A DNA stretch of 64,000 nt from an uncultured Gammaproteobacteria bacterium. Lineage in GTDB: Bacteria > Patescibacteriota > Microgenomatia > Levybacterales > UBA12049. The DNA is taken from assembly GCA_964533055.1 (NCBI GenBank), contig CAZHKZ010000003.1, positions 2,483-66,482 of the forward strand. Reading direction: 5' to 3'. Every line of letters begins with the position of its first letter. Within the stretch, counting starts at the first letter, position 1. Position numbers and translations under genes: made by a program. The notes beneath the pieces are model-generated. The model made no database searches, had not been told where the DNA came from, and worked only from the letters and a program-made list of their open reading frames with translations. Positions 1 to 64,000 of this stretch are shown piece after piece.

Positions 1-24
1 AAGACTTGATCTTGCCATGAAGGC

Positions 25-351
25 TTAAAGGGTATTTTGCAGAGTTGCATTATCTGCTCCCCATGCGTCTAGTTGGTTAATAATTTTCCTCAGCGATACA
101 CCTTTTTCAGTCAGTGAATACTCTACCTTTAGAGGGATCTGAGCATAGATCTTTTTATTGACGATGCCATCTTCCTCAAGCTGCTTAAGGCGTTCGGTAA
201 GTGTCTTGGGACTAATCCCATCGAGTGCTCTTTGAAGCTCCCCAAACCTTTTTGTTCCAGTACAAAGGTTGTAGAGGATCATCATCGTCCATTTGCTACC
301 TATCACCTTCATGGTGTGGGTCATTCCGCAATTGTGTTCACGTTCATTCAT
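25..351 (-). CDS. HxlR-family winged-helix transcriptional regulator
   Basis: 108 aa. Carries the HxlR core (KWTMMILYNL...GTKRFGELQRAL...ISPKTLTERLKQLEEDGIV). Divergent from the FMN reductase gene, a typical HxlR pairing. Confidence 0.8.
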   Translation of the reverse strand: MNEREHNCGMTHTMKVIGSKWTMMILYNLCTGTKRFGELQRALDGISPKTLTERLKQLEEDGIVNKKIYAQIPLKVEYSLTEKGVSLRKIINQLDAWGADNATLQNTL

Positions 352-406
352 ACTTCATTATTTGTAACTACTTTACATATTAAAGTATAGGTGATATTGT
401 GTCAAT

Positions 407-1006
407 ATGAAGAAATTAAAACTTAAAGTTATTTTAGGTAGTACCCGTGAAGGTCGATACGGTGAAAATGTCGCCAAGTGGACGATGAAAGAACTCGCAA
501 GCTCCGAAGTCTTTGAGGCTGAGCTCCTTGATTTGCGTGACTACAACATACCTTATTATGACAACGTTACACCAGCGTCAATGTTGAAAGCCCCTTATGA
601 TTCCCCAATCACGCAGAGATGGTCGGAGAAAATTTCAGAGGCAGACGCATATATCATCGTAACTCCTGAGTACAATCATGGTTATCCTGCAGTACTTAAA
701 AGCGCATTGGATGTTATTTATCATGAGTGGAGTAAAAAACCAGTTGCATTTATAAGCTACGGAGCAAGTGCTAGTGGTGCGAGAGCAATTGAACAGCTAA
801 GACAAGTTGTTGCAGAGTTACAGATGGTGTCAATTCGCGAAGCTATTTCTTTGGCAATATTTTCAGGTGAGCAAATCTTTAATGAAGACGGCGAAATGGT
901 CGCTCCTACAAATTCGAAGAAATTGACGAAGCTCGTTGGTGATCTTTATTGGTGGGCAAGTGCACTTGCAGTTGCGAGATCCTCCACAGATATCTCAAAG
1001 AATTAA
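407..1006 (+). CDS. NAD(P)H-dependent FMN reductase (flavodoxin-like fold)
   Basis: 199 aa. N-terminus LKVILGSTREGRYGENVAKW plus YIIVTPEYNHGYPAVLKSALD are typical of the NADPH-dependent FMN reductase family. Confidence 0.75.
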   Translation: MKKLKLKVILGSTREGRYGENVAKWTMKELASSEVFEAELLDLRDYNIPYYDNVTPASMLKAPYDSPITQRWSEKISEADAYIIVTPEYNHGYPAVLKSALDVIYHEWSKKPVAFISYGASASGARAIEQLRQVVAELQMVSIREAISLAIFSGEQIFNEDGEMVAPTNSKKLTKLVGDLYWWASALAVARSSTDISKN

Positions 1007-1024
1007 GCGTGATATACTTTCTTC

Positions 1025-1423
1025 ATGGAACTACAGGTAGGTGTTAAGGCATTTATAAAGAACTCAGACAATAAGTACCTCTTTCTTAAAAGGGTACATC
1101 CATATCACGGAGATACTGAATCAAAATGGGATATCCCAGGTGGCAGGATAGTCGCAGGAGAAGCTCTTCTTGATGCTCTGAAAAGGGAGGTAAAAGAGGA
1201 GACTTCAATGGTGATCGTTGGTGCTCCTAAAGTTCTTGCAGCTCAAGACATCTTAAGAGATAAGCATGTTGTAAGAATTACGTATCAAGTCGATGCAGAA
1301 GGAGATATTATTCTTGATCCATTAGAGCATAAGTCTTTCCAATGGGTTAGTCTTGAGGAAGCGCTTTTACTTTATCACGACACATTCCTTACTCCAATTA
1401 TTAAGATGCTCTTAGCCAAATAA
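1025..1423 (+). CDS. NUDIX hydrolase
   Basis: 132 aa. Nudix box GGRIVAGEALLDALKREVKEETS (GX5EX7REUXEEXGU). Confidence 0.8.
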   Translation: MELQVGVKAFIKNSDNKYLFLKRVHPYHGDTESKWDIPGGRIVAGEALLDALKREVKEETSMVIVGAPKVLAAQDILRDKHVVRITYQVDAEGDIILDPLEHKSFQWVSLEEALLLYHDTFLTPIIKMLLAK

Positions 1424-1768
1424 TTGTTTCTTCAGAGATATGAATATCTTTCCCCAGAATCCAGCTTTTTGAAACTTCTTATAATCTTCTTTTTTGTAAT
1501 AATCTATTGTTCCTGGAAGTGGTGGATCTATCCAGCAAGAAAGGATGAGCCACTCCCCTTTATCATTTCTCTTAGAGATGATGGTTACAAGTGATTCTCC
1601 AAATCTTTTCTGAGACTCGGTCGTACCGGATTCTTTTCCAGCAAATGACTTATCCGGACTATTGAATGCTTGCCATGCAAGATTTTGAGAGAGGCCTCTT
1701 TGATTGAGTCGCTCCATTGCATGATTTGTCCAAATTGCATTTCCGTAAAGTCTTTCTGGTTGATTCAT
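1412..1768 (-). CDS. hypothetical protein, DUF4258-like
   Basis: 118 aa. HAMERLNQRGLS resembles the DUF4258 H..ER...RGI motif. Its 3' end overlaps the convergent NUDIX gene by 12 nt. Confidence 0.35.
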   Translation of the reverse strand: MNQPERLYGNAIWTNHAMERLNQRGLSQNLAWQAFNSPDKSFAGKESGTTESQKRFGESLVTIISKRNDKGEWLILSCWIDPPLPGTIDYYKKEDYKKFQKAGFWGKIFISLKKQLFG

Positions 1769-2535
1769 CTGGTGAGAGTTAGTGCGTCTTCAATTGTTCG
1801 ATCTCCAACTCTTGTTCTAATAATACTATATGCTAGAGCAGATGTGGAGAGGGTCTTGCCAATTTCGTGTACTAGAGAGCGGATGTATGTGCCACTGGTG
1901 ACGTCTGCTTGTAGTGTGGCAAGCGTGAAAGAACTATCTGGATTTTCCTTTAAGACATTCTCCCATTCTTTGCGAATTTCATCCTGTCTAAAGTCTCCCT
2001 GGACACGATCAATATCATGAATAATTTTCTTTATGATTTCAGTACTTGGCAGAACTTGTCTTGAAATAATTGTTAGATTAATAATTTCAATTTCCTTTGT
2101 CGGGATTAATTTCCCCTTGAGAAGATTATTTCGCGCTAGATAATACATAGGCTTTCCATCAATTGTTTGGGACGAGTATGGTGGAAATTCTTGAATTCTT
2201 TTCCCGGTGAAGTTGGGAAGGATATCTTTGAGATTTTGCTCAATAGTATCGGGAACCATTTTAACCCCAGTGATCTTACCAAGGACATCATAAGTGTCTG
2301 TCTCAATTCCAAACAGAATAGTGAATTCATACGTTTTATCCAGGTTCTCAAATTCATGTCTTTTTTTATTTTCATCGCCAAGGAGGAGTATCAAAAGTCC
2401 TTGCGCCATTGGGTCAAGTCTACCTGCATAGCTTATTTTTTCGTTCTTAAGTTCAGGACGCATTTCCTTCAAATGATTAATCGCCTGAAGTGGTGTCATG
2501 CAACGTGGTTTGTATAGAGAAAGTATTGTATTCAT
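1765..2535 (-). CDS. truB: tRNA pseudouridine(55) synthase TruB
   Basis: Catalytic motif GRLDPMAQGLLILLLG (TruB GxLDPxAxG). The N-terminus MNTILSLYKP aligns to TruB LLLDKP, so the start is trimmed from the ORF-track 2676 to the Met at 2535. Confidence 0.85.
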   Translation of the reverse strand: MNTILSLYKPRCMTPLQAINHLKEMRPELKNEKISYAGRLDPMAQGLLILLLGDENKKRHEFENLDKTYEFTILFGIETDTYDVLGKITGVKMVPDTIEQNLKDILPNFTGKRIQEFPPYSSQTIDGKPMYYLARNNLLKGKLIPTKEIEIINLTIISRQVLPSTEIIKKIIHDIDRVQGDFRQDEIRKEWENVLKENPDSSFTLATLQADVTSGTYIRSLVHEIGKTLSTSALAYSIIRTRVGDRTIEDALTLTR

Positions 2536-2605
2536 GCCCTGAATTGTAGCATGGTTATATTTATGCTTGCCAATATTGCCTCTATAGTTTAGAGTTAGAA
2601 AAACA

Positions 2606-3220
2606 ATGGATACAAAATATTGCAAAGTCGACAATACCCTTCTTGTAAAAAAGCCAACCAAGAATTCTCCAGACAAGGCTACGAAGTCATTCTATTACAC
2701 CGCCTACTACTTTTGTCGGACGTGCAAGAGGATTTATCATGACGATGCCTTTAAAGTAGTGAATTCTACGCAAAACCTTTTTCCCGAGGCCAGTCCTAGT
2801 AATGTTGTTGGCCCTGTAGTTCAGATCTGGACTGATGGTGCATGTACCAATAACGGTACTCCGCAAGCCAGGGCATCATGGGGGTTTGTATCAGGAAAAT
2901 ATGAAATGGCGGGTCTAGTAGAGGGCGGAAAGCAGACCAATAATAGAGGAGAAGGCCTTGCGATTTACAACGCCTTATTATGGGCAGTAAGTAAGGGTCA
3001 TCGGAGCGTCCAGATACATACTGATAGTCAAATTACAATTCATGGAGTATCAAAGCATCCCGATAAAGTTAAGGAGAATAGAGACATTTTTCAGATGATT
3101 TATAATGTTGTCAAAGAAAATAATCTCTCAGTAGAGTATATAAAAGTTCGTGGACATGCTGATAATGTAGGCAATAATCGAGCTGATGAAGTTGCAACAG
3201 CAATTCTTGTAAAACAATAG
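2606..3220 (+). CDS. rnhA: ribonuclease HI with ~70 aa N-terminal extension
   Basis: RNase H fold motifs TDGACTNNG, ESTNNRGEGLA-like and GHADNVGNNRADEVA. The N-terminal 70 aa hold three Cys and have unclear function. Confidence 0.8.
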   Translation: MDTKYCKVDNTLLVKKPTKNSPDKATKSFYYTAYYFCRTCKRIYHDDAFKVVNSTQNLFPEASPSNVVGPVVQIWTDGACTNNGTPQARASWGFVSGKYEMAGLVEGGKQTNNRGEGLAIYNALLWAVSKGHRSVQIHTDSQITIHGVSKHPDKVKENRDIFQMIYNVVKENNLSVEYIKVRGHADNVGNNRADEVATAILVKQ

Positions 3221-3259
3221 CCACTTCTTCAAGAAGATATTCTAAGGTATACTCAGACA

Positions 3260-3778
3260 ATGCTATTGGGAATTCTTCTATTTTTTATCACGATTCTCCT
3301 TCTCCTCGTTCTTCTCTCAATGATCTGGCCACCTGATAGCCCTTGGTCTCCTTGGTGGAGGACTGATCGAAAAACTGCGAGAGGAATAGTCTCTCTTGCA
3401 AAAATCTCTTCTAAAGATATAGTTTATGATCTTGGATGTGGAGACGGATCTCTTCTTTTGGAAAGTGCACGAAAGGGCGCTCGTGGATTTGGAATCGAGA
3501 TTGATATTGCGAGAGTTCTTTTTGCAAAGTTACGTTTAATGGTGGCAGGAATGGGTGGAAAAGTCGTAATAAAAAGAGGAAATCTTTTTGATGAGGATGT
3601 TAGCGAGGCTTCGATTGTCGCCATGTACCTCGTACCTAAGACACTTGCTCGATTAGAAAAAAAATTAAAGAAAGAATTAAAGCCTAAATCACGAGTCGTA
3701 ACGTATATGTATCCGTTGCCGTATTTTAAAAAAATTGCTGAGAATTCAGATGGAAATATATTCCTCTATGAAGTTTAG
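3260..3778 (+). CDS. class I SAM-dependent methyltransferase with N-terminal TM anchor
   Basis: Motif I VYDLGCGDGSLLLESA. Hydrophobic N-terminal helix. Confidence 0.65.
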   Translation: MLLGILLFFITILLLLVLLSMIWPPDSPWSPWWRTDRKTARGIVSLAKISSKDIVYDLGCGDGSLLLESARKGARGFGIEIDIARVLFAKLRLMVAGMGGKVVIKRGNLFDEDVSEASIVAMYLVPKTLARLEKKLKKELKPKSRVVTYMYPLPYFKKIAENSDGNIFLYEV

Positions 3779-3786
3779 AGCTTAAA

Positions 3787-5373
3787 TCATTTTGAGTCTC
3801 TAAGATTTTTTAATAGTAGCTTAAATTCTGGATTTTTTTGACCAAGTTGTTCAAGTGTTAACTCGACGTTCTCGATCCCCTTAGCGTCTCCCTTTATTTT
3901 ATAGATATCATAAAGCCTAATATATGGAAGGTAAAAATAAGGATCAATTTCAAGTGCTCTCTTATACTCATGCTCAGCTTGGATGACATCGCCAATTCTA
4001 AGATATGTATTCGCTAGATTGTAATGTGTTTGAGGATATCTGTTGGAAATAAGAATAGATTTTTTATATGTCTGTATTGCCTCCTGAGATAAATTCTCCT
4101 GAGCATATGCCATCGCAAGATTGTTATATATTCTGGCACTTGCTACGAAGTGATTTGTTCTCGAATAGAATGTAATAGCGTCTTTCCAATCAGTATTTCT
4201 AACAATTGTTCTTAACGATAATAGTCCAACAAACCCAATAGCTATAAATATCAGCACTGCTCTACCAATGACAGGAAGTCTCTCGAAGAGACAAAAAGTC
4301 AGATAGGATAGTATGAGAAAAATTCCAATAGATGGGTAGTAGAGAAAGTGTTCATAGAATATGCCGTTGATTGGGATAATCCCGCTAGATGGAATAAAGC
4401 CAATAATAGTCCACATTAAGCCAAAGAGCAGAAGTGGATGGTCTTTATAGAGTTTAACTGCGCTAAATAAGGCAATAACTGATCCAGCTAATGAGGCTGC
4501 TGATGAGAGCGTTATGTTCTTTGCAAGCGAGATTGTTAAGTCTCTCTCCATATAGAGGTCTTTTGGGAAAAATATGAGTCCTAGGTATTGGGGTGCTAAG
4601 TTGAAAAACTCATTTATTCTAACAAAGAGACTTGAAGTATATGCGTTATCATTTTTGTAAAAGTTAAGTGTATTCGCAAAATTGAGAAGTGTTAATCTAA
4701 GTAGAAAATAGCCTGAGGTTATAAGAGTATAGGGCAATATCTCAATGAATGTCTCTTTTATGGTTTTTGCGTTGAGAGATTTTTTCATAGCCATGTGTGA
4801 TATAAAGAGTAGGCCAGGTGCGATGAGCGCAGTCTCTTTAGAGAGTAGTGCAAGTCCAAGACAGATAAGGCTTACTATTTTTTGCCAGCGCCCTTTTTCA
4901 AAAGAAAGAAGGATGGTAAGTAGGACAAGAAAAAGTGATAATGGATCTCCTCTTCCAGATGCATAAGCTACAGCCTCAGTTTGGATGGGGTGCAAAATAA
5001 ATAAGAGCGCAGTGCTAAATGAGACAAATTTGTTCTTCGATAGTTTGATAATAAGATAATATATAGCGATCCCAGCACCAGCATGGAGAAGAAGGCTGTT
5101 GAGATGATAAATAAATCCGCTATCACCGAAGAGATTGTACTCAATGCTAAATCCAAGGAAAAGAAATGGGCGATAGTAATTAGTTAGTCTACCATCCCCA
5201 TCAATAAGGCTATGCGAGAAAAGGTCCCTGAGATTAAAAGAGGTTACGGCAGTATTCTCATAGATGAACTGCTGATCGTCGAAAAAAAGTCCGTTCACTA
5301 AGGTGTTGCCATAAAGAAGAATCGTAACAGCAAGAAGGATTGTCGCAAGGTGTAGTGAAGAAAGCGCTCGCAT
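3787..5373 (-). CDS. GT-C fold (PMT/ArnT-like) membrane glycosyltransferase with C-terminal TPR repeats
   Basis: 528 aa, more than 10 predicted TM helices. FFDD acidic motif in the first extracytoplasmic loop. C-terminal TPR-like repeats (AMAYAQENLSQEAIQTYKK, YNLANTYLRIGDVIQAEHEYKRALEIDP). Confidence 0.55.
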   Translation of the reverse strand: MRALSSLHLATILLAVTILLYGNTLVNGLFFDDQQFIYENTAVTSFNLRDLFSHSLIDGDGRLTNYYRPFLFLGFSIEYNLFGDSGFIYHLNSLLLHAGAGIAIYYLIIKLSKNKFVSFSTALLFILHPIQTEAVAYASGRGDPLSLFLVLLTILLSFEKGRWQKIVSLICLGLALLSKETALIAPGLLFISHMAMKKSLNAKTIKETFIEILPYTLITSGYFLLRLTLLNFANTLNFYKNDNAYTSSLFVRINEFFNLAPQYLGLIFFPKDLYMERDLTISLAKNITLSSAASLAGSVIALFSAVKLYKDHPLLLFGLMWTIIGFIPSSGIIPINGIFYEHFLYYPSIGIFLILSYLTFCLFERLPVIGRAVLIFIAIGFVGLLSLRTIVRNTDWKDAITFYSRTNHFVASARIYNNLAMAYAQENLSQEAIQTYKKSILISNRYPQTHYNLANTYLRIGDVIQAEHEYKRALEIDPYFYLPYIRLYDIYKIKGDAKGIENVELTLEQLGQKNPEFKLLLKNLRDSK

Positions 5374-5377
5374 ACTA

Positions 5378-6397
5378 TTATTTCTTAAGACCTAGTGCAA
5401 GCCAGCGAATCTTGTCTAGCCAGACAAAAGCTCGATAGAGAACTGGGTTTATGACTAGGTCAAAACTCCCTACAAACTCAATATGTTCTGGGCGGAATCC
5501 TTGTTTGAAACGGTGAAAGCCATACCAACTATCGTTGGTATCAGGGTCAGTTCCAAGGGCTCCCCACATGTCAAAGTATTTGAGCCCCATTTTCTTTCCA
5601 AATTTTATTGCTTCCCACATCATAAGAGTTGATGCCATTGTTTCACGGTGTTCGCTGCTTGAAGCTCCATAAGGATAATACAGCGTATCTTTAAAAATAA
5701 ATACAATCCAAGTGACAAGTGTTTTCATGTTGTAGTTGGCTATGAGCAGATGTGAAGAGAGCTCATTAAAGGGGGGTGTTGCAGAGTGTGAGAGTGTTGC
5801 CCATTGCTCTGTGTGATATTCTTTTGAGTGAGCATAGAAGCCTTGTCTTTTGGTTGTCTCTTGAGTGATTGAAAGGTATGATGCAAACGCATCTGCAGTA
5901 TTTTTTTCAGTAATGGTTACATTATGTTTCTTAGCAATTTTGATGTTATATCTTGTCTTGGGGTGGAGATTGCGCTCAAGCTCCTCCTCTGTTCTTGAAA
6001 GATCAAGGATAAAGCTAAATCGAGTAAAGAGTGCGCGAGCAGCTTTCTTAAGGCCTAGGGAAAGAATTCTGTCCGATTCTACTTGAGAAAAGCGAATATT
6101 TGGCTCAAGTTGAATAAAGATACATCTCTCTTCGCGTCCGATCTTCCTTAGCTCAGTGATAAGTTCCTTGTCTGGAGACATTCCTTTTGGAAGATAGCCG
6201 ATTGTAAATGGAGTTTTTGGAATAGGATGTATCGTTAGGGTGAATGCAGATTGGGAGCCGCTACTCTTTTGTAATCTGCGAATCACTTTGAGTCCTGTCT
6301 TCTCTCTAAAAGTCCCCCATTCATATGACTGGAGTGGGTGTGAAACAGTTTTATTAAAGAGTGTTTTTTCTGAATCTTGAAGAGGTTGATATGCCAT
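5378..6397 (-). CDS. FemAB-family peptidoglycan interpeptide-bridge peptidyltransferase
   Basis: 339 aa. FemAB-like N-terminus (SYEWGTF) and length/architecture consistent with FemX/FmhB. Confidence 0.65.
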   Translation of the reverse strand: MAYQPLQDSEKTLFNKTVSHPLQSYEWGTFREKTGLKVIRRLQKSSGSQSAFTLTIHPIPKTPFTIGYLPKGMSPDKELITELRKIGREERCIFIQLEPNIRFSQVESDRILSLGLKKAARALFTRFSFILDLSRTEEELERNLHPKTRYNIKIAKKHNVTITEKNTADAFASYLSITQETTKRQGFYAHSKEYHTEQWATLSHSATPPFNELSSHLLIANYNMKTLVTWIVFIFKDTLYYPYGASSSEHRETMASTLMMWEAIKFGKKMGLKYFDMWGALGTDPDTNDSWYGFHRFKQGFRPEHIEFVGSFDLVINPVLYRAFVWLDKIRWLALGLKK

Positions 6398-6419
6398 GTA
6401 TTTATTGTAGCAAAAGGGG

Positions 6420-8249
6420 CTATTTGTCGTCGCCGTAGAGAATGCTTCGGTCTGTACTCCATTTCACAGTTCCTTCAGGTAGTTCGATAAGAAAACGAGA
6501 GAGTGTATTGCTGGCACGTTGACCGAAGAATATCCTTCTCTTTGCGTGAGTTAAATATAGCCTCTTTTTTGCTCTTGTCATGCCAACGTAGCAAAGCCTT
6601 CTTTCCTCTTCAAGTTCATTTTTATCCATAAGACTTCTTGAGTGTGGGAAGAGGCCTTCTTCCATTCCAATCATGAAAACAACAGGAAATTCTAGGCCTT
6701 TTGCTGCATGGAGTGTCATGAGAGTCACTGCGTTTTTTTGTTTAGATTGCTTGTCGGAAAAGTATTCTTGTTCAACGAGTGCAACATTTTCAAGGAACTC
6801 AATAACATTTGGAAAGGCTAGCGCAACTGAACGAAGCTCTTTGATGTTTTCAAGTCTTGCTCGGTCTTCTTCGTCATGTTCGTCATACAATTCTAAATAG
6901 TTTGTTGCATGGATGATCGAATCGAGAAAGTCAATCGTGACTGATTCAGTTAAATCAGGTCTTTCGTTAAGAAAAGTTAAGAATTTTTGCATTCTTCCTT
7001 TTCCAATCTTCTCAATTCGTTTTAGAGAGATTGTTTCTTGAGGATTTACGGCATGTCGCACATAGGAAAGAACATCTTTGATCTCCTTTCTTTCATAAAA
7101 TCTTGTTCCTCCAACAAGCGTATATGGGATGCCATGATGGAGGAATGCTTCTTCGACTACTCGAGATTGAGCATTTGTTCTGTAAAGCACTGCAATATCA
7201 TTAAGAGAATTTATTCCAAGTGTAAGAATAGTTCGTATAATAAAGTCGGCTTCATCTTGTTCATTTACTGCTTCGTAGATCTCTATTTCATCTCCATTTT
7301 CATTCTCAGTCCATAACTTGAGAACAGGGTGAGATGTGTTCTTTGCGATAACTGCTGTTGCTCCGTCAAGTATATTTTGTGTTGATCGGTAATTCTGTGA
7401 CAGAGAAAACGTCTGCGTTCCAGGAAAATCATCCTTGAATTTCATAAGGTTACGATAGTCAGCTCCTCGCCAGCTGTAAATGCTTTGTGAGAAATCCCCG
7501 ACTACACAGATGTTCTTCCATTTCCCTGTTAGTAGCTTTGTCAGGACATATTGCCCCCTATTGGTGTCTTGATACTCGTCAACGAGGCAGTACTTAAATT
7601 GTTGTTGGTACTTTTCAAGAACCTGAGGTGCTTCGCGAAAAAGCCTTACAGTCTTGAGAATAAGGTCATCAAAATCAAGCGCATCATTTTCCTTGAGAAT
7701 TTTTTGATAGAGTGGATAGACTTTTGCAACGGTTTGCTGGAAAAGTCCTCTGGCGAATGTTCCATACTCGTTTTCATAGATAAGCTCATTTTTTGCTTGA
7801 GAGATTGTGGTCAGAATAGAATTTGGCTTAAAGTCTTTGACAGATAATGTCAGCCTATTCATCGCTTCTTTTACAACGTCAAGCTGGTCATTGTCATCAT
7901 AGATAACAAAACTTTTTGAGATACCTATGAAGTGCCCATCTGTCCTGAGTATTCTTGCACAGAGAGAGTGAAACGTCGCGACGATTGGTGCTCCAGAAAT
8001 TGATTCTCCATGGGTGCTCAGAAAGGCATGGATTCTTTCCTTCATTTCTTTGGCAGCCTTGTTTGTAAAGGTCACCATAAGAATCGACTCAGGCTCAACT
8101 GATTTTTCAAGCATTAGATACATCACCTTGTGTGTAAGCACGCGGGTCTTTCCTGATCCTGCACCAGCAAGAATAATCATGGGGCCATCAGTTGCTCTAA
8201 CAGCATCTTGCTGATTGGGATTTAGGTCATTGAGTAATGATTTTTCCAT
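6420..8249 (-). CDS. UvrD/PcrA-family ATP-dependent DNA helicase (short form)
   Basis: Walker A AGAGSGKTRVLTHKV, motif TFHSLCARIL, DEYQDTN, VGDFSQSIYSWRGA. 609 aa, lacks the long C-terminal region. Confidence 0.85.
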   Translation of the reverse strand: MEKSLLNDLNPNQQDAVRATDGPMIILAGAGSGKTRVLTHKVMYLMLEKSVEPESILMVTFTNKAAKEMKERIHAFLSTHGESISGAPIVATFHSLCARILRTDGHFIGISKSFVIYDDNDQLDVVKEAMNRLTLSVKDFKPNSILTTISQAKNELIYENEYGTFARGLFQQTVAKVYPLYQKILKENDALDFDDLILKTVRLFREAPQVLEKYQQQFKYCLVDEYQDTNRGQYVLTKLLTGKWKNICVVGDFSQSIYSWRGADYRNLMKFKDDFPGTQTFSLSQNYRSTQNILDGATAVIAKNTSHPVLKLWTENENGDEIEIYEAVNEQDEADFIIRTILTLGINSLNDIAVLYRTNAQSRVVEEAFLHHGIPYTLVGGTRFYERKEIKDVLSYVRHAVNPQETISLKRIEKIGKGRMQKFLTFLNERPDLTESVTIDFLDSIIHATNYLELYDEHDEEDRARLENIKELRSVALAFPNVIEFLENVALVEQEYFSDKQSKQKNAVTLMTLHAAKGLEFPVVFMIGMEEGLFPHSRSLMDKNELEEERRLCYVGMTRAKKRLYLTHAKRRIFFGQRASNTLSRFLIELPEGTVKWSTDRSILYGDDK

Positions 8250-8304
8250 AAGGTATGATAGGGATGGTCCTGGGTCGATCTGGGGTCAATGACCATTGTA
8301 ACAT

Positions 8305-8994
8305 ATGAAAAAGCTCTTTATCGTAGCGAACTGGAAGTCACATAAGACCGTTATGGAAGTGCATTCGTTTTTGATAGCTTTCTTCCACAAGGAATTAAGC
8401 AGATGGCTACATGAGGGGGGAGATTTTCATAAAACTATCGTTCTTTGTCCGCCATTTACGCTTCTTTCAACGTTAAAACAATCACTTCTAGAATTCGATC
8501 ATAAGAATATAAAAATGTCGCTAGGCGCACAAGACATCTCATCATTTCCGGCTGGATCGCATACCGGTGAGGAATCATCAGAACAACTTTCAGATCTAGT
8601 GGATTATGTAATCGTTGGCCATTCAGAAAGGAGAATTGAGCTGCAAGAGACTGAAGAAATGCTTGTGCAGAAAGTCATCCAGGCTCATTTGGGAGGTCTT
8701 GAACCAATCTTTTGCGTACAAGGCATGACAAATGAAATTCCAAAAAATGTGAGGATTGTAGCATATGAACCAATTGATGCAATTGGAACTGGCAAAGTTG
8801 CCTCACTTGATCAAATTGAAAATGTGGCTCTCTTTTACAAGAAAGAAAAAGATATTCACTACGTACTTTATGGCGGAAGTGTGACGGCCGAGAATATCGC
8901 GCAGATCACTGCAATACCGTCAATAGATGGAGTGTTGGTTGGTGGGGCTAGTCTTAATCCGCATGAATTTTCTCAAATAGTTATGCTCTCTTAA
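8305..8994 (+). CDS. tpiA: triose-phosphate isomerase
   Basis: ANWKSHKT, VGHSERR, YGGSV. Confidence 0.85.
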   Translation: MKKLFIVANWKSHKTVMEVHSFLIAFFHKELSRWLHEGGDFHKTIVLCPPFTLLSTLKQSLLEFDHKNIKMSLGAQDISSFPAGSHTGEESSEQLSDLVDYVIVGHSERRIELQETEEMLVQKVIQAHLGGLEPIFCVQGMTNEIPKNVRIVAYEPIDAIGTGKVASLDQIENVALFYKKEKDIHYVLYGGSVTAENIAQITAIPSIDGVLVGGASLNPHEFSQIVMLS

Positions 8995-9015
8995 AGTAGT
9001 ATATAATCAAAATCT

Positions 9016-10146
9016 ATGTCCCAATCGAGATCAAAAACATTAAAAAAAGTAATACTCGCCCTCATTGCAATTTTCGTTATTTCCGTAGGTATTAAGATCG
9101 CAATAACACTTATTTCATTCGCCCCAGTTGTGTATGAATTTGCTTTTAACAAAGGTATCGACTTAAAAAAGACCGAAGATCAACGCGTGAATATTCTCCT
9201 ACTAGGTGTTGGAGGTGGCAAGCATGATGGTCCGTATCTTACAGATACAATTATTTTTATTAGCGTTGACCCGGCGCTGAAGGAAGTGAAGATGATAACG
9301 CTTCCTCGAGATCTTTGGATCACTGAGATTGATGCGAAAGTTAACACAGCATACGCAAAAGGCTTAAAGTCTGGGAAAGGCCTGAGTCTTAGTAAGGCAT
9401 CAGTTGGGAAAGTATTGGGACAAAAAATTGATTATGGATTTAGAATTGATTTTAATGGATTTATAAAGGCGGTTGATCGACTTGGTGGGATAACAGTCAA
9501 TGTAGAAAGGACATTTGATGATTATGAGTATCCGATTACTGGTAGTGAAGGTGACACGTGCGGATTTGAGGGCGAAGAGTTTCAGAAGCGTGCGACTGAA
9601 GCTGCAGAAAAGCAGCTAGAGGCATTTCCTTGTCGATATGAGCATCTTCATTTCGACAAAGGAGTACGGGCTATGGACGGCGAGACTGCATTGAAGTATG
9701 TTAGATCTCGTCATGCGGTTGGTGATGAGGGGACAGATTTCGCACGATCTAAGAGGCAGGAAAATGTCATTAACGCTGTAAAAGATAAAGTTTTTTCAGT
9801 AGGAACACTCCTTGATCCTATAAAAATTGCCAACCTTTATGATGTATTTAAAGATAGCATCGATACAGATATAAAAAAAGAAGAGTACGATGATTTTGTA
9901 AAGTTAGCTCAAAAAATGAAAGGTACAACCATTGAGAGTTCTGTGATTGATGATAGTGATGACTTGACGCAGGGTGCGGGACTTTTGACCAACCCTCCGA
10001 TATCTGAAACATATGGAGGTCAGTATGTGCTCGTACCGAAAAAGGGTCCAACTGACTTCACGGATATTCATTCCTATGTAGATTGCTTCGTTGAGCATGA
10101 AGGTTGTCCCACCCCATCTCCAACATCCCTAAAGAAAAGTAATTAA
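9016..10146 (+). CDS. LytR-CpsA-Psr (LCP) family cell-wall glycopolymer ligase
   Basis: N-terminal TM, then NILLLGVGG...DTIIFISVDP, the LCP domain signature. Confidence 0.8.
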   Translation: MSQSRSKTLKKVILALIAIFVISVGIKIAITLISFAPVVYEFAFNKGIDLKKTEDQRVNILLLGVGGGKHDGPYLTDTIIFISVDPALKEVKMITLPRDLWITEIDAKVNTAYAKGLKSGKGLSLSKASVGKVLGQKIDYGFRIDFNGFIKAVDRLGGITVNVERTFDDYEYPITGSEGDTCGFEGEEFQKRATEAAEKQLEAFPCRYEHLHFDKGVRAMDGETALKYVRSRHAVGDEGTDFARSKRQENVINAVKDKVFSVGTLLDPIKIANLYDVFKDSIDTDIKKEEYDDFVKLAQKMKGTTIESSVIDDSDDLTQGAGLLTNPPISETYGGQYVLVPKKGPTDFTDIHSYVDCFVEHEGCPTPSPTSLKKSN

Positions 10147-12392
10147 AGCCTGTAGATTTTTGTTTCGTTGCTCTGAAAGACAATCGACCCAACCTGGTCA
10201 AGAAGTGTTTCGTTAAGAAGATATTTTTCCTTTTCAAGAGCTCCAACAAACACATACTTAATCTCATATTTATGGACAAGATTCTTGAAGGTGTTTAGAT
10301 CAGTTGTTTCATAGAGGGACTTGATCTCCTCAATTCTTGGTGATGGGATGTCATAACTCCCTCTCCAGAGCCACTCATGTACAGTCCAGCCAAGCACCGT
10401 TGGAAGTCCTGTATTTGCTGACACTCTGCCGTAGTCTGTGTAGGAGTCTCCCTGTGCCTCAAGAATGACAGGTTGATCAGAGACATTTTTTTGCATCCAG
10501 AGAATTCCATTATAGTCATCTGGATATTTTTGTTTAAGGTAGATCGTTCCATCTAGCGTGCGGACTTTATCATGAATAAACTCTGCTGAAAAGATATTTC
10601 CATAAAAAGAGGTGAGTGAGAAATAAGGATAGACAAAGACGATAACAAGCAGCATCGTTGTCGAAACAAAAAAGAGACAATACGTTATAACGTGTATCGG
10701 CGACCTCTTTGATTTAAGAACCTGTGAGATCCTGGCTATGATATAGCCAGATGCCAGGGAGAACATGATAAAGCTTTCAAAAACCAGTTTGAACATCGTA
10801 TTCGCTCTATAGTGTGCTGGATAAATATCCTTTGCGTAAATAAATTCAGGAACAATGATAAGAATCGTCGACAGGATTATCAGTAGTGCGATAAAAATGT
10901 CAGATGGTGAAAGTTTTTTAGTGCGAGTTAGGAAAATGATAAAAAGGATTGTAAAGAAAATAAAAAATCCATAGAGGATTCCAAGTTGCCAAATTGGAGA
11001 TCTCAGGCAATGGTCTGCTTCAAAGAGAAATGGCCCAACATGTCCAAGATCGGTCAGTACTTTAGGAGCGCAAAGAATTCCAACACCCGAGACAAACGGT
11101 TTGAAAGCAAGTGAGAATGGCAATGATATGACAAAAAAAAGTCCACCAAGTAAGATGAGTGGCACAAATGTTTCCTCAATAATCTGAAGGATTCTATCAA
11201 GTAAGGGCTTTTTCAGAAAAAGTACTCCAAGTTTTTTGTACAGAAGAATTATTGCCGCAAAAAGAAGATAGATCAGGCCATCCCAGGCGTTTGTCATATA
11301 CATGATTGCTAGAAGTGTACCAAGCGCAATGAAGTGAGTTGTCCTCATTGGGATGTATGTTGAAAGACGCGAAAGGATTGTGAGCACTTTCTTTTTTGAG
11401 ACTTTCCTTTTTACGACAGTCTTTTGTGTTATAAAAATCGAATAGAGCAGGGCAATTGTTGTAAGAACAATTGGAATATCAAGTGCATGGCCATGAAGAT
11501 CGGAGACAGTCCATGAATAAATTGGAAATTCATGAATAGTATTATGAATAAATCTTGTTGCGTTTGGATACCAGTAGCCATTCGGAAATGTATTTGGGAG
11601 GAATTGTTGTTGCCAAAATGGCACTGGCTTTTCAGGATCATAGACTTTAAAGAGTGAATATGTCGCATGGAGATTTCCAGAAAATGTTACAAGGAATGCA
11701 CAGAGTAGTCCGACAAGGATATATTTTAGAGAGCGGATTTTATCATTGATATTTCTGTAGATGCTTGCGCCAAGAGAAAAGCTCTCTATAAAGCAGAGTG
11801 CAGCTAGAGTTGCAATCATAAGATTGTAGGAGTAGTTAGAGTGGGTAAATGAGAGCTTGGTAAGTACTGCGGTGAAAAGATGTCCAAAATAATAGTAGTT
11901 TATTGATAGCGGGGAAAGCCACATATCTTTTGGTGGGAAGTAGCTGGATTTAAGAATTGAATTAACAAAGCCAAAGTCCATGAATTTTTCAAGCCCATTT
12001 ATCTCTGGTGTAAAGGAGCGTACGAATGAAAAGAAAATAAGTATACTTATGAAAAAAAGCTCCTCAGCTAGGAAAATCTTCCAGTGATCGCGTAGGAAAG
12101 TAAAAATAATGCTTCGAGTTTTCTCTTTATAATTTCTATAGATTGCGAAAATCGAGCCAGCTGCTAAAAGTGTACAGAGTAAGAAAAGCGAGGGTGTTGA
12201 GAAGGGGAGCAGGTGTGCAAATCCAAGGACAAATGCAGCATATGAAATTATGATTGCTCCGAGGATCTTACTAAAAGCATATCCTTTATCAAGAAAACCA
12301 TTGAAAAGCAGTGCTGATATGGGAAGTGAAATTGCTCCTAGAACAAAGAGCATTGTCCACCATTGAAGGAGAAATGCTATATCAGCGCTCAT
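10143..12392 (-). CDS. large polytopic membrane protein (DUF2298/GT-C-like)
   Basis: 749 aa, more than 12 TM helices. INYYYFGH motif and a C-terminal soluble domain. Last gene of the minus-strand envelope cluster. Confidence 0.45.
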   Translation of the reverse strand: MSADIAFLLQWWTMLFVLGAISLPISALLFNGFLDKGYAFSKILGAIIISYAAFVLGFAHLLPFSTPSLFLLCTLLAAGSIFAIYRNYKEKTRSIIFTFLRDHWKIFLAEELFFISILIFFSFVRSFTPEINGLEKFMDFGFVNSILKSSYFPPKDMWLSPLSINYYYFGHLFTAVLTKLSFTHSNYSYNLMIATLAALCFIESFSLGASIYRNINDKIRSLKYILVGLLCAFLVTFSGNLHATYSLFKVYDPEKPVPFWQQQFLPNTFPNGYWYPNATRFIHNTIHEFPIYSWTVSDLHGHALDIPIVLTTIALLYSIFITQKTVVKRKVSKKKVLTILSRLSTYIPMRTTHFIALGTLLAIMYMTNAWDGLIYLLFAAIILLYKKLGVLFLKKPLLDRILQIIEETFVPLILLGGLFFVISLPFSLAFKPFVSGVGILCAPKVLTDLGHVGPFLFEADHCLRSPIWQLGILYGFFIFFTILFIIFLTRTKKLSPSDIFIALLIILSTILIIVPEFIYAKDIYPAHYRANTMFKLVFESFIMFSLASGYIIARISQVLKSKRSPIHVITYCLFFVSTTMLLVIVFVYPYFSLTSFYGNIFSAEFIHDKVRTLDGTIYLKQKYPDDYNGILWMQKNVSDQPVILEAQGDSYTDYGRVSANTGLPTVLGWTVHEWLWRGSYDIPSPRIEEIKSLYETTDLNTFKNLVHKYEIKYVFVGALEKEKYLLNETLLDQVGSIVFQSNETKIYRL

Positions 12393-12937
12393 GCTTTTCG
12401 TTTCTCCATCATCTGAGATATTTCAGGAATTCTTATGATGTTCCCTGGCAATTTCTGGGCTTTTGATGAACTATCAAGCCAATAGAACTGGGTTTTTTTG
12501 ATGTGCTTAGCTAGATGAGTAAGTAGGGCAAGGTCATCATCAATATATTTATCAAGCTTGAGACTCCCTAGAACTTCTTCTTTAAAGATATGTGGCTGAA
12601 GGTTAGTGTAGTTAAAATACATGCCATCAAATATCAGATCAAGCCCCAGTTTTTTGGTAATTCTCTCTGTTTGTTTTTCCAAAAAGCGAAATCGACTTGA
12701 AATAAGGAAAACTTTATTAGTTTTGGCAACTTTTTTGAGGAAGGCCATGTTGTCTTGGAGCGGTGGGCGAAAGATTGGATTATGTGAAATTTGCCTTATG
12801 AGTTGCTCAGGGAGAGAGGGGATTCTATACATAAGATTTTTTGATGAGTTCTTTTTGTAGAGTCTATTTATAAGATCATCAGAAATAAAAGGTGGATAGT
12901 CTATGAGAACTTTGTCCAGATCAAATCCTATTCGCAT
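12389..12937 (-). CDS. HAD-superfamily hydrolase-like protein
   Basis: N-terminal IGFDLDKVL (DxDxV motif I), LISSR (motif II), K, DDD (motif IV). Confidence 0.4.
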   Translation of the reverse strand: MRIGFDLDKVLIDYPPFISDDLINRLYKKNSSKNLMYRIPSLPEQLIRQISHNPIFRPPLQDNMAFLKKVAKTNKVFLISSRFRFLEKQTERITKKLGLDLIFDGMYFNYTNLQPHIFKEEVLGSLKLDKYIDDDLALLTHLAKHIKKTQFYWLDSSSKAQKLPGNIIRIPEISQMMEKRKA

Positions 12938-12940
12938 ACA

Positions 12941-13978
12941 TTATATTTTAGAGATGAGGTTAAGAATTTGAAAGTCCCAACCTACCCTATGAGTATCGCC
13001 GGTTCTTTTTTGAATTTTTGTTCTATTCTTCTTGTACCAGAGATAACTTTCAAGGAGTAATTCTTTATTCGATTTTTTTGGTTGCCAGTTAAGTAGGTCC
13101 TGTGCTTTTTGAATTGAAACATATGAAGGCACTGGCATTGTCATATAGTGCCATGCTGCAAGTGGGGAGAGGTGGAGCCACTCAAGAACTCTTAGGGCAA
13201 TCTGCGTTGGGAGAACTGGAAGTCCTGTAATTTTTGAAACTGACTTGTCATGTCTGATGACAGTTTTGAGATCTTTTCTCCACGTCTGGTATTCGCGAGC
13301 GCCAATGTTGAATATTTCATTCTTAACACTACTAACAAGGGCCTTATAGATTGCATCAGCAACATCAGAAACTGCAAGGAGCTGATACTTGTTGTTTCCC
13401 TTGCCGAGAATAAATACTCTCCTGCCTGTATAAATTGCCTCAAACCAGAGCGAGAAGACACCCAATCTTTCAGGTCCAAGGAAGGTCTTGGGTCTAATAA
13501 TATTAATAGGAAGGCCCTTCTCCATATATTCTTTGCAGATCTGCTCACCGATAAGCTTTGATTGTCCATAGTAGCCAATTGGCTCGAGTGGACTTTCCTC
13601 AGTTTCGGGAAGATGTTTTGGGACGCCATAGAGTGCGGTCGTTGAGATAAAAACAAGTCTTTTCACCTTCTGCTCATATGCCGCATCAACAACTCTTTTT
13701 GTTCCATCAACATTAACACTAAAGATTTTTTGTTTGGTTCTCTGAATTGGGAGTGCTGCTGCGGCATGAATGACATGAGTTATTCCTTTCATTGCCAGGG
13801 TAATATCTTTTTTCTTTCTAATATCACCCTTAATCACCGTTACTTTTCCGATCAGATCTTTTGCGTCAAGAGGTGCTTGGTCAAAAAGTGTGACAGTAAA
13901 ATCCTTTTTAAGAAGAAGTCTTGCGAGGTGCACGCCTAAAAATCCACAACCACCAGTGATGAGAACATGAGGCTTCAT
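12941..13978 (-). CDS. NAD-dependent epimerase/dehydratase (extended SDR)
   Basis: VLITGGCGFLGVHLARLL Rossmann motif, YxxxK region. 345 aa. Confidence 0.8.
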   Translation of the reverse strand: MKPHVLITGGCGFLGVHLARLLLKKDFTVTLFDQAPLDAKDLIGKVTVIKGDIRKKKDITLAMKGITHVIHAAAALPIQRTKQKIFSVNVDGTKRVVDAAYEQKVKRLVFISTTALYGVPKHLPETEESPLEPIGYYGQSKLIGEQICKEYMEKGLPINIIRPKTFLGPERLGVFSLWFEAIYTGRRVFILGKGNNKYQLLAVSDVADAIYKALVSSVKNEIFNIGAREYQTWRKDLKTVIRHDKSVSKITGLPVLPTQIALRVLEWLHLSPLAAWHYMTMPVPSYVSIQKAQDLLNWQPKKSNKELLLESYLWYKKNRTKIQKRTGDTHRVGWDFQILNLISKI

Positions 13979-14023
13979 AGAAGGTTATTGTAGCGTGTGG
14001 TTTTTGTTGATACAAGAAGCAAA

Positions 14024-15724
14024 TCAGTTTTTTTGAGTATTTTTAAAAATGGTTACAACAGGGTGATCATAGACACTAAATGACTCGTCAAAATTCTGAT
14101 CATTGAACTCAATTGTAGTAAATGGAATATGCGCAAATGATGTAAATTCAGCTACTTTTTTGTAGCCTAACTTTTCGGCAAAAAGGTCATTATAGTACTG
14201 TGCGGTTTGAACATAACATTTTCCAGGAGGAAGTTTCGAGCAGGTGGTTAGCTTTCTCAGTGGCGTGTAAAGTCTATTGGATGCAAGAATTATATAGTCA
14301 CTTCTCTGGAGTGAAAGATTGATACTGTCCCACTTAGCTGGTGTATCAGCTTCATAAAGTGGCAGTGTCTCATATTTATAAGCTCCTGCATTAAATATCG
14401 GGAGTGAATCGTCCCAATGTTCAATTGCAAGTGTGCTTTGGGGTGGAATATTTTTCATGATCCAAAGACTTGCCTCAAATCTTGTAAAAGGTTTTGCATA
14501 GATTGTCATAAATGATAGCGGCCATAAGAGGATTGCGATAAGTGTAATTCCAATAAGGAGCCTTTTCCCAGAATAAACTTTTCTGAATATTTGACTACAT
14601 AGAAGAGCTCCAAAGAGAGCGAGAATTGGATAGAGAGGAAGCATGTACCTGACAAAACCAATTGCAAACTTACCAACAATGAAGAAATATACCATGAAGA
14701 AAAGGAGGAGGATTAGCTCTTGCCTTGAAAAGTCCATCGCTCTCCTTCTGGCAAGAGCGACTATTCTATAGATTATTCCTGCAAAGCAAATGGTTGCAAG
14801 AAATGGTCCCATACCGATAAAAAATATTTGGGTAAGATCGTAGAGATAGGGAATTTTGCCAACATATTGTAGCGTGTAGGGGAAAGTAAAGGCGTCTCTT
14901 GTCATTGCTGCTTGAGCAAGAGTTTGCTGTACGAATTCCTGAAAATCTAGTGCAACATAAGGTTGCAATATGAAGAACAATAGAATGGTAACCGTACCAG
15001 TGGCACTAAAATAGTAGAGTAGCTTTTTGATATAGGCTGGGATATGTTGGGCCCAGATGCTTGGTCTATGAGGCTGCTTTATAAAGAGTAGAGCAAAATC
15101 CAGGATGATTGTTGCTAGAAATGAGGTCAAGAGAACTGTGGCGCTAATCTTTGTTGCAAAAGCACAGGCAAGTGAAGCGCCGATCGCCAAGGCTATTTTT
15201 AGTGAAGGTTTCTTATAAAGTCTAATGAGCAGATAGAGCGTAAGTGTAATGAAGAATGTTAAAAGTGTATCAACAGCATAAAATCGCGAGAGTTGGATCG
15301 GGAGCACAGCAGTGCCATAGAAAAATGATGCCAATAGTCCTACTTTTTCTCCCCAGAGTTTTTTACCAATATAAAAAACAAGTGCTAATGTCCCAAGGTC
15401 TGCAATAAGTGAAAGACATCTCCCAATAAGCGTGAGATAGTCATAAGAAAAGTACTCTGGCCTAATGAGGCTGAAAGCTTTTCCAGTCCAGTACAGAAGA
15501 TAAAGCGGTAGTGATCCGTATGCGAAGAAATGCGGATTCCAGCTACTATCTTTGTCAAGAAATTGTGAGACTGAGGTCGGGAATGACAGCTCATTTGTGA
15601 AGAGTACAACTGCCCTTTCGTCTGGGTGCATATGATATCCCTGGTCCCAATTGATTCCCACTAGTCGGAGAATTCCAGAAATGAGAAATATTCCTATAAA
15701 GAGTAACTTAATGTTTTGCTTCAT
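14024..15724 (-). CDS. GT-C fold membrane glycosyltransferase (PMT_2/ArnT-like), paralog 1
   Basis: 566 aa polytopic. First-loop motif YHMHPDERAVV (DE motif). Paralogous to the adjacent gene. Confidence 0.6.
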   Translation of the reverse strand: MKQNIKLLFIGIFLISGILRLVGINWDQGYHMHPDERAVVLFTNELSFPTSVSQFLDKDSSWNPHFFAYGSLPLYLLYWTGKAFSLIRPEYFSYDYLTLIGRCLSLIADLGTLALVFYIGKKLWGEKVGLLASFFYGTAVLPIQLSRFYAVDTLLTFFITLTLYLLIRLYKKPSLKIALAIGASLACAFATKISATVLLTSFLATIILDFALLFIKQPHRPSIWAQHIPAYIKKLLYYFSATGTVTILLFFILQPYVALDFQEFVQQTLAQAAMTRDAFTFPYTLQYVGKIPYLYDLTQIFFIGMGPFLATICFAGIIYRIVALARRRAMDFSRQELILLLFFMVYFFIVGKFAIGFVRYMLPLYPILALFGALLCSQIFRKVYSGKRLLIGITLIAILLWPLSFMTIYAKPFTRFEASLWIMKNIPPQSTLAIEHWDDSLPIFNAGAYKYETLPLYEADTPAKWDSINLSLQRSDYIILASNRLYTPLRKLTTCSKLPPGKCYVQTAQYYNDLFAEKLGYKKVAEFTSFAHIPFTTIEFNDQNFDESFSVYDHPVVTIFKNTQKN

Positions 15725-17330
15725 GTCTAATTTTATACAGTATTACTGTAGGTCTATCAAAGATATTAACTGTTTGTTCAAAGCTGAAGATTGGACTATT
15801 TATATAGAGGAGTGAGCACCAGAAGTCACAAGGTGTTTCATAAATCTTCTCAAATCGACCAGAGGTAGTAATCTCATTATAAACAGCATTTCCTTTAGGG
15901 AAGTTTTTTGCATCAACAAGTCGAGTTTTATAAAGTCTCTGACTAGGAAGAATTAGATAGTCTGACTGATCAATCAAAGCGTTATATTTTTCCACTGTAG
16001 ATTCGGGGGAATTATTATCAAGGTCGTAGAAATTAAATAGAGTTATATTGGGATATGCCGAGTTGAAGGGGGTGATTCCGAGATCATAGACCTCAGATAT
16101 GATTGGACTTGTGCTCGGAATTGTTTTGTTGGCAAATGTTAATGCTTGAATTCTTGTATCAGTATCAAAATACACAGTTTTAATAAATGCAAAAGCCCAG
16201 AGCATACATAAAACTCCAATGCTGCCTTCTATAAAGTGCGATCCTTTTTTAGGGAAGAATTTTAGGTTTGAAATCTCGCTTAGACCATAAGCCACACAGA
16301 GGTAGATAAATGGAAGCGTTGGGATGAAGTAACGTGTCCATTGCGCAAATAAAAATGTTTGGGAAAAGAATGTGATCGAGAGAAAGATGAGAAGAAAAAT
16401 GAGCGGGTAGTCGACCCTTTTCCTCAGAGATACTAGGATGAACACAAATGATATTGGAAAGAGTATGGCGAATATCGGGCCAAGAATGAATGGATAAATT
16501 CGCATAATCGGGAAGAGAATTGGTATTGCTGAAAGGAATTCGCCAGTATAAAAAACAATAAGTTTGCCAAGAGCAACATTTGACTCATATGAAATACTGT
16601 TGAGAAAGGATTGGTGATCTAAATACACAAATGGATTCGTGAGTAGGTAGCAGGCTGCAGTTGCAATGAAGATGACGATGGTAGTAAATAATTTTTTATG
16701 AAAAGGATAGCGTTTTTTTAAATAGAGAGCGCCAATAGTTGGGAGAAAAATAATGCTTGAGATTTTAACGCTTATGAGAATTCCAAGTGACACCGCGATT
16801 ATGATTATTGCTTGGCGAGTTGGCTTGTGGAAATATTTGATAAAACCATAGAAGAGAAGTGTTGAGAAGAAGGTAAGCCATGTTTCAAATGTTCCAAAGT
16901 GGGCGTACTGAATTAGGCCAATGCTAAATGTGGAAAAAAATGCAGCGATGAGACCCGTTCGATTATCTTTAAGAAGCTGCCCTATTTTAAAGATAAGATA
17001 GATGGTGCCAATAGATAAAAATGTCGAGAATCCTCGTAAAATAAGAATCGCGTCCTCAAAGCTTACTTGATTAATCGAGGGGTGGTTGTGCATTGTTAGG
17101 AAGTTTTTGAGAAGCCCTGTAAAAAAAGTAAGGTAGATCGGTAGAGATCCATACGCAAAAAAGTGAGGATTAAATTGGTCTGGGTAGGAGAGTCCAGCGA
17201 TGGCGCTTGCAATATTTCTTTCATCGGGATGAAAGAAGAATGGCGATCCCCACGCTAGAGATATCAGTCTAAGTATTGATGCAAGGCATAAAAGTGCGAT
17301 AAGTATTTTTTGAGAATATTTATCCATCAT
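15708..17330 (-). CDS. GT-C fold membrane glycosyltransferase (PMT_2/ArnT-like), paralog 2
   Basis: 540 aa polytopic. FFFHPDERNIAS motif and overall similarity to the 14024..15724 protein. 17 nt overlap implies translational coupling. Confidence 0.6.
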   Translation of the reverse strand: MMDKYSQKILIALLCLASILRLISLAWGSPFFFHPDERNIASAIAGLSYPDQFNPHFFAYGSLPIYLTFFTGLLKNFLTMHNHPSINQVSFEDAILILRGFSTFLSIGTIYLIFKIGQLLKDNRTGLIAAFFSTFSIGLIQYAHFGTFETWLTFFSTLLFYGFIKYFHKPTRQAIIIIAVSLGILISVKISSIIFLPTIGALYLKKRYPFHKKLFTTIVIFIATAACYLLTNPFVYLDHQSFLNSISYESNVALGKLIVFYTGEFLSAIPILFPIMRIYPFILGPIFAILFPISFVFILVSLRKRVDYPLIFLLIFLSITFFSQTFLFAQWTRYFIPTLPFIYLCVAYGLSEISNLKFFPKKGSHFIEGSIGVLCMLWAFAFIKTVYFDTDTRIQALTFANKTIPSTSPIISEVYDLGITPFNSAYPNITLFNFYDLDNNSPESTVEKYNALIDQSDYLILPSQRLYKTRLVDAKNFPKGNAVYNEITTSGRFEKIYETPCDFWCSLLYINSPIFSFEQTVNIFDRPTVILYKIRHEAKH

Positions 17331-17332
17331 AC

Positions 17333-18610
17333 TTATGAAGTAGCTATTCCTGCGATTTTTTTGCCCAACTCAACTGCGTAGTTGGTCCCTCTGTCCCAAG
17401 GGTAGACTTGCTCAATGTTTGCAAGAAAAACGTGCTTTAAGGGTGTCTTAAATGGGGGAATTAACCTTGAATAATTGGTAGGAACAATCGGCTGAGCAAA
17501 AGGAGCTCTGAAGACCTCGAAGTCGATTATGCTTTTTTTATAGTTTTTGTTTATCCTTTTCAGGAGAGGGTCATACTTCTTGAGGAGCTCTTTTTTATCC
17601 ATTGAAAAAAGGTCACTTTTGGGATCAGGATAGTTGCCGACATAGACAATGTGCTCATTAGAAAAATTCTTTTTATCCATGAGGTTAGTGTGCTCGACGA
17701 CCACCATGACCGGTGCATTTTTCTCACATATGCTTAGCCAATAAGAACCATCTTTTATCAGCTGCTCACTTAGTCTAAGTACCATGTTGGTTGCGCCAAG
17801 CCCACGTAGTTTTACGAGCTTTTGCACATATTCTTGTGGAAGTTCCTGAGCGATTTTTAAAAAGAGGAATGAGGGGAGTGTCACGATGACTTTGTCAAAT
17901 TTCTCTGTCTTTGTTCTCGCCCCATTTTTATATGTGACCTCTGCATCTTTACCATCTTTAATCGCTATTGTTTCTGAGTTGAGATGAATTTTCCCGCCCT
18001 TCCCCTGAATATCTTTTGCAAGTGCTTGGGCAAAGTTGAGGAAGCCACCTTCTGGGTATGCAAGAGATGGAGTTCTTTTATAGATTCTAGTCCAGAACCA
18101 AACAAGTGATATTTCTGATGCATATTCACCCATTTTGTTCCGCAATTGTGGTTCCCAGAGCATAGAAAATGCTTTTTTACCCATGGTTTTTTCAAGAAAT
18201 GAGATCGCGTTTATTTTCTCAAGCGGTTTCCAGAAAGGATTTAATTTGAGGAACGCTAGAACGGCACTCATGCGAATCTTGTCAGCGAGTGGTAGCTTTG
18301 GGAAGCGAAGGATGGCAATTGGTGAATCAAGCTGATAGGTTCTGCCATCAATAAAGACAGATGTTTTAGGTCTTTTAATCAAGACTGGGAAGTTTATTTC
18401 TTTGGCTAGAGATAGGACATGTTCATCATTTGTAAACCAGTGATGATAATGCTTCTCCAGACTCCACTTCCATGACTTTTCTTTGTAGCCGATCGCTAGT
18501 CCTCCCGGCTGAGGATCCTTCTCAAGAAGTGTCACATCATTACCCATTTTCAAAAGTTCATGGGCAGCAGCAAGTCCTGTAAATCCTGCGCCAATTATTG
18601 CAATTTTCAT
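17333..18610 (-). CDS. FAD/NAD(P)-binding oxidoreductase (amine oxidase/PPOX/CrtI-like)
   Basis: MKIAIIGAGFTGLAAAHEL...LLEKDPQPGGLA is a Rossmann GxGxxG dinucleotide-binding motif plus the GG motif. Confidence 0.7.
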   Translation of the reverse strand: MKIAIIGAGFTGLAAAHELLKMGNDVTLLEKDPQPGGLAIGYKEKSWKWSLEKHYHHWFTNDEHVLSLAKEINFPVLIKRPKTSVFIDGRTYQLDSPIAILRFPKLPLADKIRMSAVLAFLKLNPFWKPLEKINAISFLEKTMGKKAFSMLWEPQLRNKMGEYASEISLVWFWTRIYKRTPSLAYPEGGFLNFAQALAKDIQGKGGKIHLNSETIAIKDGKDAEVTYKNGARTKTEKFDKVIVTLPSFLFLKIAQELPQEYVQKLVKLRGLGATNMVLRLSEQLIKDGSYWLSICEKNAPVMVVVEHTNLMDKKNFSNEHIVYVGNYPDPKSDLFSMDKKELLKKYDPLLKRINKNYKKSIIDFEVFRAPFAQPIVPTNYSRLIPPFKTPLKHVFLANIEQVYPWDRGTNYAVELGKKIAGIATS

Positions 18611-20052
18611 AAAGTACTTCCTCGCTGCATAAAGAACAACATTGCTCCAATGCCGAGCACAAGAATGGTTATTATACCTGAAAAAACTACATTTGAGCTA
18701 CCCGGTGAGGACATGGTGGGTGATGGGGAAAGTGAAGTTGGCGGTACTGTCGTAGCTTCTGGGCTAGCGCTTGCACTAAGCGTCGGCGAAAGCGTTGGTA
18801 TTACTGTCATAGTAGCTGTTGGACTTACTGAGGGCGCTACGGTTGGAGTCGATTTGGTTGGGTTTGGTGTTTGACTGATAGTTGGAATCGTCGATGGGTT
18901 TGTAGGTGAGACGGATGGCTCAGTAAACTGACTGCCTTCTGCAAAGACGGTAAAATTTCTAGTGATAGTTGTGAGGATCCCCTTACTATTTTTGGTCTTT
19001 ATAGTAATAGTATGGTCGCCAGGGGAAAGATTGCTAGGTGGTCGATATGACCAGATGCCATTTTTATCTGCTTTTACAGATGCGGTGATGGGATCAGAGT
19101 GTATTTCAATAAGAACCTCTTCATTAGGTGCTGATGTGCCTTCAAATTTGGGCTGTTGGTCAGTTAGTTCTTCCTTGTTGTCTGGGCTTACGATGGCTGG
19201 TTCTGCTGGGAGATCCTCAACTGCACTAAATGATGGAAACGCATTATCATCAACCTGAGCGGATTCAGTCGATATAGGAGTTGCGTTAGGATCGCTGCTG
19301 TCTACGGTGAAATCATAAATGTTTGAGAGTGTTATCTTAGGAACAGGATTGATTTGGGCCGGAAGTAGCGAGACTCGGGAAGTCAGAGTTGGACTTTGAA
19401 ACAATAGCTTGATGATAGAAGAGTCTTTGAATGCCAGATAACTACCAAAGTCGCTCGTTCGAAGTGCGTTAAGTGGAAGTACAAAACTTCCATTCGGCTT
19501 TGTAAGAGTTGAAAGCATCTGTGCACTGTCTGTTACGAGGAACACCATGACACTATCATCGGTAGATCCATCAGGATATGCTGCGCTTCCCACGATTGGA
19601 GCTTGGCGCGATGGCTGCTGGGTGATTGTTGAAAGGGTCTTGATACTGAATGGCTTCTTGCCCTCATCCTGAAAAACTTTATCTGAGGAAAGGATCGTAT
19701 AGTAATAGGTGGTCTCAGGCTTTAAGTTGCGAAGCGTTATATGGTGTACGTTGTATTGTTTTGGAGTACCTGACTGCTGGTCACGATCATCAAGTGCCAC
19801 TTTCCCTCTATCAACACCCTCTCCATAAGAAAGCGATCCCAAAACCTTTTCATCAGTTATGTAGGAAATGGTGAATGATGTGTCAGTTTGATTACTGATC
19901 CTTATTTGCTTAGGGGTGTAAGCAGGAGATGCATTTGTAAGTAAGAGTAAATCACTCCTGAGGAGTATCGACACAGTCACGAGTCCAATTCCTAGGAGGA
20001 TAAGCCCAAGAAGTGTTGGAATTCTCTTATGAAAAAATGATGAATTGTTCAA
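18607..20052 (-). CDS. membrane-anchored surface protein (FN3/PAP-N-like domain, Ig-like domain, Pro/Thr/Ser linker, C-terminal TM)
   Basis: N-terminal signal/anchor. TSFTISYITDEKVLGSLSYGEG...TTYYYTI resembles the FN3-like N-domain of purple acid phosphatases, with no phosphoesterase motifs. DKNGIWSY Ig-like motif. PT-rich tail and a terminal hydrophobic helix. Confidence 0.5.
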   Translation of the reverse strand: MNNSSFFHKRIPTLLGLILLGIGLVTVSILLRSDLLLLTNASPAYTPKQIRISNQTDTSFTISYITDEKVLGSLSYGEGVDRGKVALDDRDQQSGTPKQYNVHHITLRNLKPETTYYYTILSSDKVFQDEGKKPFSIKTLSTITQQPSRQAPIVGSAAYPDGSTDDSVMVFLVTDSAQMLSTLTKPNGSFVLPLNALRTSDFGSYLAFKDSSIIKLLFQSPTLTSRVSLLPAQINPVPKITLSNIYDFTVDSSDPNATPISTESAQVDDNAFPSFSAVEDLPAEPAIVSPDNKEELTDQQPKFEGTSAPNEEVLIEIHSDPITASVKADKNGIWSYRPPSNLSPGDHTITIKTKNSKGILTTITRNFTVFAEGSQFTEPSVSPTNPSTIPTISQTPNPTKSTPTVAPSVSPTATMTVIPTLSPTLSASASPEATTVPPTSLSPSPTMSSPGSSNVVFSGIITILVLGIGAMLFFMQRGSTL

Positions 20053-20363
20053 AGTTCGCCTCCTTGAAGCGCAGAAGTCGTTCCTGAATTTTCAGGTGGC
20101 GTATCTAGCGGGAGCGTCTCAGTTGCACTGGGTGTTGCTTGTTCATCCGCAGATATTTTTCCATCTATCTGCTTTCTCTTCTTGAGAGAATTTATGACAT
20201 CGGTGTTGAATTTAGGATCGATTTCTTCGATGGATGCGTTTACCCTCTGGGAAATGGTTGAAGTTATTGCTTTTGTATATATCGCAACTGCAATCCAGAC
20301 TATTACCACAATAACTGATGGAACAAGGATGTAGAGTAGATTTTTTTGTGTTTTTTTATTCAT
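20049..20363 (-). CDS. small bitopic membrane protein
   Basis: 104 aa. One N-terminal TM, then a polar ST/P-rich tail. ATGA overlaps with both neighbours. Confidence 0.4.
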   Translation of the reverse strand: MNKKTQKNLLYILVPSVIVVIVWIAVAIYTKAITSTISQRVNASIEEIDPKFNTDVINSLKKRKQIDGKISADEQATPSATETLPLDTPPENSGTTSALQGGEL

Positions 20364-20365
20364 AG

Positions 20366-20983
20366 TTATGGCATATAGAATACTTTTGCCTGAAGGTATA
20401 GCCTGTATCCGTTAAGTTCTGTTGGGACCTGGAGAGAAATATTTTTGAAGGTTAGTAGGCGATCAAAATTAGTGATCTCAGTATAGAAATTGATCAGGTT
20501 GTCATATTCTCCCTGGGCCCCGATGATCATGTTAAATTGTGCCAGTTCGCCAACAGTAGCGGGCTGACTTAATGGGATGTTTGTGATCTGGAGCTGACTT
20601 AAGAAAACATTGTTGTCATTTGCGATTGTCCTCACTTTTGCAATAAGACTTGGCCCACTTGGCTCATTTGGAATTGCGGCATTTATATATTTCAGGTCTG
20701 ATGTAATTTGTGAATATTGACTTGAGAGATTGCTAAGGGAGGTGATCTTGACAGCAAGCTTGTCATGGACGAACTTGCTATCATCAAGTCTTTTTTGTAG
20801 CTCAAATATTGTGGTAAGTGTGGGCATGATCGCAAAAATAGCAAAGAAGATGAACGCAAAGAGTGACAAAATTATCGTTGCATAGTTCTGTGCTTTTTCC
20901 TCGCGAAGATTGATTTTTGAGCGAACTAGCTCGAGATATTTTTGTTTTGATAAATTAGTAAAGAATTCTTTTGATACTTTCAT
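20366..20983 (-). CDS. type IV pilus assembly PilO-like protein
   Basis: Short cytoplasmic N-terminus, one TM (ATIILSLFAFIFFAIFAIMP), a coiled-coil segment, then a C-terminal domain. Start set at the internal Met (20981-20983) lying 4 nt after the PilN stop (TAATATG). Confidence 0.45.
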   Translation of the reverse strand: MKVSKEFFTNLSKQKYLELVRSKINLREEKAQNYATIILSLFAFIFFAIFAIMPTLTTIFELQKRLDDSKFVHDKLAVKITSLSNLSSQYSQITSDLKYINAAIPNEPSGPSLIAKVRTIANDNNVFLSQLQITNIPLSQPATVGELAQFNMIIGAQGEYDNLINFYTEITNFDRLLTFKNISLQVPTELNGYRLYLQAKVFYMP

Positions 20984-20984
20984 A

Positions 20985-21569
20985 TTATTTCCCTTGATTT
21001 GGCGGCAACGTCTCTTTGCCGCCTGTTTCTGGTAGAGTGATCTCTGCCGAGATCTGGGCGTCAATATCAGCAGTCTCAGTCTTGTTATCAATCCGATCGA
21101 TGCTTACTGTTGAGAGCTCTTTGAGGTTTTGAAGTGAGGTTACATATTTCTTAAGCGTCGCAACATCGGGGGCGGAAACAGTGAGCGAGATGCTCTTTTC
21201 ACCCAGTTGAATATTCGTGAACGTGATTGGGCTTTGCGTCAGTCCTGCGATTTTAGTAAAGATCTGCGGCGCAGCTTTTGACGCTTTATCTATAACCGAT
21301 GCATGGGTTAATTTGCTGATTAACACCCGGTATTTCGATTCATCTAGGGAAGATGCTTCAACGATCACACCTTGAGCTTTGATTTTGTCACTATAGTCAA
21401 CTATTTGCCTGTCTAGGTTGAATCTATAGAGGAACGCGCCAAGTGCAATTGTCTCAGTGAGAATGACTAAGAATCTGCCGCCTGTGATTGCCCATTTAAC
21501 AAATACATCAAGTGAAGTGGAATTCTGTTTTTTTATGAGATTGATTCGTAATTGAGCTTTGTTATCCAT
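20985..21569 (-). CDS. type IV pilus assembly PilN-like protein
   Basis: N-terminal LRINLIKK resembles the PilM-binding INLLP motif. One TM, periplasmic coiled-coil, then a ferredoxin-like region. 194 aa. Confidence 0.5.
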   Translation of the reverse strand: MDNKAQLRINLIKKQNSTSLDVFVKWAITGGRFLVILTETIALGAFLYRFNLDRQIVDYSDKIKAQGVIVEASSLDESKYRVLISKLTHASVIDKASKAAPQIFTKIAGLTQSPITFTNIQLGEKSISLTVSAPDVATLKKYVTSLQNLKELSTVSIDRIDNKTETADIDAQISAEITLPETGGKETLPPNQGK

Positions 21570-21702
21570 GGCAGAAGGATCGTAGTTACTTCATCCCAAA
21601 TTTAATCGGGAAACGCAAAAAAAAGCTGAAGCTTTTACCAGCCTTATTTCAGTCTAGGTATTTAGGAGAAAAATGTCAAAGAAATTCGTAGCTATTTTCA
21701 TC

Positions 21703-21731
21703 TGGAAAGAGCGAGCAGAGTGTGGTATACT
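21703..21731 (+). promoter_or_regulatory. putative extended -10 promoter for fusA (TGG-TATACT)
   Basis: TGGTATACT at 21723-21731 with a weak -35 TGGAAA 17 nt upstream, about 45 nt before the fusA ATG. Confidence 0.35.
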
Positions 21732-21776
21732 AAGTTTCGTTCGAAATCGCACAAGCGATCTTCGGATTTTTACTAT

Positions 21777-23885
21777 ATGGCTGAAAAGACACAAAAAGTT
21801 ACACTAGACAAGATCCGCAATATTGGAATTATCGCGCATATTGACGCGGGTAAGACCACTACCACTGAAAGAATTCTTTTCTACACAGGCAGAACATACA
21901 AGATTGGAGATATTGATGATGGTAATACTCAGATGGACTGGATGGAGCAGGAGAAAGAGCGAGGAATCACCATTGTTTCTGCTGCAACAACCACATTCTG
22001 GAAAGATCACAGAATCAATATTATTGATACGCCAGGCCACGTAGATTTTACTGCTGAAGTTGAACGCTCACTACGCGTACTTGATGGCGGTATTACCGTC
22101 CTTGATGCCGAAGAGGGAGTTCAATCCCAGTCAGAAACAGTGTGGAGACAGGCTGACAAGTATAAGGTTCCACGTATTTGTTTTGTCAATAAAATGGACA
22201 AGCTCGGGGCAGACTTTCTTGCAACAGTAAAGAGTATCGAGGATAGGCTTGGTGCAAATCCTGCAATTATGGTAATCCCAATTGGCGCAGAGGATACTTA
22301 TGTTGGTAACGTTGACCTTCTTTCTAGGCAGTCAATCATCTGGAATTCAGAAGAGCTTGGCGCAACATTTGAAGTTAAGGATGAAGTTCCTGAAGACTTG
22401 AAGGCAAAGGTTGAGGAATATCGCTCAAAGCTTATCGAGAAGATCTCCGAAACAGATGATGCGCTTCTAGAAAAGTACCTTGGCGGTGAGGAGCCAACCG
22501 TGGAGGAATTAAAGAAAGCTCTTCGAGCTGCAGTTATTTCCTACAAGCTCGTTCCTATTTATGCAGGCACATCGCTTCGCAATAAAGGTGTTCAGCCGCT
22601 TCTTGATGCTGTTATCGACTATCTTCCATCCCCAGTTGATCTTAAAGAGGTAAAGGGAATTAATCCAAAGACAGAAGCTGAGGAGATTCGCCAACTCGTT
22701 CCTGATGCGCCATTTAGTGGACTTGCGTTTAAGATTCAGAATGATCCTCACGTTGGTAAGCTCACATATTTCCGTGTTTATTCTGGTCAGATTAATTCTG
22801 GATCATATATCTACAACAGTACAAAGGGCGTAAAAGAAAGAGTTGGAAGACTCTTAATGATGCATGCTAATGAGCGTGAAGAAATCAAAGAAGGATATGC
22901 TGGAGAAATTGTAGCTATTGTTGGGCTTAAGGATACTGGTACTGGCGATACGCTTTGTGACGAAGCAACCCCAATTGTTCTTGAAAAAATCTCATTCCCA
23001 GACCCTGTTATTTCTCTTGCGATTGAGCCTCAGACAAAGTCAGATCAGGAAAAACTTGGCTATGCGCTTAAGCGTCTAACTGAAGAGGATCCAACATTCT
23101 CAGTTAAGTCCAACCCAGAAACAGGTCAGACAATCATTTCAGGTATTGGCGAGCTTCAGCTCGAAGTTATGGTTGATCGTATGAAGAGAGAGTTTAATGT
23201 GATTGCAAATGTTGGTGCTCCACAGGTTGCGTACAAAGAATCTTTTGCAAATACAGTTCAGGCAGAAGGTAAATACATTAAGCAGTCCGGAGGACGTGGA
23301 CAGTTCGGACACTGCTGGCTTCGTGTTGAGCCAAAGGCAAGGGGCGAGGGCAATGAGTTTGTGAGCGAGATCAAGGGTGGAGCTATTCCAGCTGAGTTCG
23401 TTCGCGCAGTTGAGAAGGGTGTTTGGGAGACGCTTGAAAATGGAGTTCTTCTTGGATATCCAGTAGTTGACGTTAAAGTTGCCTGTTATGACGGTTCATA
23501 TCATGATGTCGATTCATCTGAGGTAGCATTTAAGATCGCAGCATCACAGGCATTGCAAGCTGCATCAAAGATGACAGAGATGAATCTCCTTGAACCTATC
23601 ATGAAGGTCGAGGTTACAACTCCATCTGAATTCATGGGAGATGTAATGGGAGATCTTTCAAGTAAGAGAGGTCAGATCTTGGGAACTGAGGAGCGATCAA
23701 GAGCTACTATCATTAACGCGCTTGTGCCACTTTCTGAATTATCTGGATATGCAACACAGATCAGATCTATGTCCCAAGGTCGTGCGAGTTACTACATGGA
23801 ACCAAGTCACTATGATGTTGTGCCACGAAATCTCGTTGAGCAAATGGTTGCAAAGTCTACCTTCACAGGTCGCGTCGAAGCATAA
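21777..23885 (+). CDS. fusA: elongation factor G
   Basis: [32 protein letters not shown]. Start trimmed to MAEKTQK at 21777. Confidence 0.95.
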
Positions 23886-23924
23886 AGTTGCACTTATCTC
23901 CCCCGTTCGCTACTATACTTTCTC

Positions 23925-24986
23925 ATGAAAAAGATCCGCGTTGGTATTCTTTTTGGCGGGCAGTCTGCTGAGCACGAGGTCTCTATCCGTTCGGCTAAGA
24001 ATGTCTATGATGCTCTTGATAAGTCTAAGTATGAGCCAGTTCTCATTGGCATTAGCAAAAAAGGCGAATGGCTCACCCTTCCTACCACATATTTTCTTCA
24101 AGGAGATTCAAAAGAATATGCGTTACCTGAAAAATCATCTCCTCAAACACCTCTTTCAGTAGATATTGTTTATAAGCAAAATATTGATGTTGTTTTCCCA
24201 GTCTTGCATGGGCCGATGGGTGAGGATGGGACCGTACAGGGAATGCTCAAACTCCTAGGCATTCCATTTGTAGGTCCAGGAGTGTTGAGCTCGGCCGTTA
24301 GCATGGATAAAGATGTAGCAAAAAGATTGCTGCGTGATGCGGGAATCCCAATCGTTCCTTTCCTCGTATTTCGATACTTAGAAAAGGGAAAGATCTCATT
24401 TGAGGCAATAAAAAAGGGGCTAGGTCTTCCCTTTTTCGTAAAGCCTGCCAATCTAGGCTCATCTGTTGGAGTATACAAGGTTCACTCAGAAAATGAATTT
24501 GATAATGCTATCAAAGATGCTTTTGCATATGATCAAAAAATCTTAATTGAAAAAGGAATAAATGCACGTGAAATTGAATGTGGCGTGCTTGGAAATGAAG
24601 AGATGAAAGCGTCGGTACTTGGAGAGATCATTCCACACCATGAATTTTATGACTATGCTGCAAAATATCTCGATGAAGAAGGGGCAGGTCTGCAGATTCC
24701 GGCAGAACTGGCACAAGAGCATGTAAAAATGATCCAGGATTTGGCGATAAAGACATGTAGGGCATTGGGGGTTGAGGGGATGGCGAGAGTAGACTTCTTT
24801 TTAGACAGAGATACCTCGGAGGTCTATGTAAATGAGATAAATACGATCCCAGGCTTTACGAGTATAAGTATGTATCCTAAGTTGTGGCAAGAAAGTGGAG
24901 TGTCCTACCAAGAGCTGGTTAATCAGCTGATCTCGCTTGCGATGGCTCGACAAAGTCGTGAAGATAGCCTAAGCACAACAAGATAA
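23925..24986 (+). CDS. ddl: D-alanine--D-alanine ligase
   Basis: RVGILFGGQSAEHEVS N-terminus, ATP-grasp core, C-terminal EINTIPGFT. Confidence 0.9.
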   Translation: MKKIRVGILFGGQSAEHEVSIRSAKNVYDALDKSKYEPVLIGISKKGEWLTLPTTYFLQGDSKEYALPEKSSPQTPLSVDIVYKQNIDVVFPVLHGPMGEDGTVQGMLKLLGIPFVGPGVLSSAVSMDKDVAKRLLRDAGIPIVPFLVFRYLEKGKISFEAIKKGLGLPFFVKPANLGSSVGVYKVHSENEFDNAIKDAFAYDQKILIEKGINAREIECGVLGNEEMKASVLGEIIPHHEFYDYAAKYLDEEGAGLQIPAELAQEHVKMIQDLAIKTCRALGVEGMARVDFFLDRDTSEVYVNEINTIPGFTSISMYPKLWQESGVSYQELVNQLISLAMARQSREDSLSTTR

Positions 24987-25015
24987 TTGTTCCCCTATGC
25001 TACAATTGTCGATAT

Positions 25016-26188
25016 ATGGCGCGAAAGAAAATTAGTGAATTTAAGGCAAAGAGTCTCGTGCTTTCAGCATTAAGTATCCCCTATCAAGGCATCTCTCTTC
25101 AAAAAGGTGATACCACTCCCCTCTCATCGCTTGATGAAAATAAGAAATATGTTCTCAAAGTGGATCAGGGTATTAAGAAGCGATTCAAGCTCGGTCTTGT
25201 TGCTCTTAATATCTCAAAGACTGAAATTGAGGGCGTAATGAATGACTTGGCTGAGAAAGGATATCAGTCTTTTATTCTTGAGGAGTATTTAGAGCATGAT
25301 CAAAAGGAGGAGCGATATCTTTCATTTGAGAGAACAAGGGACGGAATCACGTTTATGGCTTCAAGAAGCGGCGGTGTCACAGTTGAAGACAATATGGGCC
25401 AAATTAAAAAGTTTACTCTCCCTCATCAGACACATGATGCGGCTGAATATCTGGAGCTACCTGAGGATATTTTACGCAAGATTGTTCAATGCATGGATAG
25501 GCTTCATATCTCTTTTCTTGAAATTAACCCACTTGTTGTTAGCAATAATGACCTCACTTTTCTCGATATGGCGATTGAGGTTGATGATGCGGGAGAATTT
25601 TTCGTTGAGAAGGCTTGGGTCTCTGAGGATTTTGTAGTTGAGGCAGGTAGCAAGACAAAAGAAGAAGAGGCTATTGAGGAATTGTCATCCAAGAGTCAGG
25701 CATCATTTAGGCTCGTGGTCCTCAATCCGAATGGGTCAATATTTATGCTACTTTCTGGAGGTGGAGCGAGCATTGTGTTAGCAGATGAGGTTTATAACGT
25801 CGGTCAAGGCAAAGAGCTCGCTAATTATGGAGAGTATAGTGGCAATCCAAATGCAGAGGAGACATATCTCTATACAAAAGAGATACTAAGCCTCCTTTTA
25901 TCATCCAGTGCGAGTAATAAAAAGCTGATAATCGCAGGTGGAGTTGCTAATTTTACCGATATTCGCATTACGTTTAAAGGAGTGATCAAGGCAATTGCTG
26001 ATGTAAAAACAATGCTTTCAGAGCAGGGTGTCAAAGTCTTCGTCAGACGAGGTGGCCCATTTGAAAAAGAGGGGCTACAGATGATTGAAGACTTTCTCAA
26101 AAAAGAAAACCTCTATGGATTTGTTACTGGCCCAAATCTCCCTTTAACAGAGATAGTTGAGAAAGCGATAGGTGGTGCTCATGCTTAA
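25016..26188 (+). CDS. aclB: ATP-citrate lyase, ATP-grasp (beta/AclB-type) subunit
   Basis: Collinear with the N-terminal half of eukaryotic ACLY. Shared blocks: KISEFKAKSLVL, VLKVDQGIKKRFKLGLVALN, LEINPLVV, LLSGGGASIVLAD, ELANYGEYSGNP, IIAGGVANFTDI, FKGVIKAI, VFVRRGGP. Confidence 0.85.
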   Translation: MARKKISEFKAKSLVLSALSIPYQGISLQKGDTTPLSSLDENKKYVLKVDQGIKKRFKLGLVALNISKTEIEGVMNDLAEKGYQSFILEEYLEHDQKEERYLSFERTRDGITFMASRSGGVTVEDNMGQIKKFTLPHQTHDAAEYLELPEDILRKIVQCMDRLHISFLEINPLVVSNNDLTFLDMAIEVDDAGEFFVEKAWVSEDFVVEAGSKTKEEEAIEELSSKSQASFRLVVLNPNGSIFMLLSGGGASIVLADEVYNVGQGKELANYGEYSGNPNAEETYLYTKEILSLLLSSSASNKKLIIAGGVANFTDIRITFKGVIKAIADVKTMLSEQGVKVFVRRGGPFEKEGLQMIEDFLKKENLYGFVTGPNLPLTEIVEKAIGGAHA

Positions 26189-27983
26189 CATAGAAGAACT
26201 TCGAAAGGCAGACATTGGCATTCTTTTTATCGGAAGCCACCCAGGTATTATCCAGTCAATATTGGATTTTGACTATTTGTCCGGTAAGTCTGCTCCAAGC
26301 GTCCTTGCTGTTATCGCGACAAATAGGAAGTACGAGAAGTATTTTTTTGGTTCGAAAGAGGTGCTCATCCCCGTTTATGAATCGTGTTCTGCGATCCCAG
26401 AGTCTCGCTCAAAAGACATAACATTGTTTTACAATGTTACATCAGCAAGAAGAGTACTGACTTCTTCAAAGGATGCGTTCTTGACGATTCCGTCAATTAA
26501 GCTTGGAGTTATTTTTGCAGAAGATGTTCCAGAGGAGCACTCGCTACTTTTGCGTGACTTCATTCTTGAGAGAAAGAAGACCTTGTTGGGTCCAGCAAGC
26601 GTTGGTCTTTTATTGCCAGGAATTCTAAAGTTAGGTGCGATTGGTGGCGTTGACTATAGACAGTTGATAGCCTCACATGTCTTTGAGATGGGCGATACAG
26701 CAGTCTTTTCTGCCTCAGGAGGAATGACAAATGAGATTATTCGAATTGTATCGCTTAATCAGAAGAGGCTGAGTTTTGCTCTTTCATTTGGTGGAGATCG
26801 CTTCCCAGTTCTTACCCCGGAAGATGCATTTTTGGCAGCTGAGAATGATCCTGCTACAAAAATGATCGTTTATTTTGGTGAACTAGGAGGGACCGATGAA
26901 TATGCCCTCATTGAGCTTATGAGGGAGAAAAAAATCACAAAGCCAATTGTCTGCTATATCGGTGGAGTAGTAGCTGAACTTTTTGAGACTCCCCCACAGT
27001 TTGGACACGCAAAAGCCATGGCGCAAAAAGGAGAGGAAACAGCTCGGGCAAAAAGAGATGCACTGAGGATGGCGGGTGCGAAGGTGGCGGAGTCATTTGC
27101 TGACTTTATTGAATATATTGGCAAGGGTGAGGTTTCAAAAGATTCTGAATTTGAGTATACTAACCGTATGGACGACTTACAGGATCGCAAGCATGCGCTC
27201 ATAACAACAACAATTTCAAATGATGAACGTGGAGAAGTACAGGTGCTCGGAGAGCCTCTTCTAAACTTTGTCTCAAGTAGGCCATTTGCTTCAATTGTAA
27301 GTTCGATGTTCTTGGGTAAAAAAACAATCTCTAAAGAACTTGAAGAATTTGTAGACTTTACTCTAAGGCTTCTAGTTGAACATGGCCCATATGTTTCAGG
27401 TTCTGTTAATACAATTGTGACGGCAAGAGCAGGTCGCGATCTCGTCTCATCCCTCGCTACAGGCCTCCTGACAATCGGGCCACGCTTTGGTGGAGCCATC
27501 AATCAAGCAGCAAGTAATTGGATTGCTGGAGTAAAGGACGGGAAAGATCCCAGTGAATTTGTCGAAGAATTTGCGAGCAAGAAAGAATATATCTCAGGCA
27601 TTGGACATCGAAAGTATAGGGTCGATGCTCCAGATCCTCGTGTAGCAAAATTACTCTCATTCACAGACTCACTTACTGAGAAAAAATATAGCTCTTTTGC
27701 GAAGAGCGTTGAGAAGGTCACTGTGGCAAAAAAAGGCAATCTTATTCTCAATGTCGATGGTGCGATAGCTGCTATTCTTTTGGATATTCTTTCTGAGAAA
27801 GAAGGTATGAAGACCGAGGAGTTGGATAATCTAGTAAAGACAGAGTTTTTTAACGCCCTCTTTGTCCTTTCAAGGAGTGTTGGATTTATCTCTCACTTCT
27901 TAGATCAAAAGAGAATTGATGAAGGCCTTTTTAGACTTGATGAAGAGCATGTTACTTATGCAAAGGACCTCTTTAACGAATAG
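26172..27983 (+). CDS. aclA: ATP-citrate lyase, CoA-binding/phosphohistidine + citryl-CoA lyase (alpha/AclA-type) subunit
   Basis: LDFDYLSGKSAPSVLAV, KEVLIPVY, KPIVCYIGG, catalytic His motif QFGHAKAM. The C-terminal citrate-synthase-like domain has HGPYVSGSVNTIVTARAGRDLVSSLATGLLTIGPRFGGA, GIGHRKYR, NLILNVDG, FVLSRSVGFISHFLDQKR. 17 nt overlap with aclB. Confidence 0.85.
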   Translation: MVLMLNIEELRKADIGILFIGSHPGIIQSILDFDYLSGKSAPSVLAVIATNRKYEKYFFGSKEVLIPVYESCSAIPESRSKDITLFYNVTSARRVLTSSKDAFLTIPSIKLGVIFAEDVPEEHSLLLRDFILERKKTLLGPASVGLLLPGILKLGAIGGVDYRQLIASHVFEMGDTAVFSASGGMTNEIIRIVSLNQKRLSFALSFGGDRFPVLTPEDAFLAAENDPATKMIVYFGELGGTDEYALIELMREKKITKPIVCYIGGVVAELFETPPQFGHAKAMAQKGEETARAKRDALRMAGAKVAESFADFIEYIGKGEVSKDSEFEYTNRMDDLQDRKHALITTTISNDERGEVQVLGEPLLNFVSSRPFASIVSSMFLGKKTISKELEEFVDFTLRLLVEHGPYVSGSVNTIVTARAGRDLVSSLATGLLTIGPRFGGAINQAASNWIAGVKDGKDPSEFVEEFASKKEYISGIGHRKYRVDAPDPRVAKLLSFTDSLTEKKYSSFAKSVEKVTVAKKGNLILNVDGAIAAILLDILSEKEGMKTEELDNLVKTEFFNALFVLSRSVGFISHFLDQKRIDEGLFRLDEEHVTYAKDLFNE

Positions 27984-27986
27984 GAT

Positions 27987-28727
27987 TTGATGTTAGAAGA
28001 AAGTCTACACTCCCAAGAAGATCCTCAAAGACTCATCGATTCTTTCGTGCGTCCGATCTGGTATCACGAACTTTTGACTGATCAGACTCGGAGTCTGCGA
28101 GATCAAGCAAAAACAGGTGTAGAAGATGTACTCATGGGTAGTCATATTGGGCTCGATTCTGTGATTGCAATTCCAACAGGAGGCTCCCGTTGGACACTAG
28201 AAGGCAATGATCCGATTCATTATCAATTTCTTTTTCTAGATGACGCACCTCCATTAGATGATGTGAGGCACGCACTTACAGATAATTGGATATTGCCTCG
28301 AGATTGGGATAGTTCTGAGCGTGCAATCAGCCACTTGGAGAGATCAAATGCACTTAAAGCTCTTATGATTACTCCAGATGATTTTGTTGTAGGCAACGTA
28401 GAAAAAGCAAGAGAGCTGCGATTGAAGGCCTTGAAAAAAGGTGGTAAAGGCTGGTGGCATGATGGTGTTACAGATTACGTGGATAAGAAGGTCAATACAT
28501 GGGGGAAGCCTAAGAACGATTTAGATATGGGTAAATTGAGATTTAGGCGAGCTTTGGATCAGAGACTTGCTGGAGAGTCGTCTCCAAAAGAGTGGGAGAA
28601 GGGGTTTTTTGAGAGACTAAAGAATAGGAGAGTTCCAACATACTCGGAATACTCGCATGCGCTTGAGCAGCTCGGAGGAGCAATAGATTGTCCAGAAAAT
28701 CGCAATATTGTCGATCCTCACGTATAA
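27987..28727 (+). CDS. hypothetical soluble protein, translationally coupled to aclA
   Basis: 246 aa, no TM, no motif I recognise. Starts 4 nt after the aclA stop. Confidence 0.5.
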   Translation: MMLEESLHSQEDPQRLIDSFVRPIWYHELLTDQTRSLRDQAKTGVEDVLMGSHIGLDSVIAIPTGGSRWTLEGNDPIHYQFLFLDDAPPLDDVRHALTDNWILPRDWDSSERAISHLERSNALKALMITPDDFVVGNVEKARELRLKALKKGGKGWWHDGVTDYVDKKVNTWGKPKNDLDMGKLRFRRALDQRLAGESSPKEWEKGFFERLKNRRVPTYSEYSHALEQLGGAIDCPENRNIVDPHV

Positions 28728-28736
28728 TACGAGTGT

Positions 28737-29825
28737 ATGAGGCGTCTTCTCATTGGTATTATTCTGCTGGTCATCGCTGCGTTATCCGTCTTTCTAAGTC
28801 TTAGATTTGTTCGGTCAAAAATTGACAGCATTATGACTTCACCTTCTAGCGTGCTCTCATCTCCTACTCCAGGGGTTAAGGCTATCCCCACAACTCGCTC
28901 TGACTCATCGCTCTTTGTGCCCTACTGGACCTTGGATGAGGGAAATTTTGCTTTGGATCCGTACAAAAGCTATATCTATTTTGGTATCACATCTGGGAGT
29001 GATGGTATCAATAAACAAGAAGATGGCTACAAGAATCTGAAGACGTTCTCTAAGGCTGCATCCGGCAAGCGAACGCTTTTGGCCCTGAGGATGATTGATA
29101 ATAAGGTCACAACGCCCGTCCTTAAGGATAAGAAGAAGCAGGAGAAGATCATCAATGATGCTATTTTTGTCGCACATGAGTTTGGTTTTGACGGGATAGT
29201 TATGGATCTTGAGGTATCAGGACTTCCTTTTACCTCATTGATAGATCAAATTACATCTTTCAACAAGGATTTTTACGAAAAAGCCAAGGCAGCAAGGCTG
29301 AGTTATAGCATTACTGCGTACGGCGATACATTTTATCGGGTAAGACCATTCTCAATTGAAGAGCTTGAGAAGTCATCAGACATGATCTATGTCATGGCGT
29401 ATGATTTTCATAAAGCCAATGGTAATCCTGGTCCCAATTTCCCCCTAGCAGGGTCTGATACGTATGGATATGACTATAAGCGGATGGTGGGGAGCTTTTT
29501 GGATGCTGTTCCTGCTCACAAGCTCACTTTCATATTTGGTATGTATGGCTATGATTGGGTGATTGATGAGGGTGGTAAGGCAAAAGATGCTGGAACTGCT
29601 ATTTCTCTCAAAGAGACGAATGCATCTCTTCTTGATGACTGCAATTATACTACTTGTAAGTGGGAGAGGGAGGGTGGCTCATCTGAAATTATGATTGAAT
29701 ACTCGGACGGCGATACAAAACATATTGTTTGGACTGAGGACGAAGAATCGACTAAGCGCAAGAAGGAATATCTTCAGAAAATGGGCATAGGCTCATTTGC
29801 CTACTGGGCCTACTCGTATTTTTAG
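28737..29825 (+). CDS. membrane-anchored glycoside hydrolase family 18-like protein
   Basis: N-terminal TM. (beta/alpha)8-type motif FGFDGIVMDLE aligns to the GH18 DGxDxDWE motif with the catalytic Glu retained. MAYDFH and YWAYSY motifs. Confidence 0.6.
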   Translation: MRRLLIGIILLVIAALSVFLSLRFVRSKIDSIMTSPSSVLSSPTPGVKAIPTTRSDSSLFVPYWTLDEGNFALDPYKSYIYFGITSGSDGINKQEDGYKNLKTFSKAASGKRTLLALRMIDNKVTTPVLKDKKKQEKIINDAIFVAHEFGFDGIVMDLEVSGLPFTSLIDQITSFNKDFYEKAKAARLSYSITAYGDTFYRVRPFSIEELEKSSDMIYVMAYDFHKANGNPGPNFPLAGSDTYGYDYKRMVGSFLDAVPAHKLTFIFGMYGYDWVIDEGGKAKDAGTAISLKETNASLLDDCNYTTCKWEREGGSSEIMIEYSDGDTKHIVWTEDEESTKRKKEYLQKMGIGSFAYWAYSYF

Positions 29826-29862
29826 GCACGTTCATGCCTAGAAATAGGGGTGTTTAGGGTAT

Positions 29863-29890
29863 TGACGCTTTTTCTAGAATGTAGTATCAT
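29863..29890 (+). promoter_or_regulatory. sigma70-type promoter upstream of tuf (TTGACG-17-TATCAT)
   Basis: -35 TTGACG 29863-29868, 17 nt spacer, -10 TATCAT 29885-29890. Confidence 0.45.
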
Positions 29891-29900
29891 ACACCTAATC

Positions 29901-29930
29901 TCATTAAAACAAATGAGGTCTTTTTTTTCG
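29901..29930 (+). terminator. hairpin plus U-run in the tuf 5' leader (putative attenuator/terminator)
   Basis: CTCATT-aaaacaa-AATGAG stem-loop followed by GTCTTTTTTTT. Lies between the promoter and the tuf ATG at 29951. Confidence 0.4.
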
Positions 29931-29950
29931 GAAAAAGATACAATAAAGAT

Positions 29951-31129
29951 ATGGCAACATTTAATCGCAACAAACCACACGTAAATATCGGAACCATCGG
30001 TCACGTTGATCATGGTAAGACTACAACTACAGCAGCTATTGCTACCGTTCTTTCAAAGCATGGCGGTGGAGAAGCTAAGAAGTACGAAGATATTGATAAT
30101 GCACCAGAAGAAAAAGCACGTGGCGTTACGATTAATATCTCCCACATTGAGTACGAGACAGAAAATCGTCACTATGCTCACATTGACGCTCCAGGACACG
30201 CAGATTACATTAAGAACATGATCACTGGTGCGGCTCAGATGGACGGCGCAATTCTCGTTGTTTCTGCTCCTGATGGTCCAATGCCTCAGACAAGAGAGCA
30301 CATCCTTCTTGCACGCCAAGTTGGTGTTCCTTCAATCGTTGTTTATCTCAATAAGTGCGACATGGTAGATGATGAAGAGCTCCTAGACCTCGTTGAGATG
30401 GAAATTCGTGAGCTTTTGACTAAGTATCAGTATCCTGGAGATACAACTCCAATCATCCGTGGCTCATCTCTTAAAGCACTCGAAGGCGATGCAGCTTATG
30501 AAGCAAAGATTATGGAACTTATGAAAACTGTTGATGAGTATGTTCCAACTCCAGAGCGAGATCTCGACAAGCCATTCCTTATGCCTGTAGAGGATGTTTT
30601 CTCTATCAAAGGTCGAGGAACTGTTGTAACGGGAAGAGTCGAGAGAGGCGTTATTAAAGTTAACGAGCCTATTGAAATCGTCGGTATGAAAGCTACAGCT
30701 AACTCAGTTGTTACCGGTGTTGAGATGTTTAGAAAGCTCCTTGATCAAGGTCAAGCTGGAGACAACGTTGGATTACTTCTCCGTGGAGTTGAAAAAGAAG
30801 ATGTAGAGCGTGGACAAGTGCTTGCTAAGCCTGGTTCTATTACTCCACACACAGATTTTGAAGCTGAAGCATACATCCTTACTAAAGAAGAAGGCGGACG
30901 TCACACTCCATTCTTCAAGGGGTATCGCCCACAATTCTACATTAGAACGACAGACGTTACTGGATCTGTTGAATTGCCAGCAGGTGTTGAAATGATTATG
31001 CCTGGAGACAATACAAAGATGAATGTTTCACTCATCGTACCAGTTGCTTTAGAAGAAGGTCTCCGATTCGCTATCCGTGAGGGTGGACGAACTGTTGGAG
31101 CCGGGGTTATCTCAAAGATAATCAAATAA
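29951..31129 (+). CDS. tuf: elongation factor Tu
   Basis: [21 protein letters not shown], full-length 392 aa. Confidence 0.95.
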
Positions 31130-31189
31130 ACCTTTCTGACTTTTGTCTGATTGGTAGCACGTTAACTGTTTGTTAAAGAAAGATACATT

Positions 31190-31498
31190 ATGCCAAAAGG
31201 AAGAATTCGTGTTCGCTTAAAAAGTTATGATGCGAGAGTCATTGACTCTACGTGTCAGCAGATTTTAGATACGGCTATTAGAACCGGAGCTAAGATAGTG
31301 GGCCCAGTTCCTCTCCCTACAGCTAGAAGTCTCTACGCAGTCAATAAATCTCCTTTCGTTGACAAGAATGCTCGAGATCACTTTGAAATTAAGGTGCACA
31401 AGCGTCTTATTGATATCATTTCTCCGACAGACAAAACAATTGATAGCCTTACTCATCTGGAATTGCCAGCTGGTGTAGATGTCGAAATTAAGATGTAG
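31190..31498 (+). CDS. rpsJ: 30S ribosomal protein S10
   Basis: MPKGRIRVRLKSYD..., 102 aa. Confidence 0.95.
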   Translation: MPKGRIRVRLKSYDARVIDSTCQQILDTAIRTGAKIVGPVPLPTARSLYAVNKSPFVDKNARDHFEIKVHKRLIDIISPTDKTIDSLTHLELPAGVDVEIKM

Positions 31499-31565
31499 GA
31501 CACCGCGTTCTACAATACAATAATGCCCGAAATGGAAAAAATAAATATTAGTATGAGGTAAAGAA

Positions 31566-31633
31566 AGCCTAAAAGGCTCACATCGTGAGAGTGAATTGAA
31601 AGATAGCCTACAGGCTATCTTTTTTTGATTTTA
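31566..31633 (+). terminator. cluster of three hairpins ending in a U-run between rpsJ and rplC (terminator/attenuator)
   Basis: AGCCTaaaAGGCT, CTCACatcGTGAG and GATAGCCtacaGGCTATC followed by TTTTTTTTGATTTT at 31621-31634. rpsJ and rplC are normally contiguous. Confidence 0.45.
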
Positions 31634-31635
31634 GT

Positions 31636-32508
31636 ATGAACACATTTATAGGAATAAAAGTTAAGCAGACACAAGGATTTTTAGAGAACGGGAACAGAAC
31701 GCCTATTACAGTCGTTAATGCCCCAGATGTTTTCGTGGTGGGGACAAAATCAGTTGAAAAAGAAGGCTATAATGCTGTGCGCATCGGCTTTGGAACTGCA
31801 AAAAAGCCAACAAAAGCGATCATGGGCATTGCAAAGCTTGCAAATATGGCTGTAGCTCCACGAAAGATCGTTGAGGAGAGGCTCTCAGATGCTCCTACAC
31901 AAGAGTTAGGCGCAACTATTAAGGTAGATGAGGTTCTTAGCATCGGCGACATCGTAGATGTCACTGGTGTTTCTAAGGGTAAGGGATTTGCTGGTGGCGT
32001 TAAGCGATATGGATTTAGGGGTGGACCTAAGACACACGGTCAGTCAGATAGGCATCGTGCACCAGGATCTATTGGTTCAGGAACAACCCCAGGACGCGTC
32101 TACAAGGGTAAGAGAATGGCAGGAAACATGGGCAAAGAGCAAGTCACTGTTAAAAACCTTACTGTTATCGACCTGAATGCAGATGAAAAGACCATCATGA
32201 TTGGTGGACTTGTTCCTGGAATTATGGGAGGAACAATCTCAATTACAAAGGTTGGAGAAGTAAAGGAAAAGAATTTCTCACCACTTTTTAAGATCGTAGC
32301 TGATGCTCCAGTCGAAGAGACAGTATCTGAGCCAGTTATTGAAGACGCAGCAGTCGCAGAATCTCAGCCAGAGGCTGATCGTCCTTTGGACGAAGTTGAG
32401 GAAGCTGTTGTAGCTCCTGAAGCAGAGTCAGTAGTTGAAGCTCCAGTTGAAGCTGAGTCTGAGGAAGTTAAAGAAGAAGTAAAGCTTGAAGAGGAGGAAG
32501 CTAAATAA
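31636..32508 (+). CDS. rplC: 50S ribosomal protein L3 with ~75 aa acidic C-terminal extension
   Basis: L3 core (GKGFAGGVKRYGFRGGPKTHGQSDRHRAPGSIG). C-terminal tail rich in E/A/V/P. Confidence 0.9.
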   Translation: MNTFIGIKVKQTQGFLENGNRTPITVVNAPDVFVVGTKSVEKEGYNAVRIGFGTAKKPTKAIMGIAKLANMAVAPRKIVEERLSDAPTQELGATIKVDEVLSIGDIVDVTGVSKGKGFAGGVKRYGFRGGPKTHGQSDRHRAPGSIGSGTTPGRVYKGKRMAGNMGKEQVTVKNLTVIDLNADEKTIMIGGLVPGIMGGTISITKVGEVKEKNFSPLFKIVADAPVEETVSEPVIEDAAVAESQPEADRPLDEVEEAVVAPEAESVVEAPVEAESEEVKEEVKLEEEEAK

Positions 32509-32509
32509 T

Positions 32510-33280
32510 ATGGCAACAACAAAAACAACATCAGCTAAGGAGAAGAAAGTCCCAGCTAAAAAGACAGCGCCAGTTGTCCAAGAAGCTGTGGTTAAAAATG
32601 CTCCAGAAAAGACTGAGACTGCATCTGATTCTAAGGTGAAATTGACTGCAAATAGTTTTGATATCACTGGTAAAGCGCTTTCTGCGGTCAAGCTTCCAGA
32701 GGAAATCTTTGGCGCAGCTATTAATAAGCCACTTATCGCTCAGGCAATCAGAATATACCTTGCTAATCAGCGACAAGGAACTGTGCGAACTAAGTCTCGA
32801 GGGGAAGTTCATGGATCATCAAGAAAGATTTATAGACAAAAGGGCACAGGTAGAGCTCGTCATGGCGGCATTCGTGCTCCAATATTCGTTGGAGGAGGAG
32901 TAGCGCACGGACCAAAGCCAGTAGATCACTCTCGCACAATGCCTACAAAAATGCGAAGAGCAGCTTTGTTCTCAGTTCTCTCTGAAAAGCAGCAGCTTGG
33001 AAGTATCACTGTTATTGAAGGGTTAGAGAAGATTGAAGCAAAAACTAAAGCATTCGTTCAGATGCTGGCAAAGACATCCCTTGCTGATAAGAAGCAGAAG
33101 ATCTTGGTTGTGCTTCCAGGAACTCTTGAAAATGCGCAGAAAGCATCAAGAAATATTAAGGGAGTGACCTATGTTCACGCAAAGCAGCTTAATTCATATG
33201 ATGCGCTCAATGCAAAGACAATTATCTTGGGGAAAGATGCAATTGGCGTCATGGAGGAAGCTTTTGTAGCTAAAAAATAA
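32510..33280 (+). CDS. rplD: 50S ribosomal protein L4 with ~50 aa basic N-terminal extension
   Basis: L4 core (GTGRARHGGIRAPIFVGGGVAHGPKP). Start set to the ATG at 32510, directly after the rplC stop. Confidence 0.9.
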   Translation: MATTKTTSAKEKKVPAKKTAPVVQEAVVKNAPEKTETASDSKVKLTANSFDITGKALSAVKLPEEIFGAAINKPLIAQAIRIYLANQRQGTVRTKSRGEVHGSSRKIYRQKGTGRARHGGIRAPIFVGGGVAHGPKPVDHSRTMPTKMRRAALFSVLSEKQQLGSITVIEGLEKIEAKTKAFVQMLAKTSLADKKQKILVVLPGTLENAQKASRNIKGVTYVHAKQLNSYDALNAKTIILGKDAIGVMEEAFVAKK

Positions 33281-33281
33281 T

Positions 33282-33569
33282 ATGAAGAACGTATTAATCG
33301 GACCAATTATTACTGAGAGATCCATGGCATCTGTGAAGGAAGGTAAGTTTTCTTTTAACGTTGCACTTCATGCTAACAAAGATGCTATCCGAAAAGCGAT
33401 AAACGTTCAGTTTGGTGTTGATGTTGTCGGAATTGAGACAATAACGCAAAAAGGAAGATCAAAGCGCGTCGGTGCTCGCAGAGCTATTAAGACATTGGCT
33501 TCTTTGAAAAAGGCTATTGTGACATTAAAGACAGGACAAAAGATTGACATTTTTGATCTTGGAGTTTAA
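33282..33569 (+). CDS. rplW: 50S ribosomal protein L23
   Basis: 95 aa, L23-like sequence, conserved position. Confidence 0.9.
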   Translation: MKNVLIGPIITERSMASVKEGKFSFNVALHANKDAIRKAINVQFGVDVVGIETITQKGRSKRVGARRAIKTLASLKKAIVTLKTGQKIDIFDLGV

Positions 33570-33589
33570 GATTGCGAAGCTAAACTTTT

Positions 33590-34330
33590 ATGAATAAATT
33601 AAAAATTATCAGAAAGAAAAAGGGAGGAAGAGATGCTTCGGGACAAGTGTCTGTTCGCCATCAGGGTGGAGAGCATAAAAGATATGTGAGAACTGTTGAT
33701 TTTAAGCGCAATAAAATCGGCATCGTCGGCAAGGTGGCGATGATTGAGTATGATCCAAATAGAACATGTGATCTAGCTCTTATTCACTACAGTGACGGCG
33801 AGAAGCGTTATATTCTCGCTCCACACGGGCTTAAGGTAAATGATACGATTAGTGCAGGTCCAGATGTTGAGATTCAAGTTGGTAATGCTCTACCTCTATC
33901 AAAACTTCCTTTAGGAACTCTCGTTCATAACGTTGAGTTAACTCCAGGAAAAGGTGGTCAAATGGCTCGTGGTGCAGGTGCTGGAGCGATGATGACTGCA
34001 AGAGAAGATGGCTTTATTCACTTAAAATTGCCATCTGGTGAGATTCGAAAAGTTAGCGAAGTTGGATACGCAACAGTTGGACAAGTTGGTAACATTGAGT
34101 GGAAAAATGAGATCACAGGAACTGCTGGTAGAAATCGTCGAAGAGGTATTAGACCAACAGTAAGAGGTGTAGCTCAGAATCCACGCTCACATCCACACGG
34201 TGGAGGAGAAGGTAGATCAGGTATTGGTATGCCAGGGCCTAAGACATTTGCTGGACGAAGCGCAGTAGGTAAGACTAGAAGACCAACAAAGTATTCAAAC
34301 AAGTATATTTTACAAAGGAGAAAGAAATAA
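33590..34330 (+). CDS. rplB: 50S ribosomal protein L2 (shortened N-terminus)
   Basis: [42 protein letters not shown]. Confidence 0.93.
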
Positions 34331-34331
34331 T

Positions 34332-34616
34332 ATGGCACGATCACTTAAAAAAGGACCATACATAGACGAAAGATTACTTAAGAAAGTAATGATCCAGAAG
34401 AACGAAGGTCAGCATGTTGCAATTAAGACATGGGCTCGAGCATGCCAAATTCCACCTGAATTTGTTGGTCACACGCTGGCAATTCACAATGGAAGAATTT
34501 TTGTTAATGTACTTATCAACGAAGGCATGGTGGGTCATAGACTTGGAGAGTTCTCGCCAACTAGAACATTTAGATCACACGGACGTATTGTATCTCGTGA
34601 GATATCAAAGACATAA
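34332..34616 (+). CDS. rpsS: 30S ribosomal protein S19
   Basis: [29 protein letters not shown]. Confidence 0.95.
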
Positions 34617-34621
34617 AAATT

Positions 34622-34960
34622 ATGCAAGTTATAGCAACAGCAACACAAATTAGAATTAGTCCAAGAAAAGCTCGCCTAGTAGCCGATGCGGTTCGCGATT
34701 TGCCACTTGTTCAGGCATTGGCAGCGCTTGATGTTATTGAGAAGCGCGGATCAGGTGTTATTAAGAAGACAATTATGAGTGCAGTTGCAAATGCGACAAA
34801 TAATGCAAAGATGCAAAAAGATAATCTCAAGATCTTTAGACTCGAGATATCTGAGGGCCCAGCGTTAAAGAGATATCACGCTTCAACAAGAGGAAGAATT
34901 CATCCATACAAGAGAAGAAGTAGTCATATCAGAGTTGTTCTAGAGGAGGTTACAAAATAA
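34622..34960 (+). CDS. rplV: 50S ribosomal protein L22
   Basis: IRISPRKARLVADAVRD. Confidence 0.93.
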   Translation: MQVIATATQIRISPRKARLVADAVRDLPLVQALAALDVIEKRGSGVIKKTIMSAVANATNNAKMQKDNLKIFRLEISEGPALKRYHASTRGRIHPYKRRSSHIRVVLEEVTK

Positions 34961-34961
34961 T

Positions 34962-35612
34962 ATGGGTCAAAAAGTTAATCCACATCTTATTAGACTAAAG
35001 ACAGTTCATGACTGGGATAGTCGATGGTTCAATGAAAAGAACTACAAAGAAACTGTTCTTGAGGATTATGCGCTTCGAACTATGCTCATGGATAAGCTAA
35101 AGATGGCAGGAGTAAGTCGTGTTGAGATTGAGCGATCTATTAACAATGTTCGTATTATCACCTACGTGTCTCGACCAGGTATAGTTATCGGTCGTGGTGG
35201 TGCAGGCATTGAAGATCTTAAGAAGCTTATTACACGCTTCTTTATTAAACAGGGCAAAGCTGCTAAAATGATGCCCCGCTTTGATTTGAGAGTAGAGCAG
35301 GTAAAAGATCCTAATCTTGACGCTCAATTAGTCGCACGAAGTGTGGCTGAGCAACTCATTAGAAGATTGGCTTTTAAGAAGGTCTTGGTTCAGACTTCGG
35401 AAAAAGTAATGAATGCTGGAGGACTTGGGATGAAGATCGTTCTTACAGGAAGAATCAATGGAGCAGAAATTGGACGAAGAGAAAAGATCCAGGTTGGCAC
35501 AGTGCCACTTTCAACAATTCGAGCAAATATTGATTATGCAAATTTCCCTGCATTAACAAAAAAGGGTTATATCGGTGTAAAAGTCTGGATTAATAGACCC
35601 GAGGAGCAATAA
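34962..35612 (+). CDS. rpsC: 30S ribosomal protein S3
   Basis: [15 protein letters not shown] and C-terminal S3 domains. Confidence 0.95.
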
Positions 35613-35614
35613 CT

Positions 35615-36028
35615 ATGTTAGTACCAAGAAGAGTAAAATATCGAAAACAAATGAGGGGAACAATGAAGGGTGATTCATATCGTGGAACGACCCTTGCGTT
35701 TGGAGAGTTTGGCATTGTTACTCAGGATCAGGGATGGATCTCAAGTAGACAGATTGAGTCGGCAAGACGCGCTATCACGCACTATACTCAGCGAGGTGGA
35801 CGTATTTGGATCAGAATCTATCCTGATAAACCAGTCAGTAAGAAGCCACCAGAGGTACGTATGGGTGGAGGAAAGGGAGACATTGAAGAGTATGTGGCTC
35901 CAGTACTTCCAGGGCGCATTCTCTTCGAGATGGGTGGAGTTACAGAAGAAGTTGCAACTGAAGCACTTCGTCTCGCGTCTCACAAGTTACCAGTGAAAAC
36001 ACGATTGATATCTAGGAAAGGAAATTAA
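35615..36028 (+). CDS. rplP: 50S ribosomal protein L16
   Basis: [16 protein letters not shown]16 core. Confidence 0.95.
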
Positions 36029-36030
36029 TT

Positions 36031-36246
36031 ATGAAAATGAAGATGAAAGAGGAAATTAAGAACAAAGATATGTCAGAGCTTGTTAAGTCTTTGAAGGATG
36101 CTAGAAAGAAATTAGTTGATTCTCGGCTTGAGCAGTCACAGTTCAAATTGAAGAATACTAATTCGCTTACAACTATTCGAAAAGAGATTGCAGTTATTTT
36201 GACTGTAATGAAACAAAAGGAGGATACAAATGGCAAAAACGCTTAA
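36031..36246 (+). CDS. rpmC: 50S ribosomal protein L29
   Basis: 71 aa, L29-like helical protein, conserved position. Confidence 0.85.
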   Translation: MKMKMKEEIKNKDMSELVKSLKDARKKLVDSRLEQSQFKLKNTNSLTTIRKEIAVILTVMKQKEDTNGKNA

Positions 36247-36481
36247 TGGAACAATTACAGCTGTTGGTAACAAGACAGCGACGGTTGAGGTAGTAAGACA
36301 ATTCCCTCACCCACTTTACAGAAAGCTGCTTAAAAGAAGTAGTAAGTTTAAGGTATCTACAGATGCCCTGATGCATGTTGGAGATGTTGTTGAAATTACT
36401 GAGACAAAGCCAGTATCAAAAGATAAATACTTTAGAGTTTCAAAAGTGATCACTGAAGTTAAGGGGGTAACAAAAGGATGA
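36230..36481 (+). CDS. rpsQ: 30S ribosomal protein S17
   Basis: [15 protein letters not shown]...[13 protein letters not shown]. Confidence 0.9.
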
Positions 36482-36852
36482 TTCAGCATAGATCCATGCT
36501 CTCAGTTGCCGATAATTCAGGTGCAAAGATCTTGCAGGTGATTCATATCTTTGGTGGATCACAACGACGCAAGGGCAGTCTCGGAGATATTGTTAATGCA
36601 GTTGTAAAGCAGGCAGCTCCACATGGCGGAGTGAAAGAAGGGGAAATCGTTAAGGTTGTTATCGTGAGAACTCGAAAAGAATATGGTCGAAAAGATGGGT
36701 CATTCGTACGATTTTCAGATAATGCAGGCGTACTCATCGACAATCAAAAAGACAAGAACCCACGAGGAACACGTATTTTTGGACCAATTGCACGTGAAGT
36801 TCGAGATAGTGGATTTGCAAAGATCGCTAGTATGGCAGTAGAGGTCGTATAA
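36478..36852 (+). CDS. rplN: 50S ribosomal protein L14
   Basis: [17 protein letters not shown]. Confidence 0.95.
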
Positions 36853-36861
36853 GGAGAAATT

Positions 36862-37167
36862 ATGAAAATTAAAAAAGGTGACACAGTCATCATAGTCGCA
36901 GGAAAAGATAAAGGAAAAACAGGAAAAGTTGAGAGAGTCTTTAGCAAGACCAATAAGGTCATGATTGAGGGCATCAATCAATACAAGAGGCATATTAAGG
37001 CACGTGCTCAAGGTCAGCAGTCAGAGATTAAGACTATTACAAAGCCGTTGCCAGTATCAAATGTGGCATTCCTTGATGCAAAAACAAAAAAGCAGACACG
37101 AATTGGATACTCAATAACTAAGGGTGAAAAGACAAGAATCAGTAAGAGTACGGGAGGAGAAATCTAA
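36862..37167 (+). CDS. rplX: 50S ribosomal protein L24
   Basis: MKIKKGDTVIIVAGKDKGKTGKV (KOW). Confidence 0.93.
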   Translation: MKIKKGDTVIIVAGKDKGKTGKVERVFSKTNKVMIEGINQYKRHIKARAQGQQSEIKTITKPLPVSNVAFLDAKTKKQTRIGYSITKGEKTRISKSTGGEI

Positions 37168-37168
37168 T

Positions 37169-37720
37169 ATGGATTCATTACAATCACGATACAATCAAAC
37201 AATTAAAGGTGAGCTTAAGACCTCTCTTGAAGTTAAGAACATTATGGCTATTCCAAAGCTCACAAAGATTGTTGTTAACATGGGAGTTAAGGACGCCGTT
37301 GCTGACAAGAAGAATGTTGAGAAAGCAGGCTTGATCATGGGTCAGATCACGGGCCAGAAGCCTCGCGTTGCAAAGGCAAAGAAATCAATCGCAGCATTTA
37401 AATTGCGTGAAGGTGAGCCAATTGGTGTGGCAGTAACACTTCGTGGAGCAAGAATGTATAACTTCTTAGACAAGCTCGTTACGATTGTCTTTCCACGATT
37501 GAAGGATTTTAGAGGAATCAGCAAGAGTAGTTTTGATGGGCGCGGTAATTACACGCTTGGATTTACTGAGTATGCTGTCTTTCCTGAGATTGATCCAGCA
37601 ACTGTTGAGAAACTTCAGGGTCTTGAAGTGGTCATCGTTACATCTGCAACAAATAATAATGACGGACTAAAGCTTTTAGAAGCACTCGGAATGCCTTTTG
37701 AGAAAGGGGAAAACAAGTAA
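37169..37720 (+). CDS. rplE: 50S ribosomal protein L5
   Basis: L5 core. Start set to the ATG at 37169 just after the rplX stop. Confidence 0.9.
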   Translation: MDSLQSRYNQTIKGELKTSLEVKNIMAIPKLTKIVVNMGVKDAVADKKNVEKAGLIMGQITGQKPRVAKAKKSIAAFKLREGEPIGVAVTLRGARMYNFLDKLVTIVFPRLKDFRGISKSSFDGRGNYTLGFTEYAVFPEIDPATVEKLQGLEVVIVTSATNNNDGLKLLEALGMPFEKGENK

Positions 37721-37762
37721 GAGCATTGTCTTTTGAGGCAAGTAAGCTTATAATAATCAACT

Positions 37763-37948
37763 ATGGCAAAAACATCAGACATTGTTAAATTCCAGAGAAA
37801 GCAGAAATTTGAAGTTCGCATGGTTAATAGATGTGCTCTCTGCGGACGATCTCGAGGGTATATGCGAAAATTTGGTCTTTGCAGACTCTGTTTTAGGGAG
37901 AGAGCATCTAAGGGTGAATTACCAGGAATATTAAAAGCAAGTTGGTAA
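37763..37948 (+). CDS. rpsN: 30S ribosomal protein S14 type Z (zinc-binding)
   Basis: 61 aa, CALCGR...CRLCFRE. Confidence 0.93.
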
Positions 37949-37955
37949 AAATATT

Positions 37956-38345
37956 ATGTATCACGTAGCAGATTTTATTATTAGAATTAAAAACGCATCA
38001 GCAGCACGCCGCAAGGAAGTTGTTATGCCTTATTCGAAAATTAGCAAGTCAATCGCAAAGCTTTTGGTAAAAGAAGGCTTTTTGGCCGATGTTAAAGAGG
38101 CTGAGCTTGAAGGTAAAAAGGTGATTCAGGTTGGTATTCGTTATGTTCGACGTAAGCCAGTCGTTAGTACTGTAACAATCATCTCAAAACCATCTCTTCG
38201 AGCATACTTTGATATTGCCGGACTTAAGGGGCAAAATAGAAAAGACTCAACGACGCTTATTATTTCAACGAGTAAGGGAATTATGACTGCAAAGCAGGCA
38301 CTTAAAGAAAATATCGGCGGAGAGTTACTTTTCAAGATCGGATAA
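37956..38345 (+). CDS. rpsH: 30S ribosomal protein S8
   Basis: DFIIRIKNA. Confidence 0.93.
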   Translation: MYHVADFIIRIKNASAARRKEVVMPYSKISKSIAKLLVKEGFLADVKEAELEGKKVIQVGIRYVRRKPVVSTVTIISKPSLRAYFDIAGLKGQNRKDSTTLIISTSKGIMTAKQALKENIGGELLFKIG

Positions 38346-38348
38346 TAT

Positions 38349-38900
38349 ATGTCAAAAATAGGAAAATTACCAATCGACGTTAGCCAGACAACAACAGTTA
38401 CCATTGAGGGTGCATCTGTGCATGTTAAGGGTGGAAAAGGTGAGCTATCATATGTTTTACCAGATGGTATCCAGGTTGTGCAGTCTGAGGGACAGCTAAT
38501 TGTAAGTCCAAAGATCGAGAATGATCAGAGTCTTAGTGCAATGTTCGGACTTGCTAGAGCAAATCTCGCAAACATGGTGCACGGAGTTGAGAAAGGTTTT
38601 GAGAGAAAGCTTGAAATTCAGGGTGTTGGATATAGAGGTGCGATGCAGGGCTCAGAGCTGGTTCTTAACTTAGGATTTGCGCACCCAGTTAAATTTAAGC
38701 CCGCGGAAGGTGTTACCATTAGTGTTGCTGATAATATTATTTCCGTAAATGGCATCGACAAAATGCAGGTTGGTGAGGCTGCTGCAAAGATTCGAAGCGC
38801 TAAAAAGCCAGAGCCATATAAAGGAAAAGGAATTCGCTATGTTGGTGAGCAGGTTAGACGAAAAGCTGGAAAAGCTGCAAAGGCAGTAGGAGCTAAATAA
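38349..38900 (+). CDS. rplF: 50S ribosomal protein L6
   Basis: MSKIGKLPI, two L6 repeats. Confidence 0.93.
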
Positions 38901-38904
38901 CATT

Positions 38905-39234
38905 ATGAAATCAAGAGTTGAACAAAGACAGCAGAGAACTAGAAACAAACTTCGATATATTTCATCGAGGCCACGACTTTCTGTATTTAGATCTAATCAG
39001 CATATCTATGCCCAGATTATTGATGATGCGGAGAAGGTAACGCTCGTATCAGCATATGAAAAAGATACTACTGGTACAAAGATCGAGAGAGCAAAGAAGC
39101 TTGGAATTGCACTCGCAGCTGCTGCACTAGAGAAGAAAATCAAGGAAGTTGCTTTTGACAAAGGAAGCTATGCATATCACGGAAGAGTAAAGGCATTTGC
39201 TGAGGGAGCACGTGAAGGAGGGCTTCAATTCTAA
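38905..39234 (+). CDS. rplR: 50S ribosomal protein L18
   Basis: [18 protein letters not shown]. Confidence 0.9.
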
Positions 39235-39235
39235 T

Positions 39236-39718
39236 ATGAACGATAATTATCAAAGAAGTGAATTCATCGAACAGGTTGTTAAGATCAGCCGTGTTTCCAA
39301 AAAGACAAAAGGTGGAAATAAAGTTGGTTTTTCAGCGCTCACTGTTGTGGGTGATGGAAAAGGCAGAGTAGGCGTCGGGCTTGGAAAAGCGCCAGACGTT
39401 TCCTCAGCTGTAAGAAAAGGTATTATTCTTGCTAAGAAGCATTTTATCGTTGTACCACTTATTAATGGAACTATTCCATCACGAGTTGATGTAAAGGTGG
39501 GAGCAGCTCGCATCATGTTAAAGCCAGCTCCAGCAGGTAGTGGTATTATTGCGGGCGGAGCAGTTCGAAGTGTTGTTTCAGCTGCTGGTATTAGCAACAT
39601 TTCATCAAAGGTTCTTGGTAGTAATAATAAGGGTGGCAACGTTAATGCGACACTTGAAGCACTCCGACAGTTATCAGTAATGCAAGAGAAAAAGAAGGAA
39701 CTTACAAAGAAGAAATAA
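39236..39718 (+). CDS. rpsE: 30S ribosomal protein S5
   Basis: VVKISRVSKKTKGGNKVGFSALTVVGDGKGRVGVGLGKA. Start set to the ATG at 39236 after the rplR stop. Confidence 0.92.
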   Translation: MNDNYQRSEFIEQVVKISRVSKKTKGGNKVGFSALTVVGDGKGRVGVGLGKAPDVSSAVRKGIILAKKHFIVVPLINGTIPSRVDVKVGAARIMLKPAPAGSGIIAGGAVRSVVSAAGISNISSKVLGSNNKGGNVNATLEALRQLSVMQEKKKELTKKK

Positions 39719-39719
39719 T

Positions 39720-40160
39720 ATGGAATTACATACATTACCACGATTTAATACAAAGGGGAAAAGAAGACTGGGGCAAGGTCATGGCTCCGGTCGTTCAAAG
39801 ACTGCAGGTAGAGGTACAAAGGGTCAATTGGCTCGTAATACCGTCCCGCTTACATTTGAAGGTGGAGCACTTTCACTGATTAAGCGTCTTCCATTTAGAC
39901 GAGGAAAAAGTAGAAATTACTCAATAAAAGCTGAGATCGCTGTTCTTAATGTTGGTGACCTCAAAGTCTTCGCAAAAGATGAGCAAGTAACTGTAGCCTC
40001 GCTTCAAAAGCACAACCTCTTAACAACTGGCGAGACAGCTGTTAAGATATTGGGAGATGGAGATGTTACTGTTCCCCTAACAGTATTAGTTCCTGCGACA
40101 AAGAGTGCGAAAGAGAAGATCGAAAACGCAGGCGGTAAGGTTGAATCTACAGTTTCATGA
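39720..40160 (+). CDS. rplO: 50S ribosomal protein L15
   Basis: [19 protein letters not shown]. Follows rpsE directly, with no L30 gene between. Confidence 0.93.
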
Positions 40161-41446
40161 ACAAAATTTTTCAAACCCTGATACAAGCTCTTCGAACCCC
40201 TGAAGTTCGCAAGAAGATTATTTATACTGCAATTGTTTTTCTTGTATTTCGCATCTTTTCCCACATCCCTGTAGCAGGTGTCCATACAGAAAATCTTCGC
40301 CAGCTCTTTAGTCAAAATCAATTTTTAGGGCTTCTAGATACATTTTCTGGAGGAACTCTCAAGAATTTTTCAATCGTAGCACTTGGTCTTAATCCCTATA
40401 TTAATGCTTCAATTATTTTGCAGGTACTTACCATGGTATTTCCAAAGCTAGAAGAGATGCAGAAAGAGGGGGAGCAAGGAAGAAAGAAGATCAATCAGTA
40501 CACAAGATTTCTCACTGTTCCACTTGCGGTGCTTCAAGCGATTGGCATGTATGCACTTTTGCGTAGTCAGGGAATTGTTTCAACCCTTTCTCCTCTTGAG
40601 TTGGTTACTTTTCTGCTGACTATGGTAGCTGGAACGATGTTTGCGGTCTGGCTTGGAGAGCTTATTACTGAGCGTGGAATTGGCAATGGTATTTCAGTAC
40701 TTATTTTTGCCGGTATTATTGGTGGAATCCCAGGTCTTCTTGGACAGACTGCAGTTGCAGGTGGTGGCGAGAATCTAATTGGAATTGGCGTCTTCTTAGC
40801 AATGTCACTTGCAGTGATCGTCTCAATTATTCTTGTAAATGAAGCAACTCGCCAGGTGACTGTTCATTATGCAAAGAGAATGAGGGGCAATAAGATGTAT
40901 GGTGGTCAATCGACCCATCTTCCTTTACGACTAAATCAAGCTGGTGTTATTCCAATCATCTTTGCTGTTTCATTAGTACTTCTCCCATCTCTACTAGCTA
41001 ACTTTTTTATGTCATCAAAAAATGCCATGCTCATAAACGTTGGTCAATTTCTTACCACATGGTTCCATCCAGACGGCTGGATTTATAATGCATTTTACTT
41101 CTTACTCGTAGTTGGATTTACATTCTTTTATACTGCTGTAGTATTTAATCCCCAAAAGATCTCGGATGACATGCAGCAGCGAGGGGGATTTGTTCCTGGG
41201 ATAAGACCTGGAACTCAGACTGCTACCTATCTTAATTATATTTTGACGAGACTTACGCTTGCAGGTGCAATCTTTTTAGGCTTTATTGCAATCCTCCCAT
41301 CAATTGCAAAAGGGTTAACCGGAATGCAAACGCTTGTTCTTGGAGGAACTAGTATTCTTATCGTTGTTAGCGTTGTTTTGGAGACGTATAAAGCAATTGA
41401 AGCTCAGATTGTCATGAGAAACTACGACGGGTTACTAAAGAAATAG
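40157..41446 (+). CDS. secY: preprotein translocase SecY
   Basis: 429 aa, 10 TM, SecY motifs ([13 protein letters not shown]...). Confidence 0.95.
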
Positions 41447-41462
41447 AAAGTGGCACTTATAT

Positions 41463-42026
41463 ATGAAAATAATTCTCATCGGAATTCAGGGAGCAGGTAA
41501 ATCTACTCAAGGCAAACTCCTTGCAGAAAAGCTTAACATTCTCTACCTCTCAACCGGACATATCTTCAGAGATCTTGCTCGAGAGCACACCCCACTGGGT
41601 CGTTATGTTAAAGAAACAATTAACGCTGGATATCTTATCTCAGATGAGAAAACACTAAAGATTGTTAGCGAATATCTTCATAGACCTGAGTATGAAAAAG
41701 GATATATTTTGGATGGATTTCCACGCACTAGTCATCAAGCAGAGGCGTTTGAGAATGGTGTTGATCATGTTTTTTACCTAAAGGTCTCCGATAAGGAAGC
41801 TCTTTGGAGACTTTCATATCGAGAAGGAGATGAAGCAGATGGGCGTGAAGATGAAACGCTCATGGCCTTGAGGAAAAGAATTGAGCTTTTCCACAAGGTA
41901 ACTGAGCCAGTGCTTGATCACTACAAACATCATCATAAATTGACTGAGATTGATGGGGAGCAGAAAGTAGAAGCTATTCATCATCAGATCATGGAGCATA
42001 TCAATAAAGATCACTCGCATTCATGA
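41463..42026 (+). CDS. adk: adenylate kinase
   Basis: P-loop GIQGAGKSTQ, NMP-binding and lid regions. Confidence 0.9.
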   Translation: MKIILIGIQGAGKSTQGKLLAEKLNILYLSTGHIFRDLAREHTPLGRYVKETINAGYLISDEKTLKIVSEYLHRPEYEKGYILDGFPRTSHQAEAFENGVDHVFYLKVSDKEALWRLSYREGDEADGREDETLMALRKRIELFHKVTEPVLDHYKHHHKLTEIDGEQKVEAIHHQIMEHINKDHSHS

Positions 42027-42718
42027 AAGTCGGCTTTGTTATCGCAATAGATGGGCCCGTTGCCTCTGGAAAGGGAACGATTGCTCAGCTTCTCTCGAAA
42101 AAACTTGATGCAATTCAAATTGATACAGGGAGCATGTATCGAGCAGTCGCGCTTTCATGCAAAGAGCATGGTGTAGATTTGACTGATCGAAAAGCAGTTC
42201 TCAATCTTTTGCCAAGTATGGGGATCGAGATTTATGGTGATGAAGTAAATATGACTTCGAGAGTAAGTCTTGGAGGGAGGGATGTTTCTGAGCAAATTAG
42301 AAGACCTGAGATTGCTGATGCTTCGTCGATAACTTCTCATTATCCAGAGGTCAGAGCATATCTTGTTGCAAAACAAAAACAGCTTATCGCTGAATTGCTA
42401 TCACAGAATATAAGGGTTGTAATTGAGGGAAGAATCGTTGCAACAGAAGTTGTGCCAGATGCTGAATACAAGCTTTTTTTAACTGCAACTACTCAGGAGC
42501 GGGCAAAGAGAAGACTTGCGCAATATCAGCAAAAGGGTGTGGAGATTAGTCCGGAGAAGGTTTTAGAAGATACAATAAAAAGAGACGAGAGAGATGCTGA
42601 TAATCTCCCAATTAATCCAGAGTCTCTTGGGTATCACACAATAGATACAACGGATATTAATGAAGACCAAACATTAGATATAATTACTACAGAACTTCAA
42701 AAGAGGAAATTATTATGA
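42023..42718 (+). CDS. cmk: cytidylate kinase
   Basis: IAIDGPVASGKGTIAQLL...DTGSMYRAV. Confidence 0.85.
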   Translation: MKVGFVIAIDGPVASGKGTIAQLLSKKLDAIQIDTGSMYRAVALSCKEHGVDLTDRKAVLNLLPSMGIEIYGDEVNMTSRVSLGGRDVSEQIRRPEIADASSITSHYPEVRAYLVAKQKQLIAELLSQNIRVVIEGRIVATEVVPDAEYKLFLTATTQERAKRRLAQYQQKGVEISPEKVLEDTIKRDERDADNLPINPESLGYHTIDTTDINEDQTLDIITTELQKRKLL

Positions 42719-43476
42719 TAGATATCAAAGATAGAAAAGAAATTGAGAGCATGAAGAAGGGCGGACATATGCTTGCAGTCGCTCTTGAGAAATCACTTGC
42801 TGCGGCAAAGCCTGGTGTGACCGAGGCAGAGCTCGATAAGGTGGCTGAAAAATCAATGCGAGAGCAGGGTGGTGAGCCTGGATTCATGAAAGTCCCAGGA
42901 TATAAGCACAGTATTTGCACTGCTACAAATGAGATCATAGTTCATGGTATTCCTGGGCCATATATACTTCGTGATGGAGATGTTCTTTGCGTTGATGCTG
43001 GAGTTTATCTTGATGGCCTTCACACAGACATGGCTGATACAATCATTGTTGGAAATGACTCTCTCGTCCCTCAGGAAGTAAAAGACTTCCTCGCAACAGG
43101 TAAGCATGCATTAGATGAAGGTATAAAGGCAGCAGTTGGTGGCAATAGGGTTGGACATATCTCAAAAACTATCCAAGATATAGTCGAGGGTAAAGGCTAT
43201 TCGGTTGTGAGAAGTCTCGTTGGGCATGGAGTCGGAAAAGAGCTGCATGAGCCACCAGAGGTGCCAGGATTTTTGGATAGGCCAATTGCTAAAACCCCCG
43301 AGCTCGTGCCTGGGATGACGATTGCAGTCGAGGTTATATATGCCATGGGAGGGCCTGATGTTGTTTATGCAAATGATGATGGATGGACAATTAAGACTGC
43401 TGATGACAGCATTTCGGCTGTCTTTGAGCGTTCAATTTTGATAACTGATACTGCTCCTATTATCCTAACCCGATAG
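42715..43476 (+). CDS. map: methionine aminopeptidase type I
   Basis: Pita-bread metal ligands (D, D, H, E, E). Confidence 0.9.
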   Translation: MIDIKDRKEIESMKKGGHMLAVALEKSLAAAKPGVTEAELDKVAEKSMREQGGEPGFMKVPGYKHSICTATNEIIVHGIPGPYILRDGDVLCVDAGVYLDGLHTDMADTIIVGNDSLVPQEVKDFLATGKHALDEGIKAAVGGNRVGHISKTIQDIVEGKGYSVVRSLVGHGVGKELHEPPEVPGFLDRPIAKTPELVPGMTIAVEVIYAMGGPDVVYANDDGWTIKTADDSISAVFERSILITDTAPIILTR

Positions 43477-43478
43477 TG

Positions 43479-43513
43479 TTGCTCTTTTGAGGCTGCTTTG
43501 CTATAATATTAGA
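43479..43513 (+). promoter_or_regulatory. putative internal promoter upstream of infA (TTGCTC-17-TATAAT)
   Basis: tgTTGCTCttttgaggctgctttgcTATAAT, followed by the hairpin TCAAATCgacaaGATTTGA. Confidence 0.35.
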
Positions 43514-43543
43514 ACTCAAATCGACAAGATTTGAATTTATTTT

Positions 43544-43762
43544 ATGGTACACCAAGGGTCGGTTGAAAAAGAGGGAATTGTTAGAGAAGCGTTGCCCAAT
43601 ACATTGTTTAGAGTTGAACTTGAGGATGGGTCAATTGTCCTTTGCCATCTAGCTGGCAAAATGAGAATTCACTTCATTAAAATTTTACCAGGTGATAAGG
43701 TAAGGATCGAAATGACACCTTATGATACTGGCAAAGGTCGAATTACGTATAGAGTTCGCTAG
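43544..43762 (+). CDS. infA: translation initiation factor IF-1
   Basis: [13 protein letters not shown]...GKMR...ILPGDKV...[10 protein letters not shown]. Confidence 0.93.
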
Positions 43763-43769
43763 GAGAAAT

Positions 43770-43883
43770 ATGAAAGTACAAGCAAGTGTTAAAAAAAGAT
43801 GTGATAAATGTAAAGTGATTAAGCGCAAGGGTGTGCTATTTATTATTTGTCAGACACCAAGACATAAACAGCGTCAAGGATAA
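43770..43883 (+). CDS. rpmJ: 50S ribosomal protein L36 (absent from ORF track, under 60 aa)
   Basis: Manual translation gives [37 protein letters not shown], 37 aa, the classic L36 zinc-ribbon. Confidence 0.9.
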
Positions 43884-43886
43884 TTT

Positions 43887-44282
43887 ATGCGTATTGCAGG
43901 AATAACTATACCAGTAGAAAAAAGAGTTGATATTGCCCTAACATATCTCTATGGCATTGGCCGTAGTAATGTCGGTGCAATTTTGAAGCAAGCAGAAATT
44001 GATCCAGCCATGAGAGTTAAGGATCTTTCGGAGGATGATCAGAAGAGAATTACTAGAGCTCTAGATGGCATTAAGGTAGAAGGAGATTTGCGGGCAGAAG
44101 TTAGTTTGGATATTAAGCGACTCAAGGAGTCTGGTAGTTATAGAGGTGGTCGTCATACAAAAGGACTTCCTTCACGTGGGCAAAGAACAAAATCAAATGG
44201 TCGTACCAAGAGGGGCAAGAGAATGACAATTGGCGCAATCAAGAAAGAATTAGCAGCAAAAACTGATGCAGCTAAGAAATAA
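43887..44282 (+). CDS. rpsM: 30S ribosomal protein S13
   Basis: MRIAGITIP...YGIGRS. Confidence 0.93.
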   Translation: MRIAGITIPVEKRVDIALTYLYGIGRSNVGAILKQAEIDPAMRVKDLSEDDQKRITRALDGIKVEGDLRAEVSLDIKRLKESGSYRGGRHTKGLPSRGQRTKSNGRTKRGKRMTIGAIKKELAAKTDAAKK

Positions 44283-44285
44283 AAT

Positions 44286-44684
44286 ATGGCAGCTAAAAAA
44301 GTTACAAAAAATATAAAGAAGAAATCAAACTTGGTCATGACTGATCATGGAAGAGTGTATGTTACGGCTACATTTAATAATACTCTTGTAAGTATCACGA
44401 ACGATAAGGGTGATGCAATCTCATGGAGTTCATCTGGAAATTCAGGATTTAAGGGCACACGAAAATCAACACCATATGCAGCATCGATGGCTGTCGAGAG
44501 TGCTGCTAGAAAAGCTCAAGAAAAAGGTCTTAAGTCTGTTGATATTTTTGTAAAGGGCCCAGGGTCTGGTAGAGACTCTTCACTTAGAGCTATTAAGACT
44601 GTTGGACTTTCAATCTCATCTATTACAGACATTACGCCAATTCCACATAATGGACCAAGAGCAAAGAAAAAGAGGAGAATTTAA
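44286..44684 (+). CDS. rpsK: 30S ribosomal protein S11
   Basis: [24 protein letters not shown]. Confidence 0.93.
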
Positions 44685-44689
44685 AAGAT

Positions 44690-45295
44690 ATGGCACGATA
44701 TACAGGACCAAAACATAAATTAGCAAGACGAGAAGGTGTGAATCTCATGGATAAGTCGTCAGCATCTTTGGCAAGAAGACTTATGATCAAGCCAGGTGTT
44801 CATGGTGCAAAAAGATCAAGAAGAAGACTTTCAGAGTATGGAATACAGCTTCGTGAGAAGCAGAAGGCAAAGGCTATCTATGGAGTTCTCGAGAAGCAGT
44901 TCAAGAGACTTGTTACCCGTCTTGAGAATGAAAAAGGTGATACAAGCGAATTAATGCTTTCACTTCTTGAAACAAGACTTGATAGTCTGGTCTATAGGCT
45001 TGGTTTTGCAAAAACAAGATTCCAAGCAAGGCAGTTTGTTTCCCATGGTCATGTGCTCATCAATGGGAAGAAGGTTTCTATCCCTTCATATCAGGTTGCA
45101 GTTAGTGATAAGATTGAAATTGACGCAACAATTCAGAAGAATCCTGATGTTATGGCTATCCTTGCGGAGAAAGCAGAACTCCTCTCATTCATTGAAAGAG
45201 AAGGTACTGTTGGCAAGCTGATAAGAATGCCAAAAAAGGACGATATTACAGTTCCGTTCAATACACAACAGATTATTGAATATTATTCAAGATAA
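44690..45295 (+). CDS. rpsD: 30S ribosomal protein S4
   Basis: MARYTGPKHKLARREG. Confidence 0.93.
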   Translation: MARYTGPKHKLARREGVNLMDKSSASLARRLMIKPGVHGAKRSRRRLSEYGIQLREKQKAKAIYGVLEKQFKRLVTRLENEKGDTSELMLSLLETRLDSLVYRLGFAKTRFQARQFVSHGHVLINGKKVSIPSYQVAVSDKIEIDATIQKNPDVMAILAEKAELLSFIEREGTVGKLIRMPKKDDITVPFNTQQIIEYYSR

Positions 45296-45326
45296 TGATA
45301 CAATACATTGTCTGGAACTAATTACT

Positions 45327-46256
45327 ATGGACGAATTACAATTTACAATTAAAGAAATAACAAATGCAGAAGGATATGGAGAGTTCGTTCTCGAACCACT
45401 TCAGCCTGGTTTTGGTCACACAATCGGAAATGCACTTCGTCGTGTTCTCTACAGTTCTATTCCTGGTGCTGCTATTACAACCGTTAAGATCGCTGGCGTT
45501 AAGCATAAGTTCTCAACAGTAGAAGGACTTAAGGAAAATGTTATCGACTTCCTCCTTAATCTTAAAGAATTAAATCTCCGCCTTCCTGAAGGTCAAGACA
45601 CTGCTATCATGAAAATGTCTGTTAAAGGACCTAAAGATATCGTTGCTGGAGATTTCTCTGAGACAAATGGAGTTGAGATCATCAACAAAGACCAGTACCT
45701 TGGAGCACTCGCATCAAAAACAGGTAAATTTGAGATGGAAGTTACTGTAGAGAGAGGACTTGGATATTCTTTGTCTGAAGATAGAGAATCAAGCTCTGTT
45801 GGTCTTATGAGAACAGATGCTATTTTCTCACCAATCAGAAGAGTCAACTTCTCAGTTGAAGCAACCCGAGTTGGTCGTCAGACAAATCTTGACAAGTTAA
45901 CCATGAAAATCTGGACTAATGGAACAGTCGATCCGAGAGAAGCTATGGAAAGAGCTGCAAAGCTCCTTACAAAGTCTTTCCTTCAGATCTATGAACCAAC
46001 TTCAGCCTCCAGTGAATCAGTTGAAGAAGTAGTGGCTGACAGCTCAATCCCTTCAGGTCTTAATAGAATGACAGTTGATGAGCTCGATCTTCCAACTAGA
46101 ATTTATAATAGTCTTAGAAATGGTGGCATTGAGACTGTTGAACAACTTCTCCAGGCTCCAAGAAAAGACCTTATTTCAATGAGAAACATGGGCGGTAAAT
46201 CTATTTCAGTTATTGAAGAGAAGTTAAAAGACAAAGGGATTTCATTTCCTGCCTAA
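45327..46256 (+). CDS. rpoA: DNA-directed RNA polymerase subunit alpha
   Basis: EPLQPGFGHTIGNALRRVLYSSIPGAA. Start set to MDELQF at 45327. Confidence 0.92.
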   Translation: MDELQFTIKEITNAEGYGEFVLEPLQPGFGHTIGNALRRVLYSSIPGAAITTVKIAGVKHKFSTVEGLKENVIDFLLNLKELNLRLPEGQDTAIMKMSVKGPKDIVAGDFSETNGVEIINKDQYLGALASKTGKFEMEVTVERGLGYSLSEDRESSSVGLMRTDAIFSPIRRVNFSVEATRVGRQTNLDKLTMKIWTNGTVDPREAMERAAKLLTKSFLQIYEPTSASSESVEEVVADSSIPSGLNRMTVDELDLPTRIYNSLRNGGIETVEQLLQAPRKDLISMRNMGGKSISVIEEKLKDKGISFPA

Positions 46257-46266
46257 GTTAGGATAG

Positions 46267-46348
46267 TAAGATATTAGGATACGAAAGATAGTAAGGGGCC
46301 AAACGTGTCGCTTAGTATCAGATAATATAGACATCCTAATATCTTTTT
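46267..46348 (+). promoter_or_regulatory. long-range 13-bp inverted repeat plus U-run between rpoA and rplQ
   Basis: AAGATATTAGGAT (46267-46279) pairs with ATCCTAATATCTT (46332-46344), enclosing 52 nt and followed by TTTTT. Ends 5 nt before the rplQ ATG. Confidence 0.4.
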
Positions 46349-46352
46349 TATT

Positions 46353-46859
46353 ATGAGAAAACAAGTATTCGGTAGACATTTCAAAAGAGACACAAATGAA
46401 AGAAAGGCTATGTTCAAGAGCCTTGCTTCTGCTCTTGTCATGCATGAGAGAATTGAGACTACTGAAGAAAAAGCAAAGGCAATTAGGGGGTCTGTAGAGA
46501 AAATGGTTACAAAGGCTAAGAAAAGAGACAATGTCATGGCAGTTCGTCTTTTGTCTCCAGAGCTTACTTCACCTGCTGTTAAGAAGATGATCGCAAGTAT
46601 TGCTCCAAGATTTTCAACAAGAGATGGTGGATACACAAGGATTATCAAAAAAGGTAATCGCTTTAACGACAATGCGTCGATGGTTCTTCTTGAATGGGTA
46701 GAAAAAGCTTCAGCAGTTGCAGTCGATATTATTGCTCCAGCCGCATCAGTAAAAAAGTCTGTTAAAGCAAATGCTGCTTCAGAAGCAGTAGTAGTGAAGA
46801 AAGCAGTAGCTAAAAAGCCCGTAGCAAAGAAAGCTCCAGCTAAGGAGAAAAAAGCATAA
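46353..46859 (+). CDS. rplQ: 50S ribosomal protein L17 with Ala/Lys-rich C-terminal extension
   Basis: L17 core MRKQVFGRHFKRDTNERKAMFKSLASALVMHERIETT, plus a ~55 aa A/K/V-rich tail. Confidence 0.9.
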   Translation: MRKQVFGRHFKRDTNERKAMFKSLASALVMHERIETTEEKAKAIRGSVEKMVTKAKKRDNVMAVRLLSPELTSPAVKKMIASIAPRFSTRDGGYTRIIKKGNRFNDNASMVLLEWVEKASAVAVDIIAPAASVKKSVKANAASEAVVVKKAVAKKPVAKKAPAKEKKA

Positions 46860-47278
46860 TGAATCAGACAAAATCAACAAAGCAGGAATCAATCAAAAGA
46901 GAATGGCATCTTATTGACGTAAAAGATAAGACGCTAGGTAGAATCTCTGTAGAAATTGCTCACGAGCTTATGGGAAAGAGTAAGCCAAATTTCGTTCGCA
47001 ATCTTGATTGTGGCGACAATGTTGTTATCATCAATGCAAAGGACATTAAGGTTACGGGAAAGAAGGAAGAGCAAAAGCTTTATCAGCGTCATTCTGGTTA
47101 TCCAGGAGGCTTTAAAGAGGAGACATTAAAAGATCTTAGAGTTAGACGACCTGAGGAGATCGTAAGACGCGCAGTTAAGGGTATGTTGCCGCAAAATAAG
47201 CTTCGTGATAAAATGCTCAGACGTCTTTTTGTTTTCCCAACTGAAACTCACACACACCAAGATAGATTCAAAGCATAA
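46859..47278 (+). CDS. rplM: 50S ribosomal protein L13
   Basis: WHLIDVKDKTLGR... Confidence 0.9.
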   Translation: MNQTKSTKQESIKREWHLIDVKDKTLGRISVEIAHELMGKSKPNFVRNLDCGDNVVIINAKDIKVTGKKEEQKLYQRHSGYPGGFKEETLKDLRVRRPEEIVRRAVKGMLPQNKLRDKMLRRLFVFPTETHTHQDRFKA

Positions 47279-47283
47279 AAATT

Positions 47284-47775
47284 ATGGCAGCTAAAACGAC
47301 AGAACCAGTTTCAACATCAGCAATCAGCAAGAAAACTCTTAAGAGAGACTATTCTTTTGCTGTAGGTCGAAGAAGAGAAGCAGTTGCTCGAGTAAGGCTT
47401 TACGAGACAGTTAAAGATGACCTTGCATGGAAAGAGTTGAAGGTAAAAAAAGGCGATATTCTTGTAAATGGCATGCTTATTGCAGAATATTTTCCTGGCG
47501 ATATTAGTAGATTTAGATACACAGAACCACTTCGTGTTGCAAACGCTCAGAATAAGTATACATTCACAATTTCAGTAGCTGGTGGAGGGCCATCAGGTCA
47601 GTTGGACGCAGTTGTAGCTGGAATCGCTAATGTTCTAGCAAAGACTGATAAGGAGGAGTTCCGTGCAGTTCTTAAAGCTAAAGGATTTTTATCTAGAGAT
47701 TCGCGTGTTCGTGAACGACGCAAGGTCGGTACTGGTGGAAAAGCAAGAAGAAAGAAGCAATCCCCTAAGAGATAA
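47284..47775 (+). CDS. rpsI: 30S ribosomal protein S9 (N-terminal extension)
   Basis: C-terminal GGKARRKKQSPKR, S9 core. Confidence 0.9.
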   Translation: MAAKTTEPVSTSAISKKTLKRDYSFAVGRRREAVARVRLYETVKDDLAWKELKVKKGDILVNGMLIAEYFPGDISRFRYTEPLRVANAQNKYTFTISVAGGGPSGQLDAVVAGIANVLAKTDKEEFRAVLKAKGFLSRDSRVRERRKVGTGGKARRKKQSPKR

Positions 47776-47857
47776 GAAGCAACCCCCCCCCTGCTAGCTT
47801 GCAGTTTGTCATCGGCTACATTTTTCCAAAAGAACATACTTTAAAGTTTTCGAGCAA

Positions 47858-48427
47858 TTATTGTTCAAAGAGGACGAGTTCTTTTGCGGTATGATACCCC
47901 CACATAACTGCAGCAGGTAGAAGATTATGAAATTTCTCAACGTTGAACTCTCTATTTTTAAGAAGAAAATGCTTCATGTAGACATCTGACTTTAGCTCGT
48001 CTACGACAATTTGCATAATTTCACTTGCGGGCGCAACAACGGTAACCCCATTCGTTAAAGTCTTTCCAACACTATTTCTTACTTCTCTCAAGATATTTGG
48101 ATCAGTTTGAACAACATAGGGGTAATATCCATGAGTAATGCGCTGTTCTTTTAGATAGATGTGCACCCCGCATGTCATAGCAAGATAGAAAAGATCAAAG
48201 AGCCTAGATCTTTTAGCACTCTTACGATTAGGGATTGGCATGTAGAGAATTTGGGTAAAAGTTATTGCAGCCAGCGAGACTGGTGCTAGTAATTCTTCTG
48301 GAAGATAAAATTTAGATTTAGGACTATCGTTGGTATACTGATCCATCGAGGACACAATTTCTTCCCAAATCCTCAGTGAGTGAGGGTGCATTAAGCCAAC
48401 ATCCTCTTTGTCGGGCAGACTTTTCAT
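47858..48427 (-). CDS. hypothetical protein
   Basis: 189 aa soluble, no motif I recognise. Convergent with rpsI. Confidence 0.45.
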   Translation of the reverse strand: MKSLPDKEDVGLMHPHSLRIWEEIVSSMDQYTNDSPKSKFYLPEELLAPVSLAAITFTQILYMPIPNRKSAKRSRLFDLFYLAMTCGVHIYLKEQRITHGYYPYVVQTDPNILREVRNSVGKTLTNGVTVVAPASEIMQIVVDELKSDVYMKHFLLKNREFNVEKFHNLLPAAVMWGYHTAKELVLFEQ

Positions 48428-48474
48428 AGGCTATGAATGTAGCATATATGGAAAAGTAATTTGATTGCAAGGGG

Positions 48475-49482
48475 GTGTATACTATATCCATGCGATTTAT
48501 TCCAAGAAATCTATTTATTCAAAATTTTGATGGAGATATGCTTCGCGAGATCTTTCTTATCTCATCAATTACTACAATATTCTTCATAAGATTCTTTTTG
48601 AGTATCACTGATTACCCACAGCTAAGTGGCGCTGGTCTACATTTTGCCCATTTATTATGGGGAGGGTTTTTTATGGCAGCTGCATTATTTCTTGTCTTTT
48701 CATTCCTGGGAAAAAGAGTAATTGCTGTAGCAAGCATCCTTGGAGGAATTGGGTTTGGTGCTTTTATTGATGAATTGGGTAAATTTATTACGAGTGATAA
48801 TAATTATTTCTATCAACCAACTTTTGCAATTATCTATGTTATTTTTGTTTTGATTTATATCCTCTCGCGATTAATAGGTAAGAGAAAGCCACGAAGTGCT
48901 GAATATACGATCAATGCGATAGAGCTTACTAAAGACGTTGTAATTAATGATCTTGATGAAGAAGAAAAGAAGCGAGTTCTTGAGTATCTCTCAAAAAGCG
49001 ATGGGAAAGACCCGCTTGTAATTGCACTTAAATCATTAATACGAACATTGGACTCTGTTCCAGTTCCAAAGAAATCCCTACTTGTTCATGCACGAGACTA
49101 TATAAAGTCGCTATATCTGAGTGGATCAAGATCAGCGATTTTACATAGGTTTTTCATCGTCTTGATTGGGCTTCAGCTTGTTTTGACGTTGGGTGTCATG
49201 GTAATTTTTAGAGACAATGCAGATCAGCTTTCTTTTACAGAAAGTGGAAAAATCTTCTCATCTGGAGTTGCACTTACCCTCGTTATTTTAGGAATAGTGA
49301 GTAGTTCTCGTTCAAAAATCTTGGCATACAGATTTTTTAAAGGCTCAATATTAGTTATGCTTTTAGTGACTCAACTGTTTACTTTCTACGAGAATCCACT
49401 TTCTGCAGTGCTCGCAATTCTTTATAATATGCTGCTACTTCAAATGGTTGACTATGTGATCAGTAATCAGGAAAAGGTATAA
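48475..49482 (+). CDS. hypothetical polytopic membrane protein
   Basis: 335 aa, around 8 predicted TM helices with a central soluble loop. Confidence 0.5.
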   Translation: MYTISMRFIPRNLFIQNFDGDMLREIFLISSITTIFFIRFFLSITDYPQLSGAGLHFAHLLWGGFFMAAALFLVFSFLGKRVIAVASILGGIGFGAFIDELGKFITSDNNYFYQPTFAIIYVIFVLIYILSRLIGKRKPRSAEYTINAIELTKDVVINDLDEEEKKRVLEYLSKSDGKDPLVIALKSLIRTLDSVPVPKKSLLVHARDYIKSLYLSGSRSAILHRFFIVLIGLQLVLTLGVMVIFRDNADQLSFTESGKIFSSGVALTLVILGIVSSSRSKILAYRFFKGSILVMLLVTQLFTFYENPLSAVLAILYNMLLLQMVDYVISNQEKV

Positions 49483-49520
49483 ATCCTCATATTTGTGCTC
49501 AAATGTAGTATAATTCTAGT

Positions 49521-50504
49521 ATGTTAATAGATCATATTGTTCTAACAGTTTCAGCTGGTAATGGTGGTAAAGGCTCTGTATCTTTTCGTAGTAATGAGGG
49601 TAAAGCAAACGGGGGGCCAGATGGTGGTAATGGTGGTAATGGTGGGAGTGTTTATTTTATTGGAACAAGCGATCTGACTGCTCTTTCTCAGTTCCAGCAT
49701 AAGAAAAATATAAAAGCAGATGACGGTGTTCCTGGAAAGAGAAAAAATCTTTTCGGTAAAAATGCTCAAGATCTTTATGTAAAAATTCCTTTTGGAACAG
49801 AAATATTTTTAGAAGATGGGACATCAATTGGCGAGATCGTTGATGAGTCTTCAGTCATTTTGATTGGCAAGGGTGGGAAAGGGGGGAGAGGTAATAACGA
49901 ATTTAAGTCTGCGACAAATCAGACCCCGATGTTTGCTGAACCAGGCGAACCTGGTGAGGAAAAAGTCTTAAGACTTGAGATGAAGATTACGGCACAGATT
50001 GGACTTGTTGGACTTCCGAATGCTGGAAAGAGTACTATGCTATCGCTTCTTACAAATGCAAAGCCTAAGATTGGTAATTACCCGTTCACTACACTTGAGC
50101 CAAATGTTGGAATGCTTGATGGGATGATGCTTGCAGACATCCCAGGCCTAATTGAAGGAGCAGGAACTGGAAAAGGACTTGGTGCGACATTTTTAAGACA
50201 CATAGAGAAGACAAGAATCTTATTACACTGTATAGATGTCACAAGCGAGAGACCGTATGAAGATTATGAAACCGTGAGAAAAGAGTTTGGAATTTATAAT
50301 TCTGAACTTCTAGAGAAGCCTGAGATTATTGTGCTAACCAAGATTGATTTACTCGATAACGCTCAAGTTGATGAGAAGCAAGCGCTTTTTACCCAAAAAG
50401 GTAAAGATGTTATAACCTTTAGTGCATATGATGATGAGAGCCTTGAACGTCTATCAAAAAAAGTAGTCTCTTCAATAAAATCTTCTCTTCAGAAAAGAAA
50501 TTAA
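49521..50504 (+). CDS. obg: GTPase Obg (no C-terminal TGS/OCT domain)
   Basis: Gly-rich Obg fold (GGNGGNGGSVYF), G1 GLVGLPNAGKST, G3 DIPGLIEGA, G4 TKID. Confidence 0.9.
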   Translation: MLIDHIVLTVSAGNGGKGSVSFRSNEGKANGGPDGGNGGNGGSVYFIGTSDLTALSQFQHKKNIKADDGVPGKRKNLFGKNAQDLYVKIPFGTEIFLEDGTSIGEIVDESSVILIGKGGKGGRGNNEFKSATNQTPMFAEPGEPGEEKVLRLEMKITAQIGLVGLPNAGKSTMLSLLTNAKPKIGNYPFTTLEPNVGMLDGMMLADIPGLIEGAGTGKGLGATFLRHIEKTRILLHCIDVTSERPYEDYETVRKEFGIYNSELLEKPEIIVLTKIDLLDNAQVDEKQALFTQKGKDVITFSAYDDESLERLSKKVVSSIKSSLQKRN

Positions 50505-50507
50505 ACT

Positions 50508-52277
50508 ATGCAGAACATTATTCGCATCATCAGAATTTCAAAACCCCTTCACCATCTTGTGTGGTTGATTGGTTTTTTGATACTTTTCTCTTCGCTTCTC
50601 CAGTTAGTTGCCCCGCTTCTTTCTAAGTTCATTGTTGATGAAATTGTAGGCCAAGTACAGCATGGTCGTGGAGATCTCGCAAGACTGATCTTGCTTATTG
50701 TGATCTCTTTTGCAATGAACCTTTTTGGTTTAATGACAAACACGATCAGCGATAGGATTGGAGATCACTTTGGTGGAAGAATTAGAAAGTTCTTAACAGA
50801 GAAATTTTACGATAAAGTACTCACGCTCCCTCAGTCGTATTTTGACTCTGAAGTTTCTGGGAAAATTTTAAATCAACTCACTCGTGGTATCTTCACAATT
50901 CAAGATTTCCTAAATACTGCTACTAATTTCATCCTCCCCATGCTTCTGCAGAGCATCTTTACAATTTGTATTCTCGCATACTACAACGTGCCAATTGCGA
51001 TTTTTACTTTTATTCTTTTTCCGATTTACCTAGGACTAAGTTACTACTCGACGGTGCGTTGGGGAAAGGAAGAGGTTCTTAAAAATCAGATTGAAGATAG
51101 AAATCGCGGAAGAATGCAGGAGGTTATTAGCAATATAACGTTAGTTAAGAGTTTTAATCGCGAGAAGTCAGAATTTGAAAGTGTATCCAAGAATCTAGAT
51201 GCGAGTAATGTGATTTATGCCAGACAAAGCAAGACGTTCCACATCTTTGACTTTTTAAGAGGGTTATCACTCAATATTATTCTGTTTGCAATCAATATCC
51301 TTGTTTTTTATAACACGTATCAAAGAGCGCTTACAATCGGAGAGATGGTTTTGATATTGCAGTTGGTTAATCAGGCAAGAATCCCACTTTTTGCGATGTC
51401 ATATTTGCTTACTCAGATCCAAAGAGCTGAGGCGGGATCTAAGGAGTTTTTTGAGGTGCTTAGACTTGAGTCAACTGAGGATTTTAGGAAAATTCCAAAA
51501 CAGAAGAAAATTCTAAATCCATCAATCTTATTTAAGAATGTTTCATTCAAATATGATGAGTCGGATACGATTTTGAAAGATGTGAGCTTTGAAATCAAGA
51601 AAGGCAAGGCAGTGGCACTTGTGGGTCATAGTGGGGCGGGTAAGTCCACAATCATTAATCTTATTCTGAAATTTTATAACCCAACTAGCGGAGATATTTT
51701 AATCAATAATATGTCTTACAAAGATTTGGACTACGCGAGTCTTCGCCAGAATATCTCTCTTGTATTCCAGGAGAATGAGCTCTTCTCCTCAACCATCAAG
51801 GATAATGTATCGTATGGTAAGCAGGGAGCAAGTGAGAAAGAAATTGTTGAGGCGCTGAAATTAGCGAACGCATACGACTTTGTTATGAAGCTACCAAAAG
51901 GGATTGAGAGCGAAGTCGGAGAAAGAGGTGTGAGACTATCAGGTGGTCAGAAGCAAAGAATTCAGATCGCTCGAGCAATTCTTAAAGACGCACCAATTCT
52001 CATTCTCGATGAAGCGACTTCATCATTAGATGCCAAGTCTGAAAAGGATGTTCAAGATGCACTTGAGAATCTCATGAAGAATCGGCTTGTTATTATCATC
52101 GCACATAGATTTTCAACAATTCAGAATGTTGACTCGATTATCGTTCTTGATCAGGGAAAGATTGTGTCTCATGGAAGTCCAGGAGAATTGGCTCAAGAAA
52201 AAGGTCCATACCAGGAACTTCTTCAGTATCAGATTGACGGGAATAAGAAACTCCTCGAGAAATACGACCTCTCTTAA
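50508..52277 (+). CDS. ABC transporter permease/ATP-binding protein (type I exporter, MsbA-like)
   Basis: 6-TM domain, then Walker A GHSGAGKST, signature LSGGQKQR, Walker B ILILDEATS. Confidence 0.85.
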   Translation: MQNIIRIIRISKPLHHLVWLIGFLILFSSLLQLVAPLLSKFIVDEIVGQVQHGRGDLARLILLIVISFAMNLFGLMTNTISDRIGDHFGGRIRKFLTEKFYDKVLTLPQSYFDSEVSGKILNQLTRGIFTIQDFLNTATNFILPMLLQSIFTICILAYYNVPIAIFTFILFPIYLGLSYYSTVRWGKEEVLKNQIEDRNRGRMQEVISNITLVKSFNREKSEFESVSKNLDASNVIYARQSKTFHIFDFLRGLSLNIILFAINILVFYNTYQRALTIGEMVLILQLVNQARIPLFAMSYLLTQIQRAEAGSKEFFEVLRLESTEDFRKIPKQKKILNPSILFKNVSFKYDESDTILKDVSFEIKKGKAVALVGHSGAGKSTIINLILKFYNPTSGDILINNMSYKDLDYASLRQNISLVFQENELFSSTIKDNVSYGKQGASEKEIVEALKLANAYDFVMKLPKGIESEVGERGVRLSGGQKQRIQIARAILKDAPILILDEATSSLDAKSEKDVQDALENLMKNRLVIIIAHRFSTIQNVDSIIVLDQGKIVSHGSPGELAQEKGPYQELLQYQIDGNKKLLEKYDLS

Positions 52278-52328
52278 TGAAATTTTGAGCGTACCCGCAG
52301 GATTGACGAACTCCCCTAATTCCTCTTA

Positions 52329-52359
52329 TTGACAGTCTATGTGGCACTTCAGGTATAAT
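52329..52359 (+). promoter_or_regulatory. near-consensus sigma70 promoter (TTGACA-19-TATAAT) directly upstream of the zinc-ribbon repeat gene
   Basis: -35 at 52329-52334, -10 at 52354-52359. The ATG at 52366 implies a very short leader. Confidence 0.45.
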
Positions 52360-52365
52360 CGGGTG

Positions 52366-52923
52366 ATGTCAGAAGAAAATACACTTAAATCCGATGTCTG
52401 TCCAAAATGTGGATCTCCACTTAGTGAAATTGTAACCACAGCAACAGGCAGAAAGCTTCGAAGATGTTCTACCTCAACTTGGGATCCAGCATCAAAATCA
52501 AATACAGGATGCGACTTCGTTCAATGGCTTGAAGTTGAGCCAGAGGCACTCGATGAGAAGTGTCCAAAGTGCGGATCTGCACTTATTTTGCAAACAACTC
52601 GATTTGGTAAAAAGATGAAGAAGTGTTCTACGTCTACTTGGGATAAAGAGGCAAAGAAGGCACTTGGCTGTGATTATGTTGAATGGATTAATGGAGCTAC
52701 TGAAAAGCTAGATGAGGATTGTCCATCTTGTGGGGAAAAGTTGGTACTCTTTACAACCAACAGTGGTAAGAAGATGAAGAAATGTTCCACCTCTGGTTGG
52801 GATCGCGAAAAGAAAGTTGCAACAGGATGTACCTACGTATATTGGCTTAAACCATCCGAGTACCCCAAAAGTGATCAGAGTAACGGCGAAGAATTCCTCC
52901 CCCCAGAACCTGAAGATGAATAG
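52366..52923 (+). CDS. protein with three tandem C4 zinc-ribbon repeats (topoisomerase-type zf-like)
   Basis: Three ~53 aa repeats of CP(K/S)CG...L(I/V)L.TT..GKKMKKCSTS.WD....K...GC.YV.WL. Start set to MSEENT at 52366. Confidence 0.6.
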   Translation: MSEENTLKSDVCPKCGSPLSEIVTTATGRKLRRCSTSTWDPASKSNTGCDFVQWLEVEPEALDEKCPKCGSALILQTTRFGKKMKKCSTSTWDKEAKKALGCDYVEWINGATEKLDEDCPSCGEKLVLFTTNSGKKMKKCSTSGWDREKKVATGCTYVYWLKPSEYPKSDQSNGEEFLPPEPEDE

Positions 52924-54063
52924 TTATTTTTGTTGAAGCGAGAACGAAAGTCTTTTAGCTATTTCCTCAATTCCCACTTTATTTTTAACCGATACAAATA
53001 TTGGATCTAATTCTGCAAAGCGAGCTTGGAGATTTTTCTTTTCTTCTGCTGATAGCATGTCTGATTTATTAAAGACGTATACTTGGTATTTATTTACTAT
53101 CTTTAATTCTTCTAGTACGCGCGTCACTGCTTCTATCTTTACATCAATTTGAGGATCGGATGCATCAACCACATGGATCAGAAAGTCAGAATAGACAGAT
53201 TCAAGGAGTGTTGACTGGAATGCATCAATAAGCGATGGCGGGAGGTCTTTGATAAATCCAATTGTGTCTGAGAGGAGGACTTCCATTTTTGCATCAGGTA
53301 AGTACATCTTGCCTATATTGCTATCAAGAGTTGCAAATAGCGCATCTTCTACTAGCCTTTTTTTGTTGGTGAGTAAGTTAAAGAGAGAGGATTTGCCAGC
53401 ATTGGTATATCCGATAATTGAGATATTCACAGCGCCATTCCGTTGTCGTCTTTCAAGTTGGAATTTCTTTTCGGACTCAAGTTTATCAATTTTATCTTGT
53501 GTCTTTTTTATTTGATCACGCCAGTGTCTTTTCATAAGTTCAGTATTGGTCTCCCCAATGCCTCTTGTTCCAACTGTTCCACCTTGGCGTGAAAGGACAT
53601 ATCCCATTCCATAAATTCGTGGACCCATATGTCTCATTGCAGCAAGTTCAATCTGAAGTTTTGCTTCTGTTGTGCTCGCGTGCTTTGAGAATATTTGCAG
53701 GATTAGGTCAACTCTATCCCAAACAGTGATCTCTGGATTTTCAACACTAAGATCTGTTTTTACTTCAAAAATCTGTCCAGGTTTCACAATTCCATTAAGA
53801 ATAACAACATCAACATCATTTTCCTTAATGCTTTGTGTTATCTCCTCGATTTTCCCTCTGCCTAGATATGAGCCTCTTGCATGCACTTCTCGTCTCTGTA
53901 TCGCATAATCCACGACAGTACCACCGTAGGTATCAATCAAATCTCTGGTTTCTTTAATATCAAAAAATGCCTCTTCTTCTGACGAGTCTTTCGGGATGAG
54001 AGTTGCGACTAAAAAACGCTGCTGCTTTTTCTCAGGGATATTTATATGCATAGGAGTCTGCAC
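52924..54063 (-). CDS. hflX: GTPase HflX
   Basis: HflX N-domain, G1 IGYTNAGKSSLFN, G3 DTIGF, G4 NKSD. Confidence 0.85.
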   Translation of the reverse strand: MQTPMHINIPEKKQQRFLVATLIPKDSSEEEAFFDIKETRDLIDTYGGTVVDYAIQRREVHARGSYLGRGKIEEITQSIKENDVDVVILNGIVKPGQIFEVKTDLSVENPEITVWDRVDLILQIFSKHASTTEAKLQIELAAMRHMGPRIYGMGYVLSRQGGTVGTRGIGETNTELMKRHWRDQIKKTQDKIDKLESEKKFQLERRQRNGAVNISIIGYTNAGKSSLFNLLTNKKRLVEDALFATLDSNIGKMYLPDAKMEVLLSDTIGFIKDLPPSLIDAFQSTLLESVYSDFLIHVVDASDPQIDVKIEAVTRVLEELKIVNKYQVYVFNKSDMLSAEEKKNLQARFAELDPIFVSVKNKVGIEEIAKRLSFSLQQK

Positions 54064-54093
54064 ATTGTAGTAGATGTGCTATTTTTTGGCAAA

Positions 54094-54771
54094 CTATTTC
54101 TTTTGTGCAAGTTTAATCCCTAGAAAGAGTAGTAATATTGCTGCTGCATCAATTGCAATTGGAATGAGAAGATATTTGCTACCTAGGTCGCCAAGTCTGA
54201 GAAATGATGGTGGAATAATGCTATTTATTTGCTCGAGTGAAGTTCGAAATCCGAGGAGATACGCTGTGACGATAGTTATGATAAATAGCACGAGAAAAAA
54301 TGATGCACCTTCCATATCTTTCTTGCTGGAGAACATAGTATTGCCAATTTGAAAGACAATTAGTAGTGCCAGAATACCAATCCACAGAGTATGAGTCGCA
54401 TCAAAAAAATCGGCAGAAAAAAGAGTTAAGATAATAATCGTTGTTCCCATCAAAAATGGTGCAACACCTATCAGAAGTCTGCGAAAAGGATCTGGCTTAA
54501 CAATCTCGACACTCCCAAGCCTTATGGTATTGCCTTCAAGTTTCGGAAGTAGCTCCATTTTTCCCGTATGTACAAAGAGAAGATTGGCCATGATCAAATG
54601 TGAGAACTCATGAATGACCGTGCCAATAAAGAAAAATGCTGCCATCGTATAGACCGTCACCTTCTCACTATTTGTTAGGGAGTAGATAAATTGAGAGAGG
54701 TATTTCTGTAAAAATCTTGAGAGAATAAAAAGTATGAAGACCTGGAGTAGGAAGAGGCAGATGATTTCCAT
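54094..54771 (-). CDS. membrane zinc metalloprotease-like protein (M50B-like, HExxH)
   Basis: 225 aa, multi-TM. HEFSH zinc motif within a hydrophobic region. Confidence 0.45.
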   Translation of the reverse strand: MEIICLFLLQVFILFILSRFLQKYLSQFIYSLTNSEKVTVYTMAAFFFIGTVIHEFSHLIMANLLFVHTGKMELLPKLEGNTIRLGSVEIVKPDPFRRLLIGVAPFLMGTTIIILTLFSADFFDATHTLWIGILALLIVFQIGNTMFSSKKDMEGASFFLVLFIITIVTAYLLGFRTSLEQINSIIPPSFLRLGDLGSKYLLIPIAIDAAAILLLFLGIKLAQKK

Positions 54772-54777
54772 TGCTAG

Positions 54778-55284
54778 TTAGAGATTTATTGCTGGATCAA
54801 TTGGCGCACTATTGCCTGATGGCTTAACAGTGAGAAGCTCTACTTCAAATACGAGTGTGGAGTTAGCTGGAATTTCACCTTGTGCATTACTGCCATATCC
54901 TAATTCTGGTGGGATTGTTAGCTTTCTTTTTCCACCAATTTTCATTCCTACGACTCCTTCATCCCAGCCTTTTATAACCTCACCTTTTCCAATCGTAAAT
55001 GAGAAAGGTTCTTTTCTATCATATGAGCTATCAAACTGTTTTCCATTTGTGAGTGAGCCCTTATAATTGACAGATACAGTGTCTCCTGTTTTTGCCTCTT
55101 CTCCTGTTCCAATAGCGAGATCCTCTTTTGTGATTTTTGTAGTCTGAGATGTTGTCTGAGCTGGAGTTGTAGTGACTGTCTTTTTACTTGTTGTATTAAT
55201 AATCACTATAGAGAGGATGTAGATAGCTGCAAGTGCGCCGAGGAAAATTCCAATTCTTTTCATGAGTCCTATGATATCATACAT
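54778..55284 (-). CDS. FKBP-type peptidyl-prolyl cis-trans isomerase (membrane/secreted)
   Basis: GDTVSVNYKGSLTNGKQFDSSYDRKEPFSFTIGKGEVIKGWDEGVVGMKIGGKRKLTIPPELGYG. Confidence 0.85.
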   Translation of the reverse strand: MYDIIGLMKRIGIFLGALAAIYILSIVIINTTSKKTVTTTPAQTTSQTTKITKEDLAIGTGEEAKTGDTVSVNYKGSLTNGKQFDSSYDRKEPFSFTIGKGEVIKGWDEGVVGMKIGGKRKLTIPPELGYGSNAQGEIPANSTLVFEVELLTVKPSGNSAPIDPAINL

Positions 55285-55286
55285 CT

Positions 55287-56132
55287 ATGCAAATTTTAAA
55301 GACAAAAGGGTGGGATGAGTATGAACTTCTTGATAGTGGGAATGGTCAGCGGCTTGAAAGATTTGGCAAATATATTCTTTCAAAACCGGATCCACAAGCT
55401 ATTTGGGATCGAAAACTCTCACATGATATGTGGGGCAAGGCAGATGCAGTTTACGAAGAGAAGGGATGGAGAAAAACCTCAGCTTTTCCTGAGAAATGGG
55501 AGCTAAAATATAAAGAGATTTCATTCTTTGCTCGATTGACGTCATTTAAGCATGCGGGTGTATTTCCTGAGCAACATCTTCACTGGGATTTTATTCACGA
55601 ATCAGTGAGCAGGAGAAGAGACGCCAACATCCTCAATCTATTTGGATATACCGGTGTCGCAACTCTGATTGCTGCCAGTGCAGGAGCTCAGGTGACTCAT
55701 GTTGATGCATCTCGTCCTGCAGTTGCGTGGGCTAGGGAAAATCAAGACATCTCAGGATTAAATGAAAAACCTGTACGATGGATCATCGATGATGCTCTTG
55801 AGTATGTCGAGCGTGAAGTGCGTAGGGGCAAAAAATATGATGGCATTCTAATGGATCCACCAGTCTATGGTCATGGACCAACTGGCAAGATCTGGAACTT
55901 TGACAAGAGCTTTCCAGATCTTATAAGGGAATGTTCAAAACTTTTATCGAGTGATCCACTCTTTGTGATCGCAAATGCGTACGCCATCTCTTCATCTGCA
56001 TATATGCTTGAGAATGTCATGAGAGATCATCTCGTAGGAGGAACTTTTGAGACGGGGGAGTTGGTTCTTGAAGAGTCAACGAATGGTAGACCACTTTCAA
56101 CAGGAATTTATTCCCGCTGGACTCCAAGATAG
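55287..56132 (+). CDS. class I SAM-dependent rRNA methyltransferase, RlmI-like (no PUA domain)
   Basis: LDSGNGQRLERFG, ILNLFGYTGVATLIAA, YDGILMDPP align with the catalytic half of RlmI/YccW. Confidence 0.7.
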   Translation: MQILKTKGWDEYELLDSGNGQRLERFGKYILSKPDPQAIWDRKLSHDMWGKADAVYEEKGWRKTSAFPEKWELKYKEISFFARLTSFKHAGVFPEQHLHWDFIHESVSRRRDANILNLFGYTGVATLIAASAGAQVTHVDASRPAVAWARENQDISGLNEKPVRWIIDDALEYVEREVRRGKKYDGILMDPPVYGHGPTGKIWNFDKSFPDLIRECSKLLSSDPLFVIANAYAISSSAYMLENVMRDHLVGGTFETGELVLEESTNGRPLSTGIYSRWTPR

Positions 56133-56134
56133 AT

Positions 56135-57088
56135 TTATTCCCCATAATAACTATGTGGCAAGACTCTTCGAAGTAGCCCGAAAGTGCTTGAGTCTAGTGT
56201 CGCATTAGGATCATCAGTTCTCCTTGCCTTCTCAGTCGCCGTGCGAAGTTCATTAATTGTTATTGGTGGTTCGAGGCGAATAACCGCCTTTTTGCCAACA
56301 CTGTGAATAAGTCCAAAATTGTCATCATGTCGTTCTGGATCTTCTCGATCCATGATCATAATTCCCATTGGCCATATGCCCACTTTGTCCATATCGACAC
56401 CATCTCGCTCTGCTCGTCTGACAAGTGCTCCAATTACAGGGCCAGAAGACTCGCCTAATTCTGGCAATCTCTCTCCCTGTGGTGCGGTGAAGACGATACC
56501 CATCTCCTTGAGTGTTCGAGTATCTGATGTAAGTGATTCATTGAGGCCTTTTCTGAGTGGAATTCTTCTAGGCTCTGGACGTTCATATGTTGTAACACCT
56601 GGGATATGTCCAAGTCCTTCTCTTGCTACATGCTTAATTTGGTCAGAAATCGGAACATTCTCGACATTCTTTCCTTTTTCAATTGTGCTCGCAGTAACTA
56701 TTGGTGAAGCATCCATTCTAGAGAGTTTTGCAAATGTCCGAATATATGGCTTTTGCCATTGATGATATGCAACGGGTCCTGAAAATCGGGGATTATCAAA
56801 GCCTCTGCCCATTCTGATTGATGCGCCAATTGCATCAATAGGGTCTCGCATTCGTGAGTGTGCGTAGGGGAAAATTATTGGGTATCCTTCCGCTCTCATG
56901 TCCTGTGCTCTGTCTAGGGCGCCTGGGGTTAACTGAATCTCAATCGGTAATACTGCTTGGAAACGGCTTGCCCATTCATGTCTTTGATCTGCGATAGCAC
57001 TACCCTTACTTGCCTGCATTGAATCTAGATCAAGAGTTATGAATTCCTGGGGCTTTTCTTCCATGGGGACGTCTCTTTCTGCTGACAT
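56135..57088 (-). CDS. hypothetical protein, possibly acyltransferase (LPLAT-like HX4D) family
   Basis: 317 aa. AHSRMRD (HX4D) and PQGER (FPEGTR-like). Charged and Arg-rich, locally higher GC than neighbours. Confidence 0.3.
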   Translation of the reverse strand: MSAERDVPMEEKPQEFITLDLDSMQASKGSAIADQRHEWASRFQAVLPIEIQLTPGALDRAQDMRAEGYPIIFPYAHSRMRDPIDAIGASIRMGRGFDNPRFSGPVAYHQWQKPYIRTFAKLSRMDASPIVTASTIEKGKNVENVPISDQIKHVAREGLGHIPGVTTYERPEPRRIPLRKGLNESLTSDTRTLKEMGIVFTAPQGERLPELGESSGPVIGALVRRAERDGVDMDKVGIWPMGIMIMDREDPERHDDNFGLIHSVGKKAVIRLEPPITINELRTATEKARRTDDPNATLDSSTFGLLRRVLPHSYYGE

Positions 57089-57187
57089 ATTTTCTCTTGA
57101 GAGGATTATAGTGGAATATTTTTGCTTTGCAACTGCAACGTTGGTAAAGATGTTTCATGTCTGATAAAATCTTGGGATCGATCCAAT

Positions 57188-57258
57188 CGGGGATTAGTTT
57201 AACGGTAGAATTCGCGGCTGGGGGCCGTGAGACCGGAGTTCAACTCTCCGATCCCCGA
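57188..57258 (+). tRNA. tRNA-Pro (anticodon GGG), 71 nt, short D-stem
   Basis: Manual fold: acceptor CGGGGAT/ATCCCCG, U8, anticodon stem CGCGG/CCGTG with loop CTGGGGG (U33, GGG, G37), T-arm CGGAG-TTCAACT-CTCCG, discriminator A. D-stem is only 3-4 bp with GG in the loop. Confidence 0.6.
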
Positions 57259-57335
57259 CAAAATCTGTGATACCGTTTGTATCAATAGGACTACTTGTAA
57301 TTTACTCGAATCCTTTCTATAGTTAATGGTACTTT

Positions 57336-58442
57336 ATGGCAAAATCCTCTAACGCAAAATCCACCGCAGTCATCGAACAGCAGACTGATAACGCACAAAA
57401 AATGGAGTCCATCAAGATGGCGATGGATCAAATCGAAAAGCAATATGGCAAGGGATCTATTATGCGATTTGGTGATGCTGCAGGTAAGCTAGATATCTCA
57501 GTTGTTTCAACAGGGTGCCTTCCGCTCGACCTAGCACTTGGCGTTGGTGGACTTCCTCGTGGAAGAATAATTGAGATCTATGGACCTGAGGCATCAGGTA
57601 AAACTACAGTTTGTCTCTCAACTATTGCTCAAGCACAAAAACATGGTGGCGTAGTCGCATTCATTGATGCTGAGCATGCACTCGACCCGATCTGGGCAGA
57701 GCGCATTGGGGTAAAGCTTGATGAACTTTTGATATCTCAGCCAGATACAGGAGAACAAGCTCTTGAAATTGCTGAAAGCCTAGTGCGAAGTGGGGGTATC
57801 GATGTTCTTGTCATCGACTCAGTTGCAGCACTTGTTCCCCGAGCAGAAATTGAGGGAGAAATGGGTGACTCAGTTATGGGTCTTCAGGCTCGCCTTATGT
57901 CCCAAGCTTTGCGTAAGCTTACAGGTGTTATTTCCAAATCAAAGACCGTTGTCATTTTTACCAATCAATTGCGACAAAAGATTGGTGTGATGTTCGGAAA
58001 TCCCGAGACGACCACCGGTGGTCTTGCGCTTAAGTTCTATGCCTCAGTTCGCATGGATATCAGAAAAATTGAGACCATTAAAGATGGTGATAAGGCCATC
58101 GGTTCAAGGCATCGAGTCAAGATCGTGAAGAACAAGGTCTCCACACCATTTCGCCTAGCTGAGTTTGATGTATTTGGTACAGGTATTTCAAGAGAGGGTG
58201 GTATTTTGGATGTTGGTGTTGAGATGGGGGTCATCACAAAAGCAGGTGCATTCTTCCGCTATAACGATCTCCTTATCGGTCAAGGAAAAGTAGCTGCAAT
58301 TGATTGGCTTAAGGAGAATCAGGAAGAATCAAAGAAGATAGTTGTTGAGATCATGGCAAAGAGTAGGGCTGGAGATATGCCTGTTGCTGTCGGTATGGAA
58401 GAGTCGGAAGATGAAGCCGAGAGTGCCCCATCAGACTCGTAA
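57336..58442 (+). CDS. recA: recombinase RecA
   Basis: [17 protein letters not shown]1/L2 loops, 368 aa with an acidic C-tail. Confidence 0.95.
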
Positions 58443-58932
58443 AGTGACTGAGCATTTTGGAAAATATTACAACCTCGCAGTTGGCCATCTAGCAAGAAGG
58501 CCAAGATCCTCAAATGAACTAAAGGACTACCTCACTAAAAAGAAAATAGACCCACTTCTCATTGATGAAATTATTTCTAAACTCATAGAGCAGAAATTTC
58601 TCAATGATCTTGCATTTGCGCGATGGTGGCGTGAGCAAAGAACTCGTTTTAAGGGAAAAAGTGATCGGCTGATCACGATGGAGCTTCGTCAGAAAGGGAT
58701 CAAGGACGACATGATACAGGAGATCTTTCACGAAGTAACAGATGAGCCAATGGATGATCTTACGAAGGCAAAAGGGTTGGTACTGAAAAGGTTAAAAAGA
58801 GTTGAAGGACTTCCACCCAAGGAACAATATGAGAAGCTAGGGAGGTATCTGATAGGTAAAGGATTCGGATGGGACATCATCCGAAAGGCGATTGACGAAC
58901 ATATTGAAAAAAAGTATAATGATGGGGAGTAA
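58411..58932 (+). CDS. recX: recombination regulator RecX
   Basis: [22 protein letters not shown] and [10 protein letters not shown] are the RecX three-helix repeats. The start is uncertain: either ATG 58411, overlapping recA by 32 nt, or GTG 58444, right after the recA stop. Confidence 0.7.
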
Positions 58933-59034
58933 CGAACAGTTACGATGTGAACCATGAGAATAATTTCATCCACACATCTTCGAACTATCTAACCACACAT
59001 TACGTCGTGGTTTTTCTTCGTTAACTCAAAATAT

Positions 59035-60306
59035 ATGGCAGATTTAAATCAAAACGATATTCTTTCTCTCGAGAAAAAACTCTTAGAGAGACAAGAAAAA
59101 ATTGAAGCAAAGCAAGAGCAGCTTGAAAAAGAGGCTGAAGTACTTGAGCAAAAAAGAGAAGAGTATAAGAAGAAGCTTGAGCAAAGCGCTGGGCTTACCC
59201 GCGAAGAAGCTAAGAAGTCACTTCTTGAAGAGACTGAAAAAGACGCTACTCAGATGATGGCTAAGATCATCAAGGAGAAGGAAGAAGAGGCTAAGGCTAC
59301 TGCGTCTCATAGATCAAGAGAAATTGTTGTAGATGCAATGCGTCATGGCGCTCTTGATTATATTGCTGAGTATACGGTCTCAGTTATTAAGGTTGCAGAT
59401 GAGGAGATAAAGGGTCGAATTATTGGAAAAGAAGGTAGAAATATTCGAGCATTTGAACAGGCTACTGGAGTTGACGTTGATCTTGATGAGGAAGGAATCA
59501 TTCGGCTTTCATCATTTGACCAAGTAAGGCGTGAAGTCGCAAGGCTTTCACTTGAGAAATTGCTTGTTGATACTCGAATTCAGCCATTCAGAATTGAGGA
59601 AGTTGTAGATCAGACTAAAAAGGAAGTTGAGAAAGTTATGTTTGAAGAGGGTCAAAAGCTTGCAGTAGAGGTTGGCGTATTCAATCTTCCGACTGAGATT
59701 TATTCAACTCTTGGTCGTTTCAAATTCCGAACGTCTTTTGGTCAGAACCTCGTTGTCCATACGCTTGAGGAGACCAAGATTGGTATCCATATTGCCCAAG
59801 AGATGGGTGCGAATGTCGATGTTGTTCGTCTTGGCTGCCTCTTTCATGATATTGGAAAAGTCATTGAAGGTGATGGAAGTCACGTAAAATTAGGCGTTGA
59901 GTATCTTAATAAATTCAATCTTCCAGAAACAGTTGTTAATTGTGTCGCTGAGCATCATGAGGATAAACCATTCTCGTCGGTTGAGTCTATCATTGTGCAT
60001 ATTGCTGATTCTATCTCAGGTGCTAGACCCGGTGCACGCTATGAAGATGTTGAGAACTACGGTAAGAGGCTTAAGGAGATGGAAGAGATCGCTAAGCGCT
60101 ATGAGGGCGTTGAGGACGCATATGCATTCGAGGCCGGTAGAGAATTAAGAGTAATTATTAATCCTGGTAAACTTGATGACTCACAGACGGTGATTCTCTC
60201 CAAGAAGATTCAGGAGGAAGTTAGTCGTGCTTTGGCAGTTCCAGGCGAGGTAAAAGTTACGGCAATTCGCGAGTTCCGCTCAGTCTATCCAGAACACACT
60301 TCATAG
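59035..60306 (+). CDS. rny: ribonuclease Y (KH + HD domains, no N-terminal TM)
   Basis: N-terminal coiled-coil, KH IIGKEGRNIRAFEQATGVDV, HD LFHDIGK...HHED. Confidence 0.85.
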   Translation: MADLNQNDILSLEKKLLERQEKIEAKQEQLEKEAEVLEQKREEYKKKLEQSAGLTREEAKKSLLEETEKDATQMMAKIIKEKEEEAKATASHRSREIVVDAMRHGALDYIAEYTVSVIKVADEEIKGRIIGKEGRNIRAFEQATGVDVDLDEEGIIRLSSFDQVRREVARLSLEKLLVDTRIQPFRIEEVVDQTKKEVEKVMFEEGQKLAVEVGVFNLPTEIYSTLGRFKFRTSFGQNLVVHTLEETKIGIHIAQEMGANVDVVRLGCLFHDIGKVIEGDGSHVKLGVEYLNKFNLPETVVNCVAEHHEDKPFSSVESIIVHIADSISGARPGARYEDVENYGKRLKEMEEIAKRYEGVEDAYAFEAGRELRVIINPGKLDDSQTVILSKKIQEEVSRALAVPGEVKVTAIREFRSVYPEHTS

Positions 60307-60497
60307 TCATTTAGCTTGATATAGCAGAATAATCTCTTGACAAGCCTTCGTTTTCCTTGTACTGTAAATCTAATCTTGATTTTTACCTACTGCTCAATCA
60401 ATCTTCGTTCTCATTCCCTCTTAGCTTTCGCAATAGCTCGAGATATTCTCTATTCTGATTTTTTCTTCATAAATATTGTGAGAGGAGGTGATCGTGC

Positions 60498-60770
60498 ATG
60501 ACAAAAAAAGATCTTATTGAGGTTGTTGCTAAGAAATCAAATCTTACACACAAGGCTGCGCGCGATTCTGTTCAAACTACACTGAACACTATTCGAGATT
60601 CTCTCAAAAGAGGGGAAAAAGTGGTTCTAACTGGGTTTGGGACTTTTAGCGTGAGAACAAGAGCTGAGAGAGTTGGTCGTAATCCAAAGACTGGGGAGAG
60701 GATCACCCTTGCTGCTCGAAAAGCTCCTGGTTTTACTCCCGGGAAGACGTTTAAGAAGGTAATTAGATAA
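60498..60770 (+). CDS. hup: HU-family DNA-binding protein
   Basis: MTKKDLIEVVA...GFGTF.V..R.ERVGRNPKTGE.I.I.A.K.P.F..GK. Confidence 0.9.
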   Translation: MTKKDLIEVVAKKSNLTHKAARDSVQTTLNTIRDSLKRGEKVVLTGFGTFSVRTRAERVGRNPKTGERITLAARKAPGFTPGKTFKKVIR

Positions 60771-60778
60771 TTTTATTA

Positions 60779-61155
60779 GGAAGGTAGTAAGCCAGATTCT
60801 GTTTGCCCGCTCTACTCTTTCGAGTATGGTGAGTTGATCGCAATCTATCTTATTAATGATACTAATATCATCATATATCCGCCATTTAGGCGCGATGCCC
60901 TCGCATTGTTGCTCTCGTATATAGAGAATGCGCAACGGTCGGAGGTTGCAGTGGGGAGGATTATCCGTTTCACACCTACTCGTCTCTGTTATTCTCAGAT
61001 ACCGTCAATTCAGTACCTGTCCTAGCTCATGTGTGTAGGTAAATAAGCTAAGCACTAGCTATTACTAGTCGGAGCTTACGCCCCGTCCCCAATATACGTC
61101 TGTCTGGACTTTCCTCTACATTCATATAATTGAACGTAGTAGCGATCCACCTTCC
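60779..61155 (-). ncRNA. rnpB: RNase P RNA (bacterial type), minus strand
   Basis: The reverse complement has the P4 5'-strand GUAGAGGAAAGUCCAGAC, GUGUGAAACGG (the GGUGAAAcGG J11/12 region) and the P4 3'-strand ACAGAAUCUGGCUUAC. P1 pairs GGAAGGUGG at the 5' end with ACCUUCC at the 3' end. About 377 nt. Confidence 0.7.
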
Positions 61156-61199
61156 TAACTAGATGATTATAAGTAAATAAATACTATAAGTCAAATTGC

Positions 61200-64000
61200 C
61201 TAGCTCGAATTGCAGATCATTGAATACTCACAGTTTCTGCAGAGAATTCCTCGGCTGCATTCAAAATTACTTTGAGATATCTCCTTTATGCTAGCTATAA
61301 TTTTTTCCTTAGCTGCAGCAAGATCCTCGTTGGATCTTTTTGTTGAAAATGTTTTGCCAAGTTCAAGATAAATAAGCGATAATGTTACGTCTTGAGGGTT
61401 CTTGTTAAGGATTTCAGATTTTACCTCATTTGCAGCAAGCGCATAAAATGTCAGTTGAAAGTCGTCTTTTAATTTCTTTTCATCAGGTGCATTCGGTCCA
61501 GTTTTGTAATCAATTACTTCTATCTCACCGCTAGGTAGTTGGTCAATTCTATCAATTCGCCCACCAACCTTTACTTTATCAAGCCAGAACTGAAAAGGGA
61601 CTTCGATCCCAATAGTATTTGGCCTTGAATCAAGCGTATTTTGCGCATAGGATACAAGCATCTTTGATGCTTGCTCATAAGCCTTTTCCTCATGTGATTT
61701 ACTAGAATAGCCCTTATTGATCCAGTTCTTCTTAAGCATTTCAATAATCGATGGAGCTTTAATATCACCTGTTGTCGTTGTAGATGCCAAGGCGAAAAAG
61801 AAGTCTCGTAGAGCGCTATGAACGCTTACGCCGTAGCTTAAAGCAGGAGAAGGTGCTGATGGAACATTAAGGATGTAGCGAAGTTTGTAGTGAAGTGGAC
61901 AGACATCAAATGTTTGAATCTGAGAATAGGAGATATAAGTGATTGGTTTGGGAATTCTACCTGCCTCAATTTCTAGATCGAGAGATTTATGCGCTGTCGC
62001 ATCATTGGCAATCTCAAGAAGCGAAAGTTGAGAAGTATCTTTTGTTTGGTTTTTTCTTTCAATTACTCTAGTGACTGCCTCACTCCCTAGTACCTCGGTG
62101 ATAAATGGCGATAATTTTCTTTCTCTTTTTCCGCCTGGATAGAGAAGAGCTGCGGTGAGAAAGAGATAGGATTTAGCTCGAGTCATTGCAACATAAAAAA
62201 GCCGTCTTTCTTCCTGAAGATTCTCATCTCCTTCTGGTAGATCTTCTCGGATGAGTTCCTGTGGAACTGGAATCTGCTCCTTACGATCCCTACCGGGAAA
62301 TCGCTGCGTTACAAGGCTCACAACAAATACAACTGGGAATTCGAGTCCCTTACTTGAATGCACCGTGAGGATATTAACTGCGTCAATACTATTTGTATCA
62401 ATGTTTGATGCTGATGGACTTTCTCCCATCTCAATTGCCATATCAAGCCAATCAACAGCTGCAAAAACAGAAGCATCTTTTTGTGAATTAGAAAATGTTG
62501 TAAGTCTATTGAAAAATGATGCAACGTTCTCTGCCTGTGCTTCAGTTTGAAGTGTCTTTGGGTCAAGATAGTATGCTAAAAGGCCCGAGGTCTCAAAAAA
62601 AGAATAAAGTATCTGGCCAACGTCTAATTTGGGCAACATTTGCATATGAGTTTTAAGAAGGTGGAGTACTTTTTTGGTTTTTACATGCCCGTCTTTTGTG
62701 AGAGGAAGAGATTCATGTCCTTCAAGTGCTTGAAAAAGTGTGAGGTTCTCGGACTTTGTGTATGTAAGTAGCATTGTGATATCTCTTGCATCAAGATCGA
62801 AAATTGGCATTGTACAAACTCTATATAGGGATGAGTTGTCGTCAAAATTTATGAGTGCGTGAAGAAAGGCAATAAGATCCTTTATCTCGGTTTGTTCATA
62901 GAGCTTTGTTGGACCAAGAAATTGATACTCAATCTGTGCTCTGTCAAGGGTTCTTTGAAAAGGAGTAGCGTGATCGTTTGCTCTAACAAGAATCGCAAAA
63001 TCTCGATTTGCATATCCTTTACTTTTTTTTAGTTCAATAATTTTTTTAACAATTTTATCCGCCTCATCATCGCCAGTTTTAGCGAGAATAAGCTCTATGT
63101 TATTTTCATCTGTCTTTATCATCGATTCGAGCTTTTTATTAATACCCTCTTTTATTTCAAGTCTATATGGATTGTTATTTTGAATTAGTTTGTATGCCCC
63201 ATCGAGGATCATCTGACTTGAACGATAATTTTTTGTTAGAGATACCACCTTCGCATCGGGGAAGTGCGATCTAAATTGGAGCATGTTAGAGAGCGCTGCG
63301 CCCCTCCATCTGTAGATGCTTTGATCATCATCCCCAACAACTGTAATATTTTTCTCCTCACCGCTTAATAAAATGGCAAGTTCATTTTGCGCATAGTTAG
63401 TATCCTGGAATTCATCAACAAGGATGAACTTAAATTTTTCTTGATACTTCCTAAGGATGTGAGGTCTTTCTCTTAATAACTTTAGAGAGTTGGAAATAAG
63501 ATCAGAAAAATCCATCACATCGTTCTGCGCTTTTAATTTTTCATAAAGTACATATGCCTGAGATAGCTCTTCTATTTTTTTACTTTCATCAGGAAGTGCT
63601 GTTGAGTCTTTGGAAAATTTCTTAGAGAAACTAAGGTAGCTATCGGGAGATATGTCGTCATCTTTAAGTCGGCTGAAGTGCTGGACTAATCCTTGAAGAA
63701 ATTTGGTGGGATTTCCTAGCGGTGTAAAGTATGTCAGATTAAGTGCGAATAAATTCTTTTTGAGAAATAAAAGCGATTGAGCCTCTGTCATTAGTTGATA
63801 GGTTGGACTAAGTCCGATATGAATGGCATTTTCTCGAAGAAGTCTATCGCAGAATGCGTGAAATGTCTCAATCCACATATCTGCATATCCATAAGGCATG
63901 ATCTCATCAACTCTTGTTTGCATTTCTGCGGCAGCTTTTTCTGTGAATGTGAGAGAGAGGATATTGGAAGGGGAAACGTTTTTTTCTAAGATGAGATGTT
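61200..64000 (-). CDS. UvrD-family helicase fused to C-terminal PD-(D/E)xK nuclease with Cys cluster (AddA/Cas4-like), 5'-partial
   Basis: Helicase motifs TFTEKAAAEM, TFHAFCDRLL, DEFQDT, VGDDDQSIYRWRGA, TKNYRS, VHSSKGLEFP. Nuclease motifs IDRIDQ...EVIDYKTG and CSRGILCRNCEYSMIC. The reading frame is open to the window edge, and Walker A lies beyond 64000. Confidence 0.75.
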   Translation of the reverse strand, partial: HLILEKNVSPSNILSLTFTEKAAAEMQTRVDEIMPYGYADMWIETFHAFCDRLLRENAIHIGLSPTYQLMTEAQSLLFLKKNLFALNLTYFTPLGNPTKFLQGLVQHFSRLKDDDISPDSYLSFSKKFSKDSTALPDESKKIEELSQAYVLYEKLKAQNDVMDFSDLISNSLKLLRERPHILRKYQEKFKFILVDEFQDTNYAQNELAILLSGEEKNITVVGDDDQSIYRWRGAALSNMLQFRSHFPDAKVVSLTKNYRSSQMILDGAYKLIQNNNPYRLEIKEGINKKLESMIKTDENNIELILAKTGDDEADKIVKKIIELKKSKGYANRDFAILVRANDHATPFQRTLDRAQIEYQFLGPTKLYEQTEIKDLIAFLHALINFDDNSSLYRVCTMPIFDLDARDITMLLTYTKSENLTLFQALEGHESLPLTKDGHVKTKKVLHLLKTHMQMLPKLDVGQILYSFFETSGLLAYYLDPKTLQTEAQAENVASFFNRLTTFSNSQKDASVFAAVDWLDMAIEMGESPSASNIDTNSIDAVNILTVHSSKGLEFPVVFVVSLVTQRFPGRDRKEQIPVPQELIREDLPEGDENLQEERRLFYVAMTRAKSYLFLTAALLYPGGKRERKLSPFITEVLGSEAVTRVIERKNQTKDTSQLSLLEIANDATAHKSLDLEIEAGRIPKPITYISYSQIQTFDVCPLHYKLRYILNVPSAPSPALSYGVSVHSALRDFFFALASTTTTGDIKAPSIIEMLKKNWINKGYSSKSHEEKAYEQASKMLVSYAQNTLDSRPNTIGIEVPFQFWLDKVKVGGRIDRIDQLPSGEIEVIDYKTGPNAPDEKKLKDDFQLTFYALAANEVKSEILNKNPQDVTLSLIYLELGKTFSTKRSNEDLAAAKEKIIASIKEISQSNFECSRGILCRNCEYSMICNSS

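Follow-up and report, generated by a model that had tools for sequence, protein, structure and literature searches.

Homologues of PilN and PilO are encoded in a conserved cassette with two membrane-anchored envelope proteins in Levybacteria

In this study, we have characterized a cassette of four genes in which homologues of the type IV pilus alignment proteins PilN and PilO are encoded together with a small bitopic protein and a large protein resembling wall-anchored surface proteins. Its open reading frames are all located on the minus strand and are present as read in the window, by which we refer to the entire 64-kb stretch of DNA that was analysed. The gene order pilN, pilO, a gene for a protein of about 105 residues and one for a protein of about 465 residues is invariant across Levybacteria. 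This arrangement has not been described previously, the identity of PilN and PilO itself being ordinary. Central roles in host attachment and DNA uptake are attributed to the type IV pili of CPR bacteria (Patescibacteria) and, to our knowledge, it is not known how their machine crosses and is fixed in the cell wall and surface layer of these organisms.

The cassette begins with the gene of the PilN-like protein (20985..21569, minus strand, 194 residues), which is followed on the same strand by pilO (20366..20983, 205 residues, Pfam PF04350), the gene of the small bitopic protein (20049..20363, 104 residues, without known family) and that of the large surface protein (18607..20052, 481 residues, with a TTG start and Pfam domains). 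It is continued in the same orientation by genes for a FAD-dependent oxidoreductase of the amine-oxidase superfamily (17333..18610, 425 residues, ATGA start, NCBIfam PRK07233), for two GT-C glycosyltransferases of the PMT_2 type (14024..17330, 540 and 566 residues) and by a remaining block (10143..13978) encoding an SDR epimerase/dehydratase-like protein of 345 residues, a protein of 182 residues without family match whose N-terminus is HAD-like in appearance, and a DUF2298/chlor_Arch_YYY membrane protein of 749 residues. Proceeding downward from pilN, the successive junctions measure +1, +2, -4, -4, +2, -17, +45, +3 and -4 nt. The co-oriented, tight packing of the pair with two membrane-anchored proteins and glycosylation genes, which was noted in a preliminary description of the locus, is confirmed and found to be kept well beyond close relatives, with corrections in several details. 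The ATG of pilO is located 1 nt past the stop codon of pilN (TAA-T-ATG), the 4 nt previously assigned to this junction being obtained when the count starts at the first stop-codon base, and the second protein contains 205 instead of 206 residues. The ATGA overlaps ascribed to the genes following the pair are exact only at the junction between the genes of the 481-residue protein and the oxidoreductase, whereas the overlap between the 104- and 481-residue proteins reads TTGA, because the latter begins with TTG. Similarly, a continuation by 4-nt overlaps into the oxidoreductase and GT-C genes holds for the former, but not for the step from oxidoreductase to GT-C, which is a 2-nt gap. Tight packing is also observed among unrelated genes of the window, encoding ribosomal proteins, adenylate kinase and methionine aminopeptidase. 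The 150-nt spacer between pilN and the divergent fusA contains two further elements (21622..21679), both on the minus strand: a promoter-like site (TTGACA-17-TAGACT, 21679-21651), which is a consensus match only, at 10 of 12 positions, and the best on its strand in the region, and a hairpin with a T-run in the pilN leader (21645-21622), whose fold is not significant (z = -1.2).

The conservation of the cassette was traced in loci that all belong to one order-level lineage. All three genes upstream of the large protein are present in 75/75 loci with enough upstream DNA, whichever protein served as search query. The complete cassette is found in all loci of species-level genomes identified via PilN (n=29) that extend far enough downstream, and the metagenome loci identified via the large protein (n=80) show PilN, PilO and the small protein upstream wherever upstream DNA is available. 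An identical gene context surrounds the PilN that diverges most among those examined (130 bits). Throughout, the four genes retain their order and their coupled stops and starts at PilN identities down to about 30%, while the upstream flank of the cassette switches from fusA to rpsT/murJ and the downstream block changes. Membrane helices are unusually conserved in each of the four proteins as well.

We assign the protein of 194 residues as a divergent PilN, based on its sequence and predicted fold. In canonical PilN, an N-terminal INLLP motif binds PilM. The resembling INLIKK, which had been recognized at the N-terminus of the protein, is located at residues 9-14 (nt 21545-21528), with I9, N10 and L11 being conserved to 90% or more among orthologues. 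Compared to INLLP, position 4 is variable and position 5 is Lys or Arg instead of Pro, with only I-N-L being kept. The cytoplasmic N-terminus leads into a weakly hydrophobic membrane helix (about residues 26-50) with an invariant T38-E39 in its interior, followed by a coiled coil extending to about residue 109 and a beta-beta-alpha-beta-beta domain (residues 116-177). In an AF2 model (pLDDT 79), a helix spanning residues 18-109 precedes two strands, a helix and two further strands. A Foldseek search with this model identified XcpY (GspL), PilO, a pullulanase T2SS membrane protein, T. thermophilus PilN, EpsL and EpsM as top matches, at modest E-values of 1e-3 to 2e-2 and with target TM-scores of about 0.5-0.7 for isolated domain structures. 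On the sequence level, the protein of the window scores 13.1 bits against Pfam PF05137, which is below the cut-off of 22.8; the same family is matched by 19/49 orthologues at E<0.01 (best E=9.4e-7), and the top match in the PDB is M. xanthus PilN (E=0.044). Some relatives are already called PilN in NCBI and JGI annotation.

The second protein is, by sequence and model, a clear PilO. It matches PF04350 with 43.1 bits (cut-off 22, E=6e-11), as do 26/26 of its orthologues, and the family profile detects the PilO proteins of M. xanthus (E=1.1e-10) and P. aeruginosa (E=7.8e-8). Some relatives carry this name in public pipelines. The layout of membrane segment, coiled coil and C-terminal domain that had been attributed to the protein is seen in the sequence, with a TM at residues 35-53, a long helix to about residue 103 and an alpha-beta-beta-alpha-beta-beta domain at residues 113-203. 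It also appears in an AF2 model (helices at 5-103 and 113-123, followed by two strands, a helix and two strands), whose pLDDT reaches only 68 on a shallow alignment. The four best PDB matches of this model in Foldseek are all PilO structures (including 3jc8_O, 2rjz and 5uvr). PilO is favoured over GspM by the sequence profiles, which yield 43 bits for the former compared to 16.6 bits for the latter; the T2SSM_b family is also matched by 8/26 of the orthologues. Profiles and predicted structures thus bear out the resemblance of the pair to PilN and PilO that was proposed earlier.

The two remaining cassette members are both membrane-anchored. The small protein, always encoded by the third gene, is bitopic as described, with a TM at residues 10-28, a conserved juxtamembrane motif (TSTIS ... 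I-x-P-I-x-P-x-F-D ... L-K-x-R) and a Pro/Thr/Ser-rich tail. As judged from its sequence, the large protein of typically about 465 residues is composed of three beta-sandwich domains carried by a stalk rich in Pro and Thr, with a wall-sorting signal of sortase type, or derived from one, at the end of the stalk. Its N-terminus shows a conserved K-R-I-P-T and a TM at residues 13-31. The two domains assigned previously were recovered by Pfam (Pur_ac_phosph_N/FN3, residues 47-130; Big_13 Ig-like, residues 297-364), and the middle domain resembles CarboxypepD_reg in some orthologues. The described Pro/Thr linker is equally present (residues 373-452, 65% Pro+Thr+Ser) as is the hydrophobic segment at residues 455-473, but the latter had been taken for a C-terminal TM, which misses the sortase-type sorting signal found in most orthologues. 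This C-terminus conforms to an LPxTG-like pattern, [LIV][PSA]x[TSA]G, in 40/70 distinct orthologues, one of which matches Pfam Gram_pos_anchor PF00746 (E=0.0065). In the window protein it is degenerate, with SSPGSS in place of LPxTG preceding the hydrophobic segment and a basic tail (MQRGSTL). At the opposite end, the cytoplasmic and membrane part W-x-K-R-I-P-T-L-L-G is conserved well beyond the need of a signal peptide, which suggests a partner in the membrane.

The assignment of the downstream glycosyltransferases is reflected in their scores against PF13231 (27.9 and 38.4 bits, cut-off 26.1) and, for the protein of 566 residues, against PF02366 (33.9 bits, cut-off 22.7). The oxidoreductase directly follows the cassette in 63/75 loci, and in locus L013 it is fused to a GT-C in a single ORF. 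Loci L120 and L036 contain the four genes without the oxidoreductase/GT-C block, illustrating that the link to glycosylation is frequent but not obligatory; in L120, a different, true PMT gene adjoins the cassette. Genes of envelope biogenesis (LytR-CpsA-Psr, FemAB, MurJ and DUF2298) are found in cassette neighbourhoods.

The pair was described as lacking pilM, pilB, pilC or a pilin gene nearby, and this positional isolation is borne out for the window and for about 120 related loci. Within 10 kb in these loci, neither pilM, pilB, pilC, pilT nor pilin genes were detected by crude motif scans, complemented by precomputed Pfam assignments for about nine of them. In the 64-kb window, a Pfam search covering nearly all ORFs of at least 120 residues outside of small ribosomal-protein genes found no pilus genes other than pilN and pilO, and motif scans found no prepilin leaders or PilB/PilT Walker A boxes; three ORFs are still without any family (48475-49482, 54094-54771 and 56135-57088). 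A pilus machine is thus not directly linked to the cassette in the DNA covered. An operon of the pilMNOPQ type was rejected since the upstream neighbour is either the divergent fusA or rpsT/murJ and never pilM, and since neither the small nor the large protein matches PilP or PilQ. Among CPR bacteria in general, genes of type IV pili are common, with pilM, pilN and pilO among them (PMC6744442; PMC12206443).

Considering these features, we place about even confidence in a reading where the pair constitutes the PilN/PilO of the alignment complex of the lineage's own type IV pilus, encoded apart from pilM and equipped with two lineage-specific envelope partners. By analogy to characterised systems, PilN and PilO would form a heterodimer with single membrane helices, coiled coils and paired ferredoxin-like domains outside the membrane. 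Their genes would in Levybacteria have been split from pilM and the motor genes and then fixed in the cassette. A PilM encoded elsewhere would dock on the cytoplasmic I-N-L of PilN to couple the pair to the PilB/PilC motor, and the near-invariance of this core of the PilM-binding motif argues for such a partner in the genome. The small and the large protein might join PilN-PilO via their unusually conserved membrane helices and connect the machine with the cell wall, as counterparts of PilP and PilQ by gene position and not by homology. Finally, their Pro/Thr-rich stalks may be O-glycosylated by the downstream PMT-type GT-C enzymes from a lipid-linked sugar whose tailoring would be the task of the FAD oxidoreductase and the SDR enzyme. 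The association of the four proteins, the wall tethering and the glycosylation are deduced from gene order and sequence features.

An alternative interpretation assumes two unrelated functions on one transcript, with PilN and PilO serving the pilus, and the small and large proteins constituting, together with the glycosylation genes, a separate unit of surface or S-layer-like glycoproteins, in an operon frozen by descent. The large protein is indeed laid out as a typical wall-anchored and possibly glycosylated surface protein, CPR genomes are compact with many unrelated genes tightly packed at this locus, and every cassette locus derives from a single order. However, the persistence of the four genes with their coupled stops and starts to about 30% PilN identity, while both flanks were exchanged, and the membrane partner suggested by the N-terminus of the large protein both argue against mere cohabitation, which we consider rather unlikely.

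The preliminary description went further in viewing the pair as a pilus-alignment scaffold reused for surface display or glycosylation. The homologues, their orphan position and the arrangement underlying this proposal were all recovered. Accordingly phrased, a PilN/PilO paralogue without role in a pilus would organise a complex for display or glycosylation of the wall-anchored beta-sandwich protein, or work with the GT-C/DUF2298 machinery. Such a role is consistent with a cassette that never adjoins pilus genes in the motif scans of about 120 loci, that is almost always co-oriented with the oxidoreductase and GT-C genes and adjoins a PMT gene even where this block is missing, and that is surrounded by envelope-biogenesis genes; the conservation of all four membrane helices, including the invariant Thr-Glu of PilN, points in the same direction. 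In contrast, the nearly invariant I-N-L is of the type that binds PilM, the two loci with an isolated cassette show that the specific glycosylation block is dispensable, and synteny within one order may be inherited instead of functional. Moreover, we know of no PilN/PilO pair that acts outside of T4P/T2SS-type machines. We regard a reuse in place of the pilus as unlikely.

If the pair acts in the pilus as favoured above, the order-wide cassette, which unites the alignment proteins with a wall-anchored protein and a small protein of the membrane, provides two concrete candidates for the missing wall-crossing part. If it does not serve a pilus, PilN and PilO would be seen for the first time outside of this context. 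In case of an ordinary pair that was merely relocated, our assignment is a useful annotation correction, and Levybacteria would be scored wrongly by pilus inventories that depend on the proximity of pilM. The most far-reaching view, to which we assign a low probability, is that of an unrecognised envelope module with a lasting link between PilN-PilO, a small adaptor and a beta-sandwich protein that is glycosylated and anchored to the wall. This module would either be the first candidate for a wall-spanning or wall-tethering part of a monoderm pilus, standing in for PilP, PilQ and peptidoglycan-binding parts, or a PilM-independent scaffold for surface assembly in an ultra-small bacterium.

The distinct features of the cassette become apparent in a comparison with known systems. 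With the T4aP subcomplex PilM-PilN-PilO-PilP(-PilQ) of P. aeruginosa and M. xanthus (PDB 3JC8, 2RJZ, 5UVR), it shares a PilO that is homologous in sequence and fold, the architecture of PilN (cytoplasmic I-N-L, single helix, coiled coil and ferredoxin-like domain) and the location of pilO directly after pilN, with two more envelope-protein genes in the positions of pilP and pilQ. In contrast, the cassette lacks an upstream pilM in any locus, its third and fourth genes encode a TM protein with disordered tail and a beta-sandwich protein with wall-sorting signal, and its host is a monoderm-type CPR bacterium without secretin. The components of CPR-wide type IV pili were reported to include PilN and PilO (PMC6744442). 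Both families also occur without outer membrane in the pilM-pilN-pilO loci of Clostridium perfringens and of Nanosynbacter lyticus TM7x (loci 1 and 2, PMC12206443), but in TM7x this order is located beside pilB, pilT, pilC and pilins, whereas no such gene was detected within 10 kb of the cassette, in which the pair is joined to two different genes and to a cluster for glycosylation.

The GspL/GspM proteins of type II secretion systems (XcpY, EpsL, EpsM, PulL/PulM) share the periplasmic ferredoxin-like fold and rank at or near the top of the structural matches to the PilN model, although the cassette contains neither the cytoplasmic actin-like domain of GspL nor other T2SS genes. The large protein resembles sortase-anchored LPXTG proteins of Gram-positive bacteria in its tripartite C-terminus of motif, hydrophobic segment and basic tail (with LPPTG, IPPTG, LPATG or similar in the 40 orthologues mentioned above), in the Pro/Thr-rich wall-spanning stalk preceding the motif and in its Ig/FN3-like domains. 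It differs by the SSPGS that replaces LPXTG in the window protein and by an N-terminal segment that is conserved as a true membrane anchor and not as a signal peptide. Protein O-mannosylation is carried out by PMT-type GT-C enzymes, and arabinosylation of P. aeruginosa pilin by the GT-C TfpW with DprE1/DprE2-like enzymes. The FAD enzyme encoded after the cassette belongs to the amine-oxidase superfamily (PRK07233) and not to the DprE1 (VAO) family, but both systems are paralleled by the proximity of GT-C (PMT_2) genes to candidate extracellular substrates rich in Pro, Thr and Ser, for which a lipid-linked sugar donor might be tailored by this oxidoreductase together with the SDR enzyme.

The cassette of the window heads a run of ten co-oriented genes on the minus strand, which extends from 21569 to 10143 and is divergent from fusA (plus strand, start at 21720). 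It comprises the genes of a PilN-like protein (194 aa, 20985-21569), a PilO-like protein (205 aa rather than the 206 of a preliminary description of this DNA, 20366-20983), a small bitopic protein (104 aa, 20049-20363) and a large surface protein (481 aa, 18607-20052). On the same strand follow a FAD oxidoreductase (425 aa, 17333-18610), two GT-C glycosyltransferases (540 aa, 15708-17330; 566 aa, 14024-15724), an SDR epimerase-like protein (345 aa, 12941-13978), a 182-aa protein without a match in Pfam or NCBIfam (12389-12937) and a DUF2298/chlor_Arch_YYY membrane protein (749 aa, 10143-12392). The tight packing described previously is essentially right, with small corrections that follow from the junction distances, which in gene order amount to +1, +2, -4 (TTGA), -4 (ATGA), +2, -17, +45, +3 and -4 nucleotides. 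The best promoter-like site of the strand is located directly upstream of pilN (21679-21651). The stretch that separates this site from the start of pilN contains a hairpin with a T-run behind it (21622-21645, minus strand), similar in appearance to an attenuator or terminator; the fold lacks significance (z = -1.2), and Rfam contains no matching family. The 182-aa protein, whose gene is kept between the epimerase-like and DUF2298 genes in most loci, carries an N-terminal FDLDKVL resembling the DxDx(T/V) motif of HAD phosphatases. Two long antisense ORFs on the plus strand (18560-18874 and 18962-19258) face the region of the 481-aa gene that encodes its Pro/Thr-rich part, and most probably they mirror the biased coding sequence there instead of being genes. 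The window derives from a Levybacteria-type member of the candidate phyla radiation (CPR), and proteins of the cluster recur on contigs bearing the names Candidatus Levybacteria or Levyibacteriota.

The 205-aa protein is a PilO. It scores 43 bits against PF04350 (cut-off 22), a family matched by 26 of 26 collected orthologues, and a profile of these orthologues identifies in the PDB the PilO of M. xanthus (E=1.1e-10) and also that of P. aeruginosa. Its AlphaFold model, with a pLDDT of only 68 owing to a shallow alignment, shows a long helix preceding an alpha-beta-beta-alpha-beta-beta domain, and its best four PDB matches are all PilO structures. A relationship of the pair to FtsL/FtsB/DivIC-type proteins, prompted by a single orthologue matching DivIC (E=0.006), was dismissed since the full set of 26 matches PilO and has a C-terminal ferredoxin-like domain. 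The 194-aa protein is a PilN, but a divergent one. With 13 bits it remains below the PF05137 cut-off of 22.8, but 19 of 49 orthologues match this family, and the best PDB match of the family profile is M. xanthus PilN (E=0.044). In its model (pLDDT 79), a helix encompassing residues 18-109 leads to a beta-beta-alpha-beta-beta domain, for which Foldseek returned as top matches XcpY (GspL), PilO, a pullulanase T2SS membrane protein, T. thermophilus PilN, EpsL and EpsM. The profile and model matches of both proteins thus bear out the structural similarity to PilN/PilO-type proteins that the preliminary description had proposed. The N-terminal I-N-L that it had pointed out in PilN is at least 90% conserved across the family and corresponds to the core of the motif by which canonical PilN binds PilM. 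The membrane segment of PilN (aa 26-50, GRFLVILTETIALGAFLYRF) is nearly invariant and falls below the usual hydropathy threshold because of an invariant Thr-Glu pair in its interior; the membrane helices of PilO and of the small and large proteins are unusually conserved too. Both identities are known and already appear in NCBI and JGI annotations, where certain relatives bear the names 'PilN domain-containing protein' or 'type 4a pilus biogenesis protein PilO'.

The small protein consists of a transmembrane helix, a conserved juxtamembrane motif made up of TSTIS, I-x-P-I-x-P-x-F-D and L-K-x-R in this order, and a Pro/Thr/Ser-rich tail, and its family profile found no relatives in Pfam and the PDB. 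The large protein starts with a strongly conserved W-x-K-R-I-P-T-L-L-G and a transmembrane helix, succeeded by an FN3/Pur_ac_phosph_N domain and a middle domain, for which 7 of 22 orthologues match CarboxypepD_reg. Towards the C-terminus come a Big_13 Ig-like domain, a stalk containing 65% Pro/Thr/Ser and a tripartite sorting signal at the end. Among 70 distinct orthologues, this signal reads LPPTG, IPPTG, LPATG or similar in 40 and x-P-G-S in 19, including the protein of the window (SSPGS). In light of these variants, what was previously described as a C-terminal transmembrane segment is more aptly interpreted as a wall anchor, either of the sortase type or derived from it. An assignment of the N-terminus as prepilin was ruled out by the absence of the G/F-T-L-I-E cleavage motif.

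The coupling of the four genes is invariant among the loci inspected. A genome scan with the PilN alignment, which rested on one narrow pattern (A[LM][GAL][AM]FLYRF) and for this reason yielded the cassette family only, identified 29 species-level loci, and every scanned locus with enough downstream DNA encodes PilN, PilO, a protein of about 105 aa and an FN3/Big_13 protein of about 465 aa in this order. In the reverse direction, a search of metagenome contigs with the large protein retrieved 80 loci, where the large gene is preceded by its three partners wherever upstream DNA exists. All three are present in each of the 75 loci that extend 1.9 kb or more upstream, a count that includes three loci flagged by the script due to an overlap artefact, in which the small gene is present. 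The arrangement is complete even in the inspected member with the lowest-scoring PilN (130 bits). It is kept where the upstream flank changes from fusA to rpsT/murJ, and equally where the downstream block is replaced, with the operon ending past the large protein in two related loci (L120 and L036). In one MAG (DASVYQ, SMAG_U2606), two differing PilN-PilO copies reside on separate contigs (L022 and L034), the second being identical to the copy of MAG DASTLH; mixed strains or contamination of the bin are a more likely source than true duplication.

The association with glycosylation enzymes is frequent. The FAD oxidoreductase is found directly behind the cassette in 63 of 75 loci, and in a related locus (L013, 8031-10970) a single ORF of 979 aa combines the oxidoreductase (aa 1-423) with a GT-C (aa 435-965), which gives a hint of joint action by both enzymes, although a lost stop codon is possible in this fusion from one MAG only. 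In L120 (11437-20058), which lacks the oxidoreductase/GT-C/DUF2298 block, there come behind the cassette an unassigned 402-aa protein and, on the other strand, a bona fide PMT (PF02366 and PMT_4TMC) differing from the GT-Cs of the block. Next to it reside LytR-CpsA-Psr, triosephosphate isomerase, UvrD and FemAB, as in the window (5378-10146), and the glycosylation block thus has the behaviour of an exchangeable insert, placed among envelope genes whose neighbourhood is conserved. Beside femAB in the window, a third GT-C-like protein (3787-5373, minus strand) shows a weak PMT_2/PMT match and fused C-terminal TPR repeats.

A search with Pfam, covering nearly all ORFs of the window of at least 120 aa bar small ribosomal-protein genes, identified pilN and pilO as the sole pilus genes, the remaining ORFs including ribosomal protein genes, secY, recA-recX, cell-wall genes and an ATP-citrate-lyase-like pair. 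Prepilin leaders, PilB/PilT Walker A boxes and actin-like ATPase signatures gave no match when the window and about 120 related loci, with flanks of at most 10 kb to either side, were scanned for motifs, negatives that are weak since the scans are crude, and the precomputed Pfam annotation of about nine of the loci agrees in listing no further pilus genes. By position, the pair is thus an orphan, as originally described. Canonical PilN relatives were sought by profile as a route to a PilM of CPR, and the best 120 of 670 matches all belong to the cassette family. An exhaustive search of representatives gave 1467, 868 and 170 PilN matches at E-values of 1e-3, 1e-10 and 1e-30; the 150 matches listed are all of the cassette type and include no longer PilM-PilN fusions. 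The ATP-citrate-lyase-like pair (25016-27983, plus strand), with Citrate_synth_N and Citrate_bind in its first gene and Ligase_CoA and Citrate_synt in the second, is unexpected in a CPR genome of minimal metabolism; its location beside ddl and fusA is kept in several Levybacteria loci (L001, L004, L006).

The most economical reading of these results is that the pair represents the pilus alignment proteins of this lineage, encoded apart from pilM. The invariant coupling, the stop-start overlaps and the unusually conserved membrane helices suggest that the four cassette proteins may form one envelope complex, in which the wall-anchored large protein would serve the machine as a tether or as an extension through the wall. 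The neighbouring PMT-type GT-C enzymes could plausibly have the Pro/Thr stalks as their substrates. Two unrelated functions could also be placed on one shared transcript, a rather unlikely case. A PilN/PilO scaffold that has been repurposed as a pilus-independent paralogue is likewise regarded as rather unlikely. It is also rather unlikely that the cassette marks something new, be it a component with which a monoderm pilus machine spans the wall or a role of PilN and PilO outside the pilus.

Pilus genes including pilM, pilN and pilO are reported to be widespread in CPR and usually co-localised (PMC6744442), as is also illustrated by the pilM-N-O loci of TM7x (PMC12206443); the supplement of the latter study contains a Levybacteria genome list without per-lineage pil gene matches. 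In Nanosynbacter lyticus TM7x, recAX is located within type IV pilus locus 2 (PMC12206443). The window contains recA and recX together (57336-58932, plus strand), with a tRNA gene at 57188-57258 and an adjoining 317-aa ORF without family (56135-57088, minus strand), but unlike in TM7x they are not flanked by pilus genes. The literature searched contained no description of this four-gene arrangement, an order-wide pilN-pilO cassette without pilM, which is combined with a small adaptor and a beta-sandwich protein bearing a sortase signal and is usually accompanied by a glycosylation cluster.

Follow-up and report, generated by a model that had tools for sequence, protein, structure and literature searches.

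A probably long-standing separation of fusA and tuf in Levybacteria by a changing set of cell-wall and precursor genes

In the 64-kb stretch of Levybacteria DNA analysed here as a whole (the window), the elongation factor genes fusA and tuf are separated by five genes, and comparison with related loci makes it probable that the str operon was dismantled long ago and that the fusA-tuf space has become a turnover hot spot of independently transcribed wall and precursor units. The DNA is assigned to Candidatus Levyibacteriota of the Microgenomates (CPR/Patescibacteria). In the history we propose, the canonical str operon would have been taken apart long ago in this lineage, leaving rpsL and rpsG outside the 64-kb window. 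The fusA gene would stand by itself, with a promoter and leader of its own, facing a divergent pilus-like/cell-envelope cluster, and tuf, with a strongly conserved sigma-70-type promoter of its own, would head the tuf-S10-spc-alpha array, while GH18, PIG-L, ddl, murB and aclBA would have been gained and lost between relatives in the space between them. In the window this space would hold three units, namely ddl behind a predicted leaderless-type promoter, aclB-aclA-hypothetical protein behind a single predicted leaderless-type promoter with translational coupling of the downstream genes, and GH18 behind a third such predicted promoter; the conserved promoter boxes are presumed to fire. The age of the break, estimated from a 64-kb window and +/-10-kb flanks, is a lower bound.

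The features of the region are as follows.

21617..21679, minus strand: promoter-like TTGACA-17-TAGACT, hairpin and U8 of the divergent pilus-like operon (AGTCTA and GTCAA blocks invariant)
21703..21731, plus strand: fusA promoter-like element with extended -10 TGgTATACT (promoter scan and alignment)
21739..21771, plus strand: fusA leader hairpin ending in U5 (-12.3 kcal/mol, z -4.15)
21777..23885, plus strand: fusA, canonical EF-G, start ATG 21777 (TIGR00484, 1062 bits, cut-off 659)
23914..24986, plus strand: ddl with its -10 box, gene 23925-24986 (NF002525, 458 bits vs 457)
25001..26188, plus strand: aclB, ATP-citrate lyase beta subunit, with its -10 box, gene 25016-26188 (PF16114, PF24948)
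26181..27983, plus strand: aclA, ATP-citrate lyase alpha subunit (CoA-ligase and citrate-synthase-like module)
27990..28727, plus strand: hypothetical protein of 245-246 aa without family match
28723..29825, plus strand: GH18 hydrolase with its -10 box, gene 28737-29825 (PF00704, E 1.3e-19)
29862-29867 (-35) and 29885-29890 (-10), plus strand: tuf promoter TTGACG-17-TATCAT, conserved in relatives
29898-29919 (hairpin) and 29921-29928 (U8), plus strand: tuf leader, beginning 7 nt after the -10 box
29951..31129, plus strand: tuf, EF-Tu (TIGR00485, 749 bits)
31190..31498, plus strand: rpsJ, 60 nt 3' of tuf, with an SD-like GGAGG upstream in relatives
31499..31635, plus strand: conserved rpsJ-rplC spacer, with a hairpin (31598-31623) and U-run at its end

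A sequence-only reading of this DNA had placed ddl, aclB, aclA, a hypothetical protein and a GH18 hydrolase, about 6 kb in all and on one strand, between fusA and tuf, and every gene call was upheld when checked against NCBIfam and Pfam. The order fusA, ddl, aclB, aclA, hypothetical protein (245 aa), GH18, tuf runs on the plus strand throughout, with 6,065 nt and five genes between the fusA stop and the tuf start and with intergenic gaps of 39, 29, -8, 6 and 9 nt from fusA to GH18. The 5' end of aclA shares 8 nt with the 3' end of aclB; AGGTGG lies upstream of aclA, whose start is likely ATG 26181 rather than GTG 26172. For the hypothetical protein a TTG start was rejected in favour of ATG 27990; its product gave no match in Pfam at E <= 1, and over the C-terminal half it shares 31% identity with the ORF directly upstream of GH18 in the related locus L003. 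A relation to PIG-L, which occupies its place in relatives, was also considered, and no similarity was found. The upstream neighbour of fusA is a divergent PilO-like operon in a minus-strand cluster encoding PilO-like, Big_13, amine oxidase and PMT_2 glycosyltransferase proteins; an assignment of this cluster to nuo or mrp genes, made from ORF sizes, was dropped because the domains show otherwise. Downstream, tuf is the first gene of a co-directional tuf-S10-spc-alpha array ending at 47775, in which rpsJ is followed by L3 and L4 and, further on, by SecY, Adk, Map, RpoA and L17. Of the canonical str arrangement the S10 operon after tuf is present, and neither rpsL and rpsG directly upstream of fusA nor tuf directly after it is found. 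The sequence-only reading had likewise noted that rpsL and rpsG are not upstream of fusA, and tblastn located neither S12 (rpsL) nor S7 (rpsG) anywhere in the 64-kb window or in 93 related loci.

Synteny was compared in 10 related loci in which fusA and tuf are both visible (EF-G 73-92% identical, +/-10-kb flanks). The two genes are apart in 10/10, at distances of 1.4-11.3 kb (L003, 7.8 kb; L005, 5.3 kb; L006, 6.8 kb; L007/L008, 1.36 kb with GH18 only; L011, 3.9 kb without acl; L045, 10.9 kb; L026, 2.3 kb; L089, 11.3 kb; L093, 6.1 kb), and because all sampled relatives share the split, it appears to be an old lineage trait. The interval holds GH18 alone, PIG-L and GH18, ddl with PIG-L and GH18, or sets with ddl/aclBA or aclBA/murB; GH18 occurs in 9/10 of these loci and is missing from L089. 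In L002, whose AclA is 96% identical, an extra gene for a 1391-aa SNF2 and methyltransferase protein lies between GH18 and tuf, and in L005 three reverse-strand genes lie there. Since gene number and identity vary by relative, and ddl, aclB and GH18 have conserved -10 boxes of their own, the five genes are not one inserted block. The divergent PilO/Big_13/PMT_2 cluster is found upstream of fusA in 8 loci. Scanning for AclA recovered a 96%-identical protein in a Levyibacteriota MAG, and the EF-G and AclA homologues with a named source carry Levybacteria or Patescibacteria labels. Loci bearing acl include the deepest branches of neighbour-joining trees, with acl-less loci nested among them, which suggests that acl resided in the interval early and was then lost repeatedly; these trees are rough, AclA and EF-Tu pairwise identities correlating at r = 0.50 only.

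The promoter-like TTGACG-17-TATCAT followed by a hairpin and U8, which had been reported before tuf, was located in full. Promoter-like sites are about as frequent as expected (21 found, 22.8 expected), so that the tuf match alone is no better than chance; it gains its significance from conservation in relatives, TTGACG, a 17-nt spacer and TATNNT being present in 13/13 tuf loci. The leader stem is 8 bp long with 2 G-C pairs and one G-U (about -6 to -7 kcal/mol), and six differing stem sequences among relatives keep the fold, always followed by U5-U8. Taken by itself, the close set of tuf leaders shows modest covariation, with 59-68 of 500 shuffles reaching the observed values. A TACAAT 6 nt before the tuf ATG was rejected as the real tuf promoter, since it is found only in the window and in the 96% relative.

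The most durable of the alternative readings, possible but on balance doubtful, takes the hairpin and U8 as a working intrinsic terminator, acting either as a promoter-proximal attenuator of tuf-S10-spc or as an insulator against GH18 read-through. Its shape, an 8-10 bp stem followed by U7-8, is picked up by terminator-type scans, similar elements precede fusA and rplC, and the E. coli S10 operon is an established case of a ribosomal-protein operon attenuated at a leader terminator. However, the AU-rich stem is weak (-6 to -10 kcal/mol), the stem follows the -10 box too closely to leave space for an antiterminator, no alternative pairing partner lies upstream, and tuf is expected to rank with the most highly expressed genes. 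The promoter and leader are also kept where no co-directional gene lies upstream, the neighbour there being on the other strand (L002, L005). The tuf hairpin neither closes a transcription unit nor has a competing antiterminator fold, one or the other of which would be expected of a terminator or attenuator.

Leaders of this hairpin and U-run type, lacking a Shine-Dalgarno motif, recur at fusA, tuf, rplC and the pilus-like operon. At fusA, TATACT is invariant and the TG one base upstream is present in every locus (5 aligned, plus L011 and L045); the U5 stops 5 nt short of the ATG without a Shine-Dalgarno motif, and the stem sequence varies among relatives with the hairpin and U-run constant. 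The divergent operon has its promoter-like element running from 21679 to 21651 and its hairpin from 21645 to 21622, and its first gene starts at 21569. The hairpin and U-run of the rpsJ-rplC spacer lie 9 nt upstream of the rplC ATG. In Rfam, the stretch 21400-32000 matched nothing at E <= 1, and the whole window matched one tRNA only at gathering scores. We infer that the 5'-terminal hairpin may stabilise the mRNA, and that the U-run and the A-rich stretch after it may stand in for the Shine-Dalgarno site of fusA, tuf and rplC. For tuf this amounts to a conserved, strong and well-defined predicted promoter and leader in an uncultivated phylum.

Inside the interval the predicted start signals are of another kind. 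The -10 box TATACT lies 5 nt upstream of the ddl ATG, TGcTACAAT lies 9 nt upstream of the aclB ATG (the box is conserved in L002, L003, L006 and L045) and TATAAT lies 8 nt upstream of the GH18 ATG; the boxes before ddl, aclB, GH18 and PIG-L are kept in relatives. Across the window such boxes precede 17/76 genes, compared with 2.65 +/- 1.56 at random positions, and a Shine-Dalgarno motif accompanies 0/17 of them. Having the -10 box only a few nt ahead of the start codon and no Shine-Dalgarno motif, these promoters are of the predicted leaderless type, and judged from its sequences the lineage would mix leaderless, SD-led and hairpin/U-run-led genes. Our search found nothing specific in the literature on leaderless genes in CPR.

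These boxes also bear on whether fusA to GH18 form a single operon, read-through from the fusA promoter tying the regulation of wall synthesis to that of translation. The common strand and the short gaps would suit such an operon, as would the failure to find a hairpin and T-run between fusA and GH18. Conserved -10 boxes immediately ahead of the starts of ddl, aclB and GH18 argue against it, as does gene content that changes freely among relatives, some of which have reverse-strand genes in the interval, and we regard it as unlikely. In the preferred reading of separate units, the short same-strand gaps (39, 29 and 9 nt) and lack of terminators between fusA and GH18 still leave room for some transcription to run on from the fusA promoter.

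Less likely still is that this fusA is a second EF-G copy moved beside cell-wall genes, with a canonical rpsL-rpsG-fusA kept elsewhere and nothing split here. The window is only part of the genome, and two EF-G genes are common in bacteria, Pseudomonas for example having one that lies within the str operon and one that does not (PMC3832671). Against this, the product scores 1062 bits with the equivalog EF-G model (659 required) and falls below the cut-offs of the EF-G2 models, and throughout the clade it keeps 73-92% identity and this position, in every case upstream of the only tuf seen. The small size of CPR genomes also speaks against a second copy.

What had been read as an insertion or rearrangement holds in so far as the order is broken relative to the canonical one and metabolic and cell-wall genes lie inside it; it fails as a recent insertion, since relatives share the layout. 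The order departing from the canonical one and genes functionally unrelated to translation would suit a recent event, by insertion or horizontal transfer, in which a 6-kb block entered an intact junction of fusA and tuf in this genome. The sequence-only reading had itself named shared order among relatives as evidence of an ancestral arrangement, and the same fusA ... acl/ddl/GH18 ... tuf layout is found at 63-71% AclA and 73-92% EF-G identity. The interval varies gene by gene, not block-wise, and its GC and codon usage, proposed as a further check, match the rest of the window: GC is 0.41-0.44, where the genes of the window have 0.408 +/- 0.023, the distance in codon usage is 0.107-0.175 compared with 0.173 +/- 0.043, and tetranucleotide distance ranks 15th of 59 windows. 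No transfer signal appeared in GC, GC3, codon usage or tetranucleotides (GH18, with GC3 0.444, is the sole mild outlier), a search of the interval's surroundings for insertion scars, in the form of direct or inverted repeats, gave chance-level matches only, and mobile-element genes are absent. A recent insertion is thus very improbable. The chance that an assembly or binning chimera joined unrelated pieces is negligible: the source is a metagenome assembly and relative L003 is labelled Gammaproteobacteria, but the same junctions recur in independent Logan, NCBI and JGI assemblies and composition is uniform.

AclB has the ATP-grasp and citrate-binding domains of its family (PF24948, E 1.6e-27; PF16114, E 2.4e-55) and reaches 202-206 bits against ACLY of human and Methanosaeta. 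AclA combines a CoA-ligase fold, a phosphohistidine loop and a C-terminal citryl-CoA-lyase module with its catalytic His and Asp, as an alpha subunit should; its catalytic His loop QFGHAKA, GIGHR and NVDG align with the motifs of 6hxi_B, and a 6znw chain reads NVAG where AclA has NVDG. Domain order and catalytic motifs are shared with the two-subunit enzymes of Methanothrix/Methanosaeta (ACLY-A/B, 6hxi) and Chlorobium limicola (AclAB, 6hxj), AclA scoring 375 bits against 6hxi_B and 237 against 6hxj_B. Unlike these, the enzyme belongs to a CPR host, and its neighbours are ddl, murB or dap genes instead of rTCA-cycle genes: aclBA directly adjoins ddl, murB or lysC-dapB-dapA-asd in 12/12 loci with visible flanks, in three genomic contexts. 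To our knowledge such a CPR host has no TCA cycle, and a consistent link between ACL and murein-precursor genes is of interest in organisms thought to lack one. By splitting scavenged citrate, ACL would supply acetyl-CoA for making UDP-GlcNAc as well as oxaloacetate for making aspartate, diaminopimelate and perhaps alanine, and so may feed murein precursors; if it does, this would explain why aclBA adjoins these genes. Only tentatively, we propose that ACL in Levybacteria and related Microgenomates is a dedicated peptidoglycan feeder and not a carbon-fixation enzyme, and that the promoter-hairpin-U-run design without a Shine-Dalgarno site is an undescribed lineage-wide expression signal. Levybacteria ACL proteins are labelled "hypothetical" at NCBI, and our search found no paper on ACL in Levybacteria.

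The GH18 protein is predicted to be membrane-anchored by a single N-terminal helix and carries the motif DGIVMDLE. Its best solved-structure matches are YdhD, SleL and YaaH, hydrolases of cortex or peptidoglycan in Bacillus (3cz8, E 2.9e-09; 4s3j; 4s3k), and like YdhD it keeps the D-x-E of the catalytic motif and misses the upstream Asp of the full motif. It differs from all three in that no LysM domains were detected, in its single membrane helix and in its non-sporulating host.

As a gene-order event the fusA-tuf break is ordinary, and its by-products (the tuf promoter and leader, the mixed start types and the ACL-murein link) may matter more. A few unrelated genes are known to invade the core translation cluster, and once contiguity is broken more accumulate; in known breaches, bfd-bfr or ilv-leu lie between str and S10, and nrdHEF lies within rpoBC (2019, PMC6735719). 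In contrast to those cases, the break here does not fall between operons but within str, where it parts fusA from tuf; rpsL-rpsG is detached too, the CPR phylum lies outside those studies and the interval is unusually variable. The locus adds a CPR example to the pattern in which a few genes breach the translation cluster and the breach then widens, and it cautions that an operon order unlike that of E. coli in a deep-branching lineage should be read as a recent insertion only after comparison with relatives.

In the reduced genomes of Rickettsia prowazekii and Mycoplasma genitalium, fus and tuf are unlinked. The likeness is that tuf lies away from fusA with its own expression signals, but Levybacteria tuf stays linked to rpsJ, 1.4-11 kb from fusA and on the same strand. 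In M. genitalium the mRNA of tuf has no Shine-Dalgarno sequence and depends on an A/U-rich enhancer instead (PMC7769764), and unlike it the Levybacteria tuf leader has a defined hairpin and U-run. A possible further parallel is the E. coli rnd leader. There a U-rich tract reportedly lies behind a terminator-like stem-loop between promoter and start codon. Translation from this leader, whose start region is weak, needs that tract upstream of it (Zhang & Deutscher 1992, as reviewed in PMC7769764). The Levybacteria leaders have no sequence relation to it, and in Levybacteria the design recurs at several genes.

The ORF map and family scans bore out every gene that the sequence-only reading had named from fusA to tuf, with 6,065 nt from the stop codon of fusA to the start of tuf:

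fusA, 21777-23885, + strand: TIGR00484 at 1062 bits (cut-off 659)
ddl, 23925-24986, + strand: D-Ala-D-Ala ligase models of NCBIfam, above cut-off
aclB, 25016-26188, + strand: Citrate_bind and ATP-citrate lyase (ACL) ATP-grasp domain
aclA, 26181-27983, + strand: CoA-ligase and citrate-synthase-like module
245-aa ORF, 27990-28727, + strand: no family
GH18, 28737-29825, + strand: PF00704
tuf, 29951-31129, + strand: TIGR00485

The fusA product did not satisfy the EF-G2 models in the family scan. As had also been proposed, rpsL and rpsG are not upstream of fusA; tblastn with S12 and S7 returned nothing, either for the window or for the related loci. The array 3′ of tuf comprises rpsJ, rplC and rplD and, further on, SecY, Adk, Cmk, Map, RpoA, L17, L13 and S9, reaching to 47775, and the gene table of L007, one of the related loci, gives the customary S10-spc order between those genes. 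Within the spc/alpha array, cmk lies between adk and map, and rplM-rpsI follow straight after rplQ (42023-42718, 46859-47775). L3 (31636-32508) has 290 aa (264-308 aa in relatives), of which the bacterial L3 model spans residues 4-203 only, and the domain of the 264-aa L4 (32486-33280) begins at residue 68; both proteins thus carry extensions.

A total of 93 loci were assembled by exact-protein look-ups with EF-G and AclA homologues and by a metagenome scan anchored on GH18, and were annotated by tblastn using the window proteins as queries. fusA and tuf are apart in every locus showing both, and the contents of the interval vary.

Contents of the fusA-tuf interval in related loci (locus; EF-G identity; contents; gap)
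L007/L008; 84%; GH18; 1.36 kb
L026; 78%; ~1.2 kb unannotated sequence, GH18; 2.3 kb
L005; 90%; PIG-L, GH18, three genes on the reverse strand; 5.3 kb
L011; 92%; ddl, PIG-L, GH18, without acl; 3.9 kb
L006; 85%; ddl, aclBA, ICMT (reverse), PIG-L, GH18; 6.8 kb
L003; 86%; ddl, aclBA, NUDIX, ICMT (reverse), PIG-L, ORF without assignment, GH18; 7.8 kb
L045; 90%; unannotated sequence, ddl, aclBA, GH18, ~3 kb unannotated sequence; 10.9 kb
L093; unscored; aclBA, murB, small ORF, GH18, NUDIX; 6.1 kb
L089; 73%; CPDase (reverse), aclBA, murB, nine further genes, PIG-L; 11.3 kb

L013 has the order aclA-murB ... PIG-L ... GH18-tuf, and a divergent PilO-like/Big_13/amine-oxidase/PMT_2 cluster upstream of fusA is common to eight loci. 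L002, with an AclA sharing 96% identity with the window protein, has between GH18 and tuf a 1391-aa SNF2-helicase/methyltransferase gene that is missing from the window (L002 5635-9810, − strand, opposite to tuf); the interval is therefore a hot spot of gene turnover in which change continues even among strains. Most GH18 homologues below ~46% identity are at other places: 24 loci with at least 3 kb on each side show no EF gene close by.

The composition of the interval was in line with that of the window genes: the GC of its five genes is 0.41-0.44 (window gene mean 0.408 ± 0.023), their codon-usage distance is 0.107-0.175 (mean 0.173 ± 0.043), and by tetranucleotide distance the interval is 15th among 59 windows. 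Neither flanking repeats nor mobile-element genes were found at the interval. The split had been taken for an insertion or rearrangement; the locus is indeed rearranged, but a recent insertion is contradicted by the split being present in all comparable relatives, the native composition and the lack of flanking repeats, which together argue that the separation is clade-wide, ancient and ancestral. In rough NJ trees the deepest branches include acl-bearing loci (L089, L013) and the acl-less loci are nested among acl-bearing ones, suggesting that acl has probably long been resident and was lost several times, rather than having arrived lately. The identical locus was recovered in an independent Logan assembly, which makes a chimera unlikely. 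All source-named EF-G and AclA homologues in a large protein collection are labelled Levybacteria or Patescibacteria, and scanning genomes for AclA revealed a MAG of Candidatus Levyibacteriota (96% identity) and, at 63-66%, a further two of Patescibacteria type, one of them under a Gammaproteobacteria label. The lineage belongs to the Microgenomates group of the CPR. The contig of L003 (CAYRJZ010000001.1) carries the title 'uncultured Gammaproteobacteria' but shows an EF-G identity of 86% and Levybacteria-type synteny, so the title is probably a mislabel.

A survey listing the 40 nt upstream of each start codon across the window showed GGAG-type motifs before the internal genes of the ribosomal array, whereas many first genes lack a Shine-Dalgarno (SD) sequence and are preceded by a TATAAT-like box that ends 5-11 nt ahead of the ATG. 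These boxes precede 17 of 76 genes (2.65 ± 1.56 at random positions), with an SD in 0/17, which suggests that leaderless transcripts are widespread in this Levybacteria genome. Examples start at 1025, 3260, 5378(−), 9016, 12941(−), 37763, 49521 and 55287. Within the interval, ddl has TATACT (5-nt gap), aclB TGcTACAAT (9-nt gap) and GH18 TATAAT (8-nt gap, the box overlapping the stop codon of the 245-aa ORF), and the ddl, aclB, GH18 and PIG-L boxes are conserved in relatives at an unchanged distance. aclA overlaps aclB by 8 nt with AGGTGG ahead of it, and the 245-aa ORF begins 6 nt after aclA behind TAGGA, so that aclB, aclA and this ORF look like one unit. Given the boxes of ddl, aclB and GH18 and this coupling, the interval is best read as three small self-contained units rather than five passengers of a str transcript; the boxes are predicted to fire and to give leaderless transcripts.

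The tuf elements were located as first described: TTGACG-17-TATCAT (29862-29890), an 8-bp hairpin (29898-29919) and U8 (29921-29928). Judged as a bare consensus match, the promoter does not exceed chance: 21 promoter-like sites came out of the scan, with 22.8 expected. Across 13 loci the −35 box TTGACG and the 17-nt spacer are invariant and the −10 box reads TATNNT; the hairpin begins 5-10 nt past the −10 box and is followed by U5-U8, 8-22 A-rich nt and the ATG. The stems fall into six unrelated sequences.

Arms (5′/3′) of the tuf leader stem
ATCTCATT / AATGAGGT; window and close relatives
GTCGCAG / CTGAGAC; L007
TCGTCGC / GCGGCGA; L093
AACCTTT / AAAGGTT; L013
TTAGCCT / AGGCTAA; L026
CACACC / GGGTGT; L089

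The structure is thus kept across whole replacements of the stem. Within the close set alone, pairing holds in 98% of cells (35-49% with slid partners), with a single pair altered in both of its bases; 59-68 of 500 shuffles reach the observed values. The element is retained in L002 and L005, where the upstream gene is on the opposite strand, so it is not simply the GH18 terminator. A TACAAT box at 29939-29944, whose 6-nt distance from the ATG of tuf fits leaderless-type spacing, occurs only in the window and L002; it could represent either a young additional promoter for tuf or a coincidental match. In several relatives (L003 15387-15395, L004 6487-6496, L005 ~17290-17300 within an inverted repeat, L007 ~13340-13350) the tuf −35 box has a motif, TTAGCCTCA, ~45-50 nt upstream of it, of which the window shows no clear copy.

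The promoter-hairpin-U-run design recurs at three more places. The fusA leader has TGnTATACT, a −12.3 kcal/mol hairpin whose sequence differs among relatives, and U5-8 stopping 2-5 nt before the ATG; the divergent pilus-like operon (first gene starting at 21569) has TTGACA-17-TAGACT, a hairpin and U8; and rplC has a sequence-conserved hairpin and U7-9, 9 nt ahead of the ATG. The rpsJ-rplC spacer (31499-31635) is 130-140 nt in all relatives, with invariant blocks ATGCCC and AAGCCTAAA..GGC and conserved hairpin arms AGGTAGCC/GGCTATCT; it matches no Rfam family and may act as a leader or attenuator for ribosomal-protein genes. A consistent SD is absent from all four leaders.

In tuf-type leaders the expected start, ~7 nt past the −10 box, would be the foot of the stem. 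A hairpin plus U-run could be a real promoter-proximal attenuator, the main rival explanation, which we consider rather unlikely. Our tentative preference is for a 5′-terminal stabilising stem-loop, which, lying flush, would protect the mRNA from 5′-end-dependent decay, joined to a U/A-rich ribosome landing site, with the U-run and A-rich stretch remaining unstructured. RNase J is retained in CPR bacteria (PMC12641178), and RNase Y is encoded in the window. [quoted passage not shown]

Against the Methanosaeta ACLY-B chain, AclA gave a full-length alignment scoring 375 bits, better than the 237 bits for the Chlorobium AclA chain. AclA retains the phosphohistidine loop as well as the His and Asp motifs of the lyase; AclB matched likewise. 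AclA homologues of at least 61% identity form >120 clusters, and the few NCBI-named ones are Levybacteria proteins labelled "hypothetical protein". aclAB is reported to be enriched in another CPR class (PMC12577380); our literature search found no paper on ACL in Levybacteria. Wherever acl flanks are visible the adjacent gene serves to make a murein precursor, across three genomic contexts:

ddl: 6 loci
murB: L013, L089, L090, L091, L093
lysC-dapB-dapA-asd, after a GNAT gene: L092

The aclBA-murB order in five lineages includes the spans L089 1356-5319, L090 8814-12781, L091 8717-12817 and L093 8789-12811; in L092 (8829-17014) aclBA precedes a NUDIX/GNAT gene and lysC-dapB-dapA-asd. The acl unit of L090, L091 and L092 follows greA, away from fusA and tuf. 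From this gene linkage we infer that ACL may feed acetyl-CoA and oxaloacetate to wall precursors. The GH18 protein carries the motif DGIVMDLE and, at its N-terminus, a membrane helix; its best solved relatives are the peptidoglycan-acting YdhD, SleL and YaaH of Bacillus. FemAB, LytR-CpsA-Psr, DUF2298, an epimerase and three PMT_2 glycosyltransferases are encoded upstream of fusA, setting it in a cell-envelope neighbourhood. This large neighbourhood (3787-21569, mostly − strand) is kept in relatives. In the window its PMT_2 members are one TPR/PMT_2 and two PMT_2 glycosyltransferases, and it also takes in an amine oxidase, a surface protein of Big_13/fn3 type and a PilO-like protein.

The linkage of ACL with murein genes and the repeated leader design are the results that most deserve following up. 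Reduced genomes with unlinked fus and tuf are known. For Gammaproteobacteria and Bacilli, breaks of the translation-gene cluster via a few inserted genes, with further separation afterwards, have been documented (PMC8046335; PMC6735719). The window locus records the same kind of event in a CPR phylum, and stands out in that the break lies inside str and the interval is variable.

Follow-up and report, generated by a model that had tools for sequence, protein, structure and literature searches.

Two adjacent genes on a 64-kb stretch of DNA (64,000 nucleotides, hereafter the window), which carries a CPR-like ribosomal operon, were originally predicted to encode the subunits of an ATP-citrate lyase (ACL), followed by a third gene that might be an accessory component. 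This raises the questions of whether the two proteins are a genuine ACL, what such an enzyme would do in this host, and whether the third gene, here called orf245, belongs with it. In the reading I consider probable, a complete Levybacteria ACL would convert scavenged citrate to anabolic acetyl-CoA, used largely for envelope acetylation, and orf245 would be unrelated to it.

Gene organization of the locus

Three open reading frames are present on the + strand as predicted, with raw limits of 25016..26188 (390 aa, ATG), 26172..27983 (603 aa, GTG) and 27987..28727 (246 aa, TTG), but the starts of the last two had to be moved. The aclA start is most likely the ATG at 26181 (600 aa) and not the GTG at 26172, as a Shine-Dalgarno-like AGGTGG (26170..26175) precedes this ATG, and the resulting product is identical to the database protein P0001. 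The third ORF most likely starts at the ATG at 27990 (245 aa), matching the call on the public contig, 6 nt past the aclA stop and on the same strand. The predicted division into two genes, as in bacterial ACL, holds with subunits of 390 and 600 aa after start correction. The 3' end of aclB runs 8 nt into aclA, and I infer that the two genes are translationally coupled. In a scan of the window, promoter matches were no more frequent than the shuffled expectation, so it is gene spacing that suggests co-transcription of this block.

Table 1. Features of the aclBA locus, in window coordinates.
Feature	Position	Strand	Remarks
fusA (EF-G)	21777..23885	+	Opens co-directional block fusA-ddl-aclB-aclA-orf245-GH18
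ddl (D-Ala-D-Ala ligase)	23925..24986	+	Pfam PF07478, E 5e-76; 29-nt gap to aclB downstream
aclB, ACL small (beta) subunit, 390 aa, ATG	25016..26188	+	Carries an ATP-grasp and a citrate-binding domain
aclA, ACL large (alpha) subunit, 600 aa	26181..27983	+	Carries CoA-binding, CoA-ligase (phosphohistidine) and citryl-CoA-lyase domains
aclB/aclA junction	26170..26188	+	AGGTGG, probable aclA ATG at 26181, 8-nt overlap; read off the sequence
Phosphohistidine loop GHAKA	27003..27017	+	His equivalent to human H760; Lys in place of G762
NLILNVDG motif	27738..27761	+	Contains lyase catalytic Asp (human D1026), from alignment to human ACLY
orf245	27990..28727	+	Soluble, lineage-restricted; predicted Pol-beta-like nucleotidyltransferase fold
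GH18-like protein	28737..29825	+	N-terminal membrane anchor; Pfam PF00704, E 1.3e-19; conserved end of island
Promoter-like site 5' of tuf	29862..29890		Promoter/terminator scan
tuf (EF-Tu)	29951..31129	+	Followed by S10 ribosomal-protein operon

Identification of the enzyme

Both subunits possess ACL-specific Pfam domains and align over nearly their full length to solved ACLs, in agreement with the original prediction. AclB matches PF24948 (ACL-type ATP-grasp, 96.8 bits for a cutoff of 83) and PF16114 (Citrate_bind, E 2.4e-55), its EINPL and LD motifs align to human ACLY, and its PDB matches include the N-terminal part of human ACLY (E 8e-60) and Methanothrix ACLY-A (E 9e-59). Alignment to 3MWD shows that it keeps the equivalents of human G309, N346, F347, T348 and R379, of which I take G309, N346, T348 and R379 to have roles at the citrate site of that structure. 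AclA matches PF00549 and PF00285 (E 8e-22), and its residues 337–597 are covered by NCBIfam citryl-CoA lyase models. Residues 18–594 align end to end with Methanothrix ACLY-B (E 5e-111), and the protein also aligns with residues 503–1093 of human ACLY (E 3e-103). Among solved structures, both subunits match Methanothrix ACLY-A/B and human ACLY best (E 1e-59 to 1e-111), and similarity at this level far exceeds what chance would give. Ordinary succinyl-CoA synthetase (SucC/SucD), the alternative named beforehand, is rejected: AclA has the C-terminal citryl-CoA-lyase domain, and the synthetase models score far below their cut-offs (TIGR01016, 60 bits for a cutoff of 375; NF004230, 103 bits for a cutoff of 336).

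Every catalytic residue checked is present in the window AclB and AclA. The His of the AclA phosphohistidine loop aligns with human H760, and the equivalents of E599, H760, H975, D1026, R1065 and R1085 are invariant in 81/81 AclA homologues, while that of H900, present in the window protein, is kept in 77 of the 81. The motifs initially quoted are all found, with ELANYGEYSG, FVRRGGP and NLILNVDG identical to human ACLY, and 19 of 25 positions in the HGPYVSGSVNT...LVSSL block are the same. QFGHAKAM, also listed as an identical block, is so only in part: QFGHA is common to both enzymes, but the loop reads GHAKA where the human protein has GHAGA. The GHAKA loop does not vary among the close homologues (120/120), and occurs in 77 of 81 locus-encoded AclA.

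As judged from these features, aclB and aclA form a complete heteromeric ACL of the AclB/AclA type, EC 2.3.3.8, with predicted activity. AclB contributes the ATP-grasp and citrate-binding domains, and AclA the CoA-binding, phosphohistidine and citrate-synthase-like citryl-CoA lyase domains. ATP would phosphorylate the loop His of AclA, citryl-phosphate and then citryl-CoA would be formed, and the lyase domain would split the latter to acetyl-CoA and oxaloacetate. The ACL reaction is near equilibrium and reversible in vitro, and the changed GHAKA loop could shift its kinetics; the enzyme might act as an ATP-forming citrate synthase, making citrate and ATP from acetyl-CoA, oxaloacetate, ADP and Pi. 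This is very unlikely, however, as neither a source of acetyl-CoA and oxaloacetate nor a use for citrate is evident in an organism assumed to be without a TCA cycle, and the gene context lends the reverse direction no support.

Host and phylogenetic placement

The sequence evidence assigns the host to the Levybacteria (CPR/Patescibacteria), as its CPR-like appearance had indicated. The window AclA is 96% identical to that of a Levyibacteriota MAG, whose gene order is the same, the named AclA homologues are from Levybacteria, and in the window the S5 gene directly adjoins that of L15, without an intervening L30. Over 120 homologue clusters share identities of 61% or more, and the enzyme occurs widely among Levybacteria and the CPR lineages related to them. 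To call it unexpected in CPR, as was done at first, was therefore an overstatement; ACL is also mentioned for Gracilibacteria (PMC6851277) and Saccharimonadia (PMC12577380).

In a NJ tree, AclA falls in a well-supported Levybacteria group (100% bootstrap), which nests with Dojkabacteria-type AclA (100% bootstrap). Saccharibacteria-type and then DPANN AclA branch just outside, at weak nodes (37–52% bootstrap). The window enzyme belongs to an ACL clade specific to CPR, which is recognizable by a GHAKA loop in place of GHAGA. An ancient transfer of ACL from archaea into CPR is possible.

That the nearest solved relatives are archaeal and eukaryotic, and that one related contig carries a Gammaproteobacteria label, could be taken to mean that ACL is foreign to this genome, placed there by faulty assembly or binning or gained by recent horizontal transfer. 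The chance of this is negligible. The genes lie inside one contig, flanked by fusA and tuf in a ribosomal operon of the CPR type, their GC content (0.41–0.44) is like that of the neighbouring sequence (window-wide 0.37–0.45), and the arrangement is repeated on many independent contigs from different samples, which together refute contamination; the Levybacteria group is moreover a deep, well-supported clade. Between the window and locus L001, aclA is 96% identical at the amino acid level (dN/dS 0.059, dS 0.38) and aclB 92% (dN/dS 0.087), both above rplC (90%) and ddl (79%). The aclBA pair is under strong purifying selection (dN/dS 0.06–0.09) and vertically maintained.

Gene neighbourhood and proposed role

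The neighbourhood of ACL was surveyed at 87 loci. aclB and aclA are adjacent at every locus where both were recovered on the contig. In the window's subclade they sit between fusA and tuf, beside ddl, and in other subclades beside murB, glmS, glmM, galE or sugar acetyltransferases. The ddl-aclB adjacency is kept in 7 loci, and fusA is found at most 4 genes upstream in 13 loci by clustering, or 11 by stricter relabelling. The families lying no more than 2 genes from ACL include MurB (14 loci), GlmS (11), Ddl (7), GlmM (6) and Acyl_transf_3 (5), with GalE and a GDP-mannose-type nucleotidyltransferase likewise recurring; past position 4, GlmS occurs 3 times and MurB, Ddl, GlmM and Acyl_transf_3 never. 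The GlmS, GlmM, MurB and GalE calls clear the NCBIfam curated cut-offs. Partners and orientations vary by subclade, and at L009 aclBA is preceded by a PseC/WbpB-like fusion and a NeuD/PglB-type sugar N-acetyltransferase. The ACL contexts of archaeal relatives differ, with an aminotransferase accompanied by Lyase_1 and OTCase, or a 2-oxoacid:ferredoxin oxidoreductase.

Since aclBA lies beside varied cell-envelope precursor genes across the clade, its acetyl-CoA is probably spent mostly on envelope acetylation, and these neighbours suggest an anabolic supply for the cell envelope and not a reductive TCA (rTCA) cycle. The neighbour families were picked from the same neighbourhoods in which they were counted, and common ancestry gives related genomes a shared gene order, so the enrichment in envelope genes is suggestive and does not amount to a formal test; in small CPR genomes such genes make up a large share of the total. 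Part of the signal is GDP-mannose synthesis, a pathway that needs no acetyl-CoA, and GlmU, the direct acetyl-CoA consumer in UDP-GlcNAc synthesis, is not found beside ACL in the surveyed loci.

In the proposed physiology, citrate would be obtained from a host or the environment, although no citrate transporter was found near ACL at any locus, and ACL would serve as the source of acetyl-CoA (and C4 units) in an organism assumed to be without a TCA cycle, a role paralleling that of the eukaryotic cytosolic ACLY. The acetyl-CoA would be spent largely on acetylation in amino-sugar, peptidoglycan and glycan synthesis. The sequence basis for this genome is 64 kb, and PFOR/PDH, ACS, citrate synthase and other TCA enzymes are assumed to be absent from the organism. 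Pacebacteria, which are related Microgenomates, have been reported to have neither a TCA cycle nor a way of making acetyl-CoA or oxaloacetate (PMC6064768).

ACL is the classical rTCA marker, and the 390/600 split is similar to that of Chlorobium AclB/AclA, which would point to autotrophic CO2 fixation. This is nonetheless highly improbable in a CPR host whose 64 kb hold housekeeping content only. No 2-oxoglutarate:ferredoxin oxidoreductase, fumarate reductase or PFOR is found within the 64-kb window, or near ACL in CPR-clade loci, related Microgenomates are without a TCA cycle (PMC6064768), and AclA is only 31% identical to the Chlorobiaceae enzyme, versus 37–40% to archaeal and eukaryotic ones.

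Scavenged citrate could instead be cleaved mainly for energy, with acetyl-CoA converted to acetate and ATP, and oxaloacetate passed on to pyruvate or malate, which would balance redox and yield further ATP. The chemistry is identical and compatible with the anabolic reading, and Sieber et al. (2019) proposed the same for a two-subunit ACL in a Gracilibacterium CPR genome (PMC6851277). I regard such a fermentation as unlikely, though still worth weighing: none of acetate kinase/Pta, ADP-forming acetyl-CoA synthetase, oxaloacetate decarboxylase, malic enzyme or a citrate carrier or other citrate transporter is found near ACL at any of the 87 loci, and what recurs beside it are translation factors and genes for envelope biosynthesis.

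A stronger form of the anabolic reading, which I hold only tentatively and think doubtful, is that Levybacteria and related CPR obtain all their acetyl-CoA from the GHAKA-type ACL, which would be dedicated to cell-wall and envelope sugar acetylation (GlcN-1-P N-acetylation, amino-sugar N-acetylation and glycan O-acetylation). If so, these ultra-small bacteria would need citrate from a host or the community for wall synthesis, and would possess a bacterial counterpart to cytosolic ACLY, hard-wired in a fusA-tuf growth operon.

The downstream gene orf245

It had been suggested that the third ORF is an accessory component of ACL. Its position immediately after aclA would be consistent with a third, accessory or regulatory subunit, and the gene is real and evolves under purifying selection (dN/dS 0.18, window versus L001). 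Such a role is very improbable. orf245 is 60% identical between these two genomes, where AclA is 96% identical, its family has only 7 members among 5.8 billion proteins, and it is found in only 4 of the 87 loci, plus L092. At L002, L003 and L092 it is distant from aclA, with NUDIX, ICMT and PIG-L genes in between, and it is absent from L005, L007 and L012–L014. Wherever present, it is directly upstream of a GH18 gene, which adjoins either orf245 or PIG-L, upstream of tuf, in the window, L001–L003, L007, L012–L014 and L092. orf245 thus tracks the downstream GH18 gene rather than ACL, and its adjacency to aclA in the window's lineage is explained by loss of the intervening genes.

The predicted fold of orf245 resembles nucleotidyltransferases, and is unlike any ACL, SCS or CS domain. 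GGS is found at residues 64–66 in close homologues (GS is missing from those of L002 and L003), and no D-x-D/E follows GGS in orf245 homologues, as it would in the Pol-beta-like signature G[GS]...D-x-[DE]. I take orf245 to be a fast-evolving protein with a predicted nucleotidyltransferase-like fold, unrelated to ACL.

Comparison with known systems

ACL in CPR is already known, and the Levybacteria enzyme adds to this; neither it nor its fusA-tuf and envelope-gene context was found in the literature searched. The Gracilibacteria (PMC6851277) and Saccharimonadia (PMC12577380) enzymes are likewise two-subunit and encoded in reduced CPR genomes, are considered archaeal-like, and are thought to cleave external citrate. 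Saccharibacteria-type sequences (P0152, P0303) show 34–38% identity, retain GHAGA and are not part of the GHAKA clade.

The ACLY-A/ACLY-B of Methanothrix (Methanosaeta) concilii (PDB 6HXI/6ZNW) is also two-subunit, with the same domain order and the same catalytic His, Asp and Arg; ACLY-B is the best PDB match to AclA, and ACLY-A near-best to AclB. It differs in having GHAGA for GHAKA and the human H908-equivalent His where the window has Val, whereas the window AclB is ∼30 residues shorter (390 versus 421 aa), and its host is a CPR bacterium, with a translation-factor and cell-wall gene context. Human ACLY (e.g. PDB 6POE) is collinear, its N-terminal part corresponding to AclB (E 1e-58) and residues 503–1093 to AclA, and shares the E599, H760, H900, H975, D1026, R1065 and R1085 equivalents. 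It is however one fused chain with a regulatory linker, where the window has two overlapping genes; AclA is ∼37% identical to the closest fused eukaryote-type homologues by BLAST. Human ACLY supplies acetyl-CoA outside the TCA cycle, and the window enzyme may play an analogous role.

Chlorobium limicola AclB/AclA (PDB 6HXJ) is heteromeric, with a similar 398/617 aa split and the same chemistry, but is much more distant (AclB E 3e-43, AclA E 3e-69; ∼31% identity to the Chlorobiaceae protein P0197), and operates in the complete rTCA cycle of an autotroph. The Hydrogenobacter citryl-CoA synthetase and citryl-CoA lyase (PDB 6HXQ/6HXP) and SCS possess homologous ATP-grasp, CoA-ligase and lyase modules, but their scores are far lower (E 5e-15 to 1e-22). 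Hydrogenobacter has its lyase as a protein of its own, and SCS is without one, whereas in the window it forms part of the alpha subunit, and the beta subunit, unlike in either of these systems, carries the ACL citrate-binding domain.

Identification of the ATP-citrate lyase

Three consecutive open reading frames (ORFs) lie on the plus strand at the coordinates originally predicted, with two starts refined here. The aclA start is most likely the ATG at 26181, with AGGTGG 5 nt upstream and an 8-nt overlap with the aclB stop, and its 600-residue product is identical to the database entry P0001. The third ORF (orf245) most likely starts at ATG 27990, 6 nt past the aclA stop, which gives 245 amino acids, as on the public contig. 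The motifs listed by the original prediction are all present, ELANYGEYSG, FVRRGGP and NLILNVDG being identical in human ACLY, and the lyase block HGPYVSGSVNT...LVSSL shares 19 of 25 positions with the human protein.

In Pfam, AclB matches PF16114, the citrate-binding domain of ACL (E = 2.4e-55), and, above the gathering score, the ACL-specific ATP-grasp domain PF24948, and AclA matches a CoA-ligase domain and a C-terminal citrate-synthase-type domain; citryl-CoA lyase models from NCBIfam match AclA residues 337–597. Compared with the ACL, succinyl-CoA synthetase (SCS) and citryl-CoA families, the proteins score best as ACL, and a SucC/SucD identity was rejected, as the NCBIfam scores fall far under their cut-offs. 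An alignment to 6POE places equivalents of human ACLY E599, H760 (the phosphohistidine), H900, H975, D1026, R1065 and R1085 in AclA, and AclB keeps the citrate-site residues G309, N346, T348 and R379 of human ACLY (3MWD structure). AclA shows two deviations: its phosphohistidine loop reads GHAKA, not GHAGA, and a Val stands where human ACLY has H908. The latter position is hydrophobic (V/L/M/I) across the window AclA and its homologues.

Lack of the lyase domain or of the catalytic His had been named as grounds against the assignment; both are present, and the domains and catalytic residues therefore favour ACL on either count. Every feature of a heteromeric ACL that sequence can reveal is found. 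The original call of an ATP-citrate lyase is thus upheld by domains, alignments and catalytic residues, and aclBA almost certainly encodes a functional enzyme.

Features of the window and of a related contig (L001, a relative with a 96% identical AclA)
Feature	Position	Strand	Remarks
PMT/TPR protein	3787..5373
DUF2298/PMT_2 cluster	10143..17330	-	DUF2298 membrane protein, NAD-dependent sugar epimerase/dehydratase, two PMT_2-type glycosyltransferases
Region ahead of fusA	20366..21777	-	PilO-like gene and 194-aa ORF; no rpsL/rpsG
aclB	25016..26188	+	ACL small subunit, 390 aa
aclA	26181..27983	+	ACL large subunit, 600 aa
GHAKA loop	27003..27017	+	Gly to Lys two residues past the catalytic His
orf245	27990..28727	+	245 aa
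GH18-like gene	28737..29825	+	N-terminal membrane anchor; motif DGIVMDLE
Ribosomal protein L3	31636..32508		290 aa
S5/L15 junction	39197..40160		S5 end 39718, L15 start 39720
ORF of L001	5635..9810 (L001)	-	1391 aa; inserted between GH18 and tuf

Host genome and the fusA-tuf block

At 96% identity, the window AclA resembles that of the Levyibacteriota MAG JAGOPV010000016, where the genes stand in the same order; the close homologues that bear names are 'Candidatus Levybacteria', and the 64-kb window has the housekeeping genes usual in CPR. Only one base separates the end of the S5 gene from the L15 start, so there is no L30 gene, and a missing L30 is a CPR hallmark reportedly described by Brown et al. 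(2015). The CPR host suspected from the ribosomal operon is confirmed by this relative, these homologues and the lack of L30. Contamination is excluded, as aclBA sit between fusA and tuf on a single contig, GC content is flat over the region, and the arrangement is repeated on many independent contigs. The related locus L002 (CAYRJZ010000001.1, a 346-kb contig) belongs to a record titled 'uncultured Gammaproteobacteria bacterium'; its AclA identity is 66%, and its order is of the Levybacteria type (fusA-ddl-aclB-aclA-NUDIX-ICMT-PIG-L-orf-GH18-tuf-S10). That label is probably wrong.

The genes fusA, ddl, aclB, aclA, orf245 and GH18 form a co-directional block with gaps of 39, 29, -8, 6 and 9 nt, a spacing from which I infer co-transcription. 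A 125-nt spacer follows GH18, ahead of tuf and the S10 operon, and holds the block's only intergenic promoter-like site, although the promoter/terminator scan, with 19 promoter-like sites versus 22 expected from shuffles, is not informative. No rpsL or rpsG precedes fusA, which breaks up the usual str operon and leaves fusA at the head of a block with ddl and aclBA. Ribosomal protein L3 carries a ~70-residue acidic C-terminal tail rich in Glu, Ala and Val, and the Pfam L3 domain covers its residues 89–186 only. The DUF2298/PMT_2 cluster and the further PMT/TPR protein suggest extensive envelope or protein glycosylation capacity.

The orf245 protein and its GH18-like neighbour

The original prediction regarded the third ORF as a possible accessory component of ACL. 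It has no match in Pfam, NCBIfam, PHROGs or PDB, by sequence or profile, and its family comprises seven members in a database of 5.8 billion proteins, including one added by a profile query. Between two genomes with 96% identical AclA, orf245 is 60% identical, with a dN/dS of 0.18. In the related loci L002, L003 and L092, the genes between aclA and its distant homologues encode a NUDIX hydrolase, a PIG-L-type deacetylase and, on the opposite strand, an ICMT-type methyltransferase, and it is absent from other Levybacteria (L005, L007, L012-L014); wherever found, it lies directly upstream of a GH18-like gene. Since it is separated or missing in relatives, its contact with aclA in the window is a lineage-specific result of gene loss. 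A role as ACL subunit is rejected on this absence or separation, its fast evolution and the GH18 linkage.

An AlphaFold model of orf245 made with six close homologues alone had a pLDDT of 40, and with the divergent homologue P0319 added a pLDDT of 81.9 and a pTM of 0.81. The structure prediction called for originally thus yielded a confident model, but Foldseek found no significant match to it in the PDB. The canonical GS...DxD signature is incomplete, and the distant homologues do not keep it. I conclude that orf245 is a real, fast-evolving protein with a predicted nucleotidyltransferase-like fold, and not an ACL component.

The GH18-like protein retains the catalytic Glu, with Val replacing the middle Asp of DxxDxDxE. 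Across the window's Levybacteria subclade its gene is conserved as the last one ahead of tuf, often with a PIG-L-type deacetylase upstream. The ORF inserted behind it in L001 has no counterpart in the window, and by eye looks like a SNF2-type helicase fused to a methyltransferase.

Prevalence, phylogeny and selection

A search of 5.8 billion proteins returned at least 120 AclA homologue clusters at 61% identity or more, and an exhaustive search gave a graded identity series among 50%-identity representatives. A pattern scan of genome contigs gave 3 loci, a figure that is no measure of prevalence, as its patterns suit close relatives. The original prediction found ACL unexpected in such a genome; this surprise was overstated, given the large conserved ACL clade and the earlier mentions of ACL in CPR.

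In a neighbour-joining tree (594 columns, 100 bootstraps; tips named in part, from cluster look-ups), the Levybacteria AclA form a group at 100% bootstrap, which nests at 100% with sequences including a Dojkabacteria protein. A Saccharibacteria-type group, then DPANN (Norongarragalinales), fall just outside at weak nodes (37–52%), and support for the order of the deep branches is poor.

The GHAKA loop is found in 120 of 120 close homologues, in 77 of the 81 AclA from fetched loci and also in Dojkabacteria-type sequences (together the GHAKA clade); GHAGA is kept by Saccharibacteria-type, DPANN, eukaryotic and most other ACLs. None of these 81 departs from the equivalents of E599, H760, H975, D1026, R1065 and R1085. 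Judged by sequence, aclBA is a functional and highly constrained enzyme.

Pairwise selection figures, window versus the relative with a 96% identical AclA
Gene	Amino acid identity	dN/dS	dS
aclA	96%	0.059	0.38
aclB	92%	0.087	0.47
rplC	90%	0.079	0.85
ddl	79%	0.106	1.2
GH18	76%	0.082	2.1

Gene neighbourhoods across the clade

For 80 metagenomic loci of the clade, ORFs were called, neighbours clustered and cluster representatives annotated. The aclB and aclA genes are adjacent wherever a contig yielded both. Within four genes of them, MurB occurs at 17 loci (mostly at +1 or +2, same strand), EF-G, GlmS and a mannose-1-P guanylyltransferase-like protein at 13 each, GalE at 11, Ddl, GH18, NUDIX and an Acyl_transf_3 membrane acyltransferase at 7 each, and GlmM at 6; these are cluster counts, and stricter relabelling gives slightly lower values (e.g. 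MurB 16, fusA 11). GlmS, GlmM, MurB and GalE pass the curated NCBIfam cut-offs, and GDP-mannose synthesis is part of the signal. Past position 4 of the same loci, GlmS turns up three times and MurB, Ddl, GlmM and Acyl_transf_3 never; the families compared here were chosen from these very neighbourhoods, and synteny is partly inherited. Partners and orientations differ by subclade, the orders being fusA-(alr)-ddl-ACL-...-GH18-tuf, fusA-x-ACL-murB, ACL-NTP transferase-glmS-vanW, acyltransferase-ACL-glmS and galE-NTP transferase-glmM-ACL. No convincing GlmU-like protein (nucleotidyltransferase plus hexapeptide domain) adjoins ACL, and no recurrent membrane transporter or citrate carrier was found beside it in the clade loci.

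At a GHAGA-type CPR locus (L009), aclBA follow a PseC/WbpB-like fusion and a NeuD/PglB-type sugar N-acetyltransferase in a glycan cluster. At a DPANN locus (L093, Norongarragalinales), they adjoin a class I/II aminotransferase, a Lyase_1 enzyme and an OTCase/ATCase, and at another archaeal locus (L094) aclA adjoins a 2-oxoacid:ferredoxin oxidoreductase, with aclB seemingly truncated (93 aa). Since these archaeal contexts differ, the neighbourhood method does not simply return envelope genes.

Possible physiological role

Related Microgenomates are reported to have neither a TCA cycle nor a way to make acetyl-CoA or oxaloacetate (PMC6064768), which together with the envelope-gene contexts supports a reading in which ACL would cleave scavenged citrate. 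Cleavage would supply the cell with acetyl-CoA and oxaloacetate, and the acetyl-CoA might go largely to acetylations during the synthesis of amino sugars, peptidoglycan and glycans. From gene context and the Microgenomates report, citrate cleavage for acetyl-CoA supply, outside the reductive TCA (rTCA) cycle, appears probable; a specifically envelope-directed role is a tentative and rather doubtful proposal. The lack of GlmU or a citrate carrier beside ACL, the GDP-mannose share of the signal, the way the families were chosen and the partly inherited synteny all limit the citrate-to-envelope reading. The main rival is catabolic citrate fermentation, a role proposed for a Gracilibacterium (PMC6851277), which is compatible with the anabolic reading. 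Autotrophy by the rTCA cycle is very unlikely, and was rejected on the CPR host, the distance of the enzyme from the Chlorobium rTCA type and the lack of a TCA cycle in the related Microgenomates.

If acetyl-CoA supply from scavenged citrate is the true role, citrate would be a specific metabolite needed by uncultivated episymbiont-like bacteria for cell-wall acetyl-CoA, and this need a testable lead for cultivation and host dependence.

Comparison with known ATP-citrate lyases

ACL has been described as 'rarely detected in CPR', and found in a Gracilibacterium (PMC6851277), aclAB are among the genes enriched in groundwater Saccharimonadia (PMC12577380), and a preprint noted citrate-cleavage homologues with wrong annotations in CPR and DPANN (10.1101/2022.10.25.513756). 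Literature found on ACL with Levybacteria, Microgenomates, Patescibacteria or Saccharibacteria makes passing mentions only, and no paper was found on the Levybacteria enzyme, the GHAKA signature, the fusA-tuf position or the recurrent envelope-gene linkage. The invariant Gly-to-Lys change beside the phosphohistidine is a natural, unstudied variant of a mechanistically central loop.

Many public AclA homologues are labelled 'hypothetical protein', 'succinyl-CoA synthetase alpha subunit' or 'citrate/2-methylcitrate synthase', and annotation-based surveys therefore miss or misassign clade members. Metagenome studies routinely read ACL genes as a sign of rTCA autotrophy. Copies from this large, conserved clade, whose CPR hosts are non-autotrophic, can push carbon-fixation estimates based on the marker too high.

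Human ACLY matches AclB at 8e-60 and, over human residues 503–1093, AclA at 3e-103. For Methanothrix concilii, ACLY-A matches AclB at 9e-59 and ACLY-B matches AclA residues 18–594 at 5e-111, whereas the Chlorobium subunits reach 3e-43 (AclB) and 3e-69 (AclA), and SCS alpha chains about 1e-22 against AclA. Chlorobiaceae AclA is 31% identical to the window AclA, and the fused eukaryotic proteins about 37%. On these matches, the window enzyme is closest to the archaeal and eukaryotic type, represented by Methanothrix and human, and lies far from the rTCA enzyme of Chlorobium.
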